The notes under the pieces: model-generated
What the model saw: the letters and a program-made list of their open reading frames with translations, nothing else
Database searches by the model: none
What the model was told of the DNA's origin: nothing
Part shown: positions 1 through 64,000 of the stretch, in pieces
Layout: each line of letters starts with the position of its first letter
How positions within the stretch are numbered: the stretch's first letter is position 1
Made by a program: the position numbers and the translations under genes
Origin: an uncultured bacterium
Lineage (GTDB): Bacteria; Patescibacteriota; Microgenomatia; Levybacterales; UBA12049
Length of the DNA stretch: 64,000 nt
Reading direction: 5' to 3'
Assembly (NCBI GenBank): GCA_963826535.1
Contig: CAWGXL010000010.1
Location: forward strand, 362,814-426,813

Positions 1-774
1 ATCTCAATTTTTGCCTTTATACTCATTGGCTCATCAATTATCGTAAATTATTTGGAATCAAGATTGGAAGTTGTAGCTTTTTTCAATGATGATGCCAAAC
101 AGTCTGATATTAACGCGCTTGAAAATAATCTCAAACAAACCGGAAAAATTGCCAATATGAAATTTGTCTCCAAAAAAGATGCACTGGCAAAATATAAACT
201 ACAGAACAAGGACGACCCTGTTCTTCTTGAATTAGTAACCGAAGACATATTGCCTGCCTCACTGGAAATTTCAACCACTAAAATTCAGGACCTTCCGGGT
301 ATTGCTCATGAGCTAAAAAGCTCTTCGTTAGTTTCCCTTGTAAGATATCCTCAAGACGTAGTTGCTACACTATCCAAATGGACAAATGCAATTAAAATTA
401 TAGGTTTAGGCTTGATCGCTATTTTGATAGCAGAATCAGTATTTATAATTATAAGTATAGTAGGGTTCAAAATTTCCCAAAAACGGGAAGAGATTGAAAT
501 AATGCGCCTTTTAAGCGCTAGTAATTCATATATAAGATGGCCATTCATATTAGAAGGTATTTTCTATGGCATTATTGGAACTATACTTGGATGGGGTGTG
601 GCTGTAGCATCTCTTTTATACGCGACTCCATATCTACAACCATTCTTGAAAGACATTCCCTTATTTCCCATCTCAACCATATTTATACTTAAATTACTCA
701 TAGGCGAATTGTTCGTGGCAGTAATGATTGGTATGTTTGCCAGCTCAGTCGCGGTTCTCCGCTACCTAAAATAA
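1..774 (+). CDS. ftsX: Cell-division permease FtsX, 5'-truncated at the window edge (open frame from position 1)
   Basis: Open reading frame continues from base 1; four C-terminal TM helices; FtsX-like layout (extracellular domain followed by a TM bundle). Confidence 0.75.
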   Translation: MSIFAFILIGSSIIVNYLESRLEVVAFFNDDAKQSDINALENNLKQTGKIANMKFVSKKDALAKYKLQNKDDPVLLELVTEDILPASLEISTTKIQDLPGIAHELKSSSLVSLVRYPQDVVATLSKWTNAIKIIGLGLIAILIAESVFIIISIVGFKISQKREEIEIMRLLSASNSYIRWPFILEGIFYGIIGTILGWGVAVASLLYATPYLQPFLKDIPLFPISTIFILKLLIGELFVAVMIGMFASSVAVLRYLK

Positions 775-952
775 TTCGCGTTTAAGAAGGAAAGTTTGTA
801 AATCCCGCGCGACGGACAACGATCCTAGTCCTTTACGGGAACTCGGGAACCTAATAATAAATAATATTTCCCTTTTCTATTTACATAAGGTAGAATTTAA
901 TTATACCTTTGGATTCCCACATACACGGGGATGACAATTGTTAATTATATTT

Positions 953-2221
953 ATGAATATAAAAAGAAATACTATTTTGTTTTTCATAATTCTAGGTTTA
1001 AATTTTAGTTTACTTAATCCTTCTATAATATTTGCTGAGGAACCATCTTCAACTCCAGACCCCAACATAACCCTTACGCCAACTCCCGTTGATTCACAAG
1101 ATAAAGAAAACCAGTTAAAAGAACTTAATGACAAAATCCGTGATCTCGAACAGAAAATAAGCGAACTTAATAAACAAGAAGACTCGCTATCGTCACAAAT
1201 TGATGTAATGGACAATCAAATCCAATTAACAGAATACCGGATTAATGCCGTTAAAGAGCAAATTAACGAAACTACATTAGATATCGATATTGCCGGTAAG
1301 AGAATAAAAAACTTAGAAGGATCATTACATGACGTAACAAAAGTATTGCTCACCAGAATAAAAGCAACTTATCAGGCGGGAGAAATAGAACCTCTTCGTA
1401 TTCTTCTCGCGTCAAGTAATTTACGCGAATTTCTTTCCCGCGAGAGTTACTTAAGAATAGTCCAAGAGCATGATAAAGAATTACTCTACAATACACAACA
1501 AGCCAAAATCGATTACGCAAATCAAAAGAATCTAATGGAAGGCAAAAAGAAGAAAATTGTAGCATTGCAGTCCCAACTAGAAGGGTATACACAGGAACTC
1601 GATAAGGAAAAAGAAGACAAACAAGAGCTTCTCCAAATAACGCAAAATGACGAGAAGAATTATCAAAGCATGTTATCCGAAGCACGTAAACAAGTAGCTT
1701 CATTTAAGTCATTTGCCGCCTCGAGAGTGGGAACCGGAGGATCAATATTGCCAGCCCAGGCTAGCCCCGACGGATGGTATTATAACCAACGCGATGAACG
1801 TTGGGGAAGAAATTTGATAGGCTCGTCATCAGATCAAATATGGGAAGTAGGTTGCTTGCTTACCTCAGTTGCTATGGTGTTAAAGAAACATGGTGAGGAT
1901 GTAACTCCTGCAAATATTGCCTCTATTACAAGCTATTATGCATTTTCCACTGCAGGTATGAGGATTCCTTGGGGAGGAGGCAAATTCACTTCGATTTGGC
2001 AGCGTGATTTTGGTGCAATTGACAGCAAGCTCGCAGCAGGTGAGCCGGTTATTATAGGCGTCAATGTAAATACAAATAGTGTTGGCACTCATTTTATAGT
2101 CTTGAAAAGCGGATCAAACGGTGACTATATTATGAATGACCCCTGGTACGGTCCAGATCTCAACTTCTCAGATTATTATTCGACCGGTCAAATATTCCAA
2201 TATGGGTTCTATCAGGGATAA
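953..2221 (+). CDS. Secreted PcsB-like cell-wall hydrolase: signal peptide, long coiled-coil, C-terminal papain-like Cys peptidase domain (peptidase C39-like/CHAP-like)
   Basis: N-terminal signal peptide (ATG at 953 preferred over TTG at 938). Heptad-rich KELNDKIRDLEQKISELNKQ region. C-terminal GWYYNQRDERWG...VGCLLTSVAMVL...GTHFIVL with Cys/His spacing typical of C39-like amidases. Confidence 0.6.
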   Translation: MNIKRNTILFFIILGLNFSLLNPSIIFAEEPSSTPDPNITLTPTPVDSQDKENQLKELNDKIRDLEQKISELNKQEDSLSSQIDVMDNQIQLTEYRINAVKEQINETTLDIDIAGKRIKNLEGSLHDVTKVLLTRIKATYQAGEIEPLRILLASSNLREFLSRESYLRIVQEHDKELLYNTQQAKIDYANQKNLMEGKKKKIVALQSQLEGYTQELDKEKEDKQELLQITQNDEKNYQSMLSEARKQVASFKSFAASRVGTGGSILPAQASPDGWYYNQRDERWGRNLIGSSSDQIWEVGCLLTSVAMVLKKHGEDVTPANIASITSYYAFSTAGMRIPWGGGKFTSIWQRDFGAIDSKLAAGEPVIIGVNVNTNSVGTHFIVLKSGSNGDYIMNDPWYGPDLNFSDYYSTGQIFQYGFYQG

Positions 2222-2263
2222 AAAATACTTAAGTTTACATTATAATGATAAAATAGAAAATGA

Positions 2264-4039
2264 ATGAAACCGATCCTGCTTACAGGTTTGATATTTCTGC
2301 TATTAGCTTTTTCCACTAGCCAAATCGCTGCAGATGAAGGTTGGGTAATTGAGAGGTTCCAATCAGATATAACACTACAAAAATCCGGAGAGGCAAAAAT
2401 TATTGAGACGATCACCGTTGACTTTAACAATCTTTCCAAACATGGAATTTATCGCGATATCCCATATGTCTACGAATTATCCGGCGATAAAACTTATACC
2501 GAAATTTCCGTAAAGCAAATAATTCAAAATAACGAAAATGCAAAATATCAAATTTCGCGGGACGAAGATTATTTACGAATTAAAATCGGAGACCCCAACA
2601 TAACCATTTCAGGTAAAAACACTTACCAACTTGAATATATCGCCACAGGAATTCTCAGAGGTTACGAAGAATATGATGAATTCTATTGGAATGTCACAGG
2701 AAACAACTGGCCGGTACCCATCAATCTTGTAGACGTCACTTTCACGATACCCGAAGATGGTATTATGCGTATTGCTTGCTTCGAAGGATATACAAGCTCA
2801 ACTTCTCAATGTCGCAACACGCAAACTCTTAATACCGCACGCTTCAGTTCAACCAGAATACTTGACTCATCTGAAGGTATGACTGTAGTTGTTGGCTACA
2901 AGAAAAATCTCATACCTCTATTAACTGTTGAGAGACCCAAAACATTTCTTGAAAAATTTCTTTCCTGGCCATCACTTATGACGCTCGCTATTTCATTTAT
3001 ATTTGCTGTTGGTATGGTTATATCTCTCTGGTTTAAATATGGACGCGATTATTGGCTAGGTGAAAACCCCTTTGGAAAAAAGCTCGATACTGGCTCAATA
3101 AAGCCTATCGGTGGTCACGAAACAATAGTCGTAGAGTTTACTCCTCCGGACAAACTCAGTCCCGCGGAGATGGGTGTACTTATGGATGAGCGGGCACACA
3201 CTCATGATGTTGTCGCGACCATAATCGATTTAGCAGCGCGGGGTTATCTAACAATTACAGAAGTACCAAAAAAATGGTTATTTGGAAAAACAGATTATAT
3301 CCTAACCAAACAAAATATTGAAAAGCAAATCAAAAAAACATTACAATTATATGAAGAAAAACTTCTCAAAAAGTTATTTGTTAGTAGCGCTACAATTACA
3401 GTATCTGAATTGAAAACCACATTTTACCAAGAGCTAAAAGAAATTAAAGAAGAGCTTTATAAAGTTGTAGTTTCAAAACATCTTTTTCCTTCAAACCCGG
3501 ATAAAGTACGAACAAAATATATCATTATTGCCGTAGTAATTATCATTGCCGGAATTGCTGCCATGGCATTCAGTATCGAAAACGATCTAATTTTCCCGGC
3601 CGATTTTAGTGCGGGTATTATTAGCTCCGGGCTTATACTTTCAGTCGTCTCACAATTCATGCCGCGGAGAACAGCTTACGGAAGAAACTTGTACCGCCGG
3701 TCAAAGGGATATCTTCATTTTATCAAAAGCGCCGAGAAATACAGACAGCAATATTTTGAAAAAGAAAATCTTTTCAACCAAGTCCTTCCCTACGCGATTA
3801 TATTCGGACTAACAGAAAAATTTTCAAAAGCTATGCACGATATAGGAGTAAAAAATACTAATACGGGGTGGTTCGTTGGCACTCATCCGTTCCACTCCCA
3901 AACATTCGCCGCTAGTATGAATGATTTTTCAAAATCTATGTCTACAGCAATTGCAACAACTCCCAAAGGCAGTGGATTTTCCGCCGGTGGAGGATCCTCA
4001 GGCGGCGGCTTTGGCGGCGGCGGGGGAGGAAGTTGGTAA
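2264..4039 (+). CDS. DUF2207-family membrane protein (extracytoplasmic N-domain, TM region, Gly-rich C-terminal tail)
   Basis: Signal peptide, central TM helices, terminal GGGSSGGGFGGGGGGSW tail characteristic of DUF2207 proteins. Confidence 0.55.
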   Translation: MKPILLTGLIFLLLAFSTSQIAADEGWVIERFQSDITLQKSGEAKIIETITVDFNNLSKHGIYRDIPYVYELSGDKTYTEISVKQIIQNNENAKYQISRDEDYLRIKIGDPNITISGKNTYQLEYIATGILRGYEEYDEFYWNVTGNNWPVPINLVDVTFTIPEDGIMRIACFEGYTSSTSQCRNTQTLNTARFSSTRILDSSEGMTVVVGYKKNLIPLLTVERPKTFLEKFLSWPSLMTLAISFIFAVGMVISLWFKYGRDYWLGENPFGKKLDTGSIKPIGGHETIVVEFTPPDKLSPAEMGVLMDERAHTHDVVATIIDLAARGYLTITEVPKKWLFGKTDYILTKQNIEKQIKKTLQLYEEKLLKKLFVSSATITVSELKTTFYQELKEIKEELYKVVVSKHLFPSNPDKVRTKYIIIAVVIIIAGIAAMAFSIENDLIFPADFSAGIISSGLILSVVSQFMPRRTAYGRNLYRRSKGYLHFIKSAEKYRQQYFEKENLFNQVLPYAIIFGLTEKFSKAMHDIGVKNTNTGWFVGTHPFHSQTFAASMNDFSKSMSTAIATTPKGSGFSAGGGSSGGGFGGGGGGSW

Positions 4040-4113
4040 ATCACAGCATATCGATTAACTGATAAAAAGAATAAACTGTAGATCTCTTTATATGTTATAA
4101 TAGAATTCAGAGT

Positions 4114-4830
4114 ATGTCAGCAGCACTTTCCATCAAACACCTCACCAAACATTATGGCAAAAATATTGCTGTAGATGATCTTTCCCTTGAAGTTAAAAAG
4201 GGGGAATTTTTTTCATTTCTCGGCCCAAATGGAGCCGGTAAAACAACTACCATTCATCTTACCACCGGTATCAGCCGTATGGAAAAAGGCACTATTAAAG
4301 TCTTCGGGTTCGATGTAGTAAAAGATTATCGTGAAGCCCGCAAGAAAATTGGACTCTCACCTCAAGAATTTAACACAGATTTTTTCGGAAAGGTTACAAA
4401 TATTTTAGACAACGTAGCAGGATTCTATGGAATGCCCGGCAGTGCAAGGAAAAAACGCATAGGAGAACTGCTAGAGCAATTTAACCTAAAAGACCATGCC
4501 AATAAACAATTTAACCAACTCTCAGGAGGACTAAAAAGACGTGTCATGCTTGCCCGGGCAATGGTTCATGACCCTGAACTTCTCATTCTCGATGAGCCAA
4601 CAGCCGGTGTTGATGTAAATTTACGTATAGAATTATGGCAACACCTAAGAGATCTCAACAAAGCCGGTAAAACAATTTTCCTTACTACACATTATCTCGA
4701 AGAAGTCGAAGCTTTAGCCAAACGTATAGCAATTATTAACAGAGGAAATATTGTCAAAATTGGAAACAAAAATGAATTTATGGGCAAAGGTAAAAAACTG
4801 GAAGCGACATACCTTAAACTAACACAATAA
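4114..4830 (+). CDS. ABC transporter ATP-binding protein
   Basis: Walker A GPNGAGKTT, signature LSGGLKRR, Walker B LLILDEPTAG. Confidence 0.9.
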   Translation: MSAALSIKHLTKHYGKNIAVDDLSLEVKKGEFFSFLGPNGAGKTTTIHLTTGISRMEKGTIKVFGFDVVKDYREARKKIGLSPQEFNTDFFGKVTNILDNVAGFYGMPGSARKKRIGELLEQFNLKDHANKQFNQLSGGLKRRVMLARAMVHDPELLILDEPTAGVDVNLRIELWQHLRDLNKAGKTIFLTTHYLEEVEALAKRIAIINRGNIVKIGNKNEFMGKGKKLEATYLKLTQ

Positions 4831-4844
4831 TTTAAATCTTAACT

Positions 4845-5606
4845 ATGAACTGGATCGGACTTAATACATTAGTCAAACAAGAAATACAACGCACATTACG
4901 CGTAGCAATTCAAACGCTCGTAACTCCCTGGATAAGCGCTGTACTCTTTATTTTTGTATTTGGATCCGTATTAGGAAGCAGAATTGACACTATTGAAGGG
5001 ATACGCTATATCCAATTTGTACTTCCGGGTATTCTTATGATGAACGTACTCACCTCAGCCTTCTCCCACTCATCTTCATCAGTATATTTCCAACGCTTTG
5101 TGCGAAATATTGAAGAGATGCTGGTCGCACCCTTATCACACGCAGAAATGATCTTTGGCTACCTTGCCGGAGCCGTTGCACGTGCCTTAATAGTGGGTAT
5201 TGGAATATTAATAATTGGCGTCGCTTTCAACGCGCTTACTTTATACAATGTACCACTATTTTTATTTTATATCATAGGTGTATCAATAATCTTCGGCCTT
5301 CTCGGTATCCTGATAGGCTTATGGTCAAGCAATTTTGAACAGCTTAATCTACTTAACACATTTATACTTATGCCGCTTTCATTTCTAGGGGGCATGTTCA
5401 ATTCAGTCCAAATGCTTCCTTCATTCCTACAACCCTACGCCTATTTCAACCCGCTTCTATACTTCAATGATGGCGTCCGCTATTCCATGACCGGCTTCTC
5501 AGAAACAAATATCGCCGTCGGTATGAGCATCATTGTCATTTCAATAATAATCCTTTTCGCACTTACCTGGCACCTCTTTACAATAGGTTGGAGATTAAGA
5601 ACTTAA
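4845..5606 (+). CDS. ABC-2 type transporter permease
   Basis: Six predicted TM helices; immediately downstream of the ABC ATPase; ABC-2 family layout. Confidence 0.75.
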   Translation: MNWIGLNTLVKQEIQRTLRVAIQTLVTPWISAVLFIFVFGSVLGSRIDTIEGIRYIQFVLPGILMMNVLTSAFSHSSSSVYFQRFVRNIEEMLVAPLSHAEMIFGYLAGAVARALIVGIGILIIGVAFNALTLYNVPLFLFYIIGVSIIFGLLGILIGLWSSNFEQLNLLNTFILMPLSFLGGMFNSVQMLPSFLQPYAYFNPLLYFNDGVRYSMTGFSETNIAVGMSIIVISIIILFALTWHLFTIGWRLRT

Positions 5607-5683
5607 TTCATTTACGCTCATTTCCCCCCTTCCCACTTTACTAAGAATCTAATATACTTTAATTAGACTTATGGTCTTTAATT

Positions 5684-6610
5684 ATGTATATTATACTTAG
5701 AACATTTTTAATTAGTTTGTTTTTATTATTTACTTGTCATTCATTCGTGTATGCAAAGCTTTATGTCAATGAGTTTTCTTCATTTACCTCAGATGATGAC
5801 TGGATAGAGCTACATAACACCGAGCCAAACTCAATATTACTTGAAAATTATTGTATACAAGACGATTCCTCAACTAACAAATTATTATTAGAAGGCACCA
5901 TAGCTACAGGTGAATTTATTTTATTTAATTGGACAAATAAACTTAACAAATCTGATGATGTAATTAAACTTTTTTTTAATTGCGATGAGAGCCAACCACC
6001 AATTGACCAAGTTACATATGGGAAATCCGAAAAAGATGTTGTTGCTCCCAGTGAAGGACAAACTGCAGGAAGAAAAACCGATGGGGGAGAAGAATGGACA
6101 ATTTTTGCCGAAGCCTCCGCAGGAAAACCAAATACGACCCCATTAGCACCAACCGAAACCCCTATTCCTACAAATACCCTCGCTCCTACACGCACCCCCA
6201 CTCCAACAAAGACTCCAACCCCAACGCCCACACCCAAAACTCCGATACCCACAAAAGTTCCAGCTCATACAAAAACCCCAACCCCAATTAAATTAGTGTC
6301 CACATTTAGACCCACAATCACTATTTTACCATCTCCTAAAATCAATACTATATCTATTACCAAATCCAAAACTATTAAAACCACAGTAAAACCTACTAGA
6401 AAATCATTACCTACAGCAATACTAGGTATTAGTTCAAAATCAGCAAAACTAAACCTCTCGCCACAAAAAAATAAATCCAAATCTCTAACAAAATCCGGTA
6501 CAGACACAAAATCACCGATTATTATTTTTTCTATTTCTATAGCAATATTATTAATATCCTGTGCTATACTATTTTTCATAAAAAGAAAAAAACTAAATCA
6601 GGAATCATGA
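5684..6610 (+). CDS. Surface-anchored lamin-tail-domain (LTD) protein with Pro/Thr-rich linker and C-terminal TM anchor
   Basis: Signal peptide; YVNEFSS...DDWIELHN...IQDDS LTD-like motif; TPTPTKTPTPTPTP repeats; hydrophobic C-terminal helix followed by KRKK. Confidence 0.55.
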   Translation: MYIILRTFLISLFLLFTCHSFVYAKLYVNEFSSFTSDDDWIELHNTEPNSILLENYCIQDDSSTNKLLLEGTIATGEFILFNWTNKLNKSDDVIKLFFNCDESQPPIDQVTYGKSEKDVVAPSEGQTAGRKTDGGEEWTIFAEASAGKPNTTPLAPTETPIPTNTLAPTRTPTPTKTPTPTPTPKTPIPTKVPAHTKTPTPIKLVSTFRPTITILPSPKINTISITKSKTIKTTVKPTRKSLPTAILGISSKSAKLNLSPQKNKSKSLTKSGTDTKSPIIIFSISIAILLISCAILFFIKRKKLNQES

Positions 6611-7047
6611 AAAAAACGATTATTACCAATTCATCTCAAGAGACACATAAACTGGGTGCCGATTTTGCCCGCAACATCAAAGGCATTGGTGTTCTTGCGC
6701 TCTATGGTGACCTTGGTAGTGGCAAAACAACTTTTATCCAGGGACTTGCAAAAGGCCTTGGTATTCAAAAAAATATTACTTCACCGACCTTTATAATTAT
6801 GAGATCATATAATATAAACCTCGATCATCAATCTTCAATCATCAACAATTTCTATCACATCGATTTATACAGAATAAAAAATGAAAAAGATACTCAGGAA
6901 CTTGGGTTAATCGAGCTTATGAAGGATTCACAAAACCTATTCGCCATCGAATGGCCGGAAAAAATAGAAAAATTATTACCAAGGATAACAAAAAGACTCT
7001 ATTTTAAATATATAGACGAAGACGTTCGAGAAATTAAAATAGTATAA
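6607..7047 (+). CDS. tsaE: tRNA threonylcarbamoyladenosine biosynthesis protein TsaE (YjeE)
   Basis: P-loop GDLGSGKTTF, ITSPTFIIM and HIDLYRI motifs typical of TsaE; ATGA overlap with the upstream gene. Confidence 0.8.
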   Translation: MKKTIITNSSQETHKLGADFARNIKGIGVLALYGDLGSGKTTFIQGLAKGLGIQKNITSPTFIIMRSYNINLDHQSSIINNFYHIDLYRIKNEKDTQELGLIELMKDSQNLFAIEWPEKIEKLLPRITKRLYFKYIDEDVREIKIV

Positions 7048-7085
7048 CTATCATTCCTTCTCCTTTTGAGAGAGGGAATTAACCA

Positions 7086-7667
7086 ATGAATAAAAATATA
7101 CAACAAGCAATAAAAATCTTAAACCAGGGTGGTATAATTATTTTTCCCACAGACACAGCCTTTGGTATCGGTTGCCGCATTGATAATGAAAAAGCAATAC
7201 AAAGATTATTCCAAATTCGCAAAAGACCTGAAAATCAAGCCACACCAGTATTAGTTGAAAATTTAAACATGGCCCGGCAATATCTTCTTCTTATTCAGGA
7301 TAAAGTAGTCGATAAATTAATAAATCGTTACTGGCCTGGAGCATTAACAATTATTTTACCTTGTAAGAAAGTAAAAATTCCCAATCTTGTTAGGGGAAAT
7401 AGTGACAACCTTGGCGTCCGCATGCCAAATCATCGAATTTCTCTTTCCATAATTCAAGCTGTCGGTGTTCCTATTCTTGGTCCATCTGCTAATTTACATG
7501 GCGAAAAAACACCTTACCAAAATGAGGATTTAGACAAAGCGCTAACTAAAAAAGTAGATTTTGTAGTTGAGGGAGTATGCACAATAAAACAAGAGTCAAC
7601 AGTAATAAATTGTTCAATAAACCCCTGGAAAATATTAAGACAGGGCGCTATAAAAATAAATATTTAA
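7086..7667 (+). CDS. tsaC: L-threonylcarbamoyladenylate synthase (TsaC/YrdC/Sua5 domain)
   Basis: IIFPTDTAFGIGC... YrdC-fold signature; 193 aa single-domain form. Confidence 0.8.
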   Translation: MNKNIQQAIKILNQGGIIIFPTDTAFGIGCRIDNEKAIQRLFQIRKRPENQATPVLVENLNMARQYLLLIQDKVVDKLINRYWPGALTIILPCKKVKIPNLVRGNSDNLGVRMPNHRISLSIIQAVGVPILGPSANLHGEKTPYQNEDLDKALTKKVDFVVEGVCTIKQESTVINCSINPWKILRQGAIKINI

Positions 7668-7676
7668 CTAAAAATT

Positions 7677-8006
7677 ATGAAAATTATACTTTTTATCGAC
7701 ACCTCAAACAACATAGAGATTAAAGTAGGTATAATCCGAAATGAAAAAAAATATATTAAACGTCACAAACTTAATAAACAAAAAGCTCAAGCTGTTTTAC
7801 TCATGATAGAAAAATGTTTAAAGGATCACAAATTAACAATTAAAGATATTACAAAAATTAATATAAATTCCGGTCCTGGCTCATTTACCGGAATTCGCGT
7901 CGGTTTGGCTGTTGCAAATACACTCGCATTTCTACTCAAAATCCCAATTAATAAAAATCCTCTAGGCAAAATGGCTGAGCCGGTTTACTCAAAATTTAGC
8001 CCTTGA
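7677..8006 (+). CDS. tsaB: TsaB (YeaZ)-like protein, short form (109 aa, N-terminal domain only)
   Basis: MKIILFIDTS...GPGSFTGIRVGLAVANTLAF matches the TsaB/Kae1 N-terminal motif; follows tsaE-tsaC. Confidence 0.65.
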   Translation: MKIILFIDTSNNIEIKVGIIRNEKKYIKRHKLNKQKAQAVLLMIEKCLKDHKLTIKDITKININSGPGSFTGIRVGLAVANTLAFLLKIPINKNPLGKMAEPVYSKFSP

Positions 8007-8076
8007 TACATTGATATCGAAGATGCCCCGAGGGGTACTCTTGATACTCCTGATACTTTTCTAATATACTAAATAC

Positions 8077-9024
8077 ATGAGAAAGTTTTTTCACCATCTT
8101 TTTTTCCCTCATGCCTCAAACAATCATCGTTCCAAAGTCCTTCATCTGGATAGTTTGTTAATTACCATAGCAATATTAATCTTTACTTCCTTTCTTTTAT
8201 CGTCCCTACAGAAAGAATACCCCGAGGTGTTAGGAATATCAAACAATATTACTCCGATCGATTTGTTAAACATAACCAACCAGATCCGTCAGAAAAATGG
8301 ACTTTCTCATCTCAAACTCGACTCGGAGCTATCCCAAGCCGCGTCAAACAAAGCATCAGACATGTTCGCAAAAAATTATTGGTCACATGTCGCACCGGAT
8401 GGAGTCACGCCTTGGATATTTATCAAAAATTCGGGTTATGACTATCTCTATGCAGGTGAAAATTTGGGCAGAGGATTTTCCGGTGCATCGGAAGTTGTTG
8501 ATGCCTGGATGGCTAGCCCGTCACATCGGGATAATATGTTGTCTCCCAATTACAATGATGTTGGATATGCGATCGCAACCGGAGCATTAACCGGAAACGA
8601 TACAGTATTAGTTGTAGAAATGTTTGGAAGTAGATATGGACCAAAACAGACTGCACTAGCAGTAACAGTTAACAATTCAAATACGCCGGCCACGGATACG
8701 TCATCCACCCCGGCAGCTTTAATTATTACAAATAGTACACCTCAGCCATCGCAAACGCTATCATCGCCGGGGCCGGAACCAACGCCATTCCCTATTAAGC
8801 AAGTTGCTGCTATACAACAACAACCGTTAATCGATAAAAATGATTTCACTAAAAATATTGCAATTATTATTTTAGTGCTTTTTATCGTAACTCTGGCAAT
8901 AGATGCGTTTATCATTGAAAAGAAAAAAATTATTAGAGTAGTATCGCATAATCTTGATCATATTATCTATCTAATAATCATTCTATTGACTATTATTGTT
9001 ATAGGAAGAGGATTAGTACTCTAA
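8077..9024 (+). CDS. CAP/SCP/PR-1 domain protein with N-terminal TM and C-terminal TM/Ser-Pro-rich linker
   Basis: YWSHVAPDG...AGENLG...WMASPSHRDNML...GYA CAP-domain motifs. Confidence 0.65.
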   Translation: MRKFFHHLFFPHASNNHRSKVLHLDSLLITIAILIFTSFLLSSLQKEYPEVLGISNNITPIDLLNITNQIRQKNGLSHLKLDSELSQAASNKASDMFAKNYWSHVAPDGVTPWIFIKNSGYDYLYAGENLGRGFSGASEVVDAWMASPSHRDNMLSPNYNDVGYAIATGALTGNDTVLVVEMFGSRYGPKQTALAVTVNNSNTPATDTSSTPAALIITNSTPQPSQTLSSPGPEPTPFPIKQVAAIQQQPLIDKNDFTKNIAIIILVLFIVTLAIDAFIIEKKKIIRVVSHNLDHIIYLIIILLTIIVIGRGLVL

Positions 9025-9281
9025 TGATACAACGATTACGAATACATCTAAAATATTACTTAGCACTGATTTTCCTGCAAATTGCAGGCTTCTTCATTCT
9101 TCTGTCACTCTCGGGTAACAGAGAGCTTCAAATCTCGGTTATTATCGGCTCGACTTTCGTATATGTAGGCTGGGCAATTCTCCATCAATACGTTGAGCAT
9201 AGCTTAACTACAAAAATAGTGGTAGAATATGTGTTATTCGGAGTTTTCGGATTAATAGTTTCATTAATATTCTTTAAATAG
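9024..9281 (+). CDS. Small integral membrane protein (3 TM), unknown function
   Basis: ATGA overlap with the upstream stop; hydrophobic helices. Confidence 0.4.
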   Translation: MIQRLRIHLKYYLALIFLQIAGFFILLSLSGNRELQISVIIGSTFVYVGWAILHQYVEHSLTTKIVVEYVLFGVFGLIVSLIFFK

Positions 9282-9339
9282 ATTATATGTGTTTTTTGTT
9301 ACATCATAAGTCATACGTCAAATAGCTTAATTCATATTT

Positions 9340-10077
9340 ATGAAAGGTATTATATTGGCTGGTGGTAAAGCAACAAGACTTCTTCCATTGACGAAGATCA
9401 CTTCAAAGCAATTATTGCCCATTTACAATAAACCAATGATATTTTATCCTCTAGAGACTCTACTTATTGCTGGAGTAAAAGATATCCTAATTATTATCTC
9501 CCCGGAATACTCCGGTCATTTTTTAAATCTTTTAGGATCAGGTAAAGAATTTAACGCAAATTTTACTTATGAAATTCAGGAAGAGCCACGAGGTCTTGCT
9601 GACGCATTTATAGTGGGAGAAAATTTTATTAAAGATGATAATGTAACTATGATTTTAGGAGATAATATTTTTGATTATAATTTTACTCAGGAGATAAAAA
9701 ATTTTCAAAGCGGAGGACATATTTTTGCGATTAAAGTCCCGGATCCTCAAAGATATGCCGTAGTTGAATTTGATGAAGCAGGAAAGGCTTTATCTATTGT
9801 TGAGAAGCCCCAAAATCCAAAAAGCGATTATGCTGTTCCCGGAATTTATATATTTGATAAAAGGGCATCAGAATTTGCAAAAAAAATAACTCCATCCGAG
9901 CGGGGAGAGTTGGAAATAACATCTCTTTATAACCAGTATCATACACTTAAAGAGTTGAAAGTCAGTGCACTTGATTGTATATGGGAAGATGCAGGGACCT
10001 TTGATAGTCTGATCCGGGCTGGTAATTTTATGTATGAAAAATTTAAGAAAGGGGGTAAGCAAAATGAGCAACACTAG
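9340..10077 (+). CDS. rmlA: Glucose-1-phosphate thymidylyltransferase-like sugar nucleotidyltransferase (RmlA, short form)
   Basis: MKGIILAGGKATRLLPLTKITSKQLLPI motif; sits in the rml cluster. Confidence 0.7.
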   Translation: MKGIILAGGKATRLLPLTKITSKQLLPIYNKPMIFYPLETLLIAGVKDILIIISPEYSGHFLNLLGSGKEFNANFTYEIQEEPRGLADAFIVGENFIKDDNVTMILGDNIFDYNFTQEIKNFQSGGHIFAIKVPDPQRYAVVEFDEAGKALSIVEKPQNPKSDYAVPGIYIFDKRASEFAKKITPSERGELEITSLYNQYHTLKELKVSALDCIWEDAGTFDSLIRAGNFMYEKFKKGGKQNEQH

Positions 10078-10507
10078 AATAGAGGATGCAAAAAAAGTTA
10101 TAACCTACGATCACGAAAAAAAAGAAAATGGCTGGCTTATAGAACTCTTTAAAGACAAAGAAACCGGTCTAAAAACCGAGGCCTATTTGACCTCTGCTCT
10201 TCCGGGAGCTTTCAAAGGCTATCATCTCCACCGGGTAAGAGCCGCCAGATATGTTTGTTTAAAAGGAAAAATTAAAATTACGACTTACGAAAGGGAAAAT
10301 AATGCGTGGGTTAAAGCAGAAAACGTTTTAGATGCATCAACACCCAAACGTTTATTTATTCCAAAAGACACAGCAACCGGACTTGAAAATATAGGTTCAG
10401 AAGAGGCTTGGCTGGTAAACTATCCCGACCCGCCATACGATCCCAGCTTAAAAGACGAACAAGTCGAATATACTAAAGAAGAATTAGAAAGTGGGATTGT
10501 CAAATAA
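10064..10507 (+). CDS. rmlC: dTDP-4-dehydrorhamnose 3,5-epimerase-like cupin (RmlC family, short)
   Basis: Good SD (AAGGGGG) before the ATG at 10064; GYHLH...R.....G.I and LFIPKDTATG...Y.D..YDP resemble RmlC motifs; rml neighbours. Confidence 0.55.
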   Translation: MSNTRIEDAKKVITYDHEKKENGWLIELFKDKETGLKTEAYLTSALPGAFKGYHLHRVRAARYVCLKGKIKITTYERENNAWVKAENVLDASTPKRLFIPKDTATGLENIGSEEAWLVNYPDPPYDPSLKDEQVEYTKEELESGIVK

Positions 10508-10565
10508 ATAAAATAACAATTGCTTGGCTCTTGTTTTCAACTAAAAATATGGTAAAATAACTTCC

Positions 10566-10829
10566 ATGAGTGAAAGGGTCAGGTCATATTTCGAACCAAT
10601 AGATAACATTCCTACAATAGCTCATGGCTATCCGGGAGTAAAAGTCGGTGTAGAATTTGATGGAAAAATAATGTATCATCGTAAAATTACCTCACATTTC
10701 GTAACGTTAGAGAGATTCGCGTATGTCCCCAAACCTTTATATCAGTTTAGAAAAGATCTCGCAAAAGAAAAGGCACGAACAATGTCAAGCAATTTGAAAG
10801 ATTATGCTTCTAACTCCAAAGAGAAATAA
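10566..10829 (+). CDS. Hypothetical protein (87 aa)
   Basis: ORF inside the rml cluster; no recognisable motif. Confidence 0.35.
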   Translation: MSERVRSYFEPIDNIPTIAHGYPGVKVGVEFDGKIMYHRKITSHFVTLERFAYVPKPLYQFRKDLAKEKARTMSSNLKDYASNSKEK

Positions 10830-10925
10830 CACATTTAATGTGCATTCCATAAAGCGACTAAATCATTTGCACATATAATAAATAAAGCCCTATTTCAATT
10901 TTGAATTCTACTGTATAATATAGAA

Positions 10926-11942
10926 ATGAAACTCTTTGTAACAGGCGGTGCGGGCTTTATCGGATCCAATTTCATTCTTTACTGGATGAAAAAATATTCC
11001 CAGGATTACATTGTTAATTTTGATAAATTAACGTACGCAGGCAATTTAGAAAATCTCAAAGAAGTTGAAAAAAACCCAAATTATTCATTTATCCATGGCG
11101 ATATTTGTGACAACAAATTAGTAAATAATTCACTACAGGGAATAGACACCATTGTTCACTTCGCTGCCGAAAGCCATGTTGACAGATCCATTATGGATGC
11201 CTCGCCCTTTATCATGACCAACGTGCTGGGCACTCAGATACTTTTGGACGCTGCGCTGAAAAACAACATACAGCGTTTTCATCACATCTCAACCGATGAA
11301 GTATTTGGAGCTCTTGAATTAAATGATTCCCATAAGTTCAATGAGCAAACCACCTATAATCCCCGCAGCCCCTACGCGGCTAGCAAAGCCTCCTCAGACC
11401 ATTTAGTGCGGGCTTATCATGTGACTTACGGTTTACCCATAAGTATAACTAATTGCTCTAATAATTTTGGCCCTTACATGTTTCCAGAAAAATTTATCCC
11501 TTTATCTATTACAAATCTGTTAGAAAACAAGAAAATACCTGTTTATGGCGACGGCCAATACGTACGGGATTGGCTATATGTTGAAGACCATTGCCGGGCA
11601 ATTGATGTGGTTCTATCAAAAGGCAAAGTAGGAGAAACATATGTTGTAGGAGGGATGACTGAAGTTTATCCGAACATTGAAATTGCGAAAAAGATCATTA
11701 AACTTTTAGGGAAAGACGACACTTTTATAGAATTTGTAAAAGACCGGCCTGGACATGATAGAAAATATGATGTTGATTGGTCAAAAATTAAAAACGAGCT
11801 AGGTTGGCAGCCATTACATAATTTTGATGAGTGGTTGGTGAAAACTGTTGACTGGTATAAAGATAACAAAGAGTGGTGGCAGCATATTAAATCCGGAGTC
11901 TACAAAGAATATTATGCTAAACAATACGGAACTACTAAGTAA
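10926..11942 (+). CDS. rmlB: dTDP-glucose 4,6-dehydratase
   Basis: MKLFVTGGAGFIGSNF Rossmann motif, YAASKAS catalytic Tyr motif, 338 aa. Confidence 0.85.
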   Translation: MKLFVTGGAGFIGSNFILYWMKKYSQDYIVNFDKLTYAGNLENLKEVEKNPNYSFIHGDICDNKLVNNSLQGIDTIVHFAAESHVDRSIMDASPFIMTNVLGTQILLDAALKNNIQRFHHISTDEVFGALELNDSHKFNEQTTYNPRSPYAASKASSDHLVRAYHVTYGLPISITNCSNNFGPYMFPEKFIPLSITNLLENKKIPVYGDGQYVRDWLYVEDHCRAIDVVLSKGKVGETYVVGGMTEVYPNIEIAKKIIKLLGKDDTFIEFVKDRPGHDRKYDVDWSKIKNELGWQPLHNFDEWLVKTVDWYKDNKEWWQHIKSGVYKEYYAKQYGTTK

Positions 11943-12823
11943 TGAATAGTCAAAAAATAAAAATACTCACAATTGGTGGCTCAGGTCTCGTCGGTTCCCG
12001 CGTCAACGAATTACTTTCAGTAAATAATATAATCGACAATTTCTCTACAAAATCCGGATTAGATATAACGCAGCCTAATTCCCTGGCAGTCATAGAGAAA
12101 GATAGGGAACACCAATATATTTTACTATATGCTGCTAAAACTGATGTTGATGCTTGTGAAAAAGACAAGGAATTAGGAGAGAGAGGAGAGGCATATAAAA
12201 TGAACGTTACAGGTGTTCAAAATGTTATAAATGCCGCTAAATCATCCAACAAAAAAATCATTTATATCTCAACTGATTTTGTATTTAATGGACTTAATAC
12301 ACCAGAAATAGGATATAACGAAGAAGACAAGCCCCATCCTATCAACTGGTATGGACAAACCAAATATTTAGGTGAAGAAGCAATTCGCGCCTCCGGATTG
12401 CCTTTCCTCATTATCCGTATAGCATATCCCTACCGAAAAGAATTTGCCGGGAAAAAAGATTTTACTCGTGCATTGCTTTCCCGCTTGCAAAACAATCTGA
12501 CAATCACTGCAGTTACCGACCATATTATGAACCCGACCTTTATCGATGACATTGCCGGCGCAATAGAAGTGCTCATCACACAAGATAAAGAAGGCGTGTT
12601 CCATGTTACAGGTAGTCAGAGTCTAAGTCCGTACGAGGCTGTTATTCAGATCGCGCAGGAATTTGGACTTGATAAATCTCTTATCTCACCAACCACTCGT
12701 GAAGTATTTTTCAAAGACCGAGCACCGCGCCCCTTTAATTTAAAGATGAATAATGATAAAATACGCAGATTAGGTATAAAGTTGAGATCGTTTAATGAAG
12801 GACTTAAATTTCTTAAGTCTTAA
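11942..12823 (+). CDS. rmlD: dTDP-4-dehydrorhamnose reductase
   Basis: ILTIGGSGLVGSRV, RmlD-like length and motifs, TAATG overlap with rmlB. Confidence 0.75.
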   Translation: MNSQKIKILTIGGSGLVGSRVNELLSVNNIIDNFSTKSGLDITQPNSLAVIEKDREHQYILLYAAKTDVDACEKDKELGERGEAYKMNVTGVQNVINAAKSSNKKIIYISTDFVFNGLNTPEIGYNEEDKPHPINWYGQTKYLGEEAIRASGLPFLIIRIAYPYRKEFAGKKDFTRALLSRLQNNLTITAVTDHIMNPTFIDDIAGAIEVLITQDKEGVFHVTGSQSLSPYEAVIQIAQEFGLDKSLISPTTREVFFKDRAPRPFNLKMNNDKIRRLGIKLRSFNEGLKFLKS

Positions 12824-12832
12824 ATCTAATAT

Positions 12833-14155
12833 ATGACCATCACATTCATCGGACACGGATATGTAGGATTAGTTTCGGCTACGGTTTTCGCGGATTTAGG
12901 AAATAAAGTCTGGGTTATAGGACATACCCCAAAAAAAATTGAAAATTTAAAAAAAGGTATTATCCCGATTTATGAACCCGGATTGCAGGAATTGGTAAAA
13001 CGCAATATCGATGCAAAACGACTCTTATTTACACTAGATTATAAACCGGCAATTTCACAATCTGAAGTAATTTTTATAGCTGTCGGTACTCCGTCCGCCG
13101 ATAATGGGGAAGCAGATCTATCGGAAATATATAATGTTGCAGGCAAAATCGGACAACATCTGGATAAATACGCTGTTGTTATAACCAAAAGTACAGTACC
13201 GGTCGGAACCAACGAAAAAGTGAGACAGATTATTAAAAAAGTAAAAAGCAAAAACATTGAATTTGATATAGCTTCAGTCCCTGAATTTTTACGCGAAGGA
13301 CAAGCAATTTCTGATACATTATCACCGGATAGAATCGTTATAGGTACAGATTCAAAAAAAGCAGAGAAAATCTTAATAGACCTACATAGACCGCTTGTAA
13401 CCAAAGAAGAAAAAATTGATCGCCGGCTAATTCTTACTGATATCAAATCATCTGAGTTGATTAAATATGCATCCAATGCTCTTCTTGCGACAAAAATATC
13501 CTTTGCCAATGCTATTGCCCAATTATCTGAGAGGGTTGGTGCAGATGGTTTAAAAGTATTACAAGCTGTAGGCCACGACAAAAGAATAGGTTCATCTTTT
13601 CTCAATCCCGGAGCTGGTTATGGAGGAAGTTGTTTCCCCAAAGATGTAAAAGCCCTTATCGCAATTGCAGCTAACCACGGATATGATTTTAATTTACTTA
13701 AAAGTGTTCAAAAAATCAATCAAGACGCTATGCTAAAAGTAGTATCCAAAGCAAAACAACTTTTAAATGATAATCTTAAAGATCAAACAATTGCAGTTCT
13801 TGGATTATCATTCAAACCCGACACAGATGATATGCGCGATGCGCCATCTATTACAATTATTCCTGAGTTGTTACGCCTTGGCGCGAAAATCAAGACTTAC
13901 GACCCAATTGCTATGGAAAATGCCAAAAAAATATTTGCAAATGAAAAAAACATCCAATTCCCGGATGATTTATATACGACAACTAAAAACGCGGATTTAC
14001 TCATAATTTTAACCGAGTGGAATGAATTTCAGCAACTCGATTTAAAAAAAGTAAAAACACTCATGAAAAAAGCAAACATAATTGACGGAAGAAACATCTA
14101 TGACCCAACTATTGTTAAAAAATTAGGATTTAATTATATTGGTGTTGGTAGATGA
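12833..14155 (+). CDS. ugd: UDP-glucose 6-dehydrogenase
   Basis: ITFIGHGYVGL N-terminal Rossmann, GGSCFPKDV catalytic Cys motif, 440 aa. Confidence 0.9.
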   Translation: MTITFIGHGYVGLVSATVFADLGNKVWVIGHTPKKIENLKKGIIPIYEPGLQELVKRNIDAKRLLFTLDYKPAISQSEVIFIAVGTPSADNGEADLSEIYNVAGKIGQHLDKYAVVITKSTVPVGTNEKVRQIIKKVKSKNIEFDIASVPEFLREGQAISDTLSPDRIVIGTDSKKAEKILIDLHRPLVTKEEKIDRRLILTDIKSSELIKYASNALLATKISFANAIAQLSERVGADGLKVLQAVGHDKRIGSSFLNPGAGYGGSCFPKDVKALIAIAANHGYDFNLLKSVQKINQDAMLKVVSKAKQLLNDNLKDQTIAVLGLSFKPDTDDMRDAPSITIIPELLRLGAKIKTYDPIAMENAKKIFANEKNIQFPDDLYTTTKNADLLIILTEWNEFQQLDLKKVKTLMKKANIIDGRNIYDPTIVKKLGFNYIGVGR

Positions 14156-14277
14156 CCCTCCTTCGTTAAAACTACGGACGGGTCATGCCTCCGAAGCTTT
14201 ATGCAAAATAATACAGAGTATGAAAAAATAACAAAATTTCTATTTATAGTTAAATTTGGAAAGGCAAGCGAAGGGGC

Positions 14278-15234
14278 ATGAAAAAAATATTAATTACAGG
14301 AGCTTCTGGATTCGCGGGAGGCTACTTAAGCGAATATCTAAATGCTCAGAACAAGTTCGATATTTATGGAACGTATCATCAGGAAAAAAGCTTAGATCAA
14401 TCTCCGGTTAAAGAAAAAATACAATTTAAGAAAATAGATTTACTTGATTTTCCGAGTGTATTAAATTTAATAAATGAGATAAAGCCTGACTTACTTTTTC
14501 ATCTGGCAGGCGCAGCATCCCCCGCAAAAAGCTTTACTGATCCTACTGGTACATTCGCTGCTAATGTTAATTCGCAAATTAATATCCTTGAAGCAGTGAC
14601 TAAAAATAAATTACTTAAATCAAGAATACTAATAATCTCTTCAGCTGAAGTTTATGGTCAGGTATCACCAACAGAACTTCCAATTGATGAAGATACGCCA
14701 CTCCGCCCTTCAAGTCCTTATGCTGTTTCGAAACTTGCTCAGGATTTTTTAGGTTTACAATATCACCTCTCTTATAAATTACAGTGTATACGAGTCCGTC
14801 CATTTAATCATATCGGTCCCCGACAAAGTACCAAATTTGTCGTAGCGGATTTCTCCAAACAAATCGCAGAAATTGAAAAAGGGGTGAAAGAACCAATTAT
14901 ATTTGTCGGTAATTTAGAAGCCAAAAGAGATTTTACGGATGTTCGTGACATGGTCAAAGCATATTGTATGGTGCAAGAACTAGGGACTCCGGGGGAAGTA
15001 TATAATATTGGGTCTGGAATCTCCCATAGCGCGAATGAGATACTGAATATCCTCTTAAGATTGACAAAGTCCAAAATCTCGATCAAAGTCGATCCTCAAA
15101 AATTAAGACCCAGTGATACACCTGATATAAAATGTAACAATAAAAAACTTACAAACCTGACAGGCTGGCAACCAATCATTCCCTTAGAACAAACACTACA
15201 AGACACTCTGGACTATTGGCGTAATATTGTATAG
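14278..15234 (+). CDS. rmd: GDP-4-keto-6-deoxy-D-mannose reductase-like SDR (Rmd-like)
   Basis: ITGASGFAGGYL, SPYAVSKLA, RPFNHIGPRQ and RDFTDVRD resemble Rmd; immediately upstream of gmd. Confidence 0.65.
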   Translation: MKKILITGASGFAGGYLSEYLNAQNKFDIYGTYHQEKSLDQSPVKEKIQFKKIDLLDFPSVLNLINEIKPDLLFHLAGAASPAKSFTDPTGTFAANVNSQINILEAVTKNKLLKSRILIISSAEVYGQVSPTELPIDEDTPLRPSSPYAVSKLAQDFLGLQYHLSYKLQCIRVRPFNHIGPRQSTKFVVADFSKQIAEIEKGVKEPIIFVGNLEAKRDFTDVRDMVKAYCMVQELGTPGEVYNIGSGISHSANEILNILLRLTKSKISIKVDPQKLRPSDTPDIKCNNKKLTNLTGWQPIIPLEQTLQDTLDYWRNIV

Positions 15235-15287
15235 AATAAAAGTCATAATTTATTAAATATTAGTAATCAATTTTTAATTATCAACCT

Positions 15288-16259
15288 ATGAAACGTGCAC
15301 TTATTACTGGGATTACCGGACAAGACGGCCCATATCTTGCAGAGTTCCTGCTTTCAAAAGGATACAAAGTCTACGGCACGGTTCGCCGCCTTAGCACTCC
15401 AAATCTTGAAAATATTCAGCATATTCGTGAACAAGTAGAGCTGCTTTCCGCCGATCTGCTTGACACATCCTCCTTAACCGAAGCAATTGTTGAGTCCGAA
15501 CCTGATGAAGTTTATAACCTTGCGGCTATGTCTTTTGTAAAAGCCTCCTTTGAGCAGCCGGTTTTAACCGGAGAATTTACAGCTCTGGGTGTAACTCGGC
15601 TTTTAGAGGCAATTCGCTCGGTAAACAAAAAGATAAAATTTTACCAGGCATCCAGTTCGGAAATGTTTGGTAAAGTGACAGAAGCCCCACAAAAAGAAAC
15701 TACAAGATTTCACCCACGAAGCCCCTATGGTGTCGCAAAAGTATACGGCCACTACATTACAGTTAATTATCGTGAAAGCTATGACATGTTTGCTTGCTCG
15801 GGAATATTATTCAATCACGAATCACCGCGCCGGGGAATTGAATTCGTTACCAGAAAAATAAGTAATAGTGTTGCCAGAATTCGTTTGCACAAGCAGGAAA
15901 AATTAATCCTTGGTGACTTATCGCCCAAGCGCGATTGGGGATATGCCGGCGATTATGTAGAAGCAATGTGGCTTATGCTCCAGCAAAAAAAACCGGATGA
16001 TTACGTCGTCGGAACAGGTAAAAATCACAGTGTTAAAGAGTTTATAGAATTAGCGTTTAAATACGTCGGTATTACCGATTGGCAAAATTATGTCATTTCC
16101 AACCACCCAAAACACATGCGCCCCGCCGAAGTAGACAATCTCATCGCCGATTACAGCAAGGCAAAAAAAGTCCTAGGCTGGAAACCAAAAACCACATTCA
16201 AAGAACTTGTAGAAATGATGGTAAAATCCGACCTCGACCGCGAAAAGCAACGAAAATAA
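15288..16259 (+). CDS. gmd: GDP-mannose 4,6-dehydratase
   Basis: ALITGITGQDGPYLAEFLL...GTVRR hallmark of Gmd. Confidence 0.85.
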   Translation: MKRALITGITGQDGPYLAEFLLSKGYKVYGTVRRLSTPNLENIQHIREQVELLSADLLDTSSLTEAIVESEPDEVYNLAAMSFVKASFEQPVLTGEFTALGVTRLLEAIRSVNKKIKFYQASSSEMFGKVTEAPQKETTRFHPRSPYGVAKVYGHYITVNYRESYDMFACSGILFNHESPRRGIEFVTRKISNSVARIRLHKQEKLILGDLSPKRDWGYAGDYVEAMWLMLQQKKPDDYVVGTGKNHSVKEFIELAFKYVGITDWQNYVISNHPKHMRPAEVDNLIADYSKAKKVLGWKPKTTFKELVEMMVKSDLDREKQRK

Positions 16260-16276
16260 AATTTAGCGAATTAATA

Positions 16277-16304
16277 TTGACAATTCAATTAAATCTGCTA
16301 AACT
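16277..16304 (+). promoter_or_regulatory. Predicted sigma70-type promoter (TTGACA, 16 nt spacer, extended -10 TGcTAAACT) for the small lipoprotein gene
   Basis: Near-identical copy at 16668..16695. Confidence 0.5.
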
Positions 16305-16319
16305 CATTCAATACAATTT

Positions 16320-16619
16320 ATGAAAGAACTACCCATCACTGGAGCTATATTAGCACTTGCTTTAACATCTGGATGTAACTATGAACAAGAGGTTCAAATT
16401 AATGATGTACTTGGTCCAAGTCTAAAAAAACTACTAAAAGAAGAGTGTCGATCAGTAACTATATACCAACAAGATGCTGATAATATAGGCGTAACGTTAG
16501 AATGTGCGGGCAAAGATAATAATCTGAAATATCTTTCCTGTCATGAATTCAATTTAACTCTTGATTGCACTACAGATAAGTTTACATTACCTCATAAATC
16601 GCAGAAATTTCTCCTCTGA
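16320..16619 (+). CDS. Small lipoprotein (99 aa), lipobox LTSGC
   Basis: Signal peptide and lipobox; four Cys; paralogous to 16806..17093. Confidence 0.55.
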   Translation: MKELPITGAILALALTSGCNYEQEVQINDVLGPSLKKLLKEECRSVTIYQQDADNIGVTLECAGKDNNLKYLSCHEFNLTLDCTTDKFTLPHKSQKFLL

Positions 16620-16667
16620 ACTTTGTTGCTATAATGGACTCCTCCGGGAAATAACCTCAAATTAATA

Positions 16668-16695
16668 TTGACAATGCAATTAAATATGCTAAACT
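16668..16695 (+). promoter_or_regulatory. Second copy of the promoter (TTGACA ... TGcTAAACT)
   Basis: Block 16659..16736 duplicates 16268..16322. Confidence 0.5.
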
Positions 16696-16805
16696 CACTT
16701 TACAATATTCTATAGAACTCAAAGTCAAAAATTATGTGAGAGATTTTCCAAAACCCAACTTTTAGAAGAGCATTTACTGGATTTACACTTGCTTCTTCAT
16801 TAGTA

Positions 16806-17093
16806 ATGAGTGAGCATGCCTTAAGTCAGGAGCAAGCTAAGTCACAACCTCAAAGAAACAGGCTTATGCAGACACAAGAAGCTCCAGCACTACCTGAAAA
16901 TGCACTAGAAAAATCTAAAGCTCTCATTACTGGCACGGTTGTACACAAATTAATAAAAGATGGATGTAAATCTATACTTATCACACCAGAAAATGAAAAT
17001 TTACAACTTACCATAGAATGCGCTTCACGAGACGACATTCCGAAAGATGTTCCACCGGCGCCTAGACCGTCTGAGACTAGAAAAGACTTCTAA
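16806..17093 (+). CDS. Paralogue of the small lipoprotein; signal-peptide region disrupted (ATG-TGA at 16734..16739)
   Basis: Shares the L.KL.K..C.S..I...N...T.ECA..D pattern with 16320..16619. The in-frame upstream sequence encodes the remnant signal peptide FTGFTLASSLV after an ATG followed directly by TGA. Confidence 0.45.
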   Translation: MSEHALSQEQAKSQPQRNRLMQTQEAPALPENALEKSKALITGTVVHKLIKDGCKSILITPENENLQLTIECASRDDIPKDVPPAPRPSETRKDF

Positions 17094-17128
17094 AATACAC
17101 TCTCTTATATGCTATATTATAAGTAAGG

Positions 17129-18112
17129 ATGATTCATGATTTTGCCGCCGATTATTACTACGCGGAACAACGAAAATCCAAAAAAACAATATTTCTACGA
17201 ATTTTAGTCTTATTCTTAATAATAGGACTTGTATATATTTCTATTAATAAAATATGGACACCCAAACCTGAAAAAAAGGTCGTCGCTGGTACAACAACAC
17301 AATTAATTAGTCCAACTCTGACCCAAATGATACAAGAGGATAAAGGATTAAGCCAGGTAGTACAAAATGCTCTATTTGGTACAAAAGGAAGCTATGGCAT
17401 AGTTATATTAAATTTAAAAACAAATGAATATTTTCTTCAAAATGAACACACTTCTTATAAAGCTGCAAGTTTATATAAATTATGGACTATGGCAACTGTT
17501 TTAGATCAGATTAATAATGGCAAACTGAACGAAAAGGATGTACTAAGCGAAAATATAGATGTATTATATGAAAAATTTCATCTGGCTTCTCCTTCTGCAA
17601 ATAAAAATATAACACTTTCTATAAATGATGCTTTGGAGAAAATGATAACTATCTCCGACAACCCCGCTGCTCTCTTGCTTTCAGCAAAAGTTAAACTATC
17701 AAATATCACGCAACTACTAAACAATAATGGTTTAATTGGTTCTAAACTAGGCACAGGAAGCGAATATCCAGTCACTACACCGCATGATATTGCCATCTTT
17801 CTTAAGAATTTATATGACGGAACTCTTGTAAACAAAGTAAATAGCGAAAAAATGTTGGCTGTTCTAAAACGCCAAAGATTGAATTCCAAGATCCCCAAAT
17901 ATTTACCTGACGAGTTAGTTATTGCTCATAAAACCGGTGAACTGGATGAATCTACTCATGATGCCGGTATTGTTTATACTCCACAAGGAGATTATATTAT
18001 TGTAGTTTTGTCCAAAAGTAATGCTGAATCACGTTTTTTAGCCGAGGAAAGAATAGCTAACTTATCCCTTGATGTATACAATTATTTTACCAAAAATACT
18101 AGTAACCTTTGA
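17129..18112 (+). CDS. Class A beta-lactamase-family serine hydrolase, membrane-anchored
   Basis: SxxK (SLYK), SDN and KTG motifs in canonical order; N-terminal TM. Confidence 0.7.
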   Translation: MIHDFAADYYYAEQRKSKKTIFLRILVLFLIIGLVYISINKIWTPKPEKKVVAGTTTQLISPTLTQMIQEDKGLSQVVQNALFGTKGSYGIVILNLKTNEYFLQNEHTSYKAASLYKLWTMATVLDQINNGKLNEKDVLSENIDVLYEKFHLASPSANKNITLSINDALEKMITISDNPAALLLSAKVKLSNITQLLNNNGLIGSKLGTGSEYPVTTPHDIAIFLKNLYDGTLVNKVNSEKMLAVLKRQRLNSKIPKYLPDELVIAHKTGELDESTHDAGIVYTPQGDYIIVVLSKSNAESRFLAEERIANLSLDVYNYFTKNTSNL

Positions 18113-18327
18113 AAAGTTTACTTATATGTGAGAGCCTAATATTTTATTGCGCCAGGAATTCTTGAAGCTTTCCGATTCTTTTGGAAATAAGTTGCACTAT
18201 AAATAAATTTTTCATAAACTCATGTCCGCTTTTGGAGAGAAAGGCTAATTAAAACCTATAACGCAACTTTAACTATTTAAAACTCCTCTATTTAAAAGTA
18301 GGCTGAATTTTAGTATCATTGTAAAGT

Positions 18328-19290
18328 ATGCCAAAAGCACTTATCGCAGGCGGAGCCGGATTTATCGGTAGCCATCTCTCTAATAATCTAATTAAAAATG
18401 GATATACTGTATATTGTTTAGACAATTTAATTACGGGTAGTAAAACAAATATAATTAGCCTGCAAGACAATCCTAATTTTATGTTTTTCAACCACGATAT
18501 TACAACCGCACTAACGCCGATCTCAGAGCGTTTAGATGATGTTGATTATATCTTTCATCTTGCCTCACCTGCATCACCAAATAAGAATAGTGAAAAAAGC
18601 TATATAAACTTACCAATTGAAACAATGCTGGCCAATTCACTCGGTACATACAATCTTCTGATGCTTGCCAAAGCTAAAAACGCAAAGTTTCTTTTTGCAT
18701 CTACATCTGAAATATATGGCAATCCGGCAGTTTCCCCCCAACCGGAAAGCTATTTCGGTAATGTCAATCCCAATGGTATCCGGTCAGTTTATGACGAGGC
18801 AAAAAGATTCGGAGAAGCTTTAACATTTGCATTCATACGTAAATATAATCTCGACGCAAGAATAATTAGAATATTCAATACCTACGGACCTAAAATGCAA
18901 AAAGACGATGGTCGTGTAATTTCTAATTTCATCAATCAAGCCTTAGAAAGAATTCCTCTTACCATATTTGGTGACGGTACCCAAACTAGAAGCTTTTGTT
19001 ACATAGAGGATATGATTGATGGAATATTATCTGCAATGTGGACATTAAACACAAAAGGAGAAATAATAAATCTTGGAAATCCTGACGAGCGAACTATCAA
19101 AGAAATTGCTGCCATAACAAAAGAGTTAATTGGTAGCACTTCTCAAATAATAAATGAACAGCCCTCACCCGAAGACCCCCAAAGGCGAAAGCCTGACATA
19201 GACAAAGCTAAAAAGTTATTAAAATGGGAACCAAAGATTTCCCTTGAGGATGGATTAAAAAAAACAATAGAGTATTTTAGAAACATATGA
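18328..19290 (+). CDS. uxs: UDP-glucuronate decarboxylase (UDP-xylose synthase-like SDR)
   Basis: LIAGGAGFIGSHL, YDEAKRFGE catalytic motif, 320 aa. Confidence 0.75.
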   Translation: MPKALIAGGAGFIGSHLSNNLIKNGYTVYCLDNLITGSKTNIISLQDNPNFMFFNHDITTALTPISERLDDVDYIFHLASPASPNKNSEKSYINLPIETMLANSLGTYNLLMLAKAKNAKFLFASTSEIYGNPAVSPQPESYFGNVNPNGIRSVYDEAKRFGEALTFAFIRKYNLDARIIRIFNTYGPKMQKDDGRVISNFINQALERIPLTIFGDGTQTRSFCYIEDMIDGILSAMWTLNTKGEIINLGNPDERTIKEIAAITKELIGSTSQIINEQPSPEDPQRRKPDIDKAKKLLKWEPKISLEDGLKKTIEYFRNI

Positions 19291-20513
19291 AAATTGTAGT
19301 AATTCTCCCAACTTTTAACGAGCGGGAAAATATCAAAAAACTCATTCCTATTTTAGAAGAAAAAATATTTCCCAATATCAAAAAGCATGATATGAATATC
19401 CTAATAGTCGATGATAAATCACCTGACGGAACAGAGGAAGAAATAAATGAAATAATGAAAAAATGGAAGAATATTAGTCTTAACAGCGGAGTAAAACAAG
19501 GCCTTGGGGCAGCATATGTACGTGGCATGACTTATGCTATTGATAAAATGAACGCAGATGTAATTTTTGAAATGGACGCAGATTTACAACATGATCCAAC
19601 AAAAATACCTGATTTTCTTAAAAAAATCGACGAGGGTTATGATATGGTCATTGGCACAAGGTACAGTGAAGGTGGTTCGATACCAAAAAACTGGCCTCCG
19701 CTAAGAAAAGCATTTTCAATTATTGCCAATATTTTTGTTAGAACAGTTTTTTTGAATTTTTCTATTCACGACTGGACCGGAGGATATAGAGCGCTTAAAA
19801 AAGAAGTTTTTCTAAAAGAAAAAAATGAATTACAGCAATACAGCGGCTATATTTTTCAGATATCTTTTTTACATAAAGCCATAAGAGATAAATTTAAAAT
19901 AGGTGAAGTACCTTTTCATTTTTCAGACCGTGAACAAGGACGAACGAAGATTGCACCTTTAGGGTACATTATGGAAGTAGTTAAATTTGTTATTTTGACA
20001 AGGATAAATCAATATAAACGTTTTATCAAATTTCTTTTTGTTGGAGGAACCGGCTTTATTGTGCAAGTAGTTACACAAGAAGCAACCATACATTTAGGCA
20101 TTACAATTTTTCTCACAAATATTTTATCTAACTATAATTTAGTAAGTGACATAACATCAGTTTCGCATTCAATTGGTGCCGCATTTGGTGCGGAAGCCGC
20201 AATAATTTCCAATTTTCTCTTCAACAATTTTTGGACTTTTGACGATACCAGAAAATTAAAGGAAAAATCTAGATTTATTGTTAGAGCTATAACATTCAAT
20301 TTCGCTTCGCTTGGATCTATTTTCATTCAAGCTCTGGTAGTTTTCATTGCCGAAAAGTCACTTGGTGAGTATACATACCTTTTTTCTCAACAACTTCCTA
20401 CCAGATTGCTTGTCATAATTCCGACTATTTTAATATTTGTTATTCCTTTAAATTATTTTATTTATAATTTTGTAATCTGGAAAACTCATCATCTCAAAAA
20501 TAAAAAGGATTAA
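19287..20513 (+). CDS. GT2 polyprenyl-phosphate sugar synthase (Dpm1/ArnC-like) fused to a C-terminal GtrA-like TM domain
   Basis: N-terminal GT-A motifs (ILPTFNE, VDDKSPDGT, DADLQH) and a four-TM GtrA-like C-terminus; ATGA overlap with uxs. Confidence 0.7.
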   Translation: MKIVVILPTFNERENIKKLIPILEEKIFPNIKKHDMNILIVDDKSPDGTEEEINEIMKKWKNISLNSGVKQGLGAAYVRGMTYAIDKMNADVIFEMDADLQHDPTKIPDFLKKIDEGYDMVIGTRYSEGGSIPKNWPPLRKAFSIIANIFVRTVFLNFSIHDWTGGYRALKKEVFLKEKNELQQYSGYIFQISFLHKAIRDKFKIGEVPFHFSDREQGRTKIAPLGYIMEVVKFVILTRINQYKRFIKFLFVGGTGFIVQVVTQEATIHLGITIFLTNILSNYNLVSDITSVSHSIGAAFGAEAAIISNFLFNNFWTFDDTRKLKEKSRFIVRAITFNFASLGSIFIQALVVFIAEKSLGEYTYLFSQQLPTRLLVIIPTILIFVIPLNYFIYNFVIWKTHHLKNKKD

Positions 20514-20515
20514 TT

Positions 20516-22072
20516 ATGAGTAAAAGACTACTTCTTATTTTACTTATTATTATTATTTTTCTAGCAGCCTTTCTTCGCCTCTATAACATATCAGCTTATA
20601 TGCAATTTCTTGGTGATGAAGGAAGAGACGTGCTTGTGGCTAAAGACATCCTCAATGGTCAGTTTACCTTACTTGGTCCCAGGTCTTCGGCCGGAGACTT
20701 TTATATGGGGCCTTTATATTATTATCTCATTACACCTTTTCTGCTACTTTTCAATTATGACCCTGTTGGGCCTGCAATCATGGTAGCGCTTTTCGGAGTT
20801 GCAACGGTTTTTCTGATCTACAAAGTTGGTAGTAAATTTTTTAATAGGGAGGCAGGACTTTTTGCAGCTGCCTTATATTCGGTTTCTCCGTTAGTTCTTG
20901 CTTACTCACATTCCTCGTGGAATCCTGACATTCTACCCTTTTTCGCTTTGTTACTAATATATACAATTTATACAACCGTCAAGGATAAAAAAACCTGGAG
21001 ATATTTTCTTTTTATTGGTATTCTACTTGGTATATGTTTACAACTTCACTACCTGTCTCTCTTTTTAGTTATTATTACAGTCATTTATATCTTAATAACC
21101 CACCAATTAACACATAGAAAAATAATTTTCCTCCCATTATTAAAAAACTATATAGGGATATTTCTAGGAACTATTATCAGTCTTTCCCCTCTTATTCTTT
21201 TCGAATTACGACACAATTTCCTCAATTCAAGAGGGATTCTTAACTTTATCTTTGGTGAAACTGTAAGTTATACTGCGAACACTAATTTTTTTCTAACCGT
21301 AGCCGAAGTATTTTTCCGTATTTTCGCCCGACTTATATTCAATTTCCCACCACCTGATAAAGTCTTTCAATTCACCCAGATACATTTAACAATATGGGGT
21401 GGATTAGCACTGGTATTTGCCATAGCGTCTATATTAGTCCTATTTTTACAAAAAAATAAACTGGTATCCCTTCTATTTGGTTTGTGGCTTTTTATCAGCA
21501 TTCTGTTATTTGGATTTTACAAGAAGGAGATACATGATTACTTGTTTACATTTATTTTCCCATTGCCATTTCTACTTATAGGAAATCTTTTAAGTTATAT
21601 ATATCACTTTTCCAAACCAAAACATGCACTTTTCAAATTTATCAGTCTAATTCTTTTTACTGCTATTTTGATTGTTAACCTTCTCGACATACCTTTTCGT
21701 TATGAACCAAACAATCAAAGAGATCAAACTAAAAAAATTGCGCAATTTATAATCACTAAAGTTGAAAACAAACCACACAATTTTGCACTATTATCCGCAG
21801 GTAATTCCGACTATGCATACCGGTATTATCTGGATTTATTAGGACACCCGCCGGTTATACTGGAAAATCTAGAGAAGGATCCCCAGCGCGACACAGTTAC
21901 AGGTCAGCTCTTTATAGTCTGTGAATACCTCGAATGCAACCCCATTGGCCACCCCCTCCACGACATAGCCGCCTTCGGCCGCGCCGAAATCGCAGGAGAA
22001 TGGAATGTATCAGTAGTAAAAGTATATAAATTAATTCCCTACACTCCACCACCTGGACTTAACGAAAAATAA
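20516..22072 (+). CDS. GT-C glycosyltransferase of the ArnT/PMT family (GT83/GT39-like)
   Basis: Polytopic; DEGRD-like loop motif after TM1 (FLGDEGRDVLVA); 518 aa; directly follows the GT2 gene. Confidence 0.7.
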   Translation: MSKRLLLILLIIIIFLAAFLRLYNISAYMQFLGDEGRDVLVAKDILNGQFTLLGPRSSAGDFYMGPLYYYLITPFLLLFNYDPVGPAIMVALFGVATVFLIYKVGSKFFNREAGLFAAALYSVSPLVLAYSHSSWNPDILPFFALLLIYTIYTTVKDKKTWRYFLFIGILLGICLQLHYLSLFLVIITVIYILITHQLTHRKIIFLPLLKNYIGIFLGTIISLSPLILFELRHNFLNSRGILNFIFGETVSYTANTNFFLTVAEVFFRIFARLIFNFPPPDKVFQFTQIHLTIWGGLALVFAIASILVLFLQKNKLVSLLFGLWLFISILLFGFYKKEIHDYLFTFIFPLPFLLIGNLLSYIYHFSKPKHALFKFISLILFTAILIVNLLDIPFRYEPNNQRDQTKKIAQFIITKVENKPHNFALLSAGNSDYAYRYYLDLLGHPPVILENLEKDPQRDTVTGQLFIVCEYLECNPIGHPLHDIAAFGRAEIAGEWNVSVVKVYKLIPYTPPPGLNEK

Positions 22073-22082
22073 TAGGAGATTA

Positions 22083-22870
22083 TTACTTAATAGCTTTTAA
22101 AGAAAACAATAGGGGTACTTGGATCTTTTTGTTTTTCATGACATATTGTCCCTTTTCATTTTTCTCCATAAATCCGGGAAACTGATCATACATGGAGAAC
22201 GGAAATTCATGGAAAAATTCTATTTTTAAATTTTCACTTAGTAATGAATTTATGAGATCTCCAATAGTATAATTCCACAAATATGTATTACCTTTAATGT
22301 TGGCGTTCCAATCAGCATATGTACCGGTTGAATCATCAATGTCCGGCCCTTTTTTAAAATATTTATATTGAATTTTGAAATCGCTAGTCAGTATATTCGT
22401 GAATGGATGAAGTTCTACAATATAAAAAGTGCCACCGTCTTTGAGGTAATGATTTATTAATTTTGCCCATTTCTTAATATTTGAAATCCATATTAGAACA
22501 CCGTAAGACGCAAATATAATATCAAATTGCTTATTAAGTTTTTTTGGAAGCTCATTGATATCTGCACATATAAATTTAGCTGGTGCTTTTATTTCACGGC
22601 TTAATTTTTTAGCTAGCTTAATTGATCGTCAGAAATATCTACACCAGTAACTATAGCCCCTTCTCTCGCCCAAGATAAAGTGTCCATACCGAAATGACAC
22701 ATAAGATGCAAAAGAGATTTGCCATTCACACCAGCCAATTCCTCAACCTCTATAGACTGCAGACTGGATTGTCCATTTTTGAATCCGGTTAGATCATAGA
22801 GTTGAGAGTTTGCATGAATCGATGTAGCATCATTCCACCACTTTTTATTTACTTTCGCATAATCTTTCAT
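22083..22870 (-). pseudogene. Class I SAM-dependent methyltransferase interrupted by a single frameshift at an A6 run near 22618..22623
   Basis: N-terminal ORF 22613..22870 ends ...VDISDDQLS*. An adjacent frame continues IKLAKKLSREIKAPAKFICADI...FDIIFASYGVL... (MTase motifs II/III) through to 22083. Confidence 0.55.
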
Positions 22871-22913
22871 TACAAAAAAGTATAACAGAATATTTCTATC
22901 AGCGCGAGATTGT

Positions 22914-23495
22914 TTAATTTAAAGCTTTAGCGATTTGGTGAATTTTATTTAAATATCTTCTATCCCCAATACTGTGTTCTATTTGTTTAATTGAAATTAA
23001 ATATTTATCCGCCGATGTAATTTTATCAAACGTTGCGTTTACGCGTCTTATTAGAGATTTTGTTTCTTTTGCTCCATATAACATCAGAACCTGTTTTGAT
23101 TTTATTTGTTTAGCAAGAGTTGCAAATCCCAACTTTGAATAGTCTTTATATTTTCGCGATTTAACGATTCCATTTACTTTTGGCAAATCTTCCAGAAAAA
23201 AGGGGGCCAGCGAACAGAGTATCACCCCGGTCGCGTTGACTTTAGTAGAAGCAAGAAAAGCAATCATAGCTCCCAATGAAAACCCAAGTATATACTTCTT
23301 TCTCCTATTTATTTTTTTGTACTCTTTCAAAAAATATTCCGTATTTTCTGAAATAGTAGAATTTAACCACGGGATAGTAATCAAAATGGGATGATATCCT
23401 TCTCTTATGAAAATTTTAGCAATTTCTTTATAAGCTTTGAGCTTTGGCCCATGTTTATATCCGGGGATTATAAATACAGTCTTTTTCTGAAACAT
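22914..23495 (-). CDS. Alpha/beta-hydrolase (esterase-like)
   Basis: GFSLGAMIA nucleophile elbow (GxSxG), 193 aa. Confidence 0.6.
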   Translation of the reverse strand: MFQKKTVFIIPGYKHGPKLKAYKEIAKIFIREGYHPILITIPWLNSTISENTEYFLKEYKKINRRKKYILGFSLGAMIAFLASTKVNATGVILCSLAPFFLEDLPKVNGIVKSRKYKDYSKLGFATLAKQIKSKQVLMLYGAKETKSLIRRVNATFDKITSADKYLISIKQIEHSIGDRRYLNKIHQIAKALN

Positions 23496-23551
23496 CCCAG
23501 GATTATACCAAAACTGAGCCTATATTTTCAAATGAATAGATTTTTCTCTAT

Positions 23552-23578
23552 GTAACCTCGAATCTGCATCGAGGTTAC
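23552..23578. repeat. Perfect 10-bp inverted repeat GTAACCTCGA-n7-TCGAGGTTAC
   Basis: Seen directly; intergenic between two minus-strand genes; no U-tract. Confidence 0.6.
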
Positions 23579-23638
23579 AATCCATCTAATCGAACATAGG
23601 CTCAATTCAAAATTATTAGATTCATTCTACTGAATGAT

Positions 23639-23890
23639 TTACATGCCTTCTTTTACCTCTGTTATGTCATCTGCCAAAAGACCATGGGCTTTTTTGTGAA
23701 CCTCAACTCCTGCCTCTTTATTTGGAGCTTCAAAAAGGCAAAAAACCGCACCGCTACCTTCATTATACCAATACTTTAAATATTTAACCCCATGCTCACC
23801 TTGAACCGCAAGATCTTTTTTATGTGCCTCTGCAACTGCCTGTGCAGTTAACCCATCAACCTTTTTATGGACATCCATAAATAGTGCCAT
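23639..23890 (-). CDS. DUF4242 family small protein
   Basis: MALFMDVH...GLTAQAVAEAHKKDL...GVKYLKYWY...FCLFEAP matches the DUF4242 pattern; strong SD AAGGAGGTG upstream. Confidence 0.6.
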   Translation of the reverse strand: MALFMDVHKKVDGLTAQAVAEAHKKDLAVQGEHGVKYLKYWYNEGSGAVFCLFEAPNKEAGVEVHKKAHGLLADDITEVKEGM

Positions 23891-24273
23891 TTAATCCCAC
23901 CTCCTTAATTTTTCTCACCCAATATTTTTACCACAACTTTGTAAAAAATAAAGTAAAATTATTGTAATAATGAGTAACTATAATTACACACTATTTATCA
24001 CCGGGGAAGTGGTATATTTGTTTTATCTAAGGTTACTATAGGAGTTGGATTTAGATTCTATTAAACCACAATAGGAGCAGACTATTTTTAATCTTATTTC
24101 GATAAATTTAACTTATTCCTTACTTTATTCCCTCCAAGGCGTAAACCCCGGGGTTAAACAGATTCGATCACTGGAGTAAAAACTTCACGCTCATAAATGC
24201 AATACAAATATTTGGAATACTTATATGGAAAAGTTTTACATTCCCACATACAGGGAGTGTTGGCTTATTTTAA

Positions 24274-24693
24274 TTATTTTGTTCGTTCAACGTATTTCTT
24301 GAAGTTATCTGAAATTCCTTGCCAACCGCTTCTTTGCATCTCCTCCGGATTCTCATTTTCCGGATCAAATGTTACTGCAACCTTCACGCCCTCCGGCAAT
24401 TCTTTAAATTCCACCTTCACATGTCTATCATCATCAAAGTCGTATTCAATAAGCTCATGTTCCTTTAACCCGGTATATAGACCCGTAAAGTCAAATCCTT
24501 CACTCTTGTCTTTGGCCGCCATTGTAGTTTTGAATTTTCCACCAACACGCAGATCATTTTCCGCACTGGGTGCTTCCCAATCGTCTGATGCAAAAGCCCA
24601 ATGCACAATGTGTTCAGGTTTATTCCAAAATTCCCAAACCTTTGACATGGGAGCCTTCACGATAGTTTCCACTGTAATAGTTTTTTTATCCAT
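24274..24693 (-). CDS. SRPBCC/AHSA1-domain protein
   Basis: AHSA1-like motifs (VWEFW...HIVHW, GGKF..T). Start placed at MDKKTIT because a TTGACA/-10 promoter lies inside the longer ORF. Confidence 0.6.
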   Translation of the reverse strand: MDKKTITVETIVKAPMSKVWEFWNKPEHIVHWAFASDDWEAPSAENDLRVGGKFKTTMAAKDKSEGFDFTGLYTGLKEHELIEYDFDDDRHVKVEFKELPEGVKVAVTFDPENENPEEMQRSGWQGISDNFKKYVERTK

Positions 24694-24809
24694 ATTACTT
24701 ATTATTTTATCATAATTTGTCAATGAAGAAAATTTAAGTATACTTTTTAGCATTTTCTCATTGACAAGATATAATTTTCCAACTATACTTAACCCAGAAG
24801 TTAACTATT

Positions 24810-25175
24810 ATGACCGCCCCACATATCCCTATCGAACTTGATAAAATTTTCGAAGCATTCGCCAATGAGCACCGCCGAGACATCGTCTACGTTCTAGCCT
24901 TTCAGCCTCATTCTATCAAGCAATTGGCCATATTGCGGGGTCTTACACTTCCTGCTATTCACAAACACATAAAAATACTTGAGGATGCAAACATGATACT
25001 TCGTAAAAAAATTGGTCAAACAAATTTTCTCACACTTAATAGAAAATCTTTACGCGGTCTACAAGATTGGCTTTTTCAATTTCACGCGTACTGGGGCAGT
25101 AATGATGCGACATTAGAAAACTATGCAAAATATTTGGAAGATAAAAAACAGAAGAAAGGAGGTGTAAAAAAATGA
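24810..25175 (+). CDS. ArsR/SmtB-family HTH transcriptional regulator
   Basis: FEAFANEHRRDIVYVL...SIKQLAILRGLTLPAIHKHIKILEDANMI winged-helix; divergent from the SRPBCC gene with a TTGACA-17-TATACT promoter. Confidence 0.7.
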   Translation: MTAPHIPIELDKIFEAFANEHRRDIVYVLAFQPHSIKQLAILRGLTLPAIHKHIKILEDANMILRKKIGQTNFLTLNRKSLRGLQDWLFQFHAYWGSNDATLENYAKYLEDKKQKKGGVKK

Positions 25176-25501
25176 AAAAATTTATACTTGTTTACTATGG
25201 TAAAGTTAGACCCGAGGATATAAGTAAAGAAGAAATGAAAAGCACAATGGACAAATGGATGGCGTGGTTTGGCACATTTAAAGACCAGATGGTCGACGGT
25301 GGCAATCCCTTTGCTGCCGGTGCAAAATCTGTAACAGTAAAAGGCATTGAAACAATTCCCGCCGATAAGCGGCCTGCTAAAGGCTACACAATCATTAATG
25401 CAAATGACATGAATGAAGCAACAAAAATTGCTAAAGGATGTCCTGCGCTTCAAGATGATAGTGAAGGAGCTGTACGTGTCTACGAAACGCTACCAATGTA
25501 A
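25172..25501 (+). CDS. YciI-like / dimeric alpha-beta barrel small protein
   Basis: 109 aa; pattern resembles YCII-related domain; ATGA overlap with arsR. Confidence 0.4.
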   Translation: MKKFILVYYGKVRPEDISKEEMKSTMDKWMAWFGTFKDQMVDGGNPFAAGAKSVTVKGIETIPADKRPAKGYTIINANDMNEATKIAKGCPALQDDSEGAVRVYETLPM

Positions 25502-25514
25502 GTTTTATTTTATG

Positions 25515-25551
25515 AAAAGAGGTATCTCCCATTCGGGGATACCTCTTTTTT
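25515..25551 (+). terminator. Rho-independent terminator
   Basis: GAGGTATCTCCC-attc-GGGGATACCTC hairpin followed by TTTTTT. Confidence 0.8.
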
Positions 25552-25629
25552 GTGGGAGAAAAATCCGAATCTAAGCTATAATGATCAAACTTGATGCCCC
25601 TTCTCATTTCTGTCTATCTAGGAGTTCCA

Positions 25630-25914
25630 CTACGACCCGCTGAAAGGTGTTCCGACGATGCCAACAGCAAGTTCTATCCAAATTAGAAGAAGTGCTGCCA
25701 AGAGTGCAACTATGGCGGCTACTCTGTGGTTGATATTTTTTATCTTTCTTGACGCTAATACAAGTAAAAGCCCTGTGCCGACCAGGAGCGTTCCCATGAT
25801 TATGAAATCGGATAGATTCCATTTCACTTCGCCTGTAAACTGCATAGCCACCAATGGCACCATTAAAATAGAAGCAGTCACGACAAAAACGCTTGCTATA
25901 TCTTTGTTTTGCAT
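25630..25914 (-). CDS. Small membrane protein (3 TM), unknown
   Basis: Hydrophobic helices; opposite-strand ORF is a shadow. Confidence 0.4.
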   Translation of the reverse strand: MQNKDIASVFVVTASILMVPLVAMQFTGEVKWNLSDFIIMGTLLVGTGLLLVLASRKIKNINHRVAAIVALLAALLLIWIELAVGIVGTPFSGS

Positions 25915-26011
25915 ATAGATATTAGTATTTTTTGTTTTTATAGAGTCTCACCCTTTCTGTTTACTATGATACAAAAAAAGAAAGGGGGTGCAATGATTGA
26001 TAGACTTTAAG

Positions 26012-26082
26012 CTGCCGGACTTGGATTCGAACCAAGATAAGCGGATTCAGAGTCCGCTATCCTACCATTAGATGATCCGGCA
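26012..26082 (-). tRNA. tRNA-Gln (anticodon CUG)
   Basis: Reverse complement folds as a cloverleaf. Acceptor UGCCGGA/UCCGGCA. Anticodon stem GCGGA/UCCGC with loop CUCUGAA. T-arm CUUGG-UUCGAAU-CCAAG. Discriminator G; CCA not encoded. Confidence 0.85.
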
Positions 26083-26140
26083 ATTTTATGTTATTCTTCT
26101 TTGTAGGCAGGTCAATTGTACTAAAATATCCTTGAAAATG

Positions 26141-26509
26141 CTATTTGAAAAGTTCCAGAATATGAGGGATAAAAACCAATAAGCCGATGATTACGGCTCC
26201 AATAGCTGTAATAAGTACCATTCCGGATGATACATCCTTGGCTATTTTAGCTTCCAAACGATGCTCTTTTGTAATTAGATCTACCATTTTCTCCAAAGCA
26301 GTATTAATCATTTCTGTAGCAATAACAAGCAGAATCGTAAGCCCCAACAGACCCATTTCATAGGGGGTAACTGTAAGGACTATACTCGCAGCAATAACAA
26401 TCACCGCGATCAATAAATGTATAGTTAAGTTCTGATCACTACTAAATGCATGTTTAATGCCGTAAAATGCATATGTAAATGACTTTAAAAACTTTTTGCC
26501 GTTTATCAT
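26141..26509 (-). CDS. dgkA: Diacylglycerol kinase / undecaprenol kinase family (DgkA)
   Basis: FTYAFYGIKHAF...three TM; start moved to the internal Met to avoid a 55-nt overlap. Confidence 0.7.
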   Translation of the reverse strand: MINGKKFLKSFTYAFYGIKHAFSSDQNLTIHLLIAVIVIAASIVLTVTPYEMGLLGLTILLVIATEMINTALEKMVDLITKEHRLEAKIAKDVSSGMVLITAIGAVIIGLLVFIPHILELFK

Positions 26510-27090
26510 GGGATTATAAAAGATTTTGTTGAAAAGTAAGTGATCAATGATAACAAACAACCAACTATTCCTCCTACAACTACTTCAGGTACCGTATGTC
26601 TTTTTATTTTTACACGCGACCAGCAAATTATAGGAATTAGTAAAAGTAACAAAAGAAAATACCCTTTATAAACAAGACTCAAAGATGTTAAAAGAGTTGA
26701 AATTGTAGCTACATGTACACTAACTTTTATCTTAGTATTTATTAAAAAACCCACTACTATACCAAGCATTATCCCAATAATAGTTATAAACAATATAGGC
26801 GGACCCTGCAAAATAAATAAGCCTGCAATATACAATATTGCTAGAATAGCACAAATAAAGTATATTAGTGGCCTTTGTTTTCTGTTTGATACATCAAGGT
26901 CACTTAAAAACTTTTTCTTTACTCCCGCTAAAATCAGCATTACAAAAATAATTATAAAACCTAATGTGTATATTGTCCAAGTCCATGCAGCCTGAGTGTC
27001 TCGTGTTGTTTTTAAGACCAGAAAATAAGGAAGTATCATGAATATAAATATTGGATTTGCTATAAATGAAATAAATCGCGCAAGTGTCAT
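26506..27090 (-). CDS. PAP2-superfamily membrane phosphatase (PgpB/UppP-like)
   Basis: Six TM; degenerate PAP2 motifs (KQRP; SVHVAT; SRVKIKRH-x3-E). Confidence 0.45.
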   Translation of the reverse strand: MTLARFISFIANPIFIFMILPYFLVLKTTRDTQAAWTWTIYTLGFIIIFVMLILAGVKKKFLSDLDVSNRKQRPLIYFICAILAILYIAGLFILQGPPILFITIIGIMLGIVVGFLINTKIKVSVHVATISTLLTSLSLVYKGYFLLLLLLIPIICWSRVKIKRHTVPEVVVGGIVGCLLSLITYFSTKSFIIP

Positions 27091-28490
27091 ATAGTTGATA
27101 AGATTTTTTCCAGCCGTTTTTGCACTTCTTTTTTCCCAAGAATTTCTAAAGATTCGGGTAAGGGTAGTCCTTTTTCCCTACCTGTTAATATACAATATAC
27201 CACCGGCATTTTTATTTCATGTGAATTTAAAATTGATTTAAAGATGCCAAAAATAATATCTTTACTCCAGGTGTGCGTCTCATTAAATAACATATATAAA
27301 TCTTTTACTAATAACTTTTCCTTATCATTTCTAATTTTCACATCCGGAGGAGCAAAAAAATAGTCGCTCAATTTTTCAAAATCCTTTAATGTCGTCATTC
27401 TAGTTTTAACTAGAGGGATTAATTTGTCAATAACCTCCATAGCCAATCCTCCTGCCTTTGGACAAAAATCTATAACCAATTTTTTTAACTGAGAATCTGA
27501 TTTCTTCTGTATATATTGTTGATTCATCCAATTAAGTTTATTTAAGTCAAAAATAGGCGCAACCGGACGAATATCGTTTAGATCGAATAATTCTACAAAC
27601 TCTCCAAAGGAAAAAATCTCTTTTTCCTCCGGATGACTCCAGCCCAATAATGCGAGAAAATTAAGTAATGCTTCCGGTAAGTAGCCTTCCTCTTTAAACC
27701 ACAATACATTTGTATGCCCCTGCCTTTTAGACAACTTTGATTTATCCGGATTACGCAGTGTTGCAGTGTGATAAATTGGCGGCATCACCCACCCAAAATA
27801 TTTATAAAGTAAAACATGCTTTGGAGTTGACGACAACCATTCTTCAGCTCTCACAATATGACTTATTTGCATTAAATGATCATCAACTACAACTGCAAGA
27901 TGATATGTCGGGAATCCATCAGATTTTATCAATACCTGGTCTGTTATCTCACTTGTATCAAATGTTATTTTTCCCCTAATTTGATCTTTAAATATAACCT
28001 TTTCATTTTTTGGTACACGCATTCTAATGATCCAGTTTTCCCGTTTAATCATTTCGTTAATTGACGAAGGAGGAGCTTCAGCAGTTTTATGCAAAGTTAC
28101 TTTTCCATTTTGCGTATAAGATTTTTTTTGACCGGCATCTTGTTTTGGGAAAAAGCTGAAGTAAGCTTTTTCATTTTTTACTAGCTCCTCCGCATATTTA
28201 TGGTAAATCTCTAGGCGCTCCGATTGTCTATATGGACCAAATTCTCCGTTCTTGCGTGGACTCTCAACCTCTGTAAGTCCTGTCCAATCAAGCGACTGGT
28301 AAATCACATCCTCTGATCCTTCAACAAATCTATTTCTATCCGTATCTTCAATTCGCACTATGAAATGCCCACTATTCTTTTTCGCATATGCCAGATTAAA
28401 TAGGGCTTGGTAAATTGTTCCGATATGGGGAAAACCTGTTGGGCTTGGGGCGATTCTGGTTCGCACTTTTTGTGCTATCTGCTCAGTCAT
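27087..28490 (-). CDS. gltX: Glutamate--tRNA ligase
   Basis: HIGH motif PTGFPHIGT, KMSKS motif KLSKRQG, 467 aa. Confidence 0.9.
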   Translation of the reverse strand: MTEQIAQKVRTRIAPSPTGFPHIGTIYQALFNLAYAKKNSGHFIVRIEDTDRNRFVEGSEDVIYQSLDWTGLTEVESPRKNGEFGPYRQSERLEIYHKYAEELVKNEKAYFSFFPKQDAGQKKSYTQNGKVTLHKTAEAPPSSINEMIKRENWIIRMRVPKNEKVIFKDQIRGKITFDTSEITDQVLIKSDGFPTYHLAVVVDDHLMQISHIVRAEEWLSSTPKHVLLYKYFGWVMPPIYHTATLRNPDKSKLSKRQGHTNVLWFKEEGYLPEALLNFLALLGWSHPEEKEIFSFGEFVELFDLNDIRPVAPIFDLNKLNWMNQQYIQKKSDSQLKKLVIDFCPKAGGLAMEVIDKLIPLVKTRMTTLKDFEKLSDYFFAPPDVKIRNDKEKLLVKDLYMLFNETHTWSKDIIFGIFKSILNSHEIKMPVVYCILTGREKGLPLPESLEILGKKEVQKRLEKILSTI

Positions 28491-28551
28491 AATTAAACCT
28501 GGTCTTGTGCCTCTCTTGCATTGTACTTCATATTTTCTTTATACTCAAGAT

Positions 28552-29721
28552 ATGAGTCTGCATGAGACAACAGAGTTGGTTAAGAAAACAGGAATAGGCA
28601 GCGCAATAGGAATCGCAGGTATTGTTTTCATTGTCATTTTAATTCGCGTTGGAATAATGGTAAAAAATTATTATTTTCCACCAAAAGTAGATCCTCCTAC
28701 ACAAGTCTATGGTCTGCTTCCTTCATTACAATTTCCGCAAAACGTAGTGGATTCCAATTTTACCTATACCCTTCAGACGACAACAGGAGAATTGCCTACC
28801 GATTTGCCTGACCGATTAAGCATTTTCCCGGTAATTCATAACGCACCAAATTTCCTTAATTTGGATAAAGTAAAAGCAAAAGTAAATGCACTTGATTTTA
28901 CCTCACCGGATGGACAAACTGCCGTGCCGGAAATTCAACTAACTAATCCTTATTATGAATGGGATGAGTTAAAAGGTTATAATAGGAAGATAATTTTCAA
29001 TATTAATTCATATGATTTTAAAATGACAAGCGATTATTTGTCATCTTTAAAAGTAATTTCAGCCAATTATATATCTAATGAGTTAAGCGCTATAGAAACA
29101 GCTCAGGAATTTTTAGCCACGGCTGGATTAACGCCAAAAGATATTGATCTAAAAAAAACAAATTCTATAAATAATTCTGCTAGTTTTGTGACTTTCCCAC
29201 AATTATTTTCAGTACAATCCGGAATACAAGGCAATACTCTTGTAAAAACTACCAGCCTATCAAAAGCACATGTTATCCGTGTCGATTTTTACCAAAAGGA
29301 TGTAGAGTATGAAATGAACACAGGAGAAGCAGCAGAATTTAAGCCAAAAATTAATCTAAAGTTACCCATCCTCTATCCCAACCCCCCTAACTCTACCATG
29401 AATCTTTGGGTAGCTTCCGGTCCTTCAAAAGCAATCGTAACACAAGCATTCTTTACTCATCAAAGTGTTAAGCTTGATGACGTTACCGCTACTTATCGAA
29501 TAAAAACCCCAAGCGTTGCTTTTTCTGAAGTTAAAGACGGATCATCTTACATAGCGGCTTATTCCGGAACCGATAATAATATACTTATTAAAAACGTATT
29601 TTTAGCATATTATCTTGGCGAAGATCCTCAGGACTATTTAATGCCGGTTTATGTTTTTGAGGGAAATAATGGATTTTTTGCATATGTATCCGCAGTAGCA
29701 GATAACCAAATTCAGAAATAA
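28552..29721 (+). CDS. Membrane-anchored extracytoplasmic protein, unknown function
   Basis: Single N-terminal TM, about 350-aa extracellular region; TTGCAT-17-TATACT promoter immediately upstream of the ATG at 28552 (possibly leaderless). Confidence 0.4.
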   Translation: MSLHETTELVKKTGIGSAIGIAGIVFIVILIRVGIMVKNYYFPPKVDPPTQVYGLLPSLQFPQNVVDSNFTYTLQTTTGELPTDLPDRLSIFPVIHNAPNFLNLDKVKAKVNALDFTSPDGQTAVPEIQLTNPYYEWDELKGYNRKIIFNINSYDFKMTSDYLSSLKVISANYISNELSAIETAQEFLATAGLTPKDIDLKKTNSINNSASFVTFPQLFSVQSGIQGNTLVKTTSLSKAHVIRVDFYQKDVEYEMNTGEAAEFKPKINLKLPILYPNPPNSTMNLWVASGPSKAIVTQAFFTHQSVKLDDVTATYRIKTPSVAFSEVKDGSSYIAAYSGTDNNILIKNVFLAYYLGEDPQDYLMPVYVFEGNNGFFAYVSAVADNQIQK

Positions 29722-30809
29722 TTGCTAATATTTGTCCTCGTTTTAACTGGATACTGCGGTGTTATATAGCGAATATTTTTTGATATTAACGTTAGAAGTG
29801 CTCTTGTATCTGTAAATCTTTGCTTGCTTTTCATAACTACCACAATAAAAGTATGCCCATTCTCCACTTTTGATGTTACGAGTACCTGTCCTGCCCCTTC
29901 TGTAGTACCTGTTTTAATTCCATTCACACCATCTATACCAAGAAGTTTGTTAAGATTAGTAAGTTGAATTTGCCTTTTCCCGGTTACGTCGTATATATCC
30001 TTTTGTTTGGTTGCAGTTATATCCGCTAGTAATTTATTTTTAACGATTAACGAAGCCAGACGTGACATGTCAGAAACTGTTGAATAGTTACTGTCATCAT
30101 CTAATCCGGCGGGATCTTTAAAATATGTATTGCTTAGATTTAGCTCCCGGGCTTTTTCATTCATTTTCGTTACAAATGCTTCAGATCCTCCCGGATAATT
30201 TTGGGAGATTGCATAAGCAGCTTCATTGGATGATGGAAGAAACATCGCGAAAAGCAAGTCCTTGAAATAATATTTTTCACCTTGCTGAAAACCTAAATTT
30301 GAACCTTCAATTTTTGGCGTGTAGATTGTCAAAACTGAATTTTCCTGAAAATAATCAAGCGCGACGACTGCGGTCATAATTTTGGCTGTAGATGCCATAG
30401 AAAATCGAAGATTTGGATTTTTTGCATGGAGAACTATTTGCGAATCGGCATCGGTAATAATAGCAGCTGATGCGGAAATATCCGGAATAGTGTAGCTATT
30501 CATTAAAGGATATGTGGAAAGTTTAACTCTGTAATCTAATCTATAAAGCTCGTGCTCTTTTATAGTATTTTCATATTGCTGATTAAGATTATGAACTGTT
30601 AAAAAAATGACAAATATAACAATAACTATAAGTCCTAATTGGAGATCAAACTCATATTTTTTAAGGAAAATAAATGGCTGCATAGTGTTCCAAAGTGAAA
30701 CATTGTTATTCTTCTCAGCCTTTTTATGTTCGCGTTGTACTTTATTATATAAGTTTTTGAATTTCTTTGGTTTTAGCATCTTGGTGGATCGAAAATCTTT
30801 CATCAACAC
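29712..30809 (-). CDS. D-alanyl-D-alanine carboxypeptidase (PBP5/6-like, peptidase S11)
   Basis: SxxK (STAK), SxN (SSN), KTG (KTGTT) motifs; N-terminal TM. True start probably internal (30779 or 30683) because of overlap with the downstream ligase gene. Confidence 0.75.
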   Translation of the reverse strand: MLMKDFRSTKMLKPKKFKNLYNKVQREHKKAEKNNNVSLWNTMQPFIFLKKYEFDLQLGLIVIVIFVIFLTVHNLNQQYENTIKEHELYRLDYRVKLSTYPLMNSYTIPDISASAAIITDADSQIVLHAKNPNLRFSMASTAKIMTAVVALDYFQENSVLTIYTPKIEGSNLGFQQGEKYYFKDLLFAMFLPSSNEAAYAISQNYPGGSEAFVTKMNEKARELNLSNTYFKDPAGLDDDSNYSTVSDMSRLASLIVKNKLLADITATKQKDIYDVTGKRQIQLTNLNKLLGIDGVNGIKTGTTEGAGQVLVTSKVENGHTFIVVVMKSKQRFTDTRALLTLISKNIRYITPQYPVKTRTNISNYF

Positions 30810-32169
30810 GCTCCATATCTCTCGGAAAAAGAGACGCTTCCCTTACATTGGAAAGTCCCATTACTTTCATAGTTATCCTTTCCAGCCCAAAGGAAAATCC
30901 CCCTTCCGGTGGCATGCCATAACGGAATGCCTGCAAATAAATTTCAAACTGTTTAGGATCCATCCCTCGATCTTTGATAGCGTCAATTAATTTTTTATAA
31001 TCATCAATACGCTGACTACCACTCATTATCTCTACACCTCTGAATAACAAATCATAACTCAAGCTAAATTCAGGATTTTTTGGATCCGGCATTGTATAAA
31101 ATGAGCGTTTTAAAGTAGGGAAGTGTGTAATTGTAACAAAATCACTTTTATGTTTCTTTTTTGCCCACATACAAATATCAACTTCGTCTTGCGGGGCCAG
31201 ATCTTTTTCACGACGCACATCCCGGCCAAATTCTTTAAAAATAATTTCCTGAGCTTCGCGTAAAGTTAACCGGGGAATCTTGCCAAATAGTATTGGTTCA
31301 ATATCGTATTTTATTTGAAAATCCATCGATACTTTTTCTGTATACTTTAGTGTCTCTACTGCAACCTCCTCAAATAAATCTAGTAAATCTGTAAAAGTAA
31401 CAAATGCGAATTCGCAATCCATTTGAGTTGTCTCGGTTAAATGACGGGTGGTAACTGAGGGCTCAGCCCGGTAGGCATGAGCTATAGTAAAGACACGTTC
31501 AAATACGGCAACCATAATTTGCTTGTAAAGCTGCGGGCTTTGTGTAAGAAATGCTTTATGTTCAAAATAATCAATCATAAATACTTCTGCTCCCCCCTCA
31601 GTGGCACTTGCAGCAATAGTTGGCACTACAATTTCTATACATTCCAGCTTCTGACTGATCCGTCTAAAACCTTCCAGAATTGCGCTTTGAATTTTGAATA
31701 TAGACTGAATCCGTGCGTGGCGAAGTGTAAGGGATCGATTATCAAGAAGAGTAGGTAATTCAAGATTAAGAATATCCTGTCCCATATCAAACGGTAGGGT
31801 AGCTGCTTGAGCAAAAATTTCAGCCTCAGTAGCCTCCAATTCAACCGTACCGCTTATAATTTTTGGATTAATCAGCCTATCAGGCCTATTATTTACTTTA
31901 CCGCTTATAGAAACAACATCCTCAGGATGAAATTCACTGGCAAGCTTGTGAGCCTCTACAGATACCTTCGGATTGAAAACCACTTGCAACAACCCCGTAC
32001 GGTCACGAATGTCTATAAAAATGAGCTTACCATGATCCCGTCGTGCCTGAACCCAGCCCTGAACCAAGACCTCGTTATTTATTTCTTTCACCGTATCCCT
32101 CACTAATATTCTTGCTTTTTGTTTAACCATAAATAAATTACCCGCCTTCAGTATATCCTTCCCGCCCAC
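30745..32169 (-). CDS. asnS/aspS: Class IIb aminoacyl-tRNA ligase, aspartate/asparagine type (AspRS type 2 or AsnRS)
   Basis: N-terminal OB anticodon-binding domain (VLVQGWV...RDHGKLIFIDIRD); class II motifs YRAE and GGFSFGLERI. Confidence 0.8.
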   Translation of the reverse strand: MGGKDILKAGNLFMVKQKARILVRDTVKEINNEVLVQGWVQARRDHGKLIFIDIRDRTGLLQVVFNPKVSVEAHKLASEFHPEDVVSISGKVNNRPDRLINPKIISGTVELEATEAEIFAQAATLPFDMGQDILNLELPTLLDNRSLTLRHARIQSIFKIQSAILEGFRRISQKLECIEIVVPTIAASATEGGAEVFMIDYFEHKAFLTQSPQLYKQIMVAVFERVFTIAHAYRAEPSVTTRHLTETTQMDCEFAFVTFTDLLDLFEEVAVETLKYTEKVSMDFQIKYDIEPILFGKIPRLTLREAQEIIFKEFGRDVRREKDLAPQDEVDICMWAKKKHKSDFVTITHFPTLKRSFYTMPDPKNPEFSLSYDLLFRGVEIMSGSQRIDDYKKLIDAIKDRGMDPKQFEIYLQAFRYGMPPEGGFSFGLERITMKVMGLSNVREASLFPRDMERVDERFSIHQDAKTKEIQKLI

Positions 32170-32175
32170 ATCCTT

Positions 32176-32262
32176 GTCATTCCCGCGCCTGCCCGCCTAT
32201 GGAGGGAAGGCGGGAATCCAGAACTTTATTTGTATAGATTCCCATTTTCATAGGAATGACAT
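32176..32262. repeat. GC-rich palindromic repeat (MITE/REP-like), copy 1: GTCATTCCCGCG...GGCGGGAATCCAGAA ... TAGATTCCC...GGGAATGACA
   Basis: Terminal inverted repeat TGTCATTCCC/GGGAATGACA; internal CCCGCC/GGCGGG hairpin; second copy at 37701..37813. Confidence 0.6.
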
Positions 32263-32293
32263 CGAGAATTTATTGTACAACTAAATTAGCCTC

Positions 32294-32323
32294 TTGACAA
32301 GAAGCTTAACAATTTATATAATT
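32294..32323 (+). promoter_or_regulatory. Consensus-like sigma70 promoter (TTGACA-18-TATAAT)
   Basis: cTTGACAagaagcttaacaatttaTATAATtt; near-identical to 34169..34197. Confidence 0.7.
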
Positions 32324-32383
32324 TAACCTATAAATACTATAAGACTCTTAGCTCAACAGCAAATATTTGTTACTATTAACTTT

Positions 32384-32467
32384 CTCCTCCGCACAGTTGT
32401 GTAGGAGTTTGATAGAGAATATTAAACAAAATTCACTATCAATCTCCTCAAAAGAGGAGATTTTTTT
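32384..32467 (+). promoter_or_regulatory. Structured 5' leader with mutually exclusive hairpins: P1 (CTCCTCCGCAC...GTGTAGGAG), antiterminator (GGAGTTTGATAG with CTATCAATCTCC), intrinsic terminator (ATCTCCTCAAAAGAGGAGAT + T7)
   Basis: Pairings read directly; second copy with compensatory changes at 34256..34340. Confidence 0.6.
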
Positions 32468-32490
32468 AAATTGTTCGAAAGGAATAAATA

Positions 32491-34080
32491 ATGAATTCAG
32501 AAAGAGATATTGTACATCAGAAAGATATTAAGCCTAATTCTACACCCCCCACCAGGGATAGAACAAATGTTGGGGAAAGAGTATTGACTGTGGTGCCAAC
32601 CCCTGACAAATTTCAACCTGATACTTCTCAAGATCAAGACATTTCTCATGTTCGACTCTCTATGTATAAGCCAGGCGCACTTGAAAAAGGTGAACTCGAC
32701 AAACTAACAAAACAATTCTTCGGAAATAGGGCAAAATGGCTTAAAGTATACACAAATGATGACGAGCGTTTTGCGAAACGCGAAGCTAAAAGAAAAGAAA
32801 AATATCTTAACTCTAACCCGGAAGTTAACAGTGATACTTACGATCGCAATCGTCACGTAAACTTACGCGAGCGCAGAAAATCAGCTAGAAGAGGAATAAA
32901 TAATCATTTTTATAATGCCGTAGAAGAACGATTTGAAGTAATAGATGAAAGCCCTAGGAAATTTGCTGACAGACAGTATAAGCAAGCTACAGATGCCATA
33001 AGATCTGTTGCTGACACTCTTTACCCGGAAAGTGGAATAATAGGCTTAAGAAATGAGACAGGTTTAATTCCTATTAGTCCGGCGATGGTTATTGAAGAAA
33101 TCTCATCAAATAAAACATCCTCTATCTTAAGGCGCGAAGAAATATTACGTCAGCTAAATGCATATACTTCAGCAGAATTGGATAAAAGAAATGGTAAACT
33201 AGAAGCTGAGAGGAAACTCGCTCAAATTCAACATCTACTTAACCGGAAACTATTCGAAGAGCCTATCGGTGCAACAGAAAATGTGGAAGTAGATGCACTT
33301 TATGATAATAAAACAAATGCTGTTGAATTCATAGATGGAATTGATGGTCGTGTATATAAAGATTATGTCCCTGAAGGAAAACATGTAAAAACTCGCGAAT
33401 TGACCATGCGGAAACTAAGAGACACTGATATTCGTATTTATACTAATCCTGATGTTAAGAAACAAGACAGTTCAATTGTCAAAGCCATAAGAAAAACTCA
33501 AGAAGCTGTAAAAGAGGGAAAAGGAGACGAAATTAGAGTTGAAGATTATGTTCAAGACACCCATAGAGTACTGTTTGCTGTAGATGGAGGGCCAGAAGAA
33601 TTAGATGAAGTAGTTGAAAAGATTAAGAATCTTTTGGTGGATCCTGATAATCAACAATATTTAGCCAAACTTGATAATGCAGATGAACCGATGAGAGGGG
33701 AAGATGGGGAATTAATTGGAAGAGTTGTTTCAGTTAAAGATGATTCTAAAACTAACGGCTATGAGACTCAATCAAAAAATGTAAAATGGACAAGATTGCA
33801 GGTTAAGTTCGACGATCTTATTGTACCAATTGAAATAAAATTTCAGGACATGAGACATTTCCTTCTTGATGAATTCGAAGTTGGCGAGTATGAACCGCAA
33901 AATGGTATTTATTCAGGAGCAGCTCATGATCTATATAGATATAATAGGGCTAAAAGCGTAATCCCATATTTTATCCCGGTTGAGGAACTTGACAAAAAAA
34001 TTGACCTGGACACACTTGCATCAAAAACACAAGAAAATATCGTTTTCAAATTACGTAATCAAACAAGAAAGGTAAAATAA
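32491..34080 (+). CDS. Hypothetical 529-aa cytosolic protein with nucleotidyltransferase-fold motifs (Pol-beta-type hG[KS]...DxD; RelA/SpoT-like GY..S...IEIKFQDM...AHDLYRY)
   Basis: EGKHVKTRELTMRKLRDTDIRIY fits G[KS]-x(9-13)-DhDh. GYETQS + 24 aa + IEIKFQDMRHF...AAHDLYRY parallels the RSH synthetase GYRSLH/EIQIRT..M..WA..EH..YK spacing. Highly charged N-terminal 290 aa with no match. Confidence 0.35.
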   Translation: MNSERDIVHQKDIKPNSTPPTRDRTNVGERVLTVVPTPDKFQPDTSQDQDISHVRLSMYKPGALEKGELDKLTKQFFGNRAKWLKVYTNDDERFAKREAKRKEKYLNSNPEVNSDTYDRNRHVNLRERRKSARRGINNHFYNAVEERFEVIDESPRKFADRQYKQATDAIRSVADTLYPESGIIGLRNETGLIPISPAMVIEEISSNKTSSILRREEILRQLNAYTSAELDKRNGKLEAERKLAQIQHLLNRKLFEEPIGATENVEVDALYDNKTNAVEFIDGIDGRVYKDYVPEGKHVKTRELTMRKLRDTDIRIYTNPDVKKQDSSIVKAIRKTQEAVKEGKGDEIRVEDYVQDTHRVLFAVDGGPEELDEVVEKIKNLLVDPDNQQYLAKLDNADEPMRGEDGELIGRVVSVKDDSKTNGYETQSKNVKWTRLQVKFDDLIVPIEIKFQDMRHFLLDEFEVGEYEPQNGIYSGAAHDLYRYNRAKSVIPYFIPVEELDKKIDLDTLASKTQENIVFKLRNQTRKVK

Positions 34081-34168
34081 AGTCAATGCTAATTTTGTCT
34101 GCTATTTCGTTGCCCTCGCAGAAAAATAAGAGCATAACATTTTCCAAACCTTTATACTTAACAGCATC

Positions 34169-34197
34169 TTGACAAGAAGTTTAACAATTTATATAAT
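34169..34197 (+). promoter_or_regulatory. Second copy of the TTGACA-17/18-TATAAT promoter
   Basis: cTTGACAagaagtttaacaatttaTATAATtt. Confidence 0.7.
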
Positions 34198-34255
34198 TTT
34201 AATTAAGAGGACTATGAAACCAACACAGCAACACCATATTGTTACGTTTAAGCAT

Positions 34256-34340
34256 CTCCTCCGCACTTGTGCGGTAGGAGGTTGATAGTGGAATAGCAAA
34301 CAAAAAAACTATCAATCTCCTCATAAGAGGAGATTTTTTT
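34256..34340 (+). promoter_or_regulatory. Second copy of the structured leader (P1 CTCCTCCGCAC-TTGT-GTGCGGTAGGAGG; antiterminator GGAGGTTGATAG with CTATCAATCTCC; terminator ATCTCCTCATAAGAGGAGAT + T7)
   Basis: Covariation relative to copy 1 preserves pairing (CACAGTTGTGTAG versus CACTTGTGCGGTAG). Confidence 0.6.
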
Positions 34341-34368
34341 ATGATTTTATCAAAGGAGGTGGAAAAAT

Positions 34369-34569
34369 ATGATTAGACATGAAGCATCTAAATACAGAAC
34401 AGATTCTCTGGGGCATAATTGGAGAGCATTACAAAGAGTAGGAATGTTCAATGAGACAAACGGTACAGCAAATTCAGGACCGGAAATACGAGTAATTGGC
34501 GGTAAAGATTACACAGTGAGTGCTGGAGTGATATCTCGCGCTAATGGCGATTACGGACAAAGGAGATGA
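34369..34569 (+). CDS. Hypothetical 66-aa Gly-rich protein sharing the leader and promoter of the 529-aa gene
   Basis: Strong SD AAGGAGGTG 7 nt before the ATG; no recognisable domain. Confidence 0.45.
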   Translation: MIRHEASKYRTDSLGHNWRALQRVGMFNETNGTANSGPEIRVIGGKDYTVSAGVISRANGDYGQRR

Positions 34570-34570
34570 A

Positions 34571-36241
34571 CTAATTTATCAATCTGAAATCTTTAATCTT
34601 TAATTGAAGCTTAGTATTCCCATTCCAAGTGTTCTCGTCAATCGAATAAGCTATATCGATTTTATCATCTATGTTTATTTCTCTCGCCATTTCACCCATA
34701 CCAAATGCTATAGCTTCGAATGTGGTATCAGCTTGATTTAGACTTAGTCGTAAATGTTTCCCCTCTCTGCCAAGTACTTTGAGGTTTTCAACATTTACAT
34801 TATAAGATACAAAAACCGGCTGTGGATTAGCCATGCCAAAAGGAGCAAGTTGTTGTAAAATTTTATAAAACTCATTGTTAATTTTTGATAGCGACATTAC
34901 GCAATCAATTTTCAGGGACTTAGTTAGTATTTCACCATTTAATATTTTACCGGCTGAAATTTCAAGAGACTCTTTAAAAAAGATAATTTTTTCAGTTTCA
35001 ATAGTAAATCCAGCAGCCATTGGATGACCTCCGACATTAACGAAATATTCAGGCGTAGAACGCAAAAATTCTATTATATTAAATCCATCAACAGACCGCG
35101 CCGACGCTTTACTATATTTTTCTCCCATTGAGATTACAATTGACGGACGATAATATTCATCAACTAGCTTTCCGGCAACCAGACCAATTACCCCTTGTTG
35201 ATAACTTTCATGAGCAACAATAAGAATTTTCTTAAGTGAATCTTCCATTTTAACAGCCAGACTTGCGTGTTCTGTCGCTTGCCTCATAAGAAGCTGCCTT
35301 TCGCGGTTGGTGAGTTCAAGTTTTTCAGCCAATAACTTTGCTTTACTTTTGTCTTTTGTACATATTAAACGTAAACTATCCATCGCACTTTCTATACGAC
35401 CTGCCGCATTAAGTCGTGGTGCTATAATAAAACCAACTTCATAAACTCCGAGATTTTGTTTTTCACATCCTGCTATTTTAAGAAGTTCAATTAATCCCGG
35501 ACGTCGTGTACGGTTTAATTTATCCAGCCCAAATTTTACTACAGCTCGATTGGCGCCGGTTAAAGGCACTAAGTCCGCAATTGTACCCAAAGTTGCCAAT
35601 TCAAGATGCTCATCATGTTCAAGATCATATACTCCGCTCATTTTCTTAAATTGCTGTACAATCAACCAGGCTATTCCGGCTCCACACATTCCGGTAGTAT
35701 GGACAATTGCAAAAGCATCAGGCAGTTTCGTGCCTTTTGTATGGTGATCTGTAATAATTACATCAATACCTTGTTCACGCGCAAACTTAACTGCCTCATT
35801 GGCAACAATCCCATTATCCACAGTAATAATAAGTTTCACACCGGGATTTTGGGAGAGAATATTTTCAATCCCTTTAATAGACAACCCATAACCCTCATCT
35901 ATTCTATTAGGTATAAACGGCAATACTTTAGTATTCAGATTATGCAGAGTTTCCCATAAAATTGCCGTACCTGTGATTCCGTCAACATCGTAGTCACCGT
36001 AAATAATTATTTGTTCATTTATTTCAATTGCCTGATTAACTCTATTCATTGCTTTTTTCAGCTGCTTTTTATCAATGCCAACACTTTCTATAGTGATATT
36101 CGAAAGTTTTGGGTAAAGGAATTCCTGAATTTCTTTTCTCTCAGTTAGGCCACGATTTTTTAGAAGAATCTTAATTATTTTCTCATTTTTTAAATTTGAA
36201 TCTGCATCTTTAAATTTATTTAAAATTATCCATCTCTTCAT
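34571..36241 (-). CDS. recJ: Single-stranded-DNA-specific exonuclease RecJ
   Basis: DHH family motifs (DYDVDGITG, ITDHH), DHHA1 C-domain, 556 aa. Confidence 0.85.
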   Translation of the reverse strand: MKRWIILNKFKDADSNLKNEKIIKILLKNRGLTERKEIQEFLYPKLSNITIESVGIDKKQLKKAMNRVNQAIEINEQIIIYGDYDVDGITGTAILWETLHNLNTKVLPFIPNRIDEGYGLSIKGIENILSQNPGVKLIITVDNGIVANEAVKFAREQGIDVIITDHHTKGTKLPDAFAIVHTTGMCGAGIAWLIVQQFKKMSGVYDLEHDEHLELATLGTIADLVPLTGANRAVVKFGLDKLNRTRRPGLIELLKIAGCEKQNLGVYEVGFIIAPRLNAAGRIESAMDSLRLICTKDKSKAKLLAEKLELTNRERQLLMRQATEHASLAVKMEDSLKKILIVAHESYQQGVIGLVAGKLVDEYYRPSIVISMGEKYSKASARSVDGFNIIEFLRSTPEYFVNVGGHPMAAGFTIETEKIIFFKESLEISAGKILNGEILTKSLKIDCVMSLSKINNEFYKILQQLAPFGMANPQPVFVSYNVNVENLKVLGREGKHLRLSLNQADTTFEAIAFGMGEMAREINIDDKIDIAYSIDENTWNGNTKLQLKIKDFRLIN

Positions 36242-36269
36242 ACATTTATGTCTGATATACTATAGCAAT

Positions 36270-37670
36270 ATGATAGATAAAATTCCAGCTCATGTTTTGG
36301 AAGTAAATAAGAAACTTAAAAAATCTGGCTATGAAGCTTATTTTGTAGGTGGTTGTGTACGGGATTTATTATCCGGCCGGGAAGTCAAGGACTGGGACTT
36401 TACAACAAATGCCATTCCTGAAGATTTACTTAAAATATTCCCAAATGCATTTTATGATAATTCTTTTGGTACGGTGGGAGTTCCCGTAGAGGATATTCAG
36501 GAAATAGAGCATAAAGGAATTATTGAAATTACAACATTTAGAACTGAAACTGCATATATAAACCGGCGGCATCCAACATCAGTGAAATGGGGAAAAACCA
36601 TAGAAGAGGACTTAAGTCGTCGTGACTTTACTGTTAATGCCATGGCGCTAAAAATCCCCCTAACCCCCTTTACTAAAGAGGGTCTCCCGCAGGAGGGAGG
36701 ATTTGACATTATCGACCCCTTCGGCGGACAGGAAGATATTAAAAAGAAAACAATTCGCGCTGTTGGAGATCCGAATCTGCGTTTTAAGGAGGACGCGCTC
36801 CGCTTGATGCGTGCCATCAGATTCGCTACACAGCTATCTTTTGTTATTGACGAAACAACATTAAAAGCTATTATAAATGATGCCCCCCTTCTAGCTGAAA
36901 TCTCTAAAGAAAGGATTCGGGATGAGTTTATAAAGATTTTGGCAAGCATTTATCCTTATGAGGGAGTAATGTTATTAAAAAATACCAATCTCCTTCAATA
37001 TATTCTTCCGGAACTTCTCGAAGGTATCGGCTTTTCACAAGAGCGCCCAGGTAGGCATCATAAAACTGATGTTTTTACTCATAATGTATTTGCATTAAAA
37101 TTTTGTCCATCAATAGATCCTCTAGTACGTTTTGCGACATTAATTCATGATATAGCAAAACCGAGAGTGGCTGACCGAGACAAAGACGGATATGTGATTT
37201 TTTATAATCATGATACAGTAGGTGCAAAAATGGCTCGTGAAATTGCTGATAGATTACGATTTTCAAAAAAAGAGAAAGAAAAAATTTCTACACTTATACG
37301 TTGGCATATGTTTACAGTAGATGAACACATAACTGATGCCGCTGTACGTAGATTTATCAGGCGGATCGGAGTAGAAAACATATCCGATATGATCGATCTT
37401 CGCATCGGTGACAGGCTAGGCGGCGGGACACAGACTGCTGAAAGTTGGCGTCTAAAATTATTTAAAGAACGACTCGAAAAACAACTCGCCCCAATGCCTT
37501 TTTCAATCAACGACCTGGCAATAGACGGGAATGATATTATGAAAGAGTTAAACATCAAACCGAGCCGCGAAGTAGGGGAGATTTTACAAAAATTATTTGA
37601 GGAAGTTGACGAAGATCTATCAAAAAATACCAAAGAGTACTTACTTCAAAAAATCCATAAACTTAAATAA
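36270..37670 (+). CDS. cca: CCA-adding tRNA nucleotidyltransferase with HD domain
   Basis: AYFVGGCVRDLL...DWDF head motif; HD motif region (HDIAK); 466 aa. Confidence 0.85.
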   Translation: MIDKIPAHVLEVNKKLKKSGYEAYFVGGCVRDLLSGREVKDWDFTTNAIPEDLLKIFPNAFYDNSFGTVGVPVEDIQEIEHKGIIEITTFRTETAYINRRHPTSVKWGKTIEEDLSRRDFTVNAMALKIPLTPFTKEGLPQEGGFDIIDPFGGQEDIKKKTIRAVGDPNLRFKEDALRLMRAIRFATQLSFVIDETTLKAIINDAPLLAEISKERIRDEFIKILASIYPYEGVMLLKNTNLLQYILPELLEGIGFSQERPGRHHKTDVFTHNVFALKFCPSIDPLVRFATLIHDIAKPRVADRDKDGYVIFYNHDTVGAKMAREIADRLRFSKKEKEKISTLIRWHMFTVDEHITDAAVRRFIRRIGVENISDMIDLRIGDRLGGGTQTAESWRLKLFKERLEKQLAPMPFSINDLAIDGNDIMKELNIKPSREVGEILQKLFEEVDEDLSKNTKEYLLQKIHKLK

Positions 37671-37700
37671 TAATTAACTGATGTTACGCAAAAATAATTT

Positions 37701-37813
37701 GTCATCCCCCTGAACAGGGGAATCCAGAAGGTATAAATAATTTTTTCCATTTATTTTTTTATAAGGAATAGATTTTGTAGCTACTAGATTCCCGCGTTCG
37801 CGGGAATGACAAT
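37701..37813. repeat. GC-rich palindromic repeat (MITE/REP-like), copy 2: GTCATCCCCCTGAACAGGGGAATCCAGAAG ... TAGATTCCCGCGTTCGCGGGAATGACAAT
   Basis: Same terminal motifs as 32176..32262; internal perfect hairpins CCCCTG/CAGGGG and ATTCCCGC/GCGGGAAT. Confidence 0.6.
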
Positions 37814-37856
37814 AATCTGCGTAATGTAAGTTATTAAATATAAACAATAAACAATT

Positions 37857-39611
37857 ATGAATCAAAAAATTCCTAAAAACCCAATTTTATTTGGTCTTTT
37901 ATTAAGTACGCTCCACAAAAAATGGGCGGTAAGTGCTGTAGTTTTCGTACTTTTGGCGACAGGACTAAGTAAATTTAATGTAATTGTTCTTCGCAATCTC
38001 ACTGATTCTATAGCGATGGACAATATTATATTGAATAATGTGTTGGTTTGGGCAAGTCTATACCCTTTAGTTTATTTAATTACACACTTAATATGGCGAC
38101 TCAGTGGATTTGCTGGGATCCGATGGTTTATGTACCTGAGAACATCTGCATACAAAATGCTTTACGAATATTTGACACTTCACAGCAAGGACTACTTCAA
38201 TAGCCGTTTTGCGGGATCACTTGCCAATAAAATATCTAATGCAGTTGACGGAACAGACAACCTTTTTATGTTAATCCTATGGGAATTCAAGCCTTTAGTT
38301 ATTGGATTACTTTGGTATATAAGCTTTACTTGGCTTAGCGATTGGCGGCTTGGTATAATAATTGCTATTTGGTCTGTGCTATTTCTTGGATTGAACTTCT
38401 GGTTTGCCAAAAAACTACAACCCTACTCCTTCAAATACGCCGAGTCGCTCTCTTCTCTCAGAGGAAGAATTGTAGATTCCCTGTCTAATATTTCTGTTGT
38501 ACAAGAAACTGCCCAATTAACAGGAGAGCGCAAGTACATAGAAAAATTTGTCAAAAAGGAACAGATTACCGGAATTGATCATTGGTATGTCAGTGAATGG
38601 ATACTAACAATAAACGGAATACTAATCTTCATATTCATATTTCTTATGATTGGAACATCTATTTTTCTTTTTCAAAATCAATTAGTTAGTATTGGTGTCG
38701 TCGTTATGGTCATAGCAATAGTAAGTGATCTCTCAAACCAGTTTCTCTTTATTGGACAGGAATTGAAAAATGCTGCGAGATACTATGGAGAAGCAAAGGA
38801 AGGGCTCGTAGAGATTTTAAGTGAGCATATTATTAAAGATAGCCCTGGTTCTTCAGATCTTAAATTGGAAAATGGAAATATTAATATTGAGTCAGTCGAC
38901 TTTAATTATGAAAATAAAATAGTATTTAATAATTTTTCACTAGACATCCCGGCAGGACAAAAGGTGGGTTTAGTTGGTAGAAGTGGCTCAGGAAAAACCA
39001 CTTTTGTTTCGCTATTACTCCGACACTATGATGTTCAGGAAGGTGCAATTAAAATTGACGGACAAAATATAATAAATGTAAAACTTGAAAGCTTAAGACG
39101 TGCTATATCATTTGTTCCTCAAGATACAAGCCTTTTCCATAGAACTATCAAAGAAAATATAAGCTACAGCAATCCGGATGCAACACAAGAAGAAATTTTG
39201 CGTGCTGCAAAACTGAGCCAGGCAGATGAATTTATAGTAAATCTTCCCCATGGATACAATACTCTTGTGGGAGAGCGTGGAGTAAAACTTTCAGGAGGAC
39301 AACGACAAAGAATTGCCATCGCCCGAGCTTTTCTGAAAAACTCACCAATTCTAATTCTTGATGAAGCAACAAGCAGTCTCGACAGCCAAAGCGAGCAAAT
39401 TATCCAGCTTTCAGTTGAAAAACTTATGAAAGGCCGGACAGTTATTGCAATAGCTCATAGATTATCCACTTTAAAAGAGATGGATAGAATAGTAGTTATT
39501 GAAAATGGAAAAATAGTTGAAGACGGTAATCCTGAAGAATTACTAAAAAAAATAAAAGGGAAATTCAGAAATATGTGGGATCATCAGGTAAAAGGATTTA
39601 TTATCGATTGA
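37857..39611 (+). CDS. ABC exporter, fused permease-ATPase (MsbA/type I exporter family)
   Basis: Six N-terminal TM; Walker A GRSGSGKTT, signature LSGGQRQR, Walker B ILILDEATS. Confidence 0.9.
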   Translation: MNQKIPKNPILFGLLLSTLHKKWAVSAVVFVLLATGLSKFNVIVLRNLTDSIAMDNIILNNVLVWASLYPLVYLITHLIWRLSGFAGIRWFMYLRTSAYKMLYEYLTLHSKDYFNSRFAGSLANKISNAVDGTDNLFMLILWEFKPLVIGLLWYISFTWLSDWRLGIIIAIWSVLFLGLNFWFAKKLQPYSFKYAESLSSLRGRIVDSLSNISVVQETAQLTGERKYIEKFVKKEQITGIDHWYVSEWILTINGILIFIFIFLMIGTSIFLFQNQLVSIGVVVMVIAIVSDLSNQFLFIGQELKNAARYYGEAKEGLVEILSEHIIKDSPGSSDLKLENGNINIESVDFNYENKIVFNNFSLDIPAGQKVGLVGRSGSGKTTFVSLLLRHYDVQEGAIKIDGQNIINVKLESLRRAISFVPQDTSLFHRTIKENISYSNPDATQEEILRAAKLSQADEFIVNLPHGYNTLVGERGVKLSGGQRQRIAIARAFLKNSPILILDEATSSLDSQSEQIIQLSVEKLMKGRTVIAIAHRLSTLKEMDRIVVIENGKIVEDGNPEELLKKIKGKFRNMWDHQVKGFIID

Positions 39612-39779
39612 TAATTCTGATTCAATTTATTTCTGACCTAGAACTAACTTGGCAGAATTAGAGCAACGTCCTGTAAAAGTAAAATTAGGATTTATGTAAA
39701 TATCTCAATGGTACTTTGCGTTGTAGATTGAATCCAAGGAAGAAGATTTTTCTTTGGATTTAAGGATTCACTCCCGGAT

Positions 39780-41429
39780 TTATTCTTTCACTACGGTTAC
39801 AACTTTCGTTTTTAGTTTGCCCTTTTTATCTTTATAAATATGGATATTCTTTTCCCATTGTTCAGATCGTTCTGGATAGTCAGATCGATAATGAGCACCC
39901 CTGCTCTCTTTTCGTTCAATTGCGCCAAGTATAACTGCTTCTGCTACTTCTAACATATTTTGTACTTCAATTGCTGCTTGTAATTCCTTAAGAGTTTTTG
40001 CAGTTAATTCTCTTGCTTTTTTTTCTAAATTTCTAATATCTTTCCCAGCTTCTTGTAGTTTTTTTTCATCCCGAATGATTCCAACTTTATCCCACATGAT
40101 TTGTTTAATCTTTTTCATAATATCTTGTGGTTGTGTCCCGGTTTGTCGACGTAGAAAAGATTGTAATCGTTTCACTTCTGATGTAATCATACTCCCAGGG
40201 ATATCAACAAGTGTTTGTGATTTTACGTAATCTGAAGTTCGTTTGCCCGCACGACAGCCGAATACTTGCCCTTCAGCAAGAGAATTTCCACCCAAACGAT
40301 TAGCGCCATGAACATTTGTTGTTACTTCACCTACTGCGTATAATCCGTTAACAATTGTTTCCCCCCATTCATTAATTACAATGCCGCCCATAAAGTGATG
40401 CATTGATGGCGCAATCTCCATCATTTGTTTTCTAATATCTATACCAACTGCTATATGCTCTTCAAACACATCAGGAATAAGTTTTTCTGCTTTTCCCTTT
40501 TCCCAATGTGTTATATCAAGATATACACCTCCATGCCCAGTTCCTCTTCCTTCTTTGATCTCTTGAAGAATTGCGCGTGTTACCTCATCCCGCCCTGCAA
40601 GCTCCATCCTTTCCGGTTGATATCGTTTCATAAATCGTTCACCATTTTTATTTTTTAAAATACCACCATTCCCCCGGACTTTTTCTGTTATAAGCGTTCC
40701 TCTTTTTTCAGGTGGCCATGCCATACCTGTTGGATGAAACTGAATCATTTCCATATCAGAAAGTTCGCATCCTACTCCGAGTCCCCATGCATACCCTTCG
40801 CCAGTATTACTTGGCGCGTTGGTGTTTATTAAATACATTTGTCCCGCACCGCCTGATGCAACAATTGTTGCTTTTGCTTCTACTACTTTTTGTTGTCCTG
40901 TTTTTTGATCAAATAAAAATGCGCCTGCAACTTTGTTATCTACTTTAAATAATTTCGTGACAAAATGATTTTCCAAGCGAGGTATTTTCCGTTTATTAAG
41001 TTCTGCTAATAGTCCTGCCATCATCTCGCGTCCGGTATAATCTCCTGCGCATATATTTAGTGGTGCAGAATGTTTTCCGCCTGCCCAGGTAAAATATGTC
41101 CCATCCGGCAATCGATCAAATTGTACGCCAAAACTTTCTAAATCACGAATACGATCCGGCATTTCATCAGTAAATATTTTTGCCATTTTATAATTATTAA
41201 TAAACCATCCGCCTTTAATCGTATCTTGGTAATGTTGTCCAGGAGTTGCCGGTGCTTTCAATGCTACATTAAGTCCTCCCATTGCCATTGAGGTATGAGC
41301 TTCTTTAAGAAATTCCTTTGCAACAACCAAAACTTTTGCTCCGGATTTTGCAGCTTCAATAGTTGCCCGAAGTCCCGATCCGCCAGAACCAATAATAAGG
41401 ATATCTGTCTTTATTTTTACAATTTGCAT
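39780..41429 (-). CDS. FAD-dependent oxidoreductase of the succinate dehydrogenase/fumarate reductase flavoprotein / L-aspartate oxidase family
   Basis: N-terminal GSGGSGLRA dinucleotide fold; AHTSMAMGG His site; C-terminal ESRGAHYRSDYPERSEQW. Confidence 0.8.
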   Translation of the reverse strand: MQIVKIKTDILIIGSGGSGLRATIEAAKSGAKVLVVAKEFLKEAHTSMAMGGLNVALKAPATPGQHYQDTIKGGWFINNYKMAKIFTDEMPDRIRDLESFGVQFDRLPDGTYFTWAGGKHSAPLNICAGDYTGREMMAGLLAELNKRKIPRLENHFVTKLFKVDNKVAGAFLFDQKTGQQKVVEAKATIVASGGAGQMYLINTNAPSNTGEGYAWGLGVGCELSDMEMIQFHPTGMAWPPEKRGTLITEKVRGNGGILKNKNGERFMKRYQPERMELAGRDEVTRAILQEIKEGRGTGHGGVYLDITHWEKGKAEKLIPDVFEEHIAVGIDIRKQMMEIAPSMHHFMGGIVINEWGETIVNGLYAVGEVTTNVHGANRLGGNSLAEGQVFGCRAGKRTSDYVKSQTLVDIPGSMITSEVKRLQSFLRRQTGTQPQDIMKKIKQIMWDKVGIIRDEKKLQEAGKDIRNLEKKARELTAKTLKELQAAIEVQNMLEVAEAVILGAIERKESRGAHYRSDYPERSEQWEKNIHIYKDKKGKLKTKVVTVVKE

Positions 41430-41587
41430 AAAAATTTAATTTAGTATATCAGTTTTTTTAATATTTTTCAGGAATAAAATGTCTTTCATGATTATAGTTT
41501 CATCACTATTTTTTGCTCAACCGCCATAAAATAAAAGAAGGGTTCCTCTCCCACAAAACCTAAAGCTTTTAATATTTTGTTACAATT

Positions 41588-41800
41588 TGATATAATCTCC
41601 ATACTTTATTGTAGAAGTACCTTTAGACTCACGCATCCATGAAAATTTAGCGCAGTATGGCAAGATTGGCGGGGGAGTAGAAACTCACCTTCTTGCCTCA
41701 TCGGAGTTCTTCCTTGCTCGGCACGATCTTGCAAAACCGGATGGTTCTTTACGTTACGAAATAACCCAAGCCAATGGTCTTACTTTTTTAACTGATCCAG
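41588..41800 (+). ncRNA. Candidate small structured RNA downstream of an extended -10 promoter (TGaTATAAT at 41588..41596)
   Basis: No ORF over 10 codons; GC-rich with nested helices (GGCAAGA...TCTTGCC; GGGGAGT/ACTCACC; alternative GCAAGAT/ATCTTGC); ends in a U-rich tract at about 41790. Confidence 0.3.
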
Positions 41801-41949
41801 AAAAACCCGAATTAAAACCAGGAGAAATGTCAGTATATCCATACACAGATGAAGCTACAATGTTGTTAGGAATGACAACGCCAATAAAAAGTATCCGGGG
41901 CAAACGACAGGATTGCGGCTCAGTATCAGGAAAAATTAAATTTACTATA

Positions 41950-42204
41950 CTAAGTGCCTCGATGAAGCATCCGTCCAATCCAGATAACAATACATGCACC
42001 AATCACCGCAACAACAAAACTATAGAGATCAAAGCCAGTTACACCAGGTTGACCAAACGTATTAAAGAGCCATCCGCCGACGATTGCACCAATAATACCC
42101 ATAATAATATCCATCAACATCCCTTGACTGGCATTTGTTTTCATAATGACCGAAGCGATCCATCCTGCAACCGCGCCAAAAATGATCCACACTAGAAAAT
42201 TCAT
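41950..42204 (-). CDS. GlsB/YeaQ/YmgE family (transglycosylase-associated) small membrane protein
   Basis: 84 aa, three TM, GxxxG-rich; SD AAGGAGGTG upstream. Confidence 0.75.
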   Translation of the reverse strand: MNFLVWIIFGAVAGWIASVIMKTNASQGMLMDIIMGIIGAIVGGWLFNTFGQPGVTGFDLYSFVVAVIGACIVIWIGRMLHRGT

Positions 42205-42274
42205 AAAATAATCACCTCCTTTCTATACATTTTGATTTTTAATATACATGAGCTATATATAAATGTTGTAAGAA

Positions 42275-43873
42275 TTATGTTAATGTTGTGTTAGTTCTTT
42301 TTAGAAGTAAGCCTCGTCTTCCAATGGGCAATGAGAAGCAAAAAATCGAACCTTTGCCTTTCTCACTATTTACCCAAATTCGACCTTTATGCCTCTTGAT
42401 TATTTCTGCACAAATATACAAACCCAAGCCTAAACCGGGATAAATTTGCTGACCATCACCATTGACTCGATGAAGTCTATCAAAGACTTTCTTCTGATCT
42501 TCTTTAGAAACTCCAATACCAAAATCCTGAACACCCAGCGTTATATATTCTTTTTCCAATATTATCTTAATAATAATCTTATTTGAGCGGGGAGAATATT
42601 TTATTGCATTAGATATAAGATTAGTTATCACTTGGCCAATTCGATCACGATCCCCATTAATATTCTTCGTTTTTGCAAACTCTTTCATTATTTTATGATT
42701 ATTAGTAGTATGTTGCATCTCCTCAATAATCTCTGATACAAGTTCATTAAAATCAAATCTCACTTCCCGAAATTGGAGTTTTCCCTCTTCGATTCTAGTA
42801 ACATCTAATAGATCTGAAATTAGTTTTGTTAACTTATCAATTTGCAGATTCATCTTTGTAATAAGCTCAGCTGATTTCTTATCATTAAGTTTTAAAAACC
42901 TCTTCTGCAGAAATTGAGTGTATGCCTTTACACTTGTGATCGGTGTTTTTAATTCATGAGAAGCAATCCCTATAAATTCATCCTTTTGGCGCTCAAGAGT
43001 CTTCCGTCTTTCTATTTCGGCTTCAAGCGACCTTGCCTTTTGCTGCAATAAAGTAATAGCACGAAGACGGGAATCTGTACTTTCAAGTGATGCATAACTT
43101 TCATCAGGCAACACTCCGGAATGCTGTACGCAAATTTCTGAAAATGGCGCCGTATGAGCATTACCACCAAAACCCTTCATAGGATAAGCACAAAAAAGTG
43201 AAAATGAAAAAGCTTTACTTATTTCATTCCAAAGATCTTCTAAACGAATTGCTGCAGCTTTATTACCTTGCGCCCAAAGGATTGCTACCATTTCGCCAAA
43301 AATCCGCACACTATGCCTGCCAATTGTGGCTCGTGTGATAACACCCCCAATCGTTTCATAAAACCGCTTTGGATCTGGCATACCACCAACCATAAATTTA
43401 CCCATTGTCTCTGCCGCATCCAATGAGATATATTTATCCGTTGCTATAGACTCATCTAAATTTAGACCAATATTTTCTAGACCTTTCTTCAATTTTGCCC
43501 GGTGCTCCGGAGTTGCGACAACTATTGCAGCATCAGCATCTCTAATAAAATCCCTTATAGAGTTTATAAGAAAAGCATCACTATCATAAAATTGTACAAG
43601 GTGTGAAGTATCCTGGATCTCACTGAAAACCGAGTTCGGGGTAAAAAGATTAGTGGTTCCGTTAGATATATTGCTTTTTGTTAAACCCGAATTTACCATT
43701 AGCATTAATTCATCTTTGGTAAAACGCCAATCTCCCCGTGATCCAACTTTAACACCTTGTAACCGGTTTTCTTGAGCCCATCTTCGAATAGTTCCTGGAT
43801 TAACGTTTAGATATCCAGCAGCTTGAGGTACAGTAAGTAGTTTAGTAGAAATATTATCTTTATTGACTGGCAT
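42275..43873 (-). CDS. Fusion protein: N-terminal excisionase/MerR-type HTH, MEDS sensory domain, HisKA, HATPase_c histidine kinase
   Basis: LLTVPQAAGYLNVNPGTIRRWA HTH; HLVQFYDSDAFL MEDS signature; H-box IASHELKTPIT; G-box GLGLGLYICAEII. Confidence 0.7.
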   Translation of the reverse strand: MPVNKDNISTKLLTVPQAAGYLNVNPGTIRRWAQENRLQGVKVGSRGDWRFTKDELMLMVNSGLTKSNISNGTTNLFTPNSVFSEIQDTSHLVQFYDSDAFLINSIRDFIRDADAAIVVATPEHRAKLKKGLENIGLNLDESIATDKYISLDAAETMGKFMVGGMPDPKRFYETIGGVITRATIGRHSVRIFGEMVAILWAQGNKAAAIRLEDLWNEISKAFSFSLFCAYPMKGFGGNAHTAPFSEICVQHSGVLPDESYASLESTDSRLRAITLLQQKARSLEAEIERRKTLERQKDEFIGIASHELKTPITSVKAYTQFLQKRFLKLNDKKSAELITKMNLQIDKLTKLISDLLDVTRIEEGKLQFREVRFDFNELVSEIIEEMQHTTNNHKIMKEFAKTKNINGDRDRIGQVITNLISNAIKYSPRSNKIIIKIILEKEYITLGVQDFGIGVSKEDQKKVFDRLHRVNGDGQQIYPGLGLGLYICAEIIKRHKGRIWVNSEKGKGSIFCFSLPIGRRGLLLKRTNTTLT

Positions 43874-43996
43874 TTACTTACCTAGAGTACCATTTAATCA
43901 CACACTATGCAAGATAACAAACCCGGTCAATTTAAATAAATGAACAATTACTGAAAGTTTCTTTGCATTGCTGAAAATCCATGTTATAATTTTTAT

Positions 43997-44449
43997 ATGT
44001 TAAAACAACAACTACGGGATGAATTAAAAAAATCAATGCTTGCCAGAGAAACAGTTAATACTTCGGTATTGCGGATGACACTTTCTGCAGTGGGTTATTA
44101 TGAGACTCAAAAGGGAGGCGCAGGTTATGAAGCAACGGATGAGGATGTTTTAATTGTCATACAGAAAGAAGTTAAGCAACATAGAGATTCAATTGAACAA
44201 TTCACAGCCGGTGGTAGACAGGATTTAGTTGATAAGGAGACTAAAGAACTCGAAATTCTACAAAAATATTTACCTGCGCAAATGAGTGAAGCAGAAGTAA
44301 AAAAATTAGTTGTTGAAGCAGTCAAAAAAACAGGAGCAGTCTCAATCACCGATATGGGTAAAGTAATGGGTACATTGATGCCAAAAGTAAAAGGTAAAGC
44401 CGATGGGGGATTGGTAAGTAAATTGGTAAGAGAAGAATTGGCAAAGTAG
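43997..44449 (+). CDS. GatB/YqeY domain protein
   Basis: 150 aa; LKKSMLARET...VLRMTLSAV...KEVKQHRDSIEQF...KGKADGGLVSKLVREEL typical of YqeY. Confidence 0.75.
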   Translation: MLKQQLRDELKKSMLARETVNTSVLRMTLSAVGYYETQKGGAGYEATDEDVLIVIQKEVKQHRDSIEQFTAGGRQDLVDKETKELEILQKYLPAQMSEAEVKKLVVEAVKKTGAVSITDMGKVMGTLMPKVKGKADGGLVSKLVREELAK

Positions 44450-44452
44450 CAA

Positions 44453-44836
44453 TTATCTAAATAAATTTTTTATCTTCTGCAAAAAAGATAGCCTGCCACT
44501 ACTATCTTGACTGGCATTTTGTTCTACTTGAATAACCTGCTCCACTGTTGACGGCGGCGTAGGTTGTCCGTTTTGTAAAGCTCCAACTATTTGCTGAAAT
44601 TGTTGTGGAAAAACCTGCGCTGACTGTCCGGTAGCTTTCTGCACAACGCCATTTTTAAAAAGTTCTCCAATGGTCATATTCATAAGTTTATTATTGCCGG
44701 TCATCTTAAGGAGCTCCTGAAGCTGATGCGGACCGATTTGCATAGCCTGCATTACTACCCCTTGAGCTTGATTATTGTTCTGTAATATTTCTCCAAGAGT
44801 TTTATTCAATATTTGCGGTTTCGCTTCGTCGGCCAT
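44453..44836 (-). CDS. Hypothetical Gln-rich protein downstream of secF
   Basis: Start placed at MADEAKPQ to abut the secF stop; low complexity. Confidence 0.35.
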   Translation of the reverse strand: MADEAKPQILNKTLGEILQNNNQAQGVVMQAMQIGPHQLQELLKMTGNNKLMNMTIGELFKNGVVQKATGQSAQVFPQQFQQIVGALQNGQPTPPSTVEQVIQVEQNASQDSSGRLSFLQKIKNLFR

Positions 44837-44846
44837 ATAACTATTA

Positions 44847-45758
44847 TTACACAATTTTCTTTTTTCGTCTTGTGTCAAATTCTTCCCATGCGACCAGCAG
44901 GGCAGACGCATTAAATATCGAAGAGTATGTCCCGCTTCCAATACCGATCAGGAGGGCTACAATAAACCAGCGAAGAGTTTCGCCACCAAATATTAATAAT
45001 GTAAACAATACAAGCATAGCTGTAAGTGATGTATTTAAAGACCGGGTCAATGTCTGAAGAATTGAATTATTAACAATTTGTGCAAATCGCAAATCAGTAG
45101 ATAGTCTTAGATTTTCTCGAATTCGGTCGAACACCACAATTGTGTCATGCACGGAAAATCCAATTACTGTGAGTAGCGCAGTAACGAATAAACTATCAAT
45201 TTCCACTTTGAGGTAATGGCCAAGAATAGAAAAAATTCCAACCACTACCAGCGCGTCGTGAATAAGCGCGATTATGGCGCAGATTCCAAACTTCCAGCTG
45301 CTTGTCGGTTTAGGTACTTTGCGGAATGACCAGGCTATATAAAACACTATCAAAACAGAAGCTAGCAAAACAGCTTTTATTGCATTCGATGCAGTTTCTC
45401 CACCAATAGTGGGTCCAATTGTCTCGAATTCTTCCTGCTTTATCTGTTTAACTTTAATTTGTAGTTTTTTTACTAAATTAGCATTTTGTTTTTCGTCAAT
45501 TGGCTTGGTCCTTATAATAAGTTTATTGTCGGACGACTGAGTAGTAACTACATCTATTTTTTCTTCAGTGAAAGTACTTTTAACTATATTTTGCGTCTGC
45601 TCATTAATAGTTTTGGGGAATAATAATATCATTCGGGTGCCCCCTGTAAAATCAATTGATAAATTAAGTCCCCAAACAAACAATGAAACGACACCTGGTA
45701 TTATTACCAGAAGAGAAAACAGAAAGTACCAATTTTTTTTGCCTATAATGTCTAACAT
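44847..45758 (-). CDS. secF: Protein translocase subunit SecF
   Basis: Six TM with periplasmic loop; directly follows secD. Confidence 0.85.
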   Translation of the reverse strand: MLDIIGKKNWYFLFSLLVIIPGVVSLFVWGLNLSIDFTGGTRMILLFPKTINEQTQNIVKSTFTEEKIDVVTTQSSDNKLIIRTKPIDEKQNANLVKKLQIKVKQIKQEEFETIGPTIGGETASNAIKAVLLASVLIVFYIAWSFRKVPKPTSSWKFGICAIIALIHDALVVVGIFSILGHYLKVEIDSLFVTALLTVIGFSVHDTIVVFDRIRENLRLSTDLRFAQIVNNSILQTLTRSLNTSLTAMLVLFTLLIFGGETLRWFIVALLIGIGSGTYSSIFNASALLVAWEEFDTRRKKKIV

Positions 45759-45765
45759 AATTTTT

Positions 45766-47145
45766 CTATCTTGATAACGCTTTATTTTTATAAAACACTT
45801 TTAAGAAAGTTTTAGTTACAAAAATTGCCGAAAACATTGATACTATTATTCCAAGTGCCAAAGTCAACGCAAACCCCCGGACTATACCTGTGCCAAAATA
45901 ATATAATATTGCACAAGTTATTAAACTTGAAATGTTTGAATCGCGGATAGACGGCCATGCACGCACGAATCCTAGATTGATCGCCATATCCCTCGCCCTT
46001 CCGCGGCGTATTTCCTCCTTCATTCTCTCAAAAATCAAAATGTTTGCGTCTACCGCAATTCCAATTGATAAGATTAGACCGGCAATACCTGCAAGAGTCA
46101 AAGTTATGGGAATTAATCTAAATAATGACAAAAGAAGTAATGTATAAATTGCCAGGGCAAAACAAGCTACAATTCCTGGCTTTCCGTATAAGCTAATCAT
46201 GAAAATAATAATAACTAAAAAACCAATAAATCCTGCCAGTAAGCTTCTTTCCAGTGACGATTGCCCAAGTGTCGCCCCAATAGCTTGTTGCCGTAGTACT
46301 GAAAGTGAAACAGGTAAGGCACCCGCATTGAGTTGGATCTGCACCGTTTTAGCTTGTTCCGTTGTGAATTCACCTGTTATAACTGCGTTTCCTCCAAAAA
46401 TCGGCTCATTGACACGCGGAGCTTCAATTACTTGATTATCCAATGCAATTGCTACAATTTTTCCTACATTACGCTTAGTTATATCTGCAAATTTTTTTGC
46501 GCCATTACTTGTGAATGTCAATTGAACTTGAGGCTTACCTGAATTCTCATTGAAACTAACAGCTGCATTTTGCAAATCAGATCCTGTCAAATTTGTCTGC
46601 TTAGGATTCTCAAAAAGCTGCTGTATTCCTAAAGGAAGATCTGCTGAAGGAGAAGCCGTATTAACTTTAAGCTGGGCTGAACCACTTGCTACATCTTCCC
46701 AAAAAGTAAGCTTAGCTGTTTTCCCAATTAAACTAATTGCAGCATTGGCATCTGTTACTCCCGGAATTTCAACAATTATTCGATAATCACTACTGACACG
46801 CGAAGTTTGAACAATTGGTTCGGATACCCCCAAAAAATTGACTCTTTTCTCGATAACTGTTTTTGCTGATTCGAGTGCATTATCACGCTGAGAATCGTCA
46901 ACACCCTTCATATCTGCCTTTAGGGTTACACTGGTGCCTCCCTGTAAATCTAACCCTTTTCGAAAAGTTAGGTCTCTATTTAAATTTATACCTTCAAAAT
47001 TCCAGTGGATGGAGGTTTTTTGGTTTTGACCTGGAAGCTTTGGTAATTCAAAATTAAAAGCATATGGCTGAGCCAAATTTATAACTATTGCGGCTATGAA
47101 CAGGATTGCGATTATTACGAAGTAGATCCCGTCATTTCTCTTCAT
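45766..47145 (-). CDS. secD: Protein translocase subunit SecD
   Basis: 459 aa; large periplasmic domain + C-terminal six-TM bundle (ALDANILIFERMKEE). Confidence 0.85.
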   Translation of the reverse strand: MKRNDGIYFVIIAILFIAAIVINLAQPYAFNFELPKLPGQNQKTSIHWNFEGINLNRDLTFRKGLDLQGGTSVTLKADMKGVDDSQRDNALESAKTVIEKRVNFLGVSEPIVQTSRVSSDYRIIVEIPGVTDANAAISLIGKTAKLTFWEDVASGSAQLKVNTASPSADLPLGIQQLFENPKQTNLTGSDLQNAAVSFNENSGKPQVQLTFTSNGAKKFADITKRNVGKIVAIALDNQVIEAPRVNEPIFGGNAVITGEFTTEQAKTVQIQLNAGALPVSLSVLRQQAIGATLGQSSLERSLLAGFIGFLVIIIFMISLYGKPGIVACFALAIYTLLLLSLFRLIPITLTLAGIAGLILSIGIAVDANILIFERMKEEIRRGRARDMAINLGFVRAWPSIRDSNISSLITCAILYYFGTGIVRGFALTLALGIIVSMFSAIFVTKTFLKVFYKNKALSR

Positions 47146-47717
47146 GAAACCATAGCCTCCTCATCACCAATCAGCATTACTCGTGTTCCCGATAAAATAG
47201 ATACCAGAAATGGATCATTTCTTTGTTTCCGGAATTTGAATTCCTCCTCAGTCATAGCTGTATAATTAATTTCTGTGCCACGTCTTGTTTCTTCATTGCG
47301 CACCAATATGGCAAGCTCCGGTAGTACTATTGTACCGACTACTATGAAGTCTACTTCCTCCGGTGATTGCTTTATCCTCCTTGCGTACTTCCCGGAAAAC
47401 ATTGCATATTTAATTTTTCCTAATTTTGCGCGGTTTTTTAGGATCTGAGCCCCAAGACCGATTGTTTTGGCTCCTATTTTTAGTAAATCATAATAAAATG
47501 GGTAATCTTTGGAGAGGGAATAATAAACTCTATTTGCTCTTGGCTCTCTATTAAATATTCCCTTTTTTTCAAGAAAGATGAGTTCACGTCTTACTGCATT
47601 GATTTCCTCTTCTGTTCTCCTCACACACTCTCGCACATGTAGCATCTCATGAGGATTGCTCAAAAAAACATTCAATAATTTTACACGAGTTTTTGATGTG
47701 ATAATGTCGGATAACAT
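47142..47717 (-). CDS. Winged-helix DNA-binding protein with an uncharacterised C-terminal domain
   Basis: N-terminal wHTH (TRVKLLNVFLSNPHEMLHVRECVRRT...); ATGA overlap with secD. Confidence 0.45.
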   Translation of the reverse strand: MLSDIITSKTRVKLLNVFLSNPHEMLHVRECVRRTEEEINAVRRELIFLEKKGIFNREPRANRVYYSLSKDYPFYYDLLKIGAKTIGLGAQILKNRAKLGKIKYAMFSGKYARRIKQSPEEVDFIVVGTIVLPELAILVRNEETRRGTEINYTAMTEEEFKFRKQRNDPFLVSILSGTRVMLIGDEEAMVS

Positions 47718-47735
47718 GTGAACATTATATCAATT

Positions 47736-48899
47736 TTATTCTGCTTTTACTATACCGTCTATAGGTAAGATTTCGAACCATAATTTTCCTCGATTAAATT
47801 TAACTTCATTTCCGCTTGCGTCATTTATAATAGTTCTATCTTCCCTTCCTGCTTTCTTCCATGTCCCAGTGATTTGTTTCCCGTCTATGAAAATTAAAGC
47901 TTTACCGGTGCCTTTTGTTCCATAAAGTAAATGCGCGTTGTTTTCATAACCGTCATTAGCATGCCTTTCAGTCATAAATAGAACTATCACATTGCTTGCA
48001 GTTAGCTGTTTTTTTGTATTTTGGTCTAAATGTGGTTTCCCCCCATTATTTCTCATATATAGATTATTTTTCGCATCAAATTCCCAATCTACAAAATATG
48101 ATTCATCTTCCCAAAATTCTATATGAATAGATTGAGTACCTGAACTTGCAGCTTTATCTTTAAATGAATATTCTACAAAACTTGTATCCCATGCATCTCC
48201 TTCTTTACTTACATTTGTAAGTCTGCGTTTTTCCCCAACCGCCCATAACTTGCTCGTGCTTGAATACATCGTATGTTCGGTCGCGACATCATGACCTGTT
48301 CTTGTTTGATCACGCCAAAAAGTAGGATAACCTATAGAGAATTGATTCAAGTCATTGTACACAGCCCATCCGTAATCTTCTATTTGTCCTAAAGCATTTG
48401 CAGGGCCGGGTGAATTTGCTCCGCCTACATGCGCGTATAATGGATAATCACCGTATTCTGAGACGAAATCCAGAAAATAAGTTCTGGCAGAACGAACAGG
48501 CCCCACAATACCGGCATCTTGACAATAATAAACATTTAAATACCTGGTTATTCCTCCTTCTGCGATAGCTTCATAAGTCACATCGGAGAATGAAATTCCC
48601 GATTGAGGACGTGATTCCTGATGGTTTTCTATCATTATTCCAAGCGGCCGGTGTTGTTCCCACCAAGCCTGTTGTTGTTTGCTATATAATTCACCACTTA
48701 GTGGACATTCTTCCGTTTTTGGTTGGTTTTGGTCAAATGTAATTGCTTGATAATCATTGTCTGCATTTTCTGAACTTGGAACCTGTGATGCTGTAGGCGC
48801 AGTTGAGATAGCTTTAGTTGCAAATAAACTATATGAAATACCTGTTGAGATAAGATAAACGAAAAAAGCTAGAATAACACTAATTGTTTTTTTGGACAT
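47736..48899 (-). CDS. DUF3048 (YerB-like) secreted protein
   Basis: Signal peptide; IENHQESRPQSGISFSDVTYEAIAEGGITRYL and GPVRSARTYF match the DUF3048 N-domain. Confidence 0.65.
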   Translation of the reverse strand: MSKKTISVILAFFVYLISTGISYSLFATKAISTAPTASQVPSSENADNDYQAITFDQNQPKTEECPLSGELYSKQQQAWWEQHRPLGIMIENHQESRPQSGISFSDVTYEAIAEGGITRYLNVYYCQDAGIVGPVRSARTYFLDFVSEYGDYPLYAHVGGANSPGPANALGQIEDYGWAVYNDLNQFSIGYPTFWRDQTRTGHDVATEHTMYSSTSKLWAVGEKRRLTNVSKEGDAWDTSFVEYSFKDKAASSGTQSIHIEFWEDESYFVDWEFDAKNNLYMRNNGGKPHLDQNTKKQLTASNVIVLFMTERHANDGYENNAHLLYGTKGTGKALIFIDGKQITGTWKKAGREDRTIINDASGNEVKFNRGKLWFEILPIDGIVKAE

Positions 48900-48903
48900 A
48901 TCT

Positions 48904-49359
48904 TTAGCTTCCCCCTTCTTTCAATGCTTTTTTCTCTTCTACCGAAAGTTCGTGATCAACTCCTTTTCCTTCTATAATTTTTTTTACATACCAACGTAAT
49001 CCTGATCTTGAATAAAGTCCTGTAATCACCACCCCTGTATCATTTGCATCTCGTAAAGTTAAAATAAAACTCTGATCTCCACCTGTATCTTTAAAGGGAT
49101 TGAAACGAAGTAAACCGACTTTTTGAATGTGAAATTTTTCATTCTCTTCAATTGTATCACAACGGAAAATTAATTGGGAAATATTTTTTTTTGCCAGATT
49201 AACATCTTTTGTAAGGTTTTCCAGTACGAATTGAAGATTCTTCTTATCCACTCCTTGTGTTAATAACCGATAGTGCTGCATTAATCTCCACAAGTAAAAT
49301 GTTACTATACCAAGCCAAACAATTACTATTATTATTAATACCTCTCCCATAACACCCAT
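48904..49359 (-). CDS. DUF4446 family membrane-anchored protein
   Basis: N-terminal TM; RFNPFKDTGGDQSF...VVITGLYSRSG...LSVEEKKAL resembles DUF4446. Confidence 0.55.
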   Translation of the reverse strand: MGVMGEVLIIIVIVWLGIVTFYLWRLMQHYRLLTQGVDKKNLQFVLENLTKDVNLAKKNISQLIFRCDTIEENEKFHIQKVGLLRFNPFKDTGGDQSFILTLRDANDTGVVITGLYSRSGLRWYVKKIIEGKGVDHELSVEEKKALKEGGS

Positions 49360-49416
49360 AAAGCAATATTAGCCTCTTGACATGCTTAGTGTCAATAGTG
49401 TAATCTAGGCACATTC

Positions 49417-49725
49417 ATGCCTAAGAAGAAAAAAACGCGTAAACAAAAAATTATTTCCGATAAAAGACATAAAGACTATTCCGCATTTACACCGCCTCCA
49501 CAGGCTAATCCATCCACTACGAGCTCCCCCGATAGACTCGGGGTTCAATCTGTACAAACTGAACGATCACAAACTATTCATAAACCTCAACATATCAGTG
49601 GACAACTTATAACCACTGCACATTATTCATACTTATATTCTGATTTACGTAAAACTTTTTTCCTGACTTGCTCAATAATTATTGCAGAATTATTACTTGG
49701 ATATATATTTTTTGGCGCTCAATAA
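49417..49725 (+). CDS. Hypothetical protein, basic N-terminus, C-terminal TM
   Basis: ORF only; no SD; weak. Confidence 0.3.
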   Translation: MPKKKKTRKQKIISDKRHKDYSAFTPPPQANPSTTSSPDRLGVQSVQTERSQTIHKPQHISGQLITTAHYSYLYSDLRKTFFLTCSIIIAELLLGYIFFGAQ

Positions 49726-49753
49726 TAAAGGCGTGAAAGGAGGTGATTAGTAT

Positions 49754-49897
49754 ATGGCATCAATGTATTGTGTTAAGTGTAGACAAAAAAGAGATGTTGA
49801 TAATCCGGAAAAAGTAACCATGAAAAATGGTAAACCGGCGCTCAAAGCAAAATGTCCAGTTTGTGGTACAGGAATGTACAAGATTGGAGCAAAGTAA
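49754..49897 (+). CDS. Small zinc-ribbon protein (DUF5679-like, 47 aa; CxxC...CxxC); not in the supplied ORF track
   Basis: Perfect SD AAGGAGGTGA 7 nt upstream; MASMYCVKCRQKRDV...VTMKNGKPALKAKCPVCGTGMYKIGAK; followed by a strong terminator. Confidence 0.7.
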   Translation: MASMYCVKCRQKRDVDNPEKVTMKNGKPALKAKCPVCGTGMYKIGAK

Positions 49898-49923
49898 TAT
49901 TTTTTAGGAGCATCGTGAAAATC

Positions 49924-49946
49924 CCCCGCTCAGCGGGGGGTTTTTC
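49924..49946 (+). terminator. Rho-independent terminator
   Basis: CCCCCGC-tca-GCGGGGG followed by TTTTT. Confidence 0.85.
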
Positions 49947-50086
49947 GTAAACGGGGCTCACATTTGAGTACAGTGCAAGGAAGGTTCGAGGAGCGGAGTA
50001 AGGCGTACTAAAATGTACGCTGTCGAGCACCACAGATACTGACGCAGCAATGTGCCAAATGCGAGACTCGTGCTTGACAATATATT

Positions 50087-51751
50087 TTGGCAAGTGAAAC
50101 AATATATATAATGCTCTCATCAATAGCGTCATATATTCTTAGTATACAAAAGTTTTTTGGTGGATCAATTGGGTCATATGACAAATTTTTTGAGGATGCC
50201 GAAGATTATCTTTCAAAAAGTATTACAAATGGAAAAGTATTTTATGATCTGGGAGAATTCCAAAAAAAGATATTTATACTAGGCATAAAGTTTATAGTTC
50301 GTCAATATAAATCTCCCTCAGTACAGGCTAAAGTTTTTCAAATTGATAATCTGGTTAATCTAATTAAAAAAATTCCAATAATTGATAAGCTTTGTAGTTT
50401 GTTTGTCGATATACATAAACATTACTTAAAATTCTCGAAATATTTTTTGCTTTTTCTTTTTTTTGGAATATTTCCAATAGTCATTACATTGTTGCAAATA
50501 CTTAATGCCTCACCGGCTCAATTTTTTATATTTTTTATACCTATATTTCTTATCCTTTTATTTCTCGAATCAGGATTGTTTATTTTTATTGAAAAACATG
50601 AGAATGATGATAACATTTCCTTAGCACGTAGCTTTCTACTTGCCTTAGAAAATTTTGAGTCTGTAATCCTAATCTTCTTATTTTATATTCTACTCTGTGG
50701 TACTCTGCTACTTTCTTTAGCTTCTCTTCTTTCATTATCTACTCAAATTATTACCATGCTGGAAGGTAATACTATTCTTTTGTTTATTTATTTACTAATT
50801 ATTTTATTTCTTTGTATTTCGATTTTATTTTTCTGTATATATTTGAGCATTTTAGTTTATCAGGCATATTTTATTGCGCTTTTAGAAAAAAAGAATTCTA
50901 TACAGTCTCTGGTCCGTAGCGGATTTTCCATGCGTAAGAATATTCTGGATATCACTATTTTTTCTGTAGTCTTTTATTTAAGCACATTACTTCTTGCTTT
51001 CTTCGCCTTTATATATTTATCTGATATTGCACTACAATTTATAATTACTTTAATTTTACATTCCCAGTTCTTATTTACTTACAGTATCCGAAAAAAATTA
51101 TTGATTCCTCGTCTGGACACGAAAGAATTGCCTCATCAGCGTCCTTTGTCACTATTTTTCATCTTTTTCCTTTTCGTAGGCATCATTGGTTGTATAGCTT
51201 TTGCGTCACAGATTCTGCGTTATTATCCGTCAGTTTCGGATTTATATGCAGCTTGGCAATATGATCGTGAACTTGAGCGGGAATTCAAGCCTTATATTAA
51301 TAGTAATAACAATTATTCAATTTTATATCCAAAAAACTGGAATGTTCATAACTGGAATAATAATTCGGTAACGATCCACCATAATGTAAATAATACCTCA
51401 TCAGGAAGAATATCGGTCAATATTTCTGTTTTATCAGTTTCTGAAACTAATTATTTTCGACTTGACTCTGTAAAACCAGGTACTGTTATTTTTGACAAGG
51501 TTACAACTGAAAATACCATAAAGCTTTCTAACTTGTTATTAGGTGGACATGATGCTATTAAATATTCGGTTATCATACCTTTTCCTGACTTTACCGAGTA
51601 TCAGATAAATTATTTAGTATTAAATGGAGATAAAGTCTTCAAAATTAGCTTTGTTTCCGTAGATAGTGTATTTCAACAAACATACACGAAGATTTTTGAA
51701 ACGATGATTAACTCTTTCCGTTTTACTAAACTAAATGATACAATAAACTAA
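50087..51751 (+). CDS. Polytopic membrane protein with C-terminal extracytoplasmic domain, unknown
   Basis: About 10 TM helices followed by an about 180-aa Asn/Ser-rich soluble domain. Confidence 0.45.
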   Translation: MASETIYIMLSSIASYILSIQKFFGGSIGSYDKFFEDAEDYLSKSITNGKVFYDLGEFQKKIFILGIKFIVRQYKSPSVQAKVFQIDNLVNLIKKIPIIDKLCSLFVDIHKHYLKFSKYFLLFLFFGIFPIVITLLQILNASPAQFFIFFIPIFLILLFLESGLFIFIEKHENDDNISLARSFLLALENFESVILIFLFYILLCGTLLLSLASLLSLSTQIITMLEGNTILLFIYLLIILFLCISILFFCIYLSILVYQAYFIALLEKKNSIQSLVRSGFSMRKNILDITIFSVVFYLSTLLLAFFAFIYLSDIALQFIITLILHSQFLFTYSIRKKLLIPRLDTKELPHQRPLSLFFIFFLFVGIIGCIAFASQILRYYPSVSDLYAAWQYDRELEREFKPYINSNNNYSILYPKNWNVHNWNNNSVTIHHNVNNTSSGRISVNISVLSVSETNYFRLDSVKPGTVIFDKVTTENTIKLSNLLLGGHDAIKYSVIIPFPDFTEYQINYLVLNGDKVFKISFVSVDSVFQQTYTKIFETMINSFRFTKLNDTIN

Positions 51752-52740
51752 TGAATATCCAATCCGTAGTTCATAAAGATCTCTCGTTCGTAAACGTCAT
51801 GAATCCGGAAGAATTAGAGATTAAATACCTGATCAAAAACTTTGGGTTTGACTCTTTGCATTTAGATGATTACATTAATCGTACACAGGCGCCAAAAATC
51901 GAAACGCTCAAACATTATAGCTTGTTCGTTTTGGATATACCTATTTTTCATGTTTCCTCTAAACAGGAACGAGACAAAAAAACTCGTATCGAAAATCTTC
52001 TTTCCCTACCGCAGTTTTTACACTCTGAAAAAAAACCAAGAATTCACACTTGTCATTTAGATATCTTTATTGGAAATAATTATGTTGTCGTCCTGCACGA
52101 TGGAAGATTACCTGTAATTCAGGATATTTTTGCCTCGTGCCAGGGAAGCCTTTCCAATAGAAATAAATACATGAATCAAGGTCCGGTATTTCTTGCCTAC
52201 AGTATTATAGATGCGCTTGTTGATAGTTGTTTTCCTGTACTGAACGAACTTTATGCTGTGATTGATCGCATTGATAAAGAAATTGATTCAGGCAGAACTG
52301 AAACAACACTTGAGCAGATTTCCCTGACTCGCCGGAATATTGTTGTATTCCATACAATGATTAAACCTATCCTTCCTCTTTTCCGGCAACTTGAAGAAGG
52401 CAAGATCAAAGAGCTTAATGGGAATATGCAATTATTTTGGAGCAACATTTTAGACCATCTGCAGAAAATCTGGGACCGCTTGGAAGACAGCCGTGAATTG
52501 ATTGAGGGTATCTCTGAAAGCCATGAATCTTACCTCACACAAAAAACCAATAATATCATCAAAGTTCTGACTATATTCTCGGCAATTATCCTGCCTCTCA
52601 ATTTATTTGCAAGTCTTTTTGGAATGAATCTTACACTTCCTATAGTGGATAGTGATCACTCGTTCTGGATCATTTCATTACTGATGTTTATTATCGGTCT
52701 CGCTATGTTTATGATATTTAGGATCAAACGATGGTATTAA
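51751..52740 (+). CDS. corA: CorA-family Mg2+/Co2+ transporter
   Basis: C-terminal two TM with GMN motif (LFGMNLTLP). Confidence 0.8.
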   Translation: MNIQSVVHKDLSFVNVMNPEELEIKYLIKNFGFDSLHLDDYINRTQAPKIETLKHYSLFVLDIPIFHVSSKQERDKKTRIENLLSLPQFLHSEKKPRIHTCHLDIFIGNNYVVVLHDGRLPVIQDIFASCQGSLSNRNKYMNQGPVFLAYSIIDALVDSCFPVLNELYAVIDRIDKEIDSGRTETTLEQISLTRRNIVVFHTMIKPILPLFRQLEEGKIKELNGNMQLFWSNILDHLQKIWDRLEDSRELIEGISESHESYLTQKTNNIIKVLTIFSAIILPLNLFASLFGMNLTLPIVDSDHSFWIISLLMFIIGLAMFMIFRIKRWY

Positions 52741-52749
52741 TCTAGCTAA

Positions 52750-54072
52750 TTATAATTTAGAACTTAATAAACCTGGAAATTTATCCTTTATCTCAAGTAT
52801 CAACTCACCAAATAATGAATTTGCCCAGGCAAACCAATGTCTACTAAATTTGTGCGGGTCATCAACATGAACACTTTCATGAATAAAATATGTCCCTGCA
52901 TGTGTATTCTTCAATATTCGCAGACATGAAATTATTTCCTCCGTATCGTTTGAAGTAAGCGCTTGCATTATTGTTGCCATCGGCCAAAAATGATCACAGA
53001 CCCCCACATGTGGTGATGTAATCCCGGATGCAACGGAACCTTTTGTAAAAAAAGGATTCCATTCACTAAGCACCATTTTTCTGGTATTTTGATATACAGG
53101 ATTATCAATCGATGTATAACCCAAATAAGGCAAACTGATAAGACTTGGCATATTAGGATCGTCCATTATGCAGTTTGAACCGAATCCATCAACTTCATAT
53201 GCAAAAACTTGTCCTAATTCCTTATGATTAACAATGCCCCACTCCTTAATTCCGCTTTCTATTTTTTCAGCCAGTTTTGACGACATTTCTTCCGTCTCTA
53301 AAGCCGAAATGCTCATCAGTATTCTCGAAACAGCACGCAATCCAACCACAGCCATAGCATTAGCTGGAATTACAAAAGGATAAACAGTTTCATCATCCGA
53401 GGGCCTAAAAACACTGCGGCTCAAACCACAATGTTTCCCGGGATAGCCATACCCTTTTAGACGTACAGCTGGATGCAGATGCCCTGACTTCGTACGGAAA
53501 TGGTGCAACAAGTCCAGATTATCTTTATTCAAAGTATTTTGTTCAACAAAAATAGTCTTAATGATTTTGTTAACTGCATGCAACCAATTGCTATCAAAAG
53601 GAGACAGGTCATTTGTCTCTCTATAGTAGCCATCACACAAACGGAGAAAAGAACACAGACTATCTAACTCATATTTTTTTTCCCATATTCCATCCCGCTC
53701 GAATGCGTTTGCGTACGGATCACTCAAAATACAATTCACCTGCCTATATATTAATCCAAAAAATAATTTTTTTAGGTTTTTATCTTCATTAATAAAACGT
53801 AAATAAGGCCAAACCTGATTTGTCGAATCCCGAAGCCACATAGCCGGAATATCACCTGTAACAATAAAAGTATCAGATCTTCCGTATGAATCTTCACTAT
53901 AATATACCGTAGTATCCAATGTATTTGGTAAACATTGGATGAACATCCTTCTAATATCCTTATCCTCAATCTCTTCACTGGTTTTTTCGATTACCTGCTC
54001 AATGATCTCACTGCGGAATAACCGCTCTTCCAATTCTGGCCGCGACCGTAAATGTGAATAATTTTTTACCAT
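52750..54072 (-). CDS. Glycoside hydrolase family 125 (DUF1237) exo-alpha-1,6-mannosidase-like
   Basis: [12 protein letters not shown] motif and about 440-aa (alpha/alpha)6 size. Confidence 0.6.
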
Positions 54073-54122
54073 TCCATTCTCAAGTATAGTACATTTATGA
54101 TAAAATATATAAATCTAATTTT

Positions 54123-55106
54123 ATGAAAAACGTAACAATCATTGGAGCAGGAGCCTGGGGAACTGCATTAGCTTATATATTTCGCGGAACTGGTCTCCGT
54201 ATATTAATTTGGAGCAAAAACCCATCCATTGTAGCTGACATTAACCAACACAAAAAAAACAAAAAATATACCGGCGATAATATTCTGACTGACATCAGAG
54301 CAACAACTAATCTAAGGACAAGTCTCTCAGATGCTGACGTGGTTATAAACGCTTTACCATCTTATGCAATAAGAGATGTATTTGAATCAGCCAAACAAAA
54401 CATAAAAGAAAACACAATTATAATAAATGCTTCCAAAGGCTTAGATACAAGCACTCATCAACTACCTTATCAAGTTTTTAGAGAAATTTTGCCTCCAAAA
54501 ATACATTACTTTTCACTTTCAGGCCCCGGTTTTGCGTCCGGAGTACTAAACGGTCACCCGACTACCATTAATATCGCGGGGAAAGATCATAATCTTATAA
54601 AAGAAATCAAAAGTCTAGCAAGAACTAACAATGTCTTTCTTTCTTATTCCAGCGATGTCATTGGTGTTGAATGGGGAGGAATTTACAAAAACATAGTAGC
54701 TATAGCTGCCGGTTTATCATCAGGTTTAGGCTACGGTGAGAATACAAACGCACTAGTATTCTCTGCGGGTTTCAAAGAAATGGTACAATCCGGTATAACC
54801 TTAGGAGGAAATCTCGAAACATTCTACGAACCATGTGGAGTAGGAGATCTTATGCTATCAACTTCTTCCATGAAAAGCCGCAATTACTCCTTTGGTTATT
54901 ATCTGACTCAGGAAAAAAAAATAGAAACTGTCTTCACCAAATTATCCGGAGTAGCAGAAGGCTATTACGCGCTTAAATCTATAGCTTACCTCAAAAATAA
55001 ACACGCGCTTACATTGCCTTTATCAATAATGTTGCACGAAATAATTTTTGCTAAAGCCGACCATAAAAATGCCTTTATGAAATTCCTGGAAACCCACTTT
55101 GAATAA
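54123..55106 (+). CDS. gpsA: Glycerol-3-phosphate dehydrogenase [NAD(P)+]
   Basis: VTIIGAGAWGTALA Rossmann motif; 327 aa. Confidence 0.85.
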   Translation: MKNVTIIGAGAWGTALAYIFRGTGLRILIWSKNPSIVADINQHKKNKKYTGDNILTDIRATTNLRTSLSDADVVINALPSYAIRDVFESAKQNIKENTIIINASKGLDTSTHQLPYQVFREILPPKIHYFSLSGPGFASGVLNGHPTTINIAGKDHNLIKEIKSLARTNNVFLSYSSDVIGVEWGGIYKNIVAIAAGLSSGLGYGENTNALVFSAGFKEMVQSGITLGGNLETFYEPCGVGDLMLSTSSMKSRNYSFGYYLTQEKKIETVFTKLSGVAEGYYALKSIAYLKNKHALTLPLSIMLHEIIFAKADHKNAFMKFLETHFE

Positions 55107-55971
55107 TATGCAGAAAAAGATTACCGTATCAGCTGTTCAAATGCATATAAAAACGAACGATATTAGTGCTAATTTGAATACTGCCGAAAAACTGGTAAAG
55201 AAAATTTTTCAAAATAATAAAACCGATTTAATAGTATTCCCCGAAATCTGTATCACAGGTCCTATTCGCAATAGACTCGATTTGGTACAAGATGAAAATT
55301 CCAATTCAATAATTTTTTTTCAAAAACTTGCCATACAATATAATACACACATTGTGTGCGGCTCGTTTACTAAAAAAATTAATGCTAACTTTTTCAATAC
55401 CTCATTACTCATAAATAACAAAGGTAAAATTATCCTTGAATATTACAAAAATAATCTCTGGCATACCGAAAGAGAATACTTAACACCCGGAAATAAAATT
55501 AATTGCGTTGTTACGCCAATTGGAACTATAGGAATAATAATTTGCTGGGATCTTAGTGTTCCTGAAACGAGCCGCGAGTTAGCCAAAAAAGGCGCTGATA
55601 TTATCTGTTGCCCGTCCTTCTGGACAGTAGATCGTACAGAAGTGCTCGAACGCCATAAGAGTGGAAACGAAAAAATCTTTGTAAATACACTTTGTCCTGC
55701 GAGAGCAATAGAGAACGAAGTATTATTTATATTTGCCAATGGTGCTGGAGTTACTAATTTTTCCCAAAAAAATAAATTTTCGCAAAGCAAATTAATCGGC
55801 CAATCTCAAATCTGTGCTCCTATTGTAGGTACAGCAACTAGAATAAATGACAATTCCGAAGGATCAATAACATATACATACAACACTCAAATCGCAGAAG
55901 ACGCAGAAAAAATATTCCAAATCCGCCGCGATTTACAAACTAGCTCGAACCAACCACAAAAGCCATTATGA
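55099..55971 (+). CDS. Carbon-nitrogen hydrolase (nitrilase superfamily)
   Basis: E-K-C triad context: VFPEICITG, KNNLW, ICWDLSVPE. Confidence 0.75.
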   Translation: MNNMQKKITVSAVQMHIKTNDISANLNTAEKLVKKIFQNNKTDLIVFPEICITGPIRNRLDLVQDENSNSIIFFQKLAIQYNTHIVCGSFTKKINANFFNTSLLINNKGKIILEYYKNNLWHTEREYLTPGNKINCVVTPIGTIGIIICWDLSVPETSRELAKKGADIICCPSFWTVDRTEVLERHKSGNEKIFVNTLCPARAIENEVLFIFANGAGVTNFSQKNKFSQSKLIGQSQICAPIVGTATRINDNSEGSITYTYNTQIAEDAEKIFQIRRDLQTSSNQPQKPL

Positions 55972-56695
55972 ACTTATTATCATTCATATAAACAAGTCTC
56001 CACTTTTTAAGATTCTGATCGCGAGCTTTCATAAGCAAATGACCTTTAAGTTTGACTCTTGGCTCACCCTTATAAGTTAATATTTCAATATCTTGCAAAG
56101 ACCCTCCATGCCAAATTCCTATGCCTATTGCCTTTGAAACCGCCTCTTTTCCTGTCCACCTTTTAGCTACTCCTTTTTGCACGCCTTTTATTTCCTTTAT
56201 CTCCTGTAGAGTTAATATTCTCTTAACGACATTAGGTTTATTTTTCACCAAATCAGCCATTCTGGAAGACTTTGTTGCGTCAATGCCAACAGCAATACTT
56301 TTTCCAGGACTAGCGTATGCTGCCACAGCCGCCACAAGATCATCCTCATGAGTAATACTAATAGAAATATTTGCAATTGAAATAACTGGCTGCTGAGTCT
56401 GAGAAGGTAAAATATTCATTTCTTTCCAAGGCAATTGTTTTTGTAAAGCTTCGCGCACTGCCAACTTTGCCGCATAGCGCCCCATAAGACTGGGCACTCT
56501 ATTTTTGCAATAAGCGATTTCCTCTACTGTAAAATACTTTTTATGAAAATCTTTTTGGCTACGAATTTGATTAGCCTCCCGTTCAAGCGACAAAATATAT
56601 ATACCGAGTCCGCGAAACAATGATTTATCTTTTCGAAGAACCTTAATAGCATGCTGCGATTGTTCTATAAGGTTTTTAAATTTATTTGTTTTCAT
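55940..56695 (-). CDS. 4'-phosphopantetheinyl transferase, AcpS family with internal tandem duplication
   Basis: Second half has GIDATK...WTGKEAVSKAIGIGI...DIEILTY (AcpS signature). First half has YFTVEEIAYCKNR...AAKLAVREAL (AcpS-like, GxD lost). Confidence 0.65.
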   Translation of the reverse strand: MKTNKFKNLIEQSQHAIKVLRKDKSLFRGLGIYILSLEREANQIRSQKDFHKKYFTVEEIAYCKNRVPSLMGRYAAKLAVREALQKQLPWKEMNILPSQTQQPVISIANISISITHEDDLVAAVAAYASPGKSIAVGIDATKSSRMADLVKNKPNVVKRILTLQEIKEIKGVQKGVAKRWTGKEAVSKAIGIGIWHGGSLQDIEILTYKGEPRVKLKGHLLMKARDQNLKKWRLVYMNDNKFIMAFVVGSS

Positions 56696-56801
56696 TCTTT
56701 CAAAGCTAGAAAGTAATTATATATAAGTCAACCTGCTTTTGAAAGTGACCGCTAAGTTATTGATATTTGCAGAGATTTTAGATAAAATATTTTAAGTCAG
56801 G

Positions 56802-56844
56802 TTTTATACTTTACACTTTATACTTAATACTTTATACTTAATAC
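56802..56844 (+). repeat. Three tandem 14-bp direct repeats (TTTATACTTAATAC x2 perfect, one degenerate) immediately upstream of the SD of the carrier-protein gene
   Basis: Seen directly; followed by GAGGAGGTGA. Confidence 0.7.
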
Positions 56845-56867
56845 TGAATTGAGGAGGTGATTAATTG

Positions 56868-57188
56868 ATGGATAACAAAACAAAAAATATAACAATCGAG
56901 GATCTTATTAAAAAATACATAATGGGTGGTGAAGAAGCTGTAAAGACAGCTATGACAGAAAACAAAGTCGCAGGTTCTGACGCTCTAACATTAAGCGATT
57001 TAAAAATGGACTCGCTTGATGTAGTACAGCTAGCCGTAAAAATTCAAGACGATTTAGGCATTAAGCTTTCTGATGATGAATTTGCCAAAATACCCCAGGG
57101 GAAAAACGAGCAAGGAGAAGTAACTTTTAAACCGGCTGATAAAGTAACCCTAGGCGATATTACGCAAATAATAAATTCAAAACTCTGA
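56868..57188 (+). CDS. Acyl-carrier-protein-like carrier protein with C-terminal extension
   Basis: LKMDSLDVVQLAVKIQDDLGIKLSDDEF matches the ACP phosphopantetheine-attachment helix (DSL with conserved Ser); divergent from the PPTase gene. Confidence 0.6.
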   Translation: MDNKTKNITIEDLIKKYIMGGEEAVKTAMTENKVAGSDALTLSDLKMDSLDVVQLAVKIQDDLGIKLSDDEFAKIPQGKNEQGEVTFKPADKVTLGDITQIINSKL

Positions 57189-57238
57189 ATTTATCTGGAA
57201 AATCATTTATTTCAAAAGCTGATTAATGAAGGGAAAAA

Positions 57239-57985
57239 TCAATTGGAATACTCTTTTTTTAATTGCCCAATTGACTTATCTCGTATATTATCCACGGTAG
57301 CAAGAACTTGCCTTAGTGCTTCGTCGTATGCATTTACATCTTTTGCTTTTACTTCTTCAAGCCCATCTTTATAAATCTTAAGAACTTTCATGAGATCCTC
57401 ACCCGAACCATCAAGTTCACTTAAATCGCCGGATTTTGCTGATTTCTTTATTGCATCCGCTCTGTCCTTAACCTCCTCTACAAAATTAAGCTTCGCAAAC
57501 ATACCCAAATCCTGTATGTAATTTGTTGCAGCCTCTTTCATCTCCTGCGCCCTACGATCAGCGGGTGATAAATCATTAGTTGAATGCCTTTTCCCGGAAT
57601 CGACCTGCTCCACCGCAGCGTTCTGAAATGCGACATTCTCTGCTAACACCTCTTTAGACTGAAAAACTACAAGTATAGACGAAGCAAGAAGTAAACTGGC
57701 CAATCTCATTTTCCTGGTATTACTTCCCGATTTAGCCGGTTTACTTAGAACTCCTCCAAGAGTACTTTTTTCATTCATAACCATACGTATGCTATCTTTT
57801 TTTGGGTCTTCATCCACGGCTTGAATAGCCAAAGTTAACATCCTGTCTGCCATCCGATCGAAATTACCTCTCGATTCATCTTGTGGATTTACAACTTCCA
57901 CTTTTGGACTTTTCAATTCTGGCCTACTTGCATCTAATGCCTTTACTTTTTTCTCAGTTGTTAACTTATCAACTCCTTCTTCCAT
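57239..57985 (-). CDS. Hypothetical membrane-anchored protein (GC-rich gene)
   Basis: Central TM; GC content well above the local average. Confidence 0.4.
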   Translation of the reverse strand: MEEGVDKLTTEKKVKALDASRPELKSPKVEVVNPQDESRGNFDRMADRMLTLAIQAVDEDPKKDSIRMVMNEKSTLGGVLSKPAKSGSNTRKMRLASLLLASSILVVFQSKEVLAENVAFQNAAVEQVDSGKRHSTNDLSPADRRAQEMKEAATNYIQDLGMFAKLNFVEEVKDRADAIKKSAKSGDLSELDGSGEDLMKVLKIYKDGLEEVKAKDVNAYDEALRQVLATVDNIRDKSIGQLKKEYSN

Positions 57986-58027
57986 ATGTAATTAAGAATT
58001 ATTATTTAATACCTTTTCAGCCCATTC

Positions 58028-58321
58028 TCATCCTTGCTGCCTGGCATCAAACAACTCAAGATATTCAACCTCTTCTTCAACAAGAATTTTCCATGCAGTC
58101 TGATCACTTTTCGCTAATGCCGCTTCTTTCCTCCGGCTGAACTCTGTATAACGTCTGACCTCTTCGGGAAAATCCGCAAAGAACTCGAGCAATGTTTCCT
58201 GTATTTCCTTAGGCGCACGACTAAATCGCTCCCGCCAAAACACGCGATCTTCCTCCAATGCCCCGCTCCACTCCAATAGAATATTCAACCGTTTCAAAAT
58301 ATCTCCCTGATCCATATACAA
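58028..58321 (-). CDS. Hypothetical protein (97 aa, GC-rich gene)
   Basis: ORF only. Confidence 0.4.
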   Translation of the reverse strand: MYMDQGDILKRLNILLEWSGALEEDRVFWRERFSRAPKEIQETLLEFFADFPEEVRRYTEFSRRKEAALAKSDQTAWKILVEEEVEYLELFDARQQG

Positions 58322-58547
58322 TTCTCATTATAATATTAACACGTGATAATTAGCGTCGCAAGTTAAGCAAATTACAGTTCTGACTGTTGTAATTTTCATT
58401 TAGAAGTTACTTCTTTATCCATAAAGTTAAAATTATAAATAGTAATATTTCATCAATTCAACTTCATATCTAACGTCAATATAACCCCCATTTACCTCGC
58501 CTTCTCCGCATACCCAAACCACTAATAGTAGCGTTTGCTAAATTTCT

Positions 58548-58578
58548 GTGGTAGCCTACCGAACAATGTCCGGACTTA
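58548..58578 (+). repeat. Dispersed about 30-nt motif TGTGGTAGCCTACCGAACAATGTCCGGACTT (copy 1)
   Basis: Matches 61565..61596 at about 24/31 positions, with hairpin-preserving differences. Confidence 0.5.
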
Positions 58579-58626
58579 TTACTCGAGTATAATCACTCAA
58601 GAACTACAATTCTAAAATGAATCTTT

Positions 58627-58851
58627 TTATGCTTTTTCGTCCTCAGCAGTATAAACCTCAACTAAATTACAATTTGGACATCTAAATGCAACAACACCAT
58701 AGGCAGGAAGAGCTTCACAACCTTTAACAACATTCTCAAAAACTTCATCATATTCTTTTCCAGACCAAACCAAACCATTCGCCAAAAATCGACCTGGGAA
58801 CATTTCAGTTTTACATTTAGGACAATTAATTTTACTTTTCTTAGTTACCAT
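58627..58851 (-). CDS. Zinc-ribbon protein (two CxxC pairs)
   Basis: CPKC...CPNC. Confidence 0.55.
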   Translation of the reverse strand: MVTKKSKINCPKCKTEMFPGRFLANGLVWSGKEYDEVFENVVKGCEALPAYGVVAFRCPNCNLVEVYTAEDEKA

Positions 58852-59106
58852 ATTCCCACCACCTTTAGTAATATATTACCTCAGTTGAGTAAATTAATCA
58901 TCACATTATTCTTTTAAGAAGTACACTTCGCAGAGTTTGTAAATTCTAATTCAGTATTGGGTTGAATTTTTAGATTTATTTATCTGAACTAAAAAACTTA
59001 AGATAGCCTATCGATGGATGATATAGCTAATTTTTCTACTCTAAGACTTTAAATGATTTCCAAAGTATCTTTTAAAGGCCAGCAAGAAACGGTTATTTAG
59101 AGGGGG

Positions 59107-59613
59107 TTAGATTTGCGCTTGATTAGATTGTTGGGAGATAATTGCATTTGCAAGAGAAGTTAACTTTTTATCTATTTCTCCTTCTTTATCTGTAATTTCA
59201 TCAATCATCTGTGCTATATTATCATGATCCATTTTTTCTGCATAATTACTTGCTGTGCCACAGGAAACGATTTCGTAATGTTTGATGCGTTGGGCAAGAG
59301 CAATAAGCATAAGATCTGCTTCTAGCGATGGTTGCATTTCTTCCAAGTGTTTACTAGCTTCATCAAGAATTCCCTCCATTGCCAGACACGCTGTGCCCTC
59401 AAGATCAATATCTAGCTCTTTTCCAATCTTCTCAATCTTTTCAATCAATCTATATGTTTCTTCATGACCTTTTGTAAGATATCGTTTCAACTCAGGATTC
59501 TTGGTTTTGACAATAAATTGAGGCATAGCCATAGCTATCTGCTGTTCGGCATCATACATATCCTCAAGCTCGTCAATGAGTAATGGGTGGAGAAATGCAT
59601 TTTTCATATACAA
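59107..59613 (-). CDS. DUF892 (YciE/YciF) ferritin-like protein
   Basis: LEDMYDAEQQI...HEETYRLIEKIEKIG pattern of DUF892. Confidence 0.7.
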   Translation of the reverse strand: MYMKNAFLHPLLIDELEDMYDAEQQIAMAMPQFIVKTKNPELKRYLTKGHEETYRLIEKIEKIGKELDIDLEGTACLAMEGILDEASKHLEEMQPSLEADLMLIALAQRIKHYEIVSCGTASNYAEKMDHDNIAQMIDEITDKEGEIDKKLTSLANAIISQQSNQAQI

Positions 59614-59734
59614 ATTACTTTAAAGAAAAAATGTAAAAAGTAGACTTAAAAGGAGTAAGAGAGGAGTAAATGATTAGAGAAGAGCTGCGGAGGATATAGA
59701 GAGAGCTAGTCGTAGCTCGTCCTTTTTTTCCAAG

Positions 59735-60313
59735 CTATCGCGTCGGCTCGAGGAGCACCCAATTATGCGATACGTAGGGTTCACTACAGAGATTACGGTT
59801 AAAACAGCAGGGGCGTCTCATTCCTTTGTTGAGTTTGTCGAGCGCAACTTCTATATGCTTTTGGCGGGTCTCCGGTGTTTTGACAGCGCGTATCCAGCGA
59901 ATCCAATCCCAACGGGCAAGTGGGGTAATATCCTTCCATAAAGCCTCGGCTTTTGGGGAAGTTGCCAAAGCTTTTTTTAAATCTTCAGGAACTTCCGGCT
60001 CTATCCATTCTTTGGTCGGTTCAAGCGAAACTTGTACAGTATCGCCTGCCTTTGCGGAAGCGTCATCAAGCAACTTTTTGTCAGGTCTAAACCAGTGGCT
60101 CGGTTTTTGCCCTGGTGCATACCTCCCATCCGGTTCGAGCAAGGCTTTAAAAGGAGCGCCATTGATAGTCCCTGAAACCATTGTCATACCTCTTGACGGA
60201 AGCTTTGCGGAGGCACTCTCAGGTAGTCTGAGAATGGTCCAGGAGCCGATTTTAAACAGTTTAGTTTCAAAACGGATTGTCGACATATTTCCTTGATCAT
60301 TGTTTTCTACCAT
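59735..60313 (-). CDS. DUF1905 + YdeI/OmpD-associated domain protein
   Basis: IRFETKL..IGSWTILRLPE...GTINGAPF..L..DG (DUF1905) and C-terminal YdeI-like region; gene GC about 48% versus about 32% background. Confidence 0.6.
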   Translation of the reverse strand: MVENNDQGNMSTIRFETKLFKIGSWTILRLPESASAKLPSRGMTMVSGTINGAPFKALLEPDGRYAPGQKPSHWFRPDKKLLDDASAKAGDTVQVSLEPTKEWIEPEVPEDLKKALATSPKAEALWKDITPLARWDWIRWIRAVKTPETRQKHIEVALDKLNKGMRRPCCFNRNLCSEPYVSHNWVLLEPTR

Positions 60314-60462
60314 AATATTTATTATACCAAATCCTCACTTTTTGGTCGAAGATCACAAGTTCTATAAACGATCGCCCCCCTCACGACCAAGTAAAATAGG
60401 CTCATAATTGGCATCTATATGTAATTAATTGACAAATACATAGTCCCATAATATAATACGCT

Positions 60463-61482
60463 GTGTCCAACTACACGAATCAGCCATATTTTTTCTCAAG
60501 CGATCTATATTTGAAAACACTTGCCGAAGTGTTTTTTTCGAATGACACCTATGAAATAAAAAATAGTACCGTAGAAGATCAGACGTTTCGGCTCTTATAT
60601 GTGAACAACAAGCCTATCACATCTTTTCCATTTCTAGATTTTCTTATCCCTTTTAATACGCAGGATAAAGCAGCTTCCACAATACCCTATATTCAGAGAG
60701 TTGCACTTGAGGAAGTCGTATATCAACAAGAGCAAACAGAAAGTACTTCTCTCACACATGAGGATGAACAAATCGCTCCATTTATTGCCCTTTCATCATA
60801 TCCATCATGGGAACAGTATATGACTAGCGTAAAAGAAAAAAATAGTAAATTTATTACTGATACTGCAAGAAGATTACGCAAACTGGAAACAGATTATGGA
60901 CAGGTTACTTTTAACTATAAAGATTTAAGTGAAGAAACTTTTAAAAAGCTAGTAGCTTGGAAATCGAGTCACTATGATGCTTTTGGTGGAACAACAATGT
61001 TTCTGGACAAAAGAATACTTACTTTTTTCAAAGCACTTGAGAAAAAAGGTGCTGTTATAATTTCTTCAATTTCAGTAAATAACACTGTTATAGCAGCACA
61101 CCTTGGTGCATATGATGGCACAACACTATATTCCTGGATCCCGTCCTACGACAAAACATTTGCTAAATATTCTCCCGGTAGAATTCTTCTTACCATGATC
61201 CTTGAGGAATGTTACTCTCAAGGCATCAAAACCTTTGATTTCCTGCTTGGAGGAGAAAATTATAAATGGTATTTTGCTACACATTTCCGCCCAATTACAT
61301 CGATTGGAACAATGCCATTTAATCAAAACATATTGAGGTCAAGCCAAGGAATCATTAAAAAGACAATGCTACATATCTCTCCTTCATTTTTTTACCGTAG
61401 TAAAAAAGTATTAATTCTTATGGCATCACCATTTTATTCAATAAGGAATCAAAAAAATATCACCCACCACGCAACCCAGTAG
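60463..61482 (+). CDS. GNAT-fold acetyltransferase of the CelD/BioF2-like (Acetyltransf_6) family
   Basis: C-terminal AAHLGAYDGTTLYSWIPSYD...YSPGRILL...KTFDFLLGGENYKWYFA characteristic of the family. Confidence 0.6.
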   Translation: MSNYTNQPYFFSSDLYLKTLAEVFFSNDTYEIKNSTVEDQTFRLLYVNNKPITSFPFLDFLIPFNTQDKAASTIPYIQRVALEEVVYQQEQTESTSLTHEDEQIAPFIALSSYPSWEQYMTSVKEKNSKFITDTARRLRKLETDYGQVTFNYKDLSEETFKKLVAWKSSHYDAFGGTTMFLDKRILTFFKALEKKGAVIISSISVNNTVIAAHLGAYDGTTLYSWIPSYDKTFAKYSPGRILLTMILEECYSQGIKTFDFLLGGENYKWYFATHFRPITSIGTMPFNQNILRSSQGIIKKTMLHISPSFFYRSKKVLILMASPFYSIRNQKNITHHATQ

Positions 61483-61564
61483 AAAAGTGAAAAAAGTGGA
61501 AGAAACTAACGATATTCCAGTTATATCAAACCAAAGTGCTTTTTTGCACCATCAAAAATACTCC

Positions 61565-61596
61565 CGTGGGTAGCCCACCGAACGATGTTAGGACTT
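61565..61596 (+). repeat. Dispersed about 30-nt motif CGTGGGTAGCCCACCGAACGATGTTAGGACTT (copy 2)
   Basis: See 58548..58578. A partial third instance (ACCGAACGATCAAA) lies on the opposite strand at 62826..62845. Confidence 0.5.
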
Positions 61597-61746
61597 TTTT
61601 AGTTATATAAGCACTAACGAAATTGATTTCTACAAAAATTCTTTTCGATTAATTAATATTTAAAAATTTTATTCGTTTCATGCAAAGTATTTACTACCAA
61701 AGAAAGCAAGACATCAGTACCAAGACTGTGATAAAATGAGTTAAGT

Positions 61747-62652
61747 ATGCAAAAAATCCTTCCTAATTTTTGGTTTGATCATAATGCTGAGGAAGCTGTT
61801 AATTTTTATCTGTCAGTTTTTAAAGATGGCAAAATCAATGCAACGTTACATTATCCAAAAACTGAAGAAGAAGGCTTGGCTGACTTCCAAAAAGATTTAG
61901 CTGGAAAAGTACTTACTATTGATTTTGAAATAAGTGGGTTTCGATTTACTGCAATTAATGCAGATACAACGTTTAAACCAAATCCCTCAATCTCCTTTTT
62001 CTACTCCTGTAACTCAAAAAAAGAAAGTGATACGTTATGGGAGAAGTTAGCAGATGGAGGTAAGGCACTGATGGAACTTGGAGAGTACCCATTTAGTAAA
62101 TATTATGGTTGGGTACAGGATAAATTTGGTTATAGCTGGCAGCTCATATTAAATAATCCTGAAGGTGATAAACGACCCAAAATTGTACCTTCACTTATGT
62201 TTACAAAAGAGAGAGATGGACAAGCAGAGGATGCAATGAAGTTTTATATCTCAGTCTTTAAAGAAAGTGAGATAAGTAAAAACCTTAATCATTATCCCTC
62301 AGATATGTCTGACAGAGAAGGTAAGATTTCCTATGCTGATTTTAGACTGTTTGATCAATGGTTTGCTGTTATGGACGGTGGAAATGATCATGATTTTAGT
62401 TTCAATCCAGCAATTTCACTCATGGTGAAATGCAAAGGTCAAGAAGAAATTGATTATTATTGGAAAAAACTATCAGCAAATCCTGACTTTGAACAATGTG
62501 GTTGGCTTGAAGATAAATATGGTGTTAGTTGGCAAATTGCACCTGAGAATATAGATGAATTGATACGGTTGCCAGGAGCATATAAGCGTATGATGAATAT
62601 GAAAAAACTCGATATTGCTGAATTACAAAATACTGAAAAAAACGAGAAATAA
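61747..62652 (+). CDS. VOC-superfamily protein with two PhnB/3-demethylubiquinone-9 3-methyltransferase-like (PF06983-type) domains
   Basis: Tandem repeats of the FWFD/LMF...A..FY.SVFK...I motif pattern. Confidence 0.65.
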   Translation: MQKILPNFWFDHNAEEAVNFYLSVFKDGKINATLHYPKTEEEGLADFQKDLAGKVLTIDFEISGFRFTAINADTTFKPNPSISFFYSCNSKKESDTLWEKLADGGKALMELGEYPFSKYYGWVQDKFGYSWQLILNNPEGDKRPKIVPSLMFTKERDGQAEDAMKFYISVFKESEISKNLNHYPSDMSDREGKISYADFRLFDQWFAVMDGGNDHDFSFNPAISLMVKCKGQEEIDYYWKKLSANPDFEQCGWLEDKYGVSWQIAPENIDELIRLPGAYKRMMNMKKLDIAELQNTEKNEK

Positions 62653-62870
62653 TCTTTTTAGGTACATTTTATAGCACCTTCTGTGATTTCTATACTGTTA
62701 CCAGTTTAAATAGAGCAGTAATCCCATTCCCCTTATTTCTACAGAGCAAACTTCTACACTCATGTTATTCCCATCCAACTCACAATATATATATAGCCAT
62801 GCAAATTCTTGTTTATAAGAAAAGTTTTGATCGTTCGGTCAAAGGTAGTAAAATATGAGGCTAATCTTCT

Positions 62871-62946
62871 TGGGGTAGCTGACGGGGATCGAACCCGCGA
62901 CTTTCAGGTCCACAACCTGACGCTCTACCACTGAGCTACAGCCACC
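62871..62946 (-). tRNA. tRNA-His (anticodon GUG) with encoded G-1 and CCA
   Basis: Reverse complement G-GTGGCTG TA GCTC AGTGGTA GAGC G TCAGG TTGTGGA CCTGA AAGTC GCGGG TTCGATC CCCGT CAGCTAC C CCA. Confidence 0.85.
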
Positions 62947-62994
62947 AAACTAAACTTTGTATAGACCAGCTGAGCTGACCCACCAATCTAAAAC

Positions 62995-63228
62995 CTATTT
63001 TAACTCATACCCTCCCGAAGGAGCTTCATCGGATTCACCAATTTCAGCATACACCTCATTCGTATCTACTTGTGGACCATCATCAAACTTATATTCTTTA
63101 TGATCCTCATCATAATCAATTAGATGCTTTTTAATTCCTGTATATAATATCTTCGCAGCATGTTCACGGCTATCGTTATATGTATAGAATACTTTAGTAC
63201 AATATGAACACGTATGCGAATAATACAT
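62995..63228 (-). CDS. Hypothetical small acidic protein with CxxC motif
   Basis: ORF only. Confidence 0.35.
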   Translation of the reverse strand: MYYSHTCSYCTKVFYTYNDSREHAAKILYTGIKKHLIDYDEDHKEYKFDDGPQVDTNEVYAEIGESDEAPSGGYELK

Positions 63229-63253
63229 ATAAGTATTATACTACATAATTTAA

Positions 63254-63463
63254 CTATTTCTTGAAGAACAAATAGAAAATTAAAGACAAAACTGCACTAA
63301 TCAACAAAGTCGAAACCCACGGAAAGTAAAAAACGAAATTATCCTTTTTAATATAAATATCCCCGGGTAACTTTGGTAGAGAAGAAAAATTTACAAAACT
63401 TAAAATAATTCCAACAATCAGAATAATAGCACCGATCAATATCAACTCTTTCCCAATATTCAT
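63254..63463 (-). CDS. DUF2905 family small membrane protein
   Basis: LPKLPGDIYIKKDNFVFYFPWVSTLLISAVLSL matches the DUF2905 pattern. Confidence 0.6.
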   Translation of the reverse strand: MNIGKELILIGAIILIVGIILSFVNFSSLPKLPGDIYIKKDNFVFYFPWVSTLLISAVLSLIFYLFFKK

Positions 63464-64000
63464 TATAATCCGTCCTCCATAATTTCTCTGCGCTGCATTT
63501 GTCCTTTAAACAAAACACCAAAAATAACCCCCGCTATAAATCCTGCCACATGGGCCCAAAAAGCAATACCTCCCTGATCATTCATAAAAGGCAGCGATAC
63601 AGTTCCTGAAAATAATTGTAACAGAAACCAATACCCCAACATCAATGGAGCGTTAATTTCAATAACTGTTACAAAGAAAAATAAAAACACAAGTGTTTTA
63701 ATTTTAGAATGAGGAAACAGGACAAAATAACATCCTAAAACTCCGGCAACAGCTCCTGATGCCCCAACCATTGGAATAGATGTAGTAGGCATAAACGAAT
63801 ATTGAACCAGATTTCCCGCAATACCCGCGAACAAATATAAGAAAAAGAAAATAAATGGAGGCAAATACCCCTCGACGTCATCTCCGAATATCCAAAGAAA
63901 CCACATATTAGAAAGAATATGCAAAAATCCTCCATGCAGAAAAATCGCGGTAATAAAGGGTATAAACGTAACCAAATTAGAAAAATCAATTCTTGACGGT
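63463..64000 (-). CDS. Rhomboid-family intramembrane serine protease, N-terminus beyond the window edge
   Basis: GASGAVAGVLG (GxSG) and AHVAGFIAGV (His) motifs; the frame stays open upstream of the TTG at 63975 to the window end. Confidence 0.7.
   Translation of the reverse strand, partial: PSRIDFSNLVTFIPFITAIFLHGGFLHILSNMWFLWIFGDDVEGYLPPFIFFFLYLFAGIAGNLVQYSFMPTTSIPMVGASGAVAGVLGCYFVLFPHSKIKTLVFLFFFVTVIEINAPLMLGYWFLLQLFSGTVSLPFMNDQGGIAFWAHVAGFIAGVIFGVLFKGQMQRREIMEDGL

Follow-up and report, generated by a model that had tools for sequence, protein, structure and literature searches.

The final two genes of a block of sugar-activating genes are best read as a polyprenyl-phosphate-mannose synthase/flippase (the GT2) and a GT-C transferase acting on an extracytoplasmic acceptor, a reading that we hold with roughly even confidence. 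The cytoplasmic GT-A domain of the GT2 would move a sugar, most probably mannose from GDP-mannose, from its nucleotide donor onto polyprenyl phosphate. The fused four-helix GtrA/DPMS domain would hold the lipid and may aid flipping, and the GT-C would then pass the lipid-linked sugar to an acceptor on the outer face of the membrane. What is observed, and presented below for the window (the whole 64-kb stretch of DNA that was analyzed) and for related loci, is what the genes encode, how their domains are arranged, the fold, and how far the island is conserved.

A conserved nucleotide-sugar island

The block spans about 13 kb in a CPR bacterium of the Levybacteria type with a tiny genome. Its ORFs all lie on the + strand, where the initial annotation had placed them, and that annotation's gene block is real: RmlA-like, RmlB, RmlD-like, Ugd, Rmd, Gmd, UXS, GT2-GtrA and GT-C proteins are all supported by profile or PDB matches. 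The description of the genes as contiguous holds for order and strand but not throughout, as a beta-lactamase-like gene and an 870-bp insert split gmd from uxs. Recurrence of this gene order in about 80 genomes at species level puts the arrangement well outside what chance would give. Of 80 Levybacteria-type genomes counted at species level, about 75 keep the island, including the order uxs-GT2-GTC; with the three genes adjacent in 75 of the 80, the triad can be called syntenic in relatives, as had been anticipated.

The first gene of the nucleotide-sugar series encodes a short RmlA-like sugar-1-phosphate nucleotidyltransferase (9340..10077; PF00483, 196 bits), whose length of only 245 aa keeps its TIGR01207 score, 289 bits, under the cut-off of 360. 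It is followed by a small cupin (10064..10507, with 10064 as the true start; AlphaFold model, pLDDT 90), a putative NDP-4-keto-6-deoxy-sugar epimerase. This gene had been called rmlC, a name that should be dropped in favor of a non-canonical cupin: it has no match to PF00908, to any NCBIfam model or to any PDB sequence, and in structure it comes closest to the cupin domain of S. aureus CapF, a 3-epimerase domain (TM 0.62), with RmlC and NovW ranking below. Its homologues are labelled ‘RmlC-like’ or ‘WxcM-like’ by their sources. An orphan ORF of 87 aa lies at 10566-10829. Next come RmlB, dTDP-glucose 4,6-dehydratase (10926..11942; TIGR01181, 471 bits, over the cut-off of 365), and an RmlD-like 4-keto reductase (11942..12823; PF04321, 191 bits) that reaches 182 bits against TIGR01214, under the cut-off of 224. 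Ugd, UDP-glucose 6-dehydrogenase (12833..14155), scores 458 bits against TIGR03026 (cut-off 190), and its best equivalog is the TuaD model at 532 bits. Rmd, GDP-4-keto-6-deoxy-D-mannose reductase (14278..15234), matches PDB 2pk3, a GDP-6-deoxy-D-lyxo-4-hexulose reductase, with an E of 1e-78 (268 bits), and Gmd, GDP-mannose 4,6-dehydratase (15288..16259), passes the TIGR01472 cut-off of 415 with 427 bits. Since Gmd and Rmd are both present, GDP-mannose must be made in the cell. Together, these upstream genes and uxs would provide dTDP-L-rhamnose-type, UDP-GlcA, UDP-Xyl and GDP-D-rhamnose precursors, all of which presumably go into the same surface glycan(s).

The GT2 is a type-III DPMS homologue

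The GT2 (19287..20513, +) had been described as a GT2-GtrA fusion, and PF00535 and PF04138 (GtrA_DPMS_TM) are indeed found in one ORF, giving a GT-A domain with a fused four-helix GtrA/DPMS membrane domain. By its sequence, the protein is homologous along its full length to type-III dolichyl-phosphate mannose synthase (DPMS). As a single sequence, its top PDB match is the Pyrococcus DPMS 5mlz (116 bits, E 2e-32), with residues 1-354 aligned. A profile of 32 orthologues raises this to 180 bits, made up of 159 bits for the GT-A domain and 26 bits for the TM domain, whereas the same profile gives 57-61 bits against ArnC and 48 bits against GtrB. The GT2 that the initial annotation took to be ArnC-like thus falls with Dpm1/DPMS from end to end. 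Single-sequence and profile searches together give 45-60 bits against PDB ArnC, and an ArnC identity was rejected on the NCBIfam ArnC model (47 bits against a cut-off of 529), the DADLQH motif and the whole-length DPMS match. The sixth residue of this motif is His in the GT2 and in DPMS, Asn in ArnC and Asp in GtrB.

The catalytic domain shares 38.8% identity with that of P. furiosus DPMS (PfDPMS) and 37% with what we take to be the human DPM1 sequence. Human DPM1 and PfDPMS are themselves 39% identical (PMC5526996). At 37-39% identity, the donor specificity of the GT2 is not reliably predictable, and PfDPMS is itself somewhat promiscuous. The published donor and acceptor contacts of PfDPMS (Glu12, Asp39, Gly68, Leu69, 89-DADLQH-94, Arg117, Arg131, Ser135, Arg202 and Lys208) align with identical residues in the window GT2 and are nearly invariant across 84 GT2 orthologues. 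These include the guanine and mannose contacts Asp39, Gly68, Leu69, Asp89, His94 and Arg117. As for the membrane domain, a 2026 paper proposes that the TM domain of PfDPMS could flip its own product.

Linkage of uxs to the GT2

Directly 5' of the GT2 lies UXS, UDP-glucuronate decarboxylase or UDP-xylose synthase (18328..19290), whose best match is human UXS1 (4gll; E 5e-93, 315 bits), with UDP-GlcA 4-epimerase as the next-best class at 155 bits. The UXS-specific Ser119, Glu120 and Arg277 and the Thr/Tyr/Lys triad are all retained, with the TSE and YxxxK residues in place, and on these sequence grounds the identity of UXS is unambiguous. This gene was the basis for proposing xylose as the carried sugar: UXS-made UDP-xylose would be used by the GT2 to form polyprenyl-phosphate-xylose, from which the GT-C would xylosylate a surface acceptor, following ArnC/ArnT logic with an uncharged pentose. 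Several features of the gene context speak for it. The ATGA overlap between uxs and the GT2 is real (19287-19290), each of 75 loci has an unbroken uxs|GT2 junction (median gap 8 bp), and the 4-nt (-4) overlap is seen in about half of them. Island breakpoints fall 5' of uxs, never between uxs and the GT2; for instance, uxs stays with GT2-GTC in three broken islands (L002, L009 and L012), as it does in eight loci where gmd is inverted. Thus, uxs-GT2-GTC behaves as one module, and uxs is probably co-transcribed with GT2-GTC. Further points on this side are the firm identification of UXS, the finding of no other transferase in the island able to use UDP-xylose, and the top fold match of the GT-C, ArnT, which is a pentose transferase; on the same side we place the outcome that no literature link between UDP-xylose and undecaprenyl phosphate was found.

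Nevertheless, we consider xylose the less likely sugar, though a serious minority reading. The GT2 is DPMS-type, not ArnC-type, by sequence, motif and membrane domain, and the PfDPMS contacts to guanine and to the manno-configured O2/O3 are conserved in it. Moreover, uxs is absent from five loci with an intact GT2-GTC, which occupy three or more distinct positions in the GT-C and GT2 trees; uxs has been deleted at the locus at least three separate times with GT2-GTC retained, and the donor-site residues of the GT2 are unchanged in all five. In loci without uxs, gmd directly abuts the GT2, and in one of them (L044) the gmd/GT2 overlap is 4 nt, the same as for uxs/GT2. The ATGA overlap is therefore a generic sign of operon compaction and gives no grounds for substrate channelling. 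Other junctions of the island are also nearly as stable, with ugd|rmd, rmd|gmd and rmlD|ugd showing one break each among 65-71 loci.

The GT-C and its proposed partnership with the GT2

The GT-C (20516..22072, +) is a glycosyltransferase of the PMT_2 family (PF13231, 63.5 bits) with an ArnT-like fold. Its AlphaFold model (pLDDT 91.6) is closest to ArnT in Foldseek (TM 0.60-0.62). Loop 1 carries a GDEGRD motif, and about 120 aa at the C terminus form an extracytoplasmic domain; the signature features of ArnT and of PMT are both absent from the protein. With its ArnT-like fold, conserved Asp-Glu motif in the first outer loop and small C-terminal outer domain, the GT-C would carry out the transfer on the outer face. 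The initial annotation held that its proposal would fall if the GT-C grouped with protein O-mannosyltransferases and the GT2 with Dpm1; the second grouping was found, while the GT-C shows no firm clustering with the former. Of the ArnC-ArnT logic, what stands is a GT2 with a GtrA domain that would make a polyprenyl-phosphate sugar and a GT-C that would transfer it outside; what changes is the type of GT2.

The GT2 and GT-C could also be neighbors by inheritance only, with the GT2 serving GT-Cs elsewhere, or the GT-C using another donor, in an island that is a depot of envelope-sugar genes. The evidence for cooperation is all contextual and from one lineage, inserts of 1.8-2.7 kb part the two genes in two loci (L015 and L058), and the trees are discordant, with the window GT2 being of type B and the closest relatives of the GT-C carrying type A. 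Still, this seems improbable to us. The two genes, 2 nt apart in the window, are adjacent in 81 of 83 loci (median gap 65 bp over the 83) despite 35-50% protein divergence, and neither the 64-kb window nor the 20-kb loci showed a second GT2-GtrA or GT-C. Characterized systems pair a polyprenyl-phosphate GT2 with a GT-C as a rule, as in ArnC/ArnT, GtrB/GtrC, Ppm1/Pmt, GacI/GacL and CsbB/YfhO.

The least probable reading is that the GT2 takes GDP-D-rhamnose, the Gmd and Rmd product, to make polyprenyl-phosphate-D-rhamnose for the GT-C: the GDP-type pocket is retained together with the manno-type contacts to O2/O3, every orthologue has Ile, Thr or Ala where PfDPMS has Lys178 (which contacts O4/O6), and rmd-gmd lies immediately 5' and gmd takes the place next to the GT2 when uxs is gone, but island splits part GT2-GTC from rmd-gmd, we know of no DPMS-like polyprenyl-phosphate-rhamnose synthase, and the Lys178 substitution is not diagnostic, since human DPM1, in what we take to be its sequence, also has no equivalent of this Lys (GYVFQ against GYIFQ in the GT2).

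We thus retain the mannose synthase/flippase with its GT-C, in which the donor sugar, the flipping, the acceptor and the cooperation of the two proteins are what we infer. The acceptor is not indicated by a Pfam domain name or by resemblance to DPMS. The DNA comes from a CPR bacterium of monoderm type without LPS; in such a cell, the sugar would go to a surface protein or wall polymer rather than to lipid A.

Comparison with known systems

The closest parallel is the type-III DPMS of Pyrococcus furiosus (PDB 5mlz/5mm0/5mm1). Its GT-A and four-helix GtrA/DPMS domains both align with those of the GT2, which also retains DADLQH and every published residue of the donor, metal and acceptor-phosphate sites and of the A-loop. 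Differences include Tyr and Ile in place of Phe177 and Lys178, a TM domain with only 27% identity and an insertion, and a gene position behind uxs; the activity of the GT2 is also a predicted one. Given its bacterial (CPR) origin, the lipid is presumably of undecaprenyl type, not dolichyl phosphate. In actinobacteria, a bacterial polyprenyl-phosphate-mannose synthase (Ppm1) feeds Pmt and other PPM-dependent GT-Cs, which mannosylate extracytoplasmic proteins or lipoglycans, as in the logic proposed here (see also PMC3485146). However, Ppm1 lacks a fused GtrA domain, the Pfam matches of Pmt are PF02366 and PF16192 while the window GT-C matches only PF13231 and has a fold nearer ArnT than PMTs, and the gene neighborhood here is a nucleotide-sugar island.

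The Arn system (ArnC, Und-P-Ara4FN synthase; ArnT, lipid A Ara4N transferase) likewise uses a polyprenyl-phosphate GT2 followed by a GT-C, with a UDP-GlcA decarboxylase gene in the same operon. The modelled GT-C resembles ArnT in size, multi-helix TM bundle and small C-terminal outer domain but does not have the RYA and YFEKP motifs. ArnC differs from the GT2 in having DADLQN and a 2-helix membrane domain in place of the GtrA type; ArnA, ArnB, ArnD, ArnE and ArnF genes are absent here, and lipid A is not expected in this organism.

Three-component Gram-positive systems combine a GtrB-like GT2, a GtrA/GtcA flippase and a GT-C, with examples in CsbB/YfhO, GtlA/GtlB, GacI/GacL and S. mutans PgfS/PgfE/PgfM1/PgfM2. 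They too operate in monoderm cells, where a polyprenyl-phosphate sugar decorates wall polymers or surface proteins, and the Pgf system includes a gene for an SDR sugar-nucleotide enzyme. PgfS is the best NCBIfam match of the GT2, yet at only 67 bits against a cut-off of 500. The GT2s of these systems use UDP-hexoses or UDP-HexNAc and have DADLQD-type motifs (GtrB), whereas the window GT2 has a fused GtrA domain and a DPMS-type catalytic domain.

Flanking genes and inserts

Between gmd and uxs lies the 870-bp genome-specific insert (feature at 16269..17093, +), which carries two small ORFs, each preceded by one of two 38-nt promoter-like repeat copies; homologues of these ORFs were not found, with no match in 86 loci. 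It is followed by a membrane-anchored serine hydrolase of the Beta-lactamase2 family (17129..18112, +; 327 aa; PF13354, 154 bits), present only in the window and two other loci (L005 and L006). At the other end, the conserved first gene of the island (8077..9024, +), which precedes rmlA in 34 or more loci, encodes a membrane-anchored CAP/SCP-domain protein (PF00188, 76 bits) with a Ser/Thr/Pro-rich linker; that this protein might be the glycosylation acceptor is speculative. An ORF for an 85-aa protein (9024..9281, +), which by eye looks to have three TM helices, overlaps the CAP stop codon (TAATG) and lies directly 3' of the CAP gene in 44 loci by tblastn.

The GT2 synthase

The GT2 and GT-C genes that close the island are best filed as an uncharacterised member of the known polyprenyl-phosphate-sugar/GT-C glycosylation class, one in which CPR bacteria pair a synthase of the dolichyl-phosphate mannose synthase (DPMS) type with a transferase of ArnT fold. 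The GT2 (window positions 19287-20513, + strand) consists of a GT-A catalytic domain fused to a C-terminal four-helix membrane domain that matches PF04138 (GtrA_DPMS_TM) at 36.6 bits, against a cut-off of 26.1. A GT-A domain with a fused GtrA/DPMS membrane domain is the architecture of type-III DPMS enzymes (PMC5526996), and since 'GtrA/DPMS' is Pfam's current name for the membrane domain, what the initial annotation described as a GT2-GtrA fusion corresponds to this known arrangement. In a search of PDB sequences the best solved relative is the DPMS of Pyrococcus furiosus (PfDPMS; 5mlz, 5mm0 and 5mm1), aligned over residues 1-354 at 116 bits. A profile of 32 GT2 orthologues matches PfDPMS at 180 bits (159 for the GT-A domain and 26 for the membrane domain), ArnC at about 60 bits and GtrB at 48 bits. 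ArnC has a DADLQN motif and two C-terminal transmembrane helices, whereas the GT2 has a His-ended motif and a GtrA/DPMS-type membrane domain. The ArnC-like identity first proposed for this enzyme is therefore set aside: the score against the ArnC equivalog model NF007986 is 47 bits where the cut-off is 529, and, together with the PfDPMS matches and the motif His, the sequence identifies the GT2 as DPMS-type, not ArnC-type. The catalytic domain is 38.8% identical to that of PfDPMS and 37% identical to the human DPM1 sequence used for comparison, a level of identity (37-39%) at which it is not safe to predict donor specificity.

The residues of the active site can be compared individually. According to the PfDPMS structure paper, guanine is contacted by Asp39, Gly68 and Leu69; the motif 89-DADLQH-94 contacts the metal and the O2 and O3 of mannose (Asp89 and His94 for O2/O3); the lipid phosphate is contacted by Arg117, Arg131 and Ser135; and the gating loop involves Glu12, Arg202 and Lys208. 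In our alignment all of these residues are identical in the window GT2, where the corresponding motifs are MDADLQHD, GTRY, R140 and S144, and they are near-invariant across 84 GT2 orthologues, including those from loci that lack uxs. At the sixth motif position DPMS has His, ArnC Asn and GtrB Asp; 75 of 82 GT2 orthologues have His there and the other seven Phe. The sole contacts that differ are Phe177 and Lys178 of PfDPMS, replaced in the orthologues by Tyr and by Ile, Thr or Ala (Ile in the window). The change of Lys178 to Ile was considered as a clue to a sugar without C6 and rejected: human DPM1 appears to read GYVFQ here, with Tyr-Val at these two positions, so the change is not diagnostic.

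Across the window and the 86 related loci (L001-L086), the GT2 occurs in two sequence types. Type A has the pattern D[AS]DFQHD...GSR...[YN][YF]AYK, and type B, which resembles human DPM1 and is the type carried by the window, has DADL[QSF]HD...GTR...GY[TI]FQ. In a sub-variant found at seven loci, the change of His to Phe is accompanied by Gln in place of Gly at the position that precedes the conserved Arg125. The nearest GT-C relatives of the window (L002, L005 and L006) carry a type A GT2, which suggests that the GT2 cassette has been replaced between fixed uxs and GT-C flanks.

The GT-C transferase

The GT-C (20516-22072, + strand) has a single Pfam match, PMT_2 (PF13231; 63.5 bits, cut-off 26.1), and a search against PDB sequences returned chance matches only. 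Its predicted structure, a confident model (pLDDT 91.6, pTM 0.90), is a multi-helix membrane bundle followed by a C-terminal alpha/beta domain some 120 residues long, and would have the ArnT-type arrangement of about 13 transmembrane helices and a C-terminal periplasmic domain. The top Foldseek matches are the ArnT structures 5ezm and 5f15 (TM 0.60-0.62, 12-13% identity), followed by the catalytic subunits of OST and by ALG12. AftA, AftB and AftD score TM 0.40-0.55. The Pmt proteins range from TM 0.35 to 0.49, with Pmt4 at 0.49 and Pmt1/Pmt2 aligned over only about 260 residues. Protein O-mannosyltransferases of family GT39 combine PF02366 with MIR or PF16192 domains, whereas the GT-C has PF13231 alone while retaining the Asp-Glu pair of loop 1. 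A firm grouping of the GT-C with these enzymes had been named in advance as half of what would speak against an ArnT-like module; no such grouping was found, ArnT being closer in Foldseek. From the predicted model, the GT-C thus lies within the GT-C superfamily with ArnT as its nearest member.

The ArnT family is defined by the first-loop motifs RYA and YFEKP (PMC5377068). Both are absent from the GT-C sequence, so by sequence it is not an ArnT in the strict sense. Its first loop reads GDEGRDV...GPRSSAGDFYMGP, and its invariant positions include the loop-1 GDEGRD (with the Asp-Glu pair D34 and E35), R56, SSWNP and HY. Homologues number in the thousands, the named ones coming from Levybacteria, Roizmanbacteria or 'Patescibacteria group'. 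Some (P0007 and P0013) carry a rhodanese domain (PF00581) fused at the C terminus, and locus L002 has a separate rhodanese gene (11545-11901) directly after the GT-C; there is no rhodanese gene after the GT-C in the window.

Sugar-activating genes

The window, with about 36% G+C, derives from a Patescibacteria/CPR genome of the Levybacteria type. An ORF check placed all the genes initially annotated for the island on the + strand at the coordinates assigned, with one exception as to identity. RmlB, Gmd and Ugd score above the cut-offs of curated models; RmlA (a short form of 245 aa) and the RmlD-like protein have strong Pfam matches and fall under the equivalog cut-offs. Rmd (14278-15234, +), a short-chain dehydrogenase/reductase (SDR), matches PDB 2pk3 with an E value of 1e-78. 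The product of uxs (18328-19290, +), also an SDR, matches human UXS1 at 315 bits (E 5e-93), with the next enzyme class at 155 bits. UXS enzymes use the triad Thr118/Tyr147/Lys151 and the UXS-specific residues Ser119, Glu120 and Arg277 (PMC3438964). The window protein keeps both sets (ASTSE, YDEAKR and DPQRRKPD, aligned to human UXS1) and is a genuine UDP-xylose synthase.

The exception is the gene annotated as rmlC (10064-10507, +). Its product matches neither PF00908 nor any NCBIfam model, and a search of PDB sequences gave chance hits only. Its confident model (pLDDT 90) is a cupin whose nearest fold match is the 3-epimerase cupin domain of CapF; NovW and RmlC come lower in the fold search, RmlC at about 45th place. 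A canonical RmlC identity was accordingly rejected, both for want of the PF00908 or equivalog match and because the predicted fold is nearer the CapF cupin. In relatives this slot varies: it is occupied by the same cupin, by one that is FdtA-like, by a canonical RmlC-like protein and/or by a NUDIX gene. In the window an orphan ORF (10566-10829, +; 87 aa) separates the cupin from rmlB. It has no tblastn match in the 86 loci, and in its place the rmlA-rmlD interval of relatives mostly contains a NUDIX gene.

Conservation of the island

Relatives were sought in a scan with each GTDB species represented by a single genome, which found 504; the best 80 of these, mostly labelled Levybacteria or Levyibacteriota, were used. 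Many locus titles, such as 'uncultured Gammaproteobacteria' and 'Acidiferrales', are at odds with the Levybacteria-type synteny that the loci share, and were not relied on for taxonomy. Synteny was assessed by tblastn of the window proteins against 84 loci (the 80 species representatives and four metagenome loci). The recurring order is CAP protein, small membrane protein, rmlA, (cupin/NUDIX), rmlB, rmlD, ugd, rmd, gmd, uxs, GT2 and GT-C, and the commonest architecture, ugd-rmd-gmd-uxs-GT2-GTC, occurs at 56 loci; GT-C identity across the compared loci is 47-69%. The conservation of uxs-GT2-GTC anticipated by the initial annotation holds in these relatives, with the uxs|GT2 junction unbroken in all 75 uxs-bearing loci (median gap 8 bp, with a -4 overlap in about half). 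Rearrangements cluster upstream of uxs: for example, L002 has an insertion of 6.5 kb, L009 and L012 also have insertions, gmd is inverted and different at eight loci, and a beta-lactamase-like gene is inserted in the window, L005 and L006. Given the intact junction and these upstream rearrangements, uxs-GT2-GTC behaves as a module. Other junctions are almost as stable (ugd|rmd, rmd|gmd and rmlD|ugd, one break each in 65-71 loci).

Five loci (L019, L028, L044, L067 and L072) have no uxs, and gmd is followed there by an intact GT2 and GT-C. In neighbour-joining trees of GT-C and GT2 they fall in at least three separate places beside uxs-bearing relatives, which implies at least three independent losses of uxs next to the module. 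In these genomes uxs may have relocated elsewhere. The ATGA overlap between uxs and GT2 is real (19287-19290), but its use as a link to xylose fails, since gmd overlaps the GT2 of L044 by the same 4 nt; the overlap is ordinary operon compaction.

Sugar donor and acceptor

The sequence and structure of the GT2 point to a GDP-mannose-type donor, and its context points to UDP-xylose. We give the sequence evidence more weight because it is specific to the donor pocket, because uxs is demonstrably dispensable beside the module in three or more lineages and because the overlap argument fails. In the favoured reading, which we judge evenly balanced between right and wrong, the GT2 would make polyprenyl-phosphate-mannose from GDP-mannose and polyprenyl phosphate. 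A DPMS-like GT2 could instead have been re-tuned to UDP-xylose, giving polyprenyl-phosphate-xylose that the ArnT-fold GT-C would move to a surface protein or wall polymer. The uxs-GT2-GTC module favours this, but the DPMS-type donor pocket, the repeated loss of uxs and the generic nature of the overlap make it rather unlikely. To our knowledge, lipid-phosphate xylosylation is otherwise known only as an orphan dolichyl-phosphate D-xylosyltransferase reaction; the literature searched yielded no paper linking UDP-xylose with undecaprenyl phosphate or polyprenyl phosphate, and no relevant paper on this island or on these enzymes in CPR bacteria. It is improbable that the GT2 and GT-C, which stay together even at the uxs-less loci, have no functional pairing. 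A donor derived from GDP-D-rhamnose is more improbable still.

Whichever sugar is carried, lipid A is an unlikely acceptor in this monoderm-type lineage, and by analogy with Ppm1/Pmt and with Gram-positive three-component systems the acceptor would be a surface protein or wall polymer. The linker of the membrane-anchored CAP/SCP-domain protein that opens the conserved block (CAP protein; 8077-9024, +) was considered as evidence on this point. It is 60% Ser/Thr/Pro in the window, but this richness is not consistently conserved: only six of 38 orthologues reach at least 50%, so it is a hint at most.

Next to nothing is known of the surface chemistry of CPR bacteria, whose genomes measure about 0.5-1.3 Mb and which live attached to other cells. 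Across about 50% protein divergence this lineage retains a 13-kb block that builds four or five activated sugars, with a lipid-carrier glycosylation module at its end, an argument that its way of life depends centrally on a specific surface glycan. The module can be viewed as a conserved determinant of surface glycans in a lineage of which little is known, and the GT2 and GT-C as a concrete enzyme pair: with GDP-mannose as donor, DPMS-type mannosylation would be extended to CPR bacteria, and with UDP-xylose a new lipid-linked pentose donor would come to light. Were the donor UDP-xylose, the interest would be greater: a lipid-phosphate-xylose donor pathway would then have its first example at the level of genes, and GT2 types A and B, which swap between lineages, might encode different sugar specificities in a manner resembling serotype variation.

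Inserts and neighbouring genes

Contrary to the initial annotation, the block is not strictly contiguous: gmd and uxs are separated by an insert of 870 bp that contains two small ORFs, and by a gene of the Beta-lactamase2 family. The small ORFs (16320-16619 and 16806-17093) look paralogous, the first having a lipoprotein-like signal (LALALTSGC). Each lies downstream of one copy of a 38-nt direct repeat (16269-16306 and 16660-16697; 95% identical) that carries a promoter-like TTGACA-16-TGCTAAACT. A promoter/terminator scan of the island was uninformative, its promoter-like count of 61 being at the level expected by shuffle (58). Neither ORF has a Pfam match or a match in the 86 related loci, relative to which the insert is specific to the window genome. 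The product of the adjoining gene (17129-18112, +) is a membrane-anchored serine hydrolase of the Beta-lactamase2 family (PF13354, 154 bits); outside the window this gene was found in L005 and L006 alone, the two closest relatives.

At the upstream end, an 85-aa protein (9024-9281, +) with apparently three transmembrane helices overlaps the stop codon of the CAP gene and follows that gene in 44 related loci; it might serve the glycosylation machinery as a small partner subunit. Directly upstream of the CAP gene are t6A genes (6607-8006, +; TsaE, Sua5/TsaC and a short TsaB/TsaD-like ORF). Sua5 and/or TsaD-like genes occupy the same place in L085 and L086, so conserved synteny reaches beyond the sugar island. 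Directly downstream of the GT-C, two ORF fragments (22083-22280 and 22613-22870, -) resemble the halves of a class-I SAM-dependent methyltransferase, with a motif-I-like VTGVDISDDQL, and are probably a pseudogene. About 30 kb downstream lies a gene for a GH125 metal-independent alpha-mannosidase (52750-54072, -; 505 bits), which hints that mannose-containing glycans matter to the organism.

Follow-up and report, generated by a model that had tools for sequence, protein, structure and literature searches.

A probable leader-peptide attenuator, duplicated within one bacterial genome, before an unannotated gene family

The attenuators of amino-acid operons (trpL, pheL, hisL, leuL, thrL) contain four RNA regions which pair in mutually exclusive ways: 1:2, 2:3 or 3:4. 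Pairing 3:4 makes an intrinsic terminator immediately ahead of the regulated gene, and a short open reading frame (ORF) lies over region 1 with its stop codon abutting region 2, so a ribosome terminating there masks region 2. Leaders of resistance genes (e.g., bmrB-bmrCD and vmlR in B. subtilis, and those of ARE-ABCF and erm/cat genes) also sense ribosome stalling. Their short ORFs have no amino-acid-specific codon runs, and stalling in general makes the RNA give up a terminator or sequestering fold for a permissive one.

Here we describe a leader which has the same four regions and exclusive pairings as the amino-acid operon attenuators, the same 3:4 terminator just before the regulated gene and the same placement of a short ORF. 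It occurs twice in the window (the whole 64-kb stretch of DNA analysed), once before a 529-aa gene, here called X, and once before a 66-aa ORF. Its geometry is that of a trp-type attenuator, but without a codon run for any amino acid. We think it probable that each block consists of a strong constitutive promoter and a classical four-region leader-peptide transcription attenuator. A ribosome-sensing attenuator, rather than a riboswitch, is the most likely explanation of the duplicated block.

Two promoter-leader blocks in the window

An earlier examination of the window (the sequence-only reading) had described, before each of two genes, a promoter and behind it a structured leader that can fold as a terminator or as an antiterminator but not as both, and this description was borne out. 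The blocks are direct repeats of ~180 nt at 32288-32470 (copy A) and 34163-34343 (copy B), each made up of a TTGACA-17-TATAAT promoter, three hairpins and a strong intrinsic terminator; like all features located below, they are on the + strand. The 64-kb window has no third copy. They had been called almost identical, but their column identity is 82% overall (74-82% for single blocks), and only two stretches approach perfect identity: the promoter (32 nt), and the P2 3' arm with the terminator (34 nt). The chance expectation for such long common stretches is 0, including for the 32-nt promoter stretch.

Promoter A is at 32294-32322 (-35 TTGACA at 32294-32299, -10 TATAAT at 32317-32322) and promoter B is at 34169-34197 (-35 TTGACA at 34169-34174, -10 TATAAT at 34192-34197). 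Both match the sigma-70 consensus at 12/12 positions and they are the sole perfect matches in 26-42 kb, so the consensus promoters of the sequence-only reading stand, although the spacer it gave as 17 or 18 nt is 17 nt in both copies. From promoter to terminator, the distance is ~145 nt in each block.

The proposed RNA elements are present in both copies: the P1 hairpin (TCTCCTCCGCAC…GTAGGAG), the alternative pairing of GGAGkTTGATAG with CTATCAATCTCC, and the terminator, AATCTCCTCAwAAGAGGAGATT followed by T7, which ends at 32467 in copy A and at 34340 in copy B. In copy A, region 1 (TCTCCTCCGCAC, 32383-32394) is the 5' arm of P1, the anti-antiterminator. Region 2 (TAGGAGTTTGATAG, 32402-32415) can pair with region 1, giving a 1:2 hairpin of -10.2 kcal/mol that is also in the centroid fold, or with region 3 (CTATCAATCTCCTC, 32436-32449), giving a 2:3 helix of -16.5 kcal/mol. 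Region 3 can serve as the 3' arm of this antiterminator or as the 5' arm of the terminator, in which 32441-32449 pairs with region 4 (GAGGAGATT plus the U-tract, 32454-32467) as a 3:4 hairpin of -12.1 kcal/mol. In copy B, region 1 (TCTCCTCCGCAC, 34255-34266) forms a 1:2 hairpin of -17.2 kcal/mol with region 2 (TAGGAGGTTGATAG, 34275-34288), the 2:3 helix is -19.3 kcal/mol, region 3 (CTATCAATCTCCTC, 34309-34322) has the same role as in copy A, and region 4 (GAGGAGATT plus the U-tract, 34327-34340) completes the terminator. No other terminator-like site in 26-42 kb is as good as these two, each with 9 pairs and then T7, and both copies fold more stably than shuffled sequences (z-scores -3.1 to -4.1).

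The differences between the copies had been read as compensatory, and here the data disagree: RNAalifold on the two copies found both sides changed in 0 pairs. In P1 the copies differ by a 2-nt indel, which makes a longer stem in copy B, and the pairing bases of the upstream "palindrome" are the same in both copies. The palindrome string quoted earlier (CAACACCATATTGTTG) is absent from the sequence, which reads …TTGTTA.

Homologous leaders and their reading frame

The sequence-only reading had made homologous leaders with covariation its own test, and such leaders were found: five independent relatives (loci L020, L022, L023, L024 and L035) have one before X or its operon, and the 2:3 helix covaries. 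All leaders have in common the core AAUC(U/C)CC…GG(A/G)GAUU plus a U-tract. The motif AATCYCC-N(1-25)-GGRGATTTTT has two occurrences in the window and one each in L020, L021, L022, L023, L024 and L035, always directly upstream of X or the X operon; the 39 loci and the window contain no other. Each of the five relatives has a hairpin equivalent to the terminator followed by U6-8, and there is a near-consensus promoter 10-17 nt upstream of each leader ATG. Not every X gene has the attenuator: it is absent before those most closely related to the window's X and before some distant ones (L001, L019, L025 and L036).

The comparison covers 7 leaders from 6 loci, with copies A and B being paralogous. 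Because MAFFT misplaced region 3 of L023 and L024, the alignment used for covariation was manual, N-padded and made to fit the structure. In this hand-made alignment, 82.7% of cells in the 2:3 helix are paired (vs 39-49% with the partners slid), 8 of the 14 pairs change on both sides, and 0/500 shuffles reach the observed values; 92% of terminator cells are paired. One change in L023, from U-A to C-G, is seen in both the 2:3 and the 3:4 pairing.

All seven leaders can form the three mutually exclusive helices, with energies of -6.7 to -17.2 kcal/mol (1:2), -13.7 to -19.3 kcal/mol (2:3) and -9.6 to -13.0 kcal/mol (3:4), the weakest 1:2 helix being that of L023 (-6.7 kcal/mol). The equilibrium fold of the full leader always holds the terminator in L023, L024 and L035, so the switch must be kinetic. 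When folding with a masked ribosome, a transcript cut after region 3 was more informative than the full length. With this cut, region 3 is free in 7/7 leaders when the ribosome is on the last 2-5 codons or the stop, and the 2:3 helix persists when the ribosome is placed farther upstream; L024 and L035 form this helix only with region 1 masked.

Conservation between lineages is limited to the switching regions (2, 3 and 4). The sequence 5' of region 2 cannot be aligned between lineages in sequence, length or shape, and P1 amounts to a simple hairpin whose 5-12 pairs are unrelated in sequence. Searches with exact patterns were too strict for diverged relatives: the leader pattern gave one chance palindrome among genome contigs (in a Sphaerochaetaceae contig) and 0 matches in either scan of viral contigs, and the P1-P2 pattern gave 0 matches in metagenome contigs. 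An exact pattern for P2 and the terminator gave 16 matches, all due to chance and alike only in the specified bases.

The sequence-only reading held that selection was on RNA structure and not on a peptide, but an ATG-started ORF of 15-23 codons crosses region 1 in 6/7 leaders, including copy B. These ORFs start 10-17 nt past the -10 box, and their stop codons lie no more than 2 nt from where region 2 begins in five leaders, and 8 nt inside it in copy B (offsets for the seven leaders: 0, +8, -1, 0, -2, -2, -1). Requiring an ATG start, at least 12 codons and a stop within -3 to +9 nt of region 2, six of the seven leaders pass; shuffles pass at 0.05-0.17 per leader, giving P(≥6 of 7) = 1.4e-6.

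The copy B ORF (MKPTQQHHIVTFKHLLRTCAVGG*, 34214-34285) crosses region 1 and has its TGA stop within region 2. Copy A, the only leader of the seven to fail the test, has a homologous remnant at 32339-32404 (frame ATA AGA CTC … CTC CTC CGC ACA GTT GTG TAG), where ATA replaces the ATG of copy B and TAG is the first triplet of region 2; there is no ATG, GTG or TTG start in its conserved frame. Within the ORF, A and B differ by indels of 6 and 3 nt, which keep the reading frame. Given that copy A has no canonical start and a weaker 1:2 hairpin, this copy, which precedes X, may be a decaying attenuator that is largely read through; only from a non-canonical start could it act in the proposed way. 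Copy B is intact.

The six leader peptides (MKPTQQHHIVTFKHLLRTCAVGG, MKLITSQLTIRKINLQVFSD, MNSDLTIKITHQCPA, MKFVWSQNYCHMSFIT, MNFFAQNCNTNFRHFRQG and MNSFNFYHFMQPLFRKE) have no regulatory codon cluster for one amino acid in common, and just two are rich in Phe. The 5' UTRs predicted for these ORFs are short (~3-10 nt), and no Shine-Dalgarno sequence precedes the ORFs except in copy B, where its spacing is only 2-3 nt. Both points weigh against the attenuator, in which translation of the leader ORF and its coupling to transcription are inferred.

Gene X and the ORF behind copy B

Gene X (529 aa, 32491-34080) belongs to an unannotated family of ~190 sequence clusters with a fixed neighbourhood: S11 peptidase, aspS, X, recJ, CCA enzyme. 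A word-indexed protein search returned only one X homologue, and it was an exhaustive HMMER search that revealed the family. X has no match in Pfam, NCBIfam or PADLOC. Its structural model (pLDDT 90) matches a synthetase-domain fold: the C-terminal half folds as a Pol-beta-type nucleotidyltransferase, most like the synthetase domains of RelA/SpoT homologues (RSH), and Foldseek matched this half to 5ded and 6fgx with probability 0.97-0.99. The best structural matches are Rel, small alarmone synthetases and toxSAS (RelQ/SAS1, RelP/SAS2, FaRel2, CapRel).

Invariant or near-invariant residues of the family are K323, K331, D356, E448, G476 and H479. By eye only, K323-x3-S327-x3-K331, D356, E448-I-x-x-Q and G476-A-A-H479-x-x-Y-R resemble the synthetase motifs, which we take to be RxKxxxSxxxK, DxxG/R, ExQxRT and GxAAHxxYK. 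The family differs from the RSH superfamily in two respects. Pfam RelA_SpoT (PF04607) has no match in X or 101 other family members, nor did a profile search of PDB sequences with the X family find any RSH; in addition, residues ~50-255 of X form a long N-terminal domain that is helical and specific to the family. From the modelled fold, which is like that of (p)ppGpp synthetases, we predict that X encodes a RelA/SpoT-like nucleotide pyrophosphokinase.

The 66-aa ORF behind copy B (34369-34569) has a strong ribosome-binding site (AAAGGAGG) at 34352-34359. In database searches it matched only itself (a 494-kb NCBI/ENA contig and two Logan contigs), it has no match in Pfam, NCBIfam or PADLOC, and it is unrelated to X. 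It is absent from the equivalent position in L001, L019, L022, L024, L025, L035 and L036. Because it is found only in this species, its status as a real gene is uncertain.

Proposed mechanism, alternatives and comparison with known systems

In the mechanism we propose, transcription would start a few nt before the leader ORF of 15-23 codons, which crosses region 1 and ends at region 2 or slightly within it. Region 2 (GGAG-N-UU plus an extension) would pair with region 1 as an anti-antiterminator or with region 3 (an extension plus AAUCUCC) as an antiterminator, and region 3 would alternatively pair with region 4 (GGAGAUU plus the U-tract) as an intrinsic terminator. A ribosome at the leader stop would cover region 2, letting 3:4 form and ending transcription at 32467 or 34340. 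A ribosome stalled earlier would cover region 1 and not region 2, letting the 2:3 helix form, with read-through into the gene; read-through is likewise predicted in several lineages when there is no ribosome.

As the leader peptides are enriched in no particular amino acid, the signal would probably be a general slowdown of translation rather than a shortage of a single amino acid, and the predicted pyrophosphokinase X would be switched on when translation falters. The most extended form of this idea is a leader-peptide attenuator that, in a little-studied lineage probably of CPR type, acts as a general ribosome-stalling sensor, turning on a new RelA/SpoT-like pyrophosphokinase family. X is without the ribosome-binding regulatory domains of RelA, so in this form the "stringent" signal would be read by transcription attenuation and not by an enzyme on the ribosome, and the second copy in the window organism would recruit an extra small gene into the same response; taken as a whole, we regard this as speculative and rather unlikely.

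Two other kinds of attenuator deserve consideration. One would depend on a factor and not on translation: an RNA-binding protein (possibly X or the 66-aa product) or another trans factor would bind region 1, region 2 or the conserved GGAG/AAUCUCC and thereby choose between antiterminator and terminator, and the ORF would be incidental. The cores of regions 2, 3 and 4 are near invariant while X proteins are ~30% identical, which could mean sequence-specific recognition, but the triple pairing constraint (regions 1 and 3 with 2, and regions 2 and 4 with 3) can explain slow drift by itself. This explanation would suit the leader ORFs without Shine-Dalgarno sequences, as well as copy A, which has no start codon yet keeps its promoter and all four regions intact. 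However, it leaves unexplained the ATG ORF that ends at region 2 in 6/7 leaders (P ~1e-6), and no conserved RNA-binding candidate adjoins the element, the 66-aa ORF being species-specific; we consider this explanation doubtful. The other is the metabolite riboswitch suggested by the sequence-only reading, where a ligand (e.g., a nucleotide alarmone made by X) would bind an aptamer built from P1 and the leader upstream of it and so set the choice between terminator and antiterminator. Feedback by X's own product would make physiological sense, the terminator/antiterminator expression platform covaries, and both copies fold better than shuffles. But there is no aptamer-like core, because nothing upstream of region 2 is conserved between lineages: the conserved nucleotides are all within the switching helices, P1 is a plain hairpin, and the supposed aptamer is crossed by a conserved coding frame.

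Rfam at the gathering threshold found only two tRNAs in the whole window, and a permissive search of 32100-34700 gave only sub-threshold noise, with no riboswitch at E-values up to 10. The suspicion that the leader matches no known riboswitch class was supported, with no Rfam family at threshold, and a riboswitch is in our view very improbable. By eye, other regulatory classes were also rejected: there is no specifier or T-box sequence (T-box), no (G/U)AG repeat array (TRAP) and no binding loop (PyrR), and only the word TTGTTAC, without terminator overlap, is in common with the BglG/LicT RAT. Lastly, the blocks could be two small-RNA genes, each with a promoter and a 120-145-nt RNA running to the terminator, acting in trans, their position before X and the 66-aa ORF being secondary. 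A perfect promoter and a strong terminator ~145 nt apart, present in two copies in one genome, would be expected of such genes. In every relative, however, there is only one such element, which runs in the direction of X or its operon and sits directly upstream of the gene with no second promoter between terminator and gene, which is the signature of a cis-leader. Moreover, the terminator-disrupting 2:3 pairing shows both conservation and covariation, and a plain small-RNA terminator would not need it. We give this explanation almost no weight.

If the leader-peptide attenuator is true, the leader is a regulatory RNA family absent from Rfam, and classical ribosome-coupled attenuation is at work in a little-known small-genome lineage. 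Its target is unexpected: an unannotated, syntenically fixed family whose fold points to alarmone or tRNA pyrophosphokinases. This would provide a testable link between translation stress and a stringent-response-like enzyme, and the leader, its inducing condition and the fixed neighbours (aspS, recJ and the CCA-adding enzyme) offer a route to the function of X. For genome scans, the lesson is that when a terminator/antiterminator leader has no Rfam match, one should look for a leader ORF before naming it a riboswitch.

Among described systems, the amino-acid operon attenuators are matched in architecture, and the sole weak Rfam match of the blocks is to one of them: Phe_leader (RF01859), at 29.1 bits for copy A and 25.3 bits for copy B, far below the gathering score of 55 and mostly from the terminator. 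The present leaders differ from them in having no codon run for a single amino acid, and in controlling an unannotated RSH-like nucleotidyltransferase instead of an amino-acid biosynthesis operon. They also differ in that the ORF starts 10-17 nt past the -10 box, mostly without a Shine-Dalgarno sequence, and in that the AAUCUCC/GGAGAUU core is kept across hosts whose X proteins are ~30% identical. The lack of amino-acid-specific codon runs recalls the resistance-gene leaders, many of which control translation rather than transcription termination, unlike the reading given here. We know of no sequence similarity between those leaders and the present ones, and the regulated product here is, to our knowledge, no resistance determinant. 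The likeness would instead lie in the logic of stalling, and not in an antibiotic as the signal.

The duplicated leader blocks

Direct reading of 32000-34900 and a repeat finder both recover two direct-repeat blocks: copy A (32288-32470), which precedes the 529-aa gene X, and copy B (34163-34343), which precedes a 66-aa ORF. This agrees with the sequence-only reading, which also called the copies almost identical. That description holds for the promoter string CTTGACAAGAAGyTTAACAATTTATATAATTT and for the region 3-to-terminator string ACTATCAATCTCCTCAwAAGAGGAGATTTTTTTA (each near-perfect between copies, with 2 matches vs 0 expected by chance), but not for the blocks as a whole, which have 82% column identity in a pairwise alignment and a diverged middle with indels. 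Across 26-42 kb, no TTGACA-17-TATAAT match other than the two block promoters reaches 12/12, and the best terminator-like sites are the two hairpins followed by T7. There is no third copy of the block within the 64-kb window.

Both leaders fold better than shuffled controls (z-scores -3.1 to -4.1), each forming three successive hairpins (P1, P2 and the terminator), and the alternative pairing of GGAGkTTGATAG with CTATCAATCTCC that had been proposed is indeed present. The differences between copies had also been considered compensatory, but RNAalifold finds 0 pairs with both sides changed, and the supposed compensatory difference in P1 is actually a 2-nt indel.

Gene neighbourhood and leaders of relatives

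X (32491-34080, + strand) is preceded by genes for an S11 D-Ala-D-Ala carboxypeptidase (29712-30809, -) and aspS (30745-32169, -) and followed by the 66-aa ORF (34369-34569, +), recJ (34571-36241, -) and a CCA-adding enzyme (36270-37670, +). The mechanical aspS ORF uses a GTG start at 32169, but the conserved protein probably begins at an ATG near 32130 (MVKQKARIL…), which would make the aspS-X spacer about 360 nt long instead of 320 nt. The spacer between aspS and promoter A is AT-rich apart from a GC-rich palindromic element at 32140-32222 (GTCATTCCCGCG…CGGGAATCC, with extra TTCCCGCC repeats). A second inverted pair is in the spacer between the CCA-enzyme and ABC transporter genes (37785-37810), and TTCCCGCS occurs 8 times in the window vs 1.8 expected. 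The element looks like a REP-like dispersed intergenic repeat.

We looked up the contigs encoding nine X homologues, one of which (P0004) is known by gene order alone, without DNA. The order S11 peptidase, aspS(-), X(+), recJ(-), CCA(+) is at least partly kept in seven of the nine; the arrangement differs in L020/L021, and the flanking genes of L023 have no Pfam annotation. The P0004 locus has an extra 204-aa ORF after X. Small accessory ORFs beside X differ among lineages, as does the window's 66-aa ORF.

The regions upstream of X in relatives are of two types. Type I leaders (L001, L019, L025-L034, L036-L039) are short, lack a terminator and carry ACTATAAGAT 4-8 nt past the -10 box (L001 2535-2544, L019 2165-2174, L025 2395-2404; in L036, ACTATAGGTT at 2479-2488). 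In these attenuator-less homologues, the motif is about where transcription should start. Type II leaders (L022, L023, L024, L035, L020/L021) are homologous to the window's. All of them combine a near-consensus promoter with a short ORF and the core …GG(A/G)G-N-UU…AAUC(U/C)CC-loop-GG(A/G)GAUU, after which come U6-8. AATCYCC-N(1-25)-GGRGATTTTT has two matches in the window, where chance would give 0.01, one in each type II locus and none in the other 33 loci, which ties the element to X.

The L020/L021 leader is followed first by a 101-aa ORF and then by X. The first codons of this ORF (L020 1981-2286; ATGGAATTTGAA, MEFE…), which sits behind the attenuator, match the start of the following X (2339-2360), suggesting a partial duplication of the X 5' end. 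L022 (2785-2820) and L023 (1356-1392) have a second promoter-like TTGACAAGAGG… site ~80 nt upstream of the attenuator's promoter, with a -35 region similar to the window's CTTGACAAGAAG; the promoters may be arranged in tandem.

Competing helices and the leader frame

Three mutually exclusive helices are possible in all seven leaders (copies A and B, L020, L022, L023, L024 and L035): the anti-antiterminator P1 (regions 1:2, -6.7 to -17.2 kcal/mol), the antiterminator (2:3, -13.7 to -19.3 kcal/mol) and the intrinsic terminator (3:4, -9.6 to -13.0 kcal/mol). MAFFT misplaced region 3 in two leaders, so we aligned regions 2-4 manually with N-padding. In this alignment, which is hand-fitted to the structure and has only seven rows, 82.7% of 2:3 cells are paired (vs 39-49% with partners slid 1-3 columns), both sides change in 8 of 14 pairs, and none of 500 shuffles scored as high in pairing or covariation. 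For the terminator, 92% of cells are paired; most of its pairs do not vary, and two differ on both sides. In L023 the U of AAUCUCC has become C, and its partners in regions 2 and 4 have both changed from A to G.

In six of the seven leaders, a frame of 15-23 codons begins at an ATG located 10-17 nt past the -10 box (MKPTQQHHIVTFKHLLRTCAVGG in copy B, MKLITSQLTIRKINLQVFSD in L020, MNSDLTIKITHQCPA in L022, MKFVWSQNYCHMSFIT in L023, MNFFAQNCNTNFRHFRQG in L024 and MNSFNFYHFMQPLFRKE in L035), and every one of these ORFs crosses region 1. The stop codons start at 0, +8, -1, 0, -2, -2 and -1 (copy A frame included), counted from the region 2 block's first base. In mononucleotide shuffles, an ATG ORF that has ≥12 codons and terminates between -3 and +9 nt relative to region 2 appears at a frequency of 0.05-0.17 per leader, giving P(≥6 of 7) = 1.4e-6 if the leaders are taken as independent, which is only approximately true.

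Inside the leader frame, copies A and B differ by indels of 6 and 3 nt. Copy A retains the frame and its stop (TAG, 32402-32404) and has ATA (32339-32341) where copy B has ATG (34214-34216), with no other canonical start in the copy A frame. At 32336-32345, copy A has ACTATAAGAC opposite copy B's ACTATGAAAC, the latter holding the leader ATG. ACTATAAGA is common to copy A and the relatives' type I leaders, those of the closest relatives (L001, L019) among them, which suggests a decay path in which the start codon was lost first and the attenuator was then deleted. The conserved ACTATAAGAT-type motif could be what remains of the leader-ORF start, or else an independent start-site or operator element. 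Copy B is intact and unique to the window's species.

Directly 3' of each terminator is a mini-ORF whose start follows the SD-like 3' arm GAGGAG and whose end overlaps the main gene's start codon. In copy A (32471-32491) it reads TTG TTC GAA AGG AAT AAA TAA and overlaps the X ATG as TAATG; in copy B (34341-34376) it reads ATG ATT TTA TCA AAG GAG GTG GAA AAA TAT GAT TAG, with an 8-nt overlap with the 66-aa ORF start. These could reflect translational coupling or chance in AT-rich sequence.

Target genes and mode of control

Neither X nor the 66-aa ORF has a Pfam, NCBIfam or PADLOC match, and the two are not related to each other. Searches recovered the 66-aa ORF from its own species alone, on a 494-kb NCBI/ENA contig and two Logan contigs; samples containing this organism include ERR12035939 and ERR11571147. 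Copy B would drive this putative, species-specific ORF. For X, a word-indexed search found one homologue (P0001, 51% identity) and an exhaustive HMMER search gave a family of 190 cluster representatives. The gene-position index has no entry for the exact 529-aa product; a different start codon may therefore be in use in public annotation. Residues 1-48 (32491-32640) have pLDDT below 50, a prediction of disorder, and show no conservation in P0001.

AlphaFold2, given a 46-sequence alignment, models X with confidence (pLDDT 89.9, pTM 0.85), and the model's top Foldseek matches in the PDB are SAS1/RelQ, RelP, SpoT, RelSeq and FaRel2 (best E-value 2.8e-3, probability 0.99). K323, K331, D356, E448, G476 and H479 are invariant or nearly so in the family, and the strings around them (K-x3-S-x3-K, D…, E-I-x-x-Q, G-A-A-H-x-x-Y-R), compared by eye, resemble RelA/SpoT-homologue (RSH) synthetase motifs. 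The RelA_SpoT sequence model matches none of 102 family members, and a PDB profile search with the family found no RSH. The most apt description of X is thus 'RSH-like by fold', a candidate member of the superfamily.

We simulated ribosome positions by cutting the transcript after region 3 (region 4 not yet made) and masking the ribosome footprint. When the ribosome occupies the last 2-5 codons or the stop, region 3 is predicted to be left unpaired in all seven leaders, which would permit the terminator, while with a ribosome farther upstream the 2:3 helix is predicted to stay formed. L024 and L035 are predicted to form this helix only when region 1 is masked, a dependence that likens them to the trp attenuator; the other five also form it without any ribosome. 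Full-length equilibrium folds favour the terminator, so if these models hold, the decision must be kinetic.

A metabolite riboswitch is disfavoured, since the sequence 5' of region 2 shows no conservation and has a coding frame running across it. The sequence-only reading could place the leader in no known riboswitch class, and Rfam is in accord: at gathering thresholds, the whole window contains two tRNAs only, and a permissive search of the region gave, apart from noise, Phe_leader at 29.1 and 25.3 bits (gathering score 55), mostly derived from the terminator. Less probably, attenuation is independent of translation and depends on a factor. The missing start codon of copy A favours this alternative, as do the leader ORFs' very short 5' UTRs, which lack a Shine-Dalgarno sequence.

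The leader is real and conserved; rather than a new class of riboswitch, it represents a new family within a familiar kind of regulator. What makes it interesting is its unannotated RSH-like target gene and its host lineage; full-text literature searches combining small alarmone synthetases or attenuation with Patescibacteria/CPR returned nothing. Our best reading, held with moderate confidence, is a leader-peptide transcription attenuator that would report general ribosome stalling and control an RSH-like enzyme. It is like trp-type attenuators in geometry but, unlike them, has no amino-acid-specific codon run.

Follow-up and report, generated by a model that had tools for sequence, protein, structure and literature searches.

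A divergent bacterial protein family with a predicted RelA/SpoT-synthetase-like core and a putative transcription attenuator

A 529-aa 'hypothetical protein' encoded on the forward strand of the 64,000-nt stretch of DNA analysed here (the window) is probably a very divergent member of the RelA/SpoT (RSH) synthetase branch of the nucleotidyltransferase (NTase) fold, predicted from family profiles and a structural model to be a pyrophosphokinase. Judged by its profile-detected relatives, it founds a bacterial family not annotated so far. RSH enzymes are central to starvation signalling in bacteria and have lately been recognised in toxin and anti-phage systems as well. Surveys of these enzymes rely on the RelA_SpoT HMM, which the present family escapes completely: PF04607 gave no match to the 529-aa protein at E ≤ 10 and none at E ≤ 1 in 147 family members (57 + 90). 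The ~190 clusters of the family retain the ATP/Mg catalytic residues but have not conserved the one that recognises the acceptor, and the family may therefore extend the sequence space of the superfamily, possibly towards a new product or target. The gene is also an inexpensive and well-defined target for biochemistry: a single protein with four residues predicted to be catalytic and few candidate acceptors.

Searches of Pfam, NCBIfam, PADLOC and PDB sequences with the 529-aa protein gave no match, and a word-index homologue search recovered one relative only. The family was defined by an exhaustive HMM search, which yielded 190 representative clusters at E ≤ 1e-3. Two scans of genome contigs and a protein-pattern scan of metagenome contigs found no relatives, and literature searches on the family, or on RSH enzymes of CPR bacteria, returned nothing relevant. 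Conserved residues were counted by column in an alignment of 57 homologues, in which K323, K331, D356 and G465 are invariant and E448 (54/57), G476 (55/57) and H479 (52/57) nearly so, with Y482 present in 43/57. In a distant subfamily the invariant residues are K, K, D and E, with RxK and DxxG in the consensus as in RSH proteins. The gene and the predicted layout of its product are as follows.

32491-34080, + strand: coding sequence of 529 aa with ATG start
32491-32634, + strand: residues 1-48, disordered and poorly conserved N-terminal tail (pLDDT <50; gapped in the closest homologues)
32635-33255, + strand: residues 49-255, all-helical N-terminal domain (pLDDT >90; helices 70-253)
33256-33435, + strand: residues 256-315, beta-hairpin extension (strands 263-272, 278-281 and 297-309)
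33436-33990, + strand: residues 316-500, predicted RSH-synthetase-like core
33457-33459, 33481-33483 and 33556-33558, + strand: key core residues K323, K331 and D356
33832-33834 and 33925-33927, + strand: key core residues E448 and H479 (further key core residues are R435, G465, G476, Y482 and R486)
33991-34077, + strand: residues 501-529, C-terminal helices (helix 506-523)

AlphaFold with one or two sequences gave an unusable model (pLDDT 41.7), which was replaced by a model from the 57-sequence alignment with a pLDDT of 90.7 and a pTM of 0.86. The reading frame is the one given in a preliminary description of this DNA, in which the N-terminus had been regarded as merely charged and matching nothing. 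That view does not hold up in the model: disorder is confined to residues 1-48, residues ~50-255 are confidently predicted to be helical, and the alignment of distant family members reaches back to ~130, residues ~130-255 being common to them according to the alignment ranges. Charged residues amount to 35% over the whole 529-aa protein. The structure search returned no outstanding match for the helical domain. In the hairpin extension, H298 (42/57), K300 (50/57) and R307 (55/57) are conserved.

Residues ~316-500 of the model take the small-alarmone-synthetase (SAS) fold. RSH synthetases were top-ranked in structure searches of three libraries, and only RSH proteins reached a Foldseek probability above 0.5, so the NTase-superfamily fold proposed earlier for the C-terminal half is recovered in the model as a specifically RelA/SpoT-synthetase-like one. 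In every library the best matches were RelQ/SAS1 (B. subtilis YjbM, 5DEC/5DED) and RelP/SAS2 (6EWZ, 6FGX). The modelled core has the alpha/beta fold of the SAS/Rel synthetase domain, with its secondary structure elements ordered beta-alpha-beta-alpha-beta-beta-beta-alpha as in RelQ, whose topology we take to be that of 5DEC. Profile-profile comparison with RSH proteins was co-linear over all motifs, and the cropped distant subfamily gave P = 7.6e-5 with a probability of 62% over 176 columns; the other runs were weak (P = 0.007-0.018), no RSH chain of the PDB was found by the family profiles, and RSH escaped every sequence-to-profile method applied.

Alignments and strand order together show K323 and K331 at the putative equivalents of the ATP-phosphate-binding lysines K48 and K56 of RelQ, D356 at that of the Mg2+-binding D72, E448 at that of the catalytic E139 of EIQIRT, and H479 at that of the helix after EIQIRT. 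The ATP-helix motif R-x-K-x3-S-x3-K is recognisable, with positions 321, 323, 327 and 331 aligned to RelQ R46, K48, S52 and K56: both lysines occur in 57/57, Ser at 327 in 25/57, and Arg at 321 in 17/57, with Arg also the consensus residue of the distant subfamily. The predicted true equivalent of the RSH ATP helix is K323-K335 and not HVKTRELTMRKLR, as had been suggested, since residues 297-309 form a beta-strand in the model and the residues concerned are lost in homologues. A single Asp of the Mg2+-binding type in D-x-x-G-x-R (RelQ D72, FaRel2 D90) is represented by D356 (57/57), which was aligned to RelQ D72 in every hhalign run and is followed at position +3 by R in 39 sequences and G in 16. 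E448 aligned to RelQ E139, and the Q and R positions of E-x-Q-x-R-T (450 and 452) are variable.

The peptides GYETQS (residue 423), PIEIKFQ (446) and AAHDLYRY (477), on which the preliminary description had based a C-terminal parallel with RelQ, lie where it placed them. Its mapping of PIEIKFQ and AAH..Y agrees with the profile alignments, E448, G476, H479 and Y482 being conserved; GYETQS is not conserved (G423 in 22/57, Y424 in 4/57). The latter residue bears on the acceptor-stacking Tyr of RSH enzymes (RelQ Y116, FaRel2 Y128), which is reported to be highly conserved and essential (bioRxiv 10.1101/2021.04.30.441581). The family has no conserved counterpart of this Tyr: the column aligned to RelQ Y116 in the distant-subfamily run, position 426, is mostly Gly (G30/D8/T7). 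An aromatic residue at 433 (40/57) might serve as a substitute.

The likeness to RelQ and RelP is thus co-linear, with a K...S...K helix, a single Mg2+ Asp starting the next strand, a Glu in the last strand but one and H..Y in the helix that follows; the distant subfamily additionally has RxK and DxxG[IM][RK]. Unlike RelQ and RelP, to which identity is ~15%, the family lacks a conserved Y116 and the Q/R of EIQIRT, and has a ~10-residue insertion (463-475) with the invariant G465, the extra beta-hairpin with its conserved H298, K300 and R307, and a ~200-residue helical N-domain in place of the short SAS N-terminal helices, giving proteins of 430-630 aa against ~210 aa for SAS enzymes. With the long RSH proteins (RelA, Rel and SpoT) only ~150-170 residues are alignable, so that the N-domain is not superposed on their HD hydrolase domain; the family also lacks their TGS, ZFD and ACT regulatory domains and the HD motif. 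No canonical RSH was found elsewhere in the 64-kb window.

An alternative is that the protein is a nucleotidyltransferase proper, which transfers NMP rather than pyrophosphate, as a CD-NTase/OAS-like oligonucleotide synthase or as a MenT-like or terminal-transferase-like enzyme. We regard this as unlikely, given that neither hG[GS] nor the following [DE]h[DE]h carboxylate pair of Pol-beta-type NTases (including CD-NTase, OAS and MNT) is conserved. The signature hG[GS]...DhDh had been proposed at residues 295-320, where EGKHVKT does begin at 295, but this stretch belongs to the modelled beta-hairpin, G296 is followed by K and not by G or S, and of the 57 homologues 24 retain G296, 6 K297, 10 D311 and 8 D313, Gly standing at 311 in 28 and at 313 in 33. 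The preliminary description had itself named loss in homologues as grounds for refutation and, because the residues are lost, neither this reading nor that of HVKTRELTMRKLR stands. Like RSH proteins, the family has a single invariant Asp, D356, with T and H after it and no adjacent second carboxylate, and the distant subfamily shows RSH-type RxK...S...K and DxxGx[RK]. The Foldseek result likewise speaks against NMP transfer, and no CBASS-type effector or other partner is encoded nearby.

Upstream of the gene, a promoter and a three-hairpin attenuator with intrinsic terminator are predicted, an arrangement that recurs at orthologous loci and has a second copy in the window.

32294-32322, + strand: predicted promoter of the 529-aa gene, TTGACA-17-TATAAT (12/12 sigma-70 consensus positions)
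32384-32469, + strand: leader/attenuator copy 1 (fold z-score -3.45; terminator scan)
32384-32407, + strand: P1 of copy 1, CUCCUCCGCAC...GUGUAGGAG
32410-32441, + strand: P2 of copy 1
32441-32462, + strand: predicted intrinsic terminator of copy 1, followed by a U-run
34169-34197, + strand: second copy of the promoter with the identical hexamer pair (12/12)
34214-34342, + strand: leader/attenuator copy 2
34214-34285, + strand: leader ORF of copy 2, 23 codons, MKPTQQHHIVTFKHLLRTCAVGG*, ending in the P1 3' arm
34314-34335, + strand: terminator of copy 2, preceded by P2 and followed by a U-run
34369-34569, + strand: 66-aa ORF with strong Shine-Dalgarno sequence AAGGAGGTG

In copy 1, the terminator and a predicted antiterminator are mutually exclusive: in the truncated fold, the GGAG of the P1 3' arm and P2 form an alternative pairing with AAUCUCC, the 5' arm of the terminator, and the U-tailed terminator lies before the gene. 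With the sigma-70 promoter and the structured leader, this lends support at the level of sequence to the dedicated attenuator of the preliminary description. Its proposal of shared control for the 66-aa ORF is supported in the same way by the second cassette of promoter plus leader, ~180 nt long (34163-34341) and 74-82% identical, which precedes that ORF; the encoded protein, described as Gly-rich, contains only 13.6% Gly. The same layout was observed at four orthologous loci (L003, L006, L007 and L008); for L009/L010, the 41 nt analysed show just the terminator, and two close orthologues (L001 and L002) have no leader. Copy 2 and these four loci have leader ORFs with an ATG start that span 15-23 codons and end at P1 or close to it; copy 1 has none that starts with ATG. 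None of the leader ORFs has a stretch of a single regulatory codon, and they share no repeated codon class.

RNAalifold on six leaders supported only the terminator, with no covariation. Within ~140 kb comprising the window and related loci, all occurrences of the motif CTCC-N-GGRGAT5+ lie immediately 5' of family genes or of the 66-aa ORF. The pattern CAATCTCC-N-GGAGATTTTTT gave at least 120 loci in a metagenome scan, with a family gene at none among the matches listed, and is too generic to retrieve leaders. The predicted architecture resembles attenuators of the trp/pheA/his type in its promoter, the 15-23-codon ORF near the 5' end, four segments with alternative 1:2, 2:3 and 3:4 pairing, the U-tailed terminator just before the RBS of the regulated gene, and a faint resemblance to Rfam Phe_leader, which at 29 bits stays below the gathering score of 55. 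It differs from them in lacking a stretch of one repeated regulatory amino acid, in the missing ATG of the copy before the 529-aa gene, and in stems (AAUCUCC / GGAGAUU) that are conserved and not covarying. No Rfam family matched the leaders at gathering or E-value thresholds, and T-box and known riboswitch readings were dropped on that account.

The gene order of Peptidase_S11-AspRS, family gene and RecJ-CCA enzyme is shared by the window and eight other contigs, down to 24% identity, with RecJ abutting or overlapping the family gene in the orthologous loci read. These loci show vertical inheritance of the 529-aa gene at a constant position among housekeeping genes, and no conserved co-oriented neighbour was found in those examined. 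The only database match of the 66-aa ORF is itself and tblastn against related loci was negative, identifying it as a predicted orphan that is missing from all other orthologous loci. The fixed slot, the lack of a conserved partner and the orphan status of the 66-aa ORF leave a toxin-antitoxin or CBASS-like module without support, as they do the toxSAS/CapRel-like or CD-NTase-like arrangement suggested earlier; there is neither a conserved adjacent antitoxin nor a variable defence-island location, and PADLOC and PHROG searches gave no match.

A toxic effector of the toxSAS/CapRel kind, acting in a toxin-antitoxin or anti-phage system, would, once triggered, block translation through pyrophosphorylation of tRNA CCA ends, with the 66-aa protein or the fused N-domain as its antitoxin. 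This group (FaRel2, 8PU3/8PU4; CapRel, 7ZTB; Tas1, 6OX6; and PhRel2) belongs to the same fold class, and FaRel2, CapRel and Tas1 are among the structural matches of a protein whose fold is closest to SAS enzymes and whose predicted site, as in the group, is surrounded by many basic residues, but the Tyr that is essential in FaRel2 (Y128) is unconserved in the family. The 529-aa protein diverges at roughly double the rate of its neighbours, with identities of 24-51% where RecJ and the CCA enzyme have 55-71%, and its expression appears tightly gated, yet it sits in the identical housekeeping slot in all nine orthologous loci and is not mobile. It has an extra domain fused to the enzyme, as does fused CapRel, but no antitoxin or immunity gene, or any other small gene, is conserved beside it. 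On balance, we give a toxic effector little credence.

The least likely explanation, a catalytically dead scaffold that retains the fold for nucleotide or RNA binding, would account for the loss of the acceptor-stacking Tyr and of the Q/R of EIQIRT, where K450 and Q452 vary, and for the fast divergence, but the residues invariant in ~150 very divergent sequences are the putative catalytic and ATP-binding K323, K331, D356 and E448, the pattern produced by purifying selection on catalysis.

As an RSH-type pyrophosphokinase, the reading we prefer, the enzyme would bind ATP-Mg2+ and move the beta,gamma-pyrophosphate onto a 3'-OH acceptor. This acceptor may differ from GDP/GTP and be another nucleotide or an RNA 3' end, because the stacking Tyr is unconserved and family-specific basic residues (H298, K300, R307, R435 and R486) and the ~200-residue N-domain have been added. 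The gene would be off by default, the leader folding as P1 plus terminator; disruption of P1 would free GGAG to pair with AAUCUCC and permit read-through. The likeliest trigger would be a ribosome on the short leader ORF present in most copies, which would couple production of the enzyme to translation status. In this genome the cassette appears to have been duplicated, such that the orphan 66-aa ORF may be driven by the same signal. The dedicated attenuator and vertical inheritance beside genes for an aaRS, RecJ and the CCA enzyme speak for a physiological regulator and against a selfish element. A bolder proposal, which we consider speculative and more doubtful than the enzyme assignment, is that the family is a lineage-wide, unrecognised RSH branch that has replaced the acceptor Tyr, gained the helical domain and basic hairpin, and pyrophosphorylates an acceptor unused by characterised RSH enzymes, be it another nucleotide messenger or a particular RNA 3' end, when switched on by a ribosome on the leader ORF. 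If true, small-genome bacteria would have a stringent-type response in minimal form, exerted at the level of transcription.

A GC content of 36% and densely packed housekeeping genes suggest a genome of the CPR/Patescibacteria type. A GC-rich inverted repeat in the 5' region of AspRS folds no better than its shuffles (z -1.29).

The 529-codon ORF at 32491-34080 (+ strand, ATG start) encodes a protein without a match in Pfam, NCBIfam, PADLOC, PHROGs or PDB sequences. A word-index search returned one relative, P0001 (51% identity), and an exhaustive HMM search with this pair as query recovered 190 representative clusters at E<=1e-3 (115 at E<=1e-10). The family members are mostly 400-630 aa long and are "hypothetical" wherever the source gives them a name. 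Their alignments start around residue 50 in close members and around 130 in distant ones, and run to the C-terminus. No Pfam family was matched consistently in a scan of 147 members, and family profiles gave 0 matches against PDB sequences.

AlphaFold modelling with the 57-sequence family alignment (pLDDT 90.7, pTM 0.86) was used instead of the model from two sequences (pLDDT 41.7). Disorder is confined to residues 1-48, followed by:
Residues ~50-255: helical domain
Residues 256-315: beta-hairpin extension, bearing conserved H298, K300 and R307
Residues 316-500: alpha/beta core
After residue 500: C-terminal helices
The preliminary description regarded the N-terminus as charged and matching nothing. 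It has indeed no known match but, judging from the confidently modelled helical domain, this part is predicted to be a folded, partly conserved domain, not low-complexity charge.

A Foldseek search against the PDB returned SAS1/SAS2 chains in places 1-6 (E 0.009-0.027, probability 0.89-0.97), followed by SpoT, RelSeq and FaRel2, and the top BFVD hit was a phage protein named Tas1 (probability 0.92). The YjbM sequence and those of RelA from E. coli (205-387) and Rel from B. subtilis (194-374) were checked against the PDB (exact, or taken from PDB alignments), and RSH profiles were built with RelQ relatives. In hhalign comparisons with RSH, the window subfamily gave P=0.007-0.018 and the full-length distant subfamily P=0.0072, while the catalytic half of the latter reached P=7.6e-5 (probability 62%, 176 co-linear columns). 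The register was identical in all runs, with the following equivalences between the 529-aa protein and RelQ:
T318-NPDV-K323...S327...K331-AIRK: RelQ VTGRVK48...S52...K56ARRK
VQD356THRVLF: RelQ MQD72IAGLRI
PIE448IKFQ: RelQ LVE139IQIRT
Overt RSH motifs are present in distant members, such as YTRRQKEHISSVEKAIRKA and DSCGIRFVV in P0037. Based on this common register and these motifs, the predicted equivalent of the ATP helix is located at residues 323-335, not at 298-310 as initially placed. An RSH-type fold and remote homology of the family are considered highly probable.

True nucleotidyl transfer is unlikely. The initial proposal of an NTase-type enzyme holds insofar as the predicted fold is of RSH type with SAS1/SAS2 as the top structural matches, but the proposed Pol-beta motif at residues 295-320 is refuted on its proposer's own terms, as its residues are lost in most of the 57 homologues (G296 in 24/57, K297 in 6/57, D311 in 10/57 with Gly in 28, and D313 in 8/57 with Gly in 33). 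The suggested RelQ parallel of the C-terminal strings survives in E448 of PIEIKFQ and H479/Y482 of AAHDLY, which are conserved, but not in GYETQS (G423 22/57, Y424 4/57).

The neighbours in the window are, in order, Peptidase_S11 (-), AspRS (-), the family gene (+), RecJ (-), CCA-adding enzyme (+) and an ABC transporter (+). The same slot holds family members down to 24% identity in the related loci L001, L002, L003/L004, L006, L007, L008 and L131/L132 and the JGI contig of the family protein P0003. Transcription of the flanking genes diverges from the family gene or converges on it, and the family gene therefore has no operon link. Identity across loci is 24-51% for the family gene, 55-65% for RecJ and 67-71% for the CCA enzyme; the family gene is inherited vertically and evolves roughly twice as fast as its neighbours. 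RecJ abuts or overlaps it in most other loci. The downstream 66-aa ORF is absent from all other orthologous loci compared, and has no homologue in a 5.8-billion-protein index or the related loci. The fixed slot, vertical inheritance, lack of an operon link and orphan 66-aa ORF speak against a module of the toxin-antitoxin, CBASS-like or defence-island kind, and the toxSAS- or CD-NTase-like module suggested earlier was not borne out. A fused or orphan toxin is likewise improbable.

Several further features of this block were observed. The AspRS (30745-32169, -) shares 62-78% identity with those of L001, L002 and L131 and only 31-33% with those of L003, L006, L007 and L008, where RecJ and the CCA enzyme retain 55-71%; it looks as if, within the lineage, an AspRS of another type has replaced the original one in place. 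A 404-aa ORF (28507-29721, +), unmatched in Pfam and with a hydrophobic stretch predicted at its N-terminus, corresponds in position to no-Pfam ORFs of 349-386 aa between GluRS and Peptidase_S11 in L003, L004, L006, L007, L131 and L132, and may be a second conserved unknown of the block. In the P0003 contig (JGI 3300056388, genes 4496-5110), a 204-aa no-Pfam ORF on the same strand separates the family gene from RecJ. It takes the position that the orphan 66-aa ORF has in the window, and the slot thus seems open to lineage-specific insertions.

K323, K331, D356 and G465 are invariant in the 57-sequence alignment, with R307, E448, G476 and H479 nearly so, and the equivalents of K, K, D and E are invariant among 90 distant members of ~430 aa. 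The invariant positions coincide exactly with the ATP/Mg catalytic set; for this reason the enzyme is predicted, with modest confidence, to be catalytically active, and a pseudo-enzyme is the least likely alternative. FaRel2 D90 and Y128 are reported to be essential and to show high conservation across SAS enzymes (bioRxiv 10.1101/2021.04.30.441581). The Asp equivalent is invariant in the family, whereas the column of the acceptor-stacking Tyr is mostly Gly, Asp or Glu. Position 433 is aromatic in 40/57 and adjoins R435 (R/K in 56/57), and this aromatic residue may substitute for the Tyr. With an acceptor site unlike that of any characterised RSH enzyme, the family may also make a different product. 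The family is a new, unannotated variant inside the known RSH superfamily; its main interest is that RSH censuses by HMM overlook it, and that its acceptor and regulatory logic lend themselves to testing.

The physical description of the locus proved correct. The ORF is present, the quoted strings lie at residues 295, 423, 446 and 477, and the following elements were located:
32294-32322, +: sigma-70 promoter of the family gene (12/12 consensus)
32441-32462, +: intrinsic terminator with T-run at the leader end, before the family gene
34163-34341, +: second promoter-plus-leader cassette (~180 nt), 74-82% identical to the first
The leader of the family gene folds better than all 200 shuffles (z -3.45), and with its promoter and terminator upholds the proposed attenuator-type leader. 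The second cassette lies ~1.87 kb downstream of the first, ahead of the 66-codon ORF with a strong Shine-Dalgarno, and the identity of the copies supports common control of both genes at the sequence level. The -35 region (32288-32306) is a palindrome, CTCTTGACAAGAAG; read on the + strand it gives TTGACA, and read on the - strand TTGTCA-17-TACAAT (32300-32272, 10/12). A single bidirectional promoter region may therefore serve both the family gene and the divergent AspRS. The 5' region of AspRS, elsewhere AT-rich, contains a GC-rich inverted repeat, ATTCCCGC...GCGGGAAT (32165-32215), whose - strand folds no better than shuffles (z -1.29).

The leader consists of P1 (CUCC...GGAG), P2 and the terminator, whose 5' arm AAUCUCC can alternatively pair with GGAG of the P1 3' arm, spanning P2. 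This antiterminator appears in folds without the terminator 3' arm for both window copies, L006 and L007. The promoter-leader-terminator layout is also found in L003, L006, L007 and L008 and is absent upstream of the family gene in L001, L002 and L131; in L009/L010 a terminator is present within the 41 nt examined upstream. The motif CTCC-N(3-24)-GGRGAT5+, a generic pattern in metagenomes when used alone, occurs in ~140 kb of window and related loci only at the leader sites of the family gene and 66-aa ORF. Leader ORFs (ATG, 15-23 codons) are present in window copy 2, before the 66-aa ORF (MKPTQQHHIVTFKHLLRTCAVGG), and in L003, L006, L007 and L008, starting a few bases past the predicted transcription start and ending in or near P1; in copy 1, before the family gene, the homologous frame is open without ATG. 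The leader ORFs compared share no consistently repeated amino acid, the stems are conserved in sequence without covariation, and no Rfam family matches the leaders. Given the alternative pairings and leader ORFs, a translation-coupled attenuator would be the most economical reading.

The copy before the orphan ORF (34214-34285) retains an intact ATG leader ORF and Shine-Dalgarno, while that before the conserved gene (32366-32389) has lost the ATG and a His codon, contrary to expectation if the former were a degenerate duplicate. In L005 (1880-1985), the distant member P0060 (430 aa, NCBI GCA_021733405.1) has a different neighbourhood, made up of TrpRS, Trp_repressor and tRNA_bind genes. Its structured leader, unrelated in sequence to the window leaders, also ends in a terminator, CACCGCTTCTTTTCCAAGAAGCGGTTTTTTT, directly before the start codon, which suggests that control by attenuation recurs within the family.
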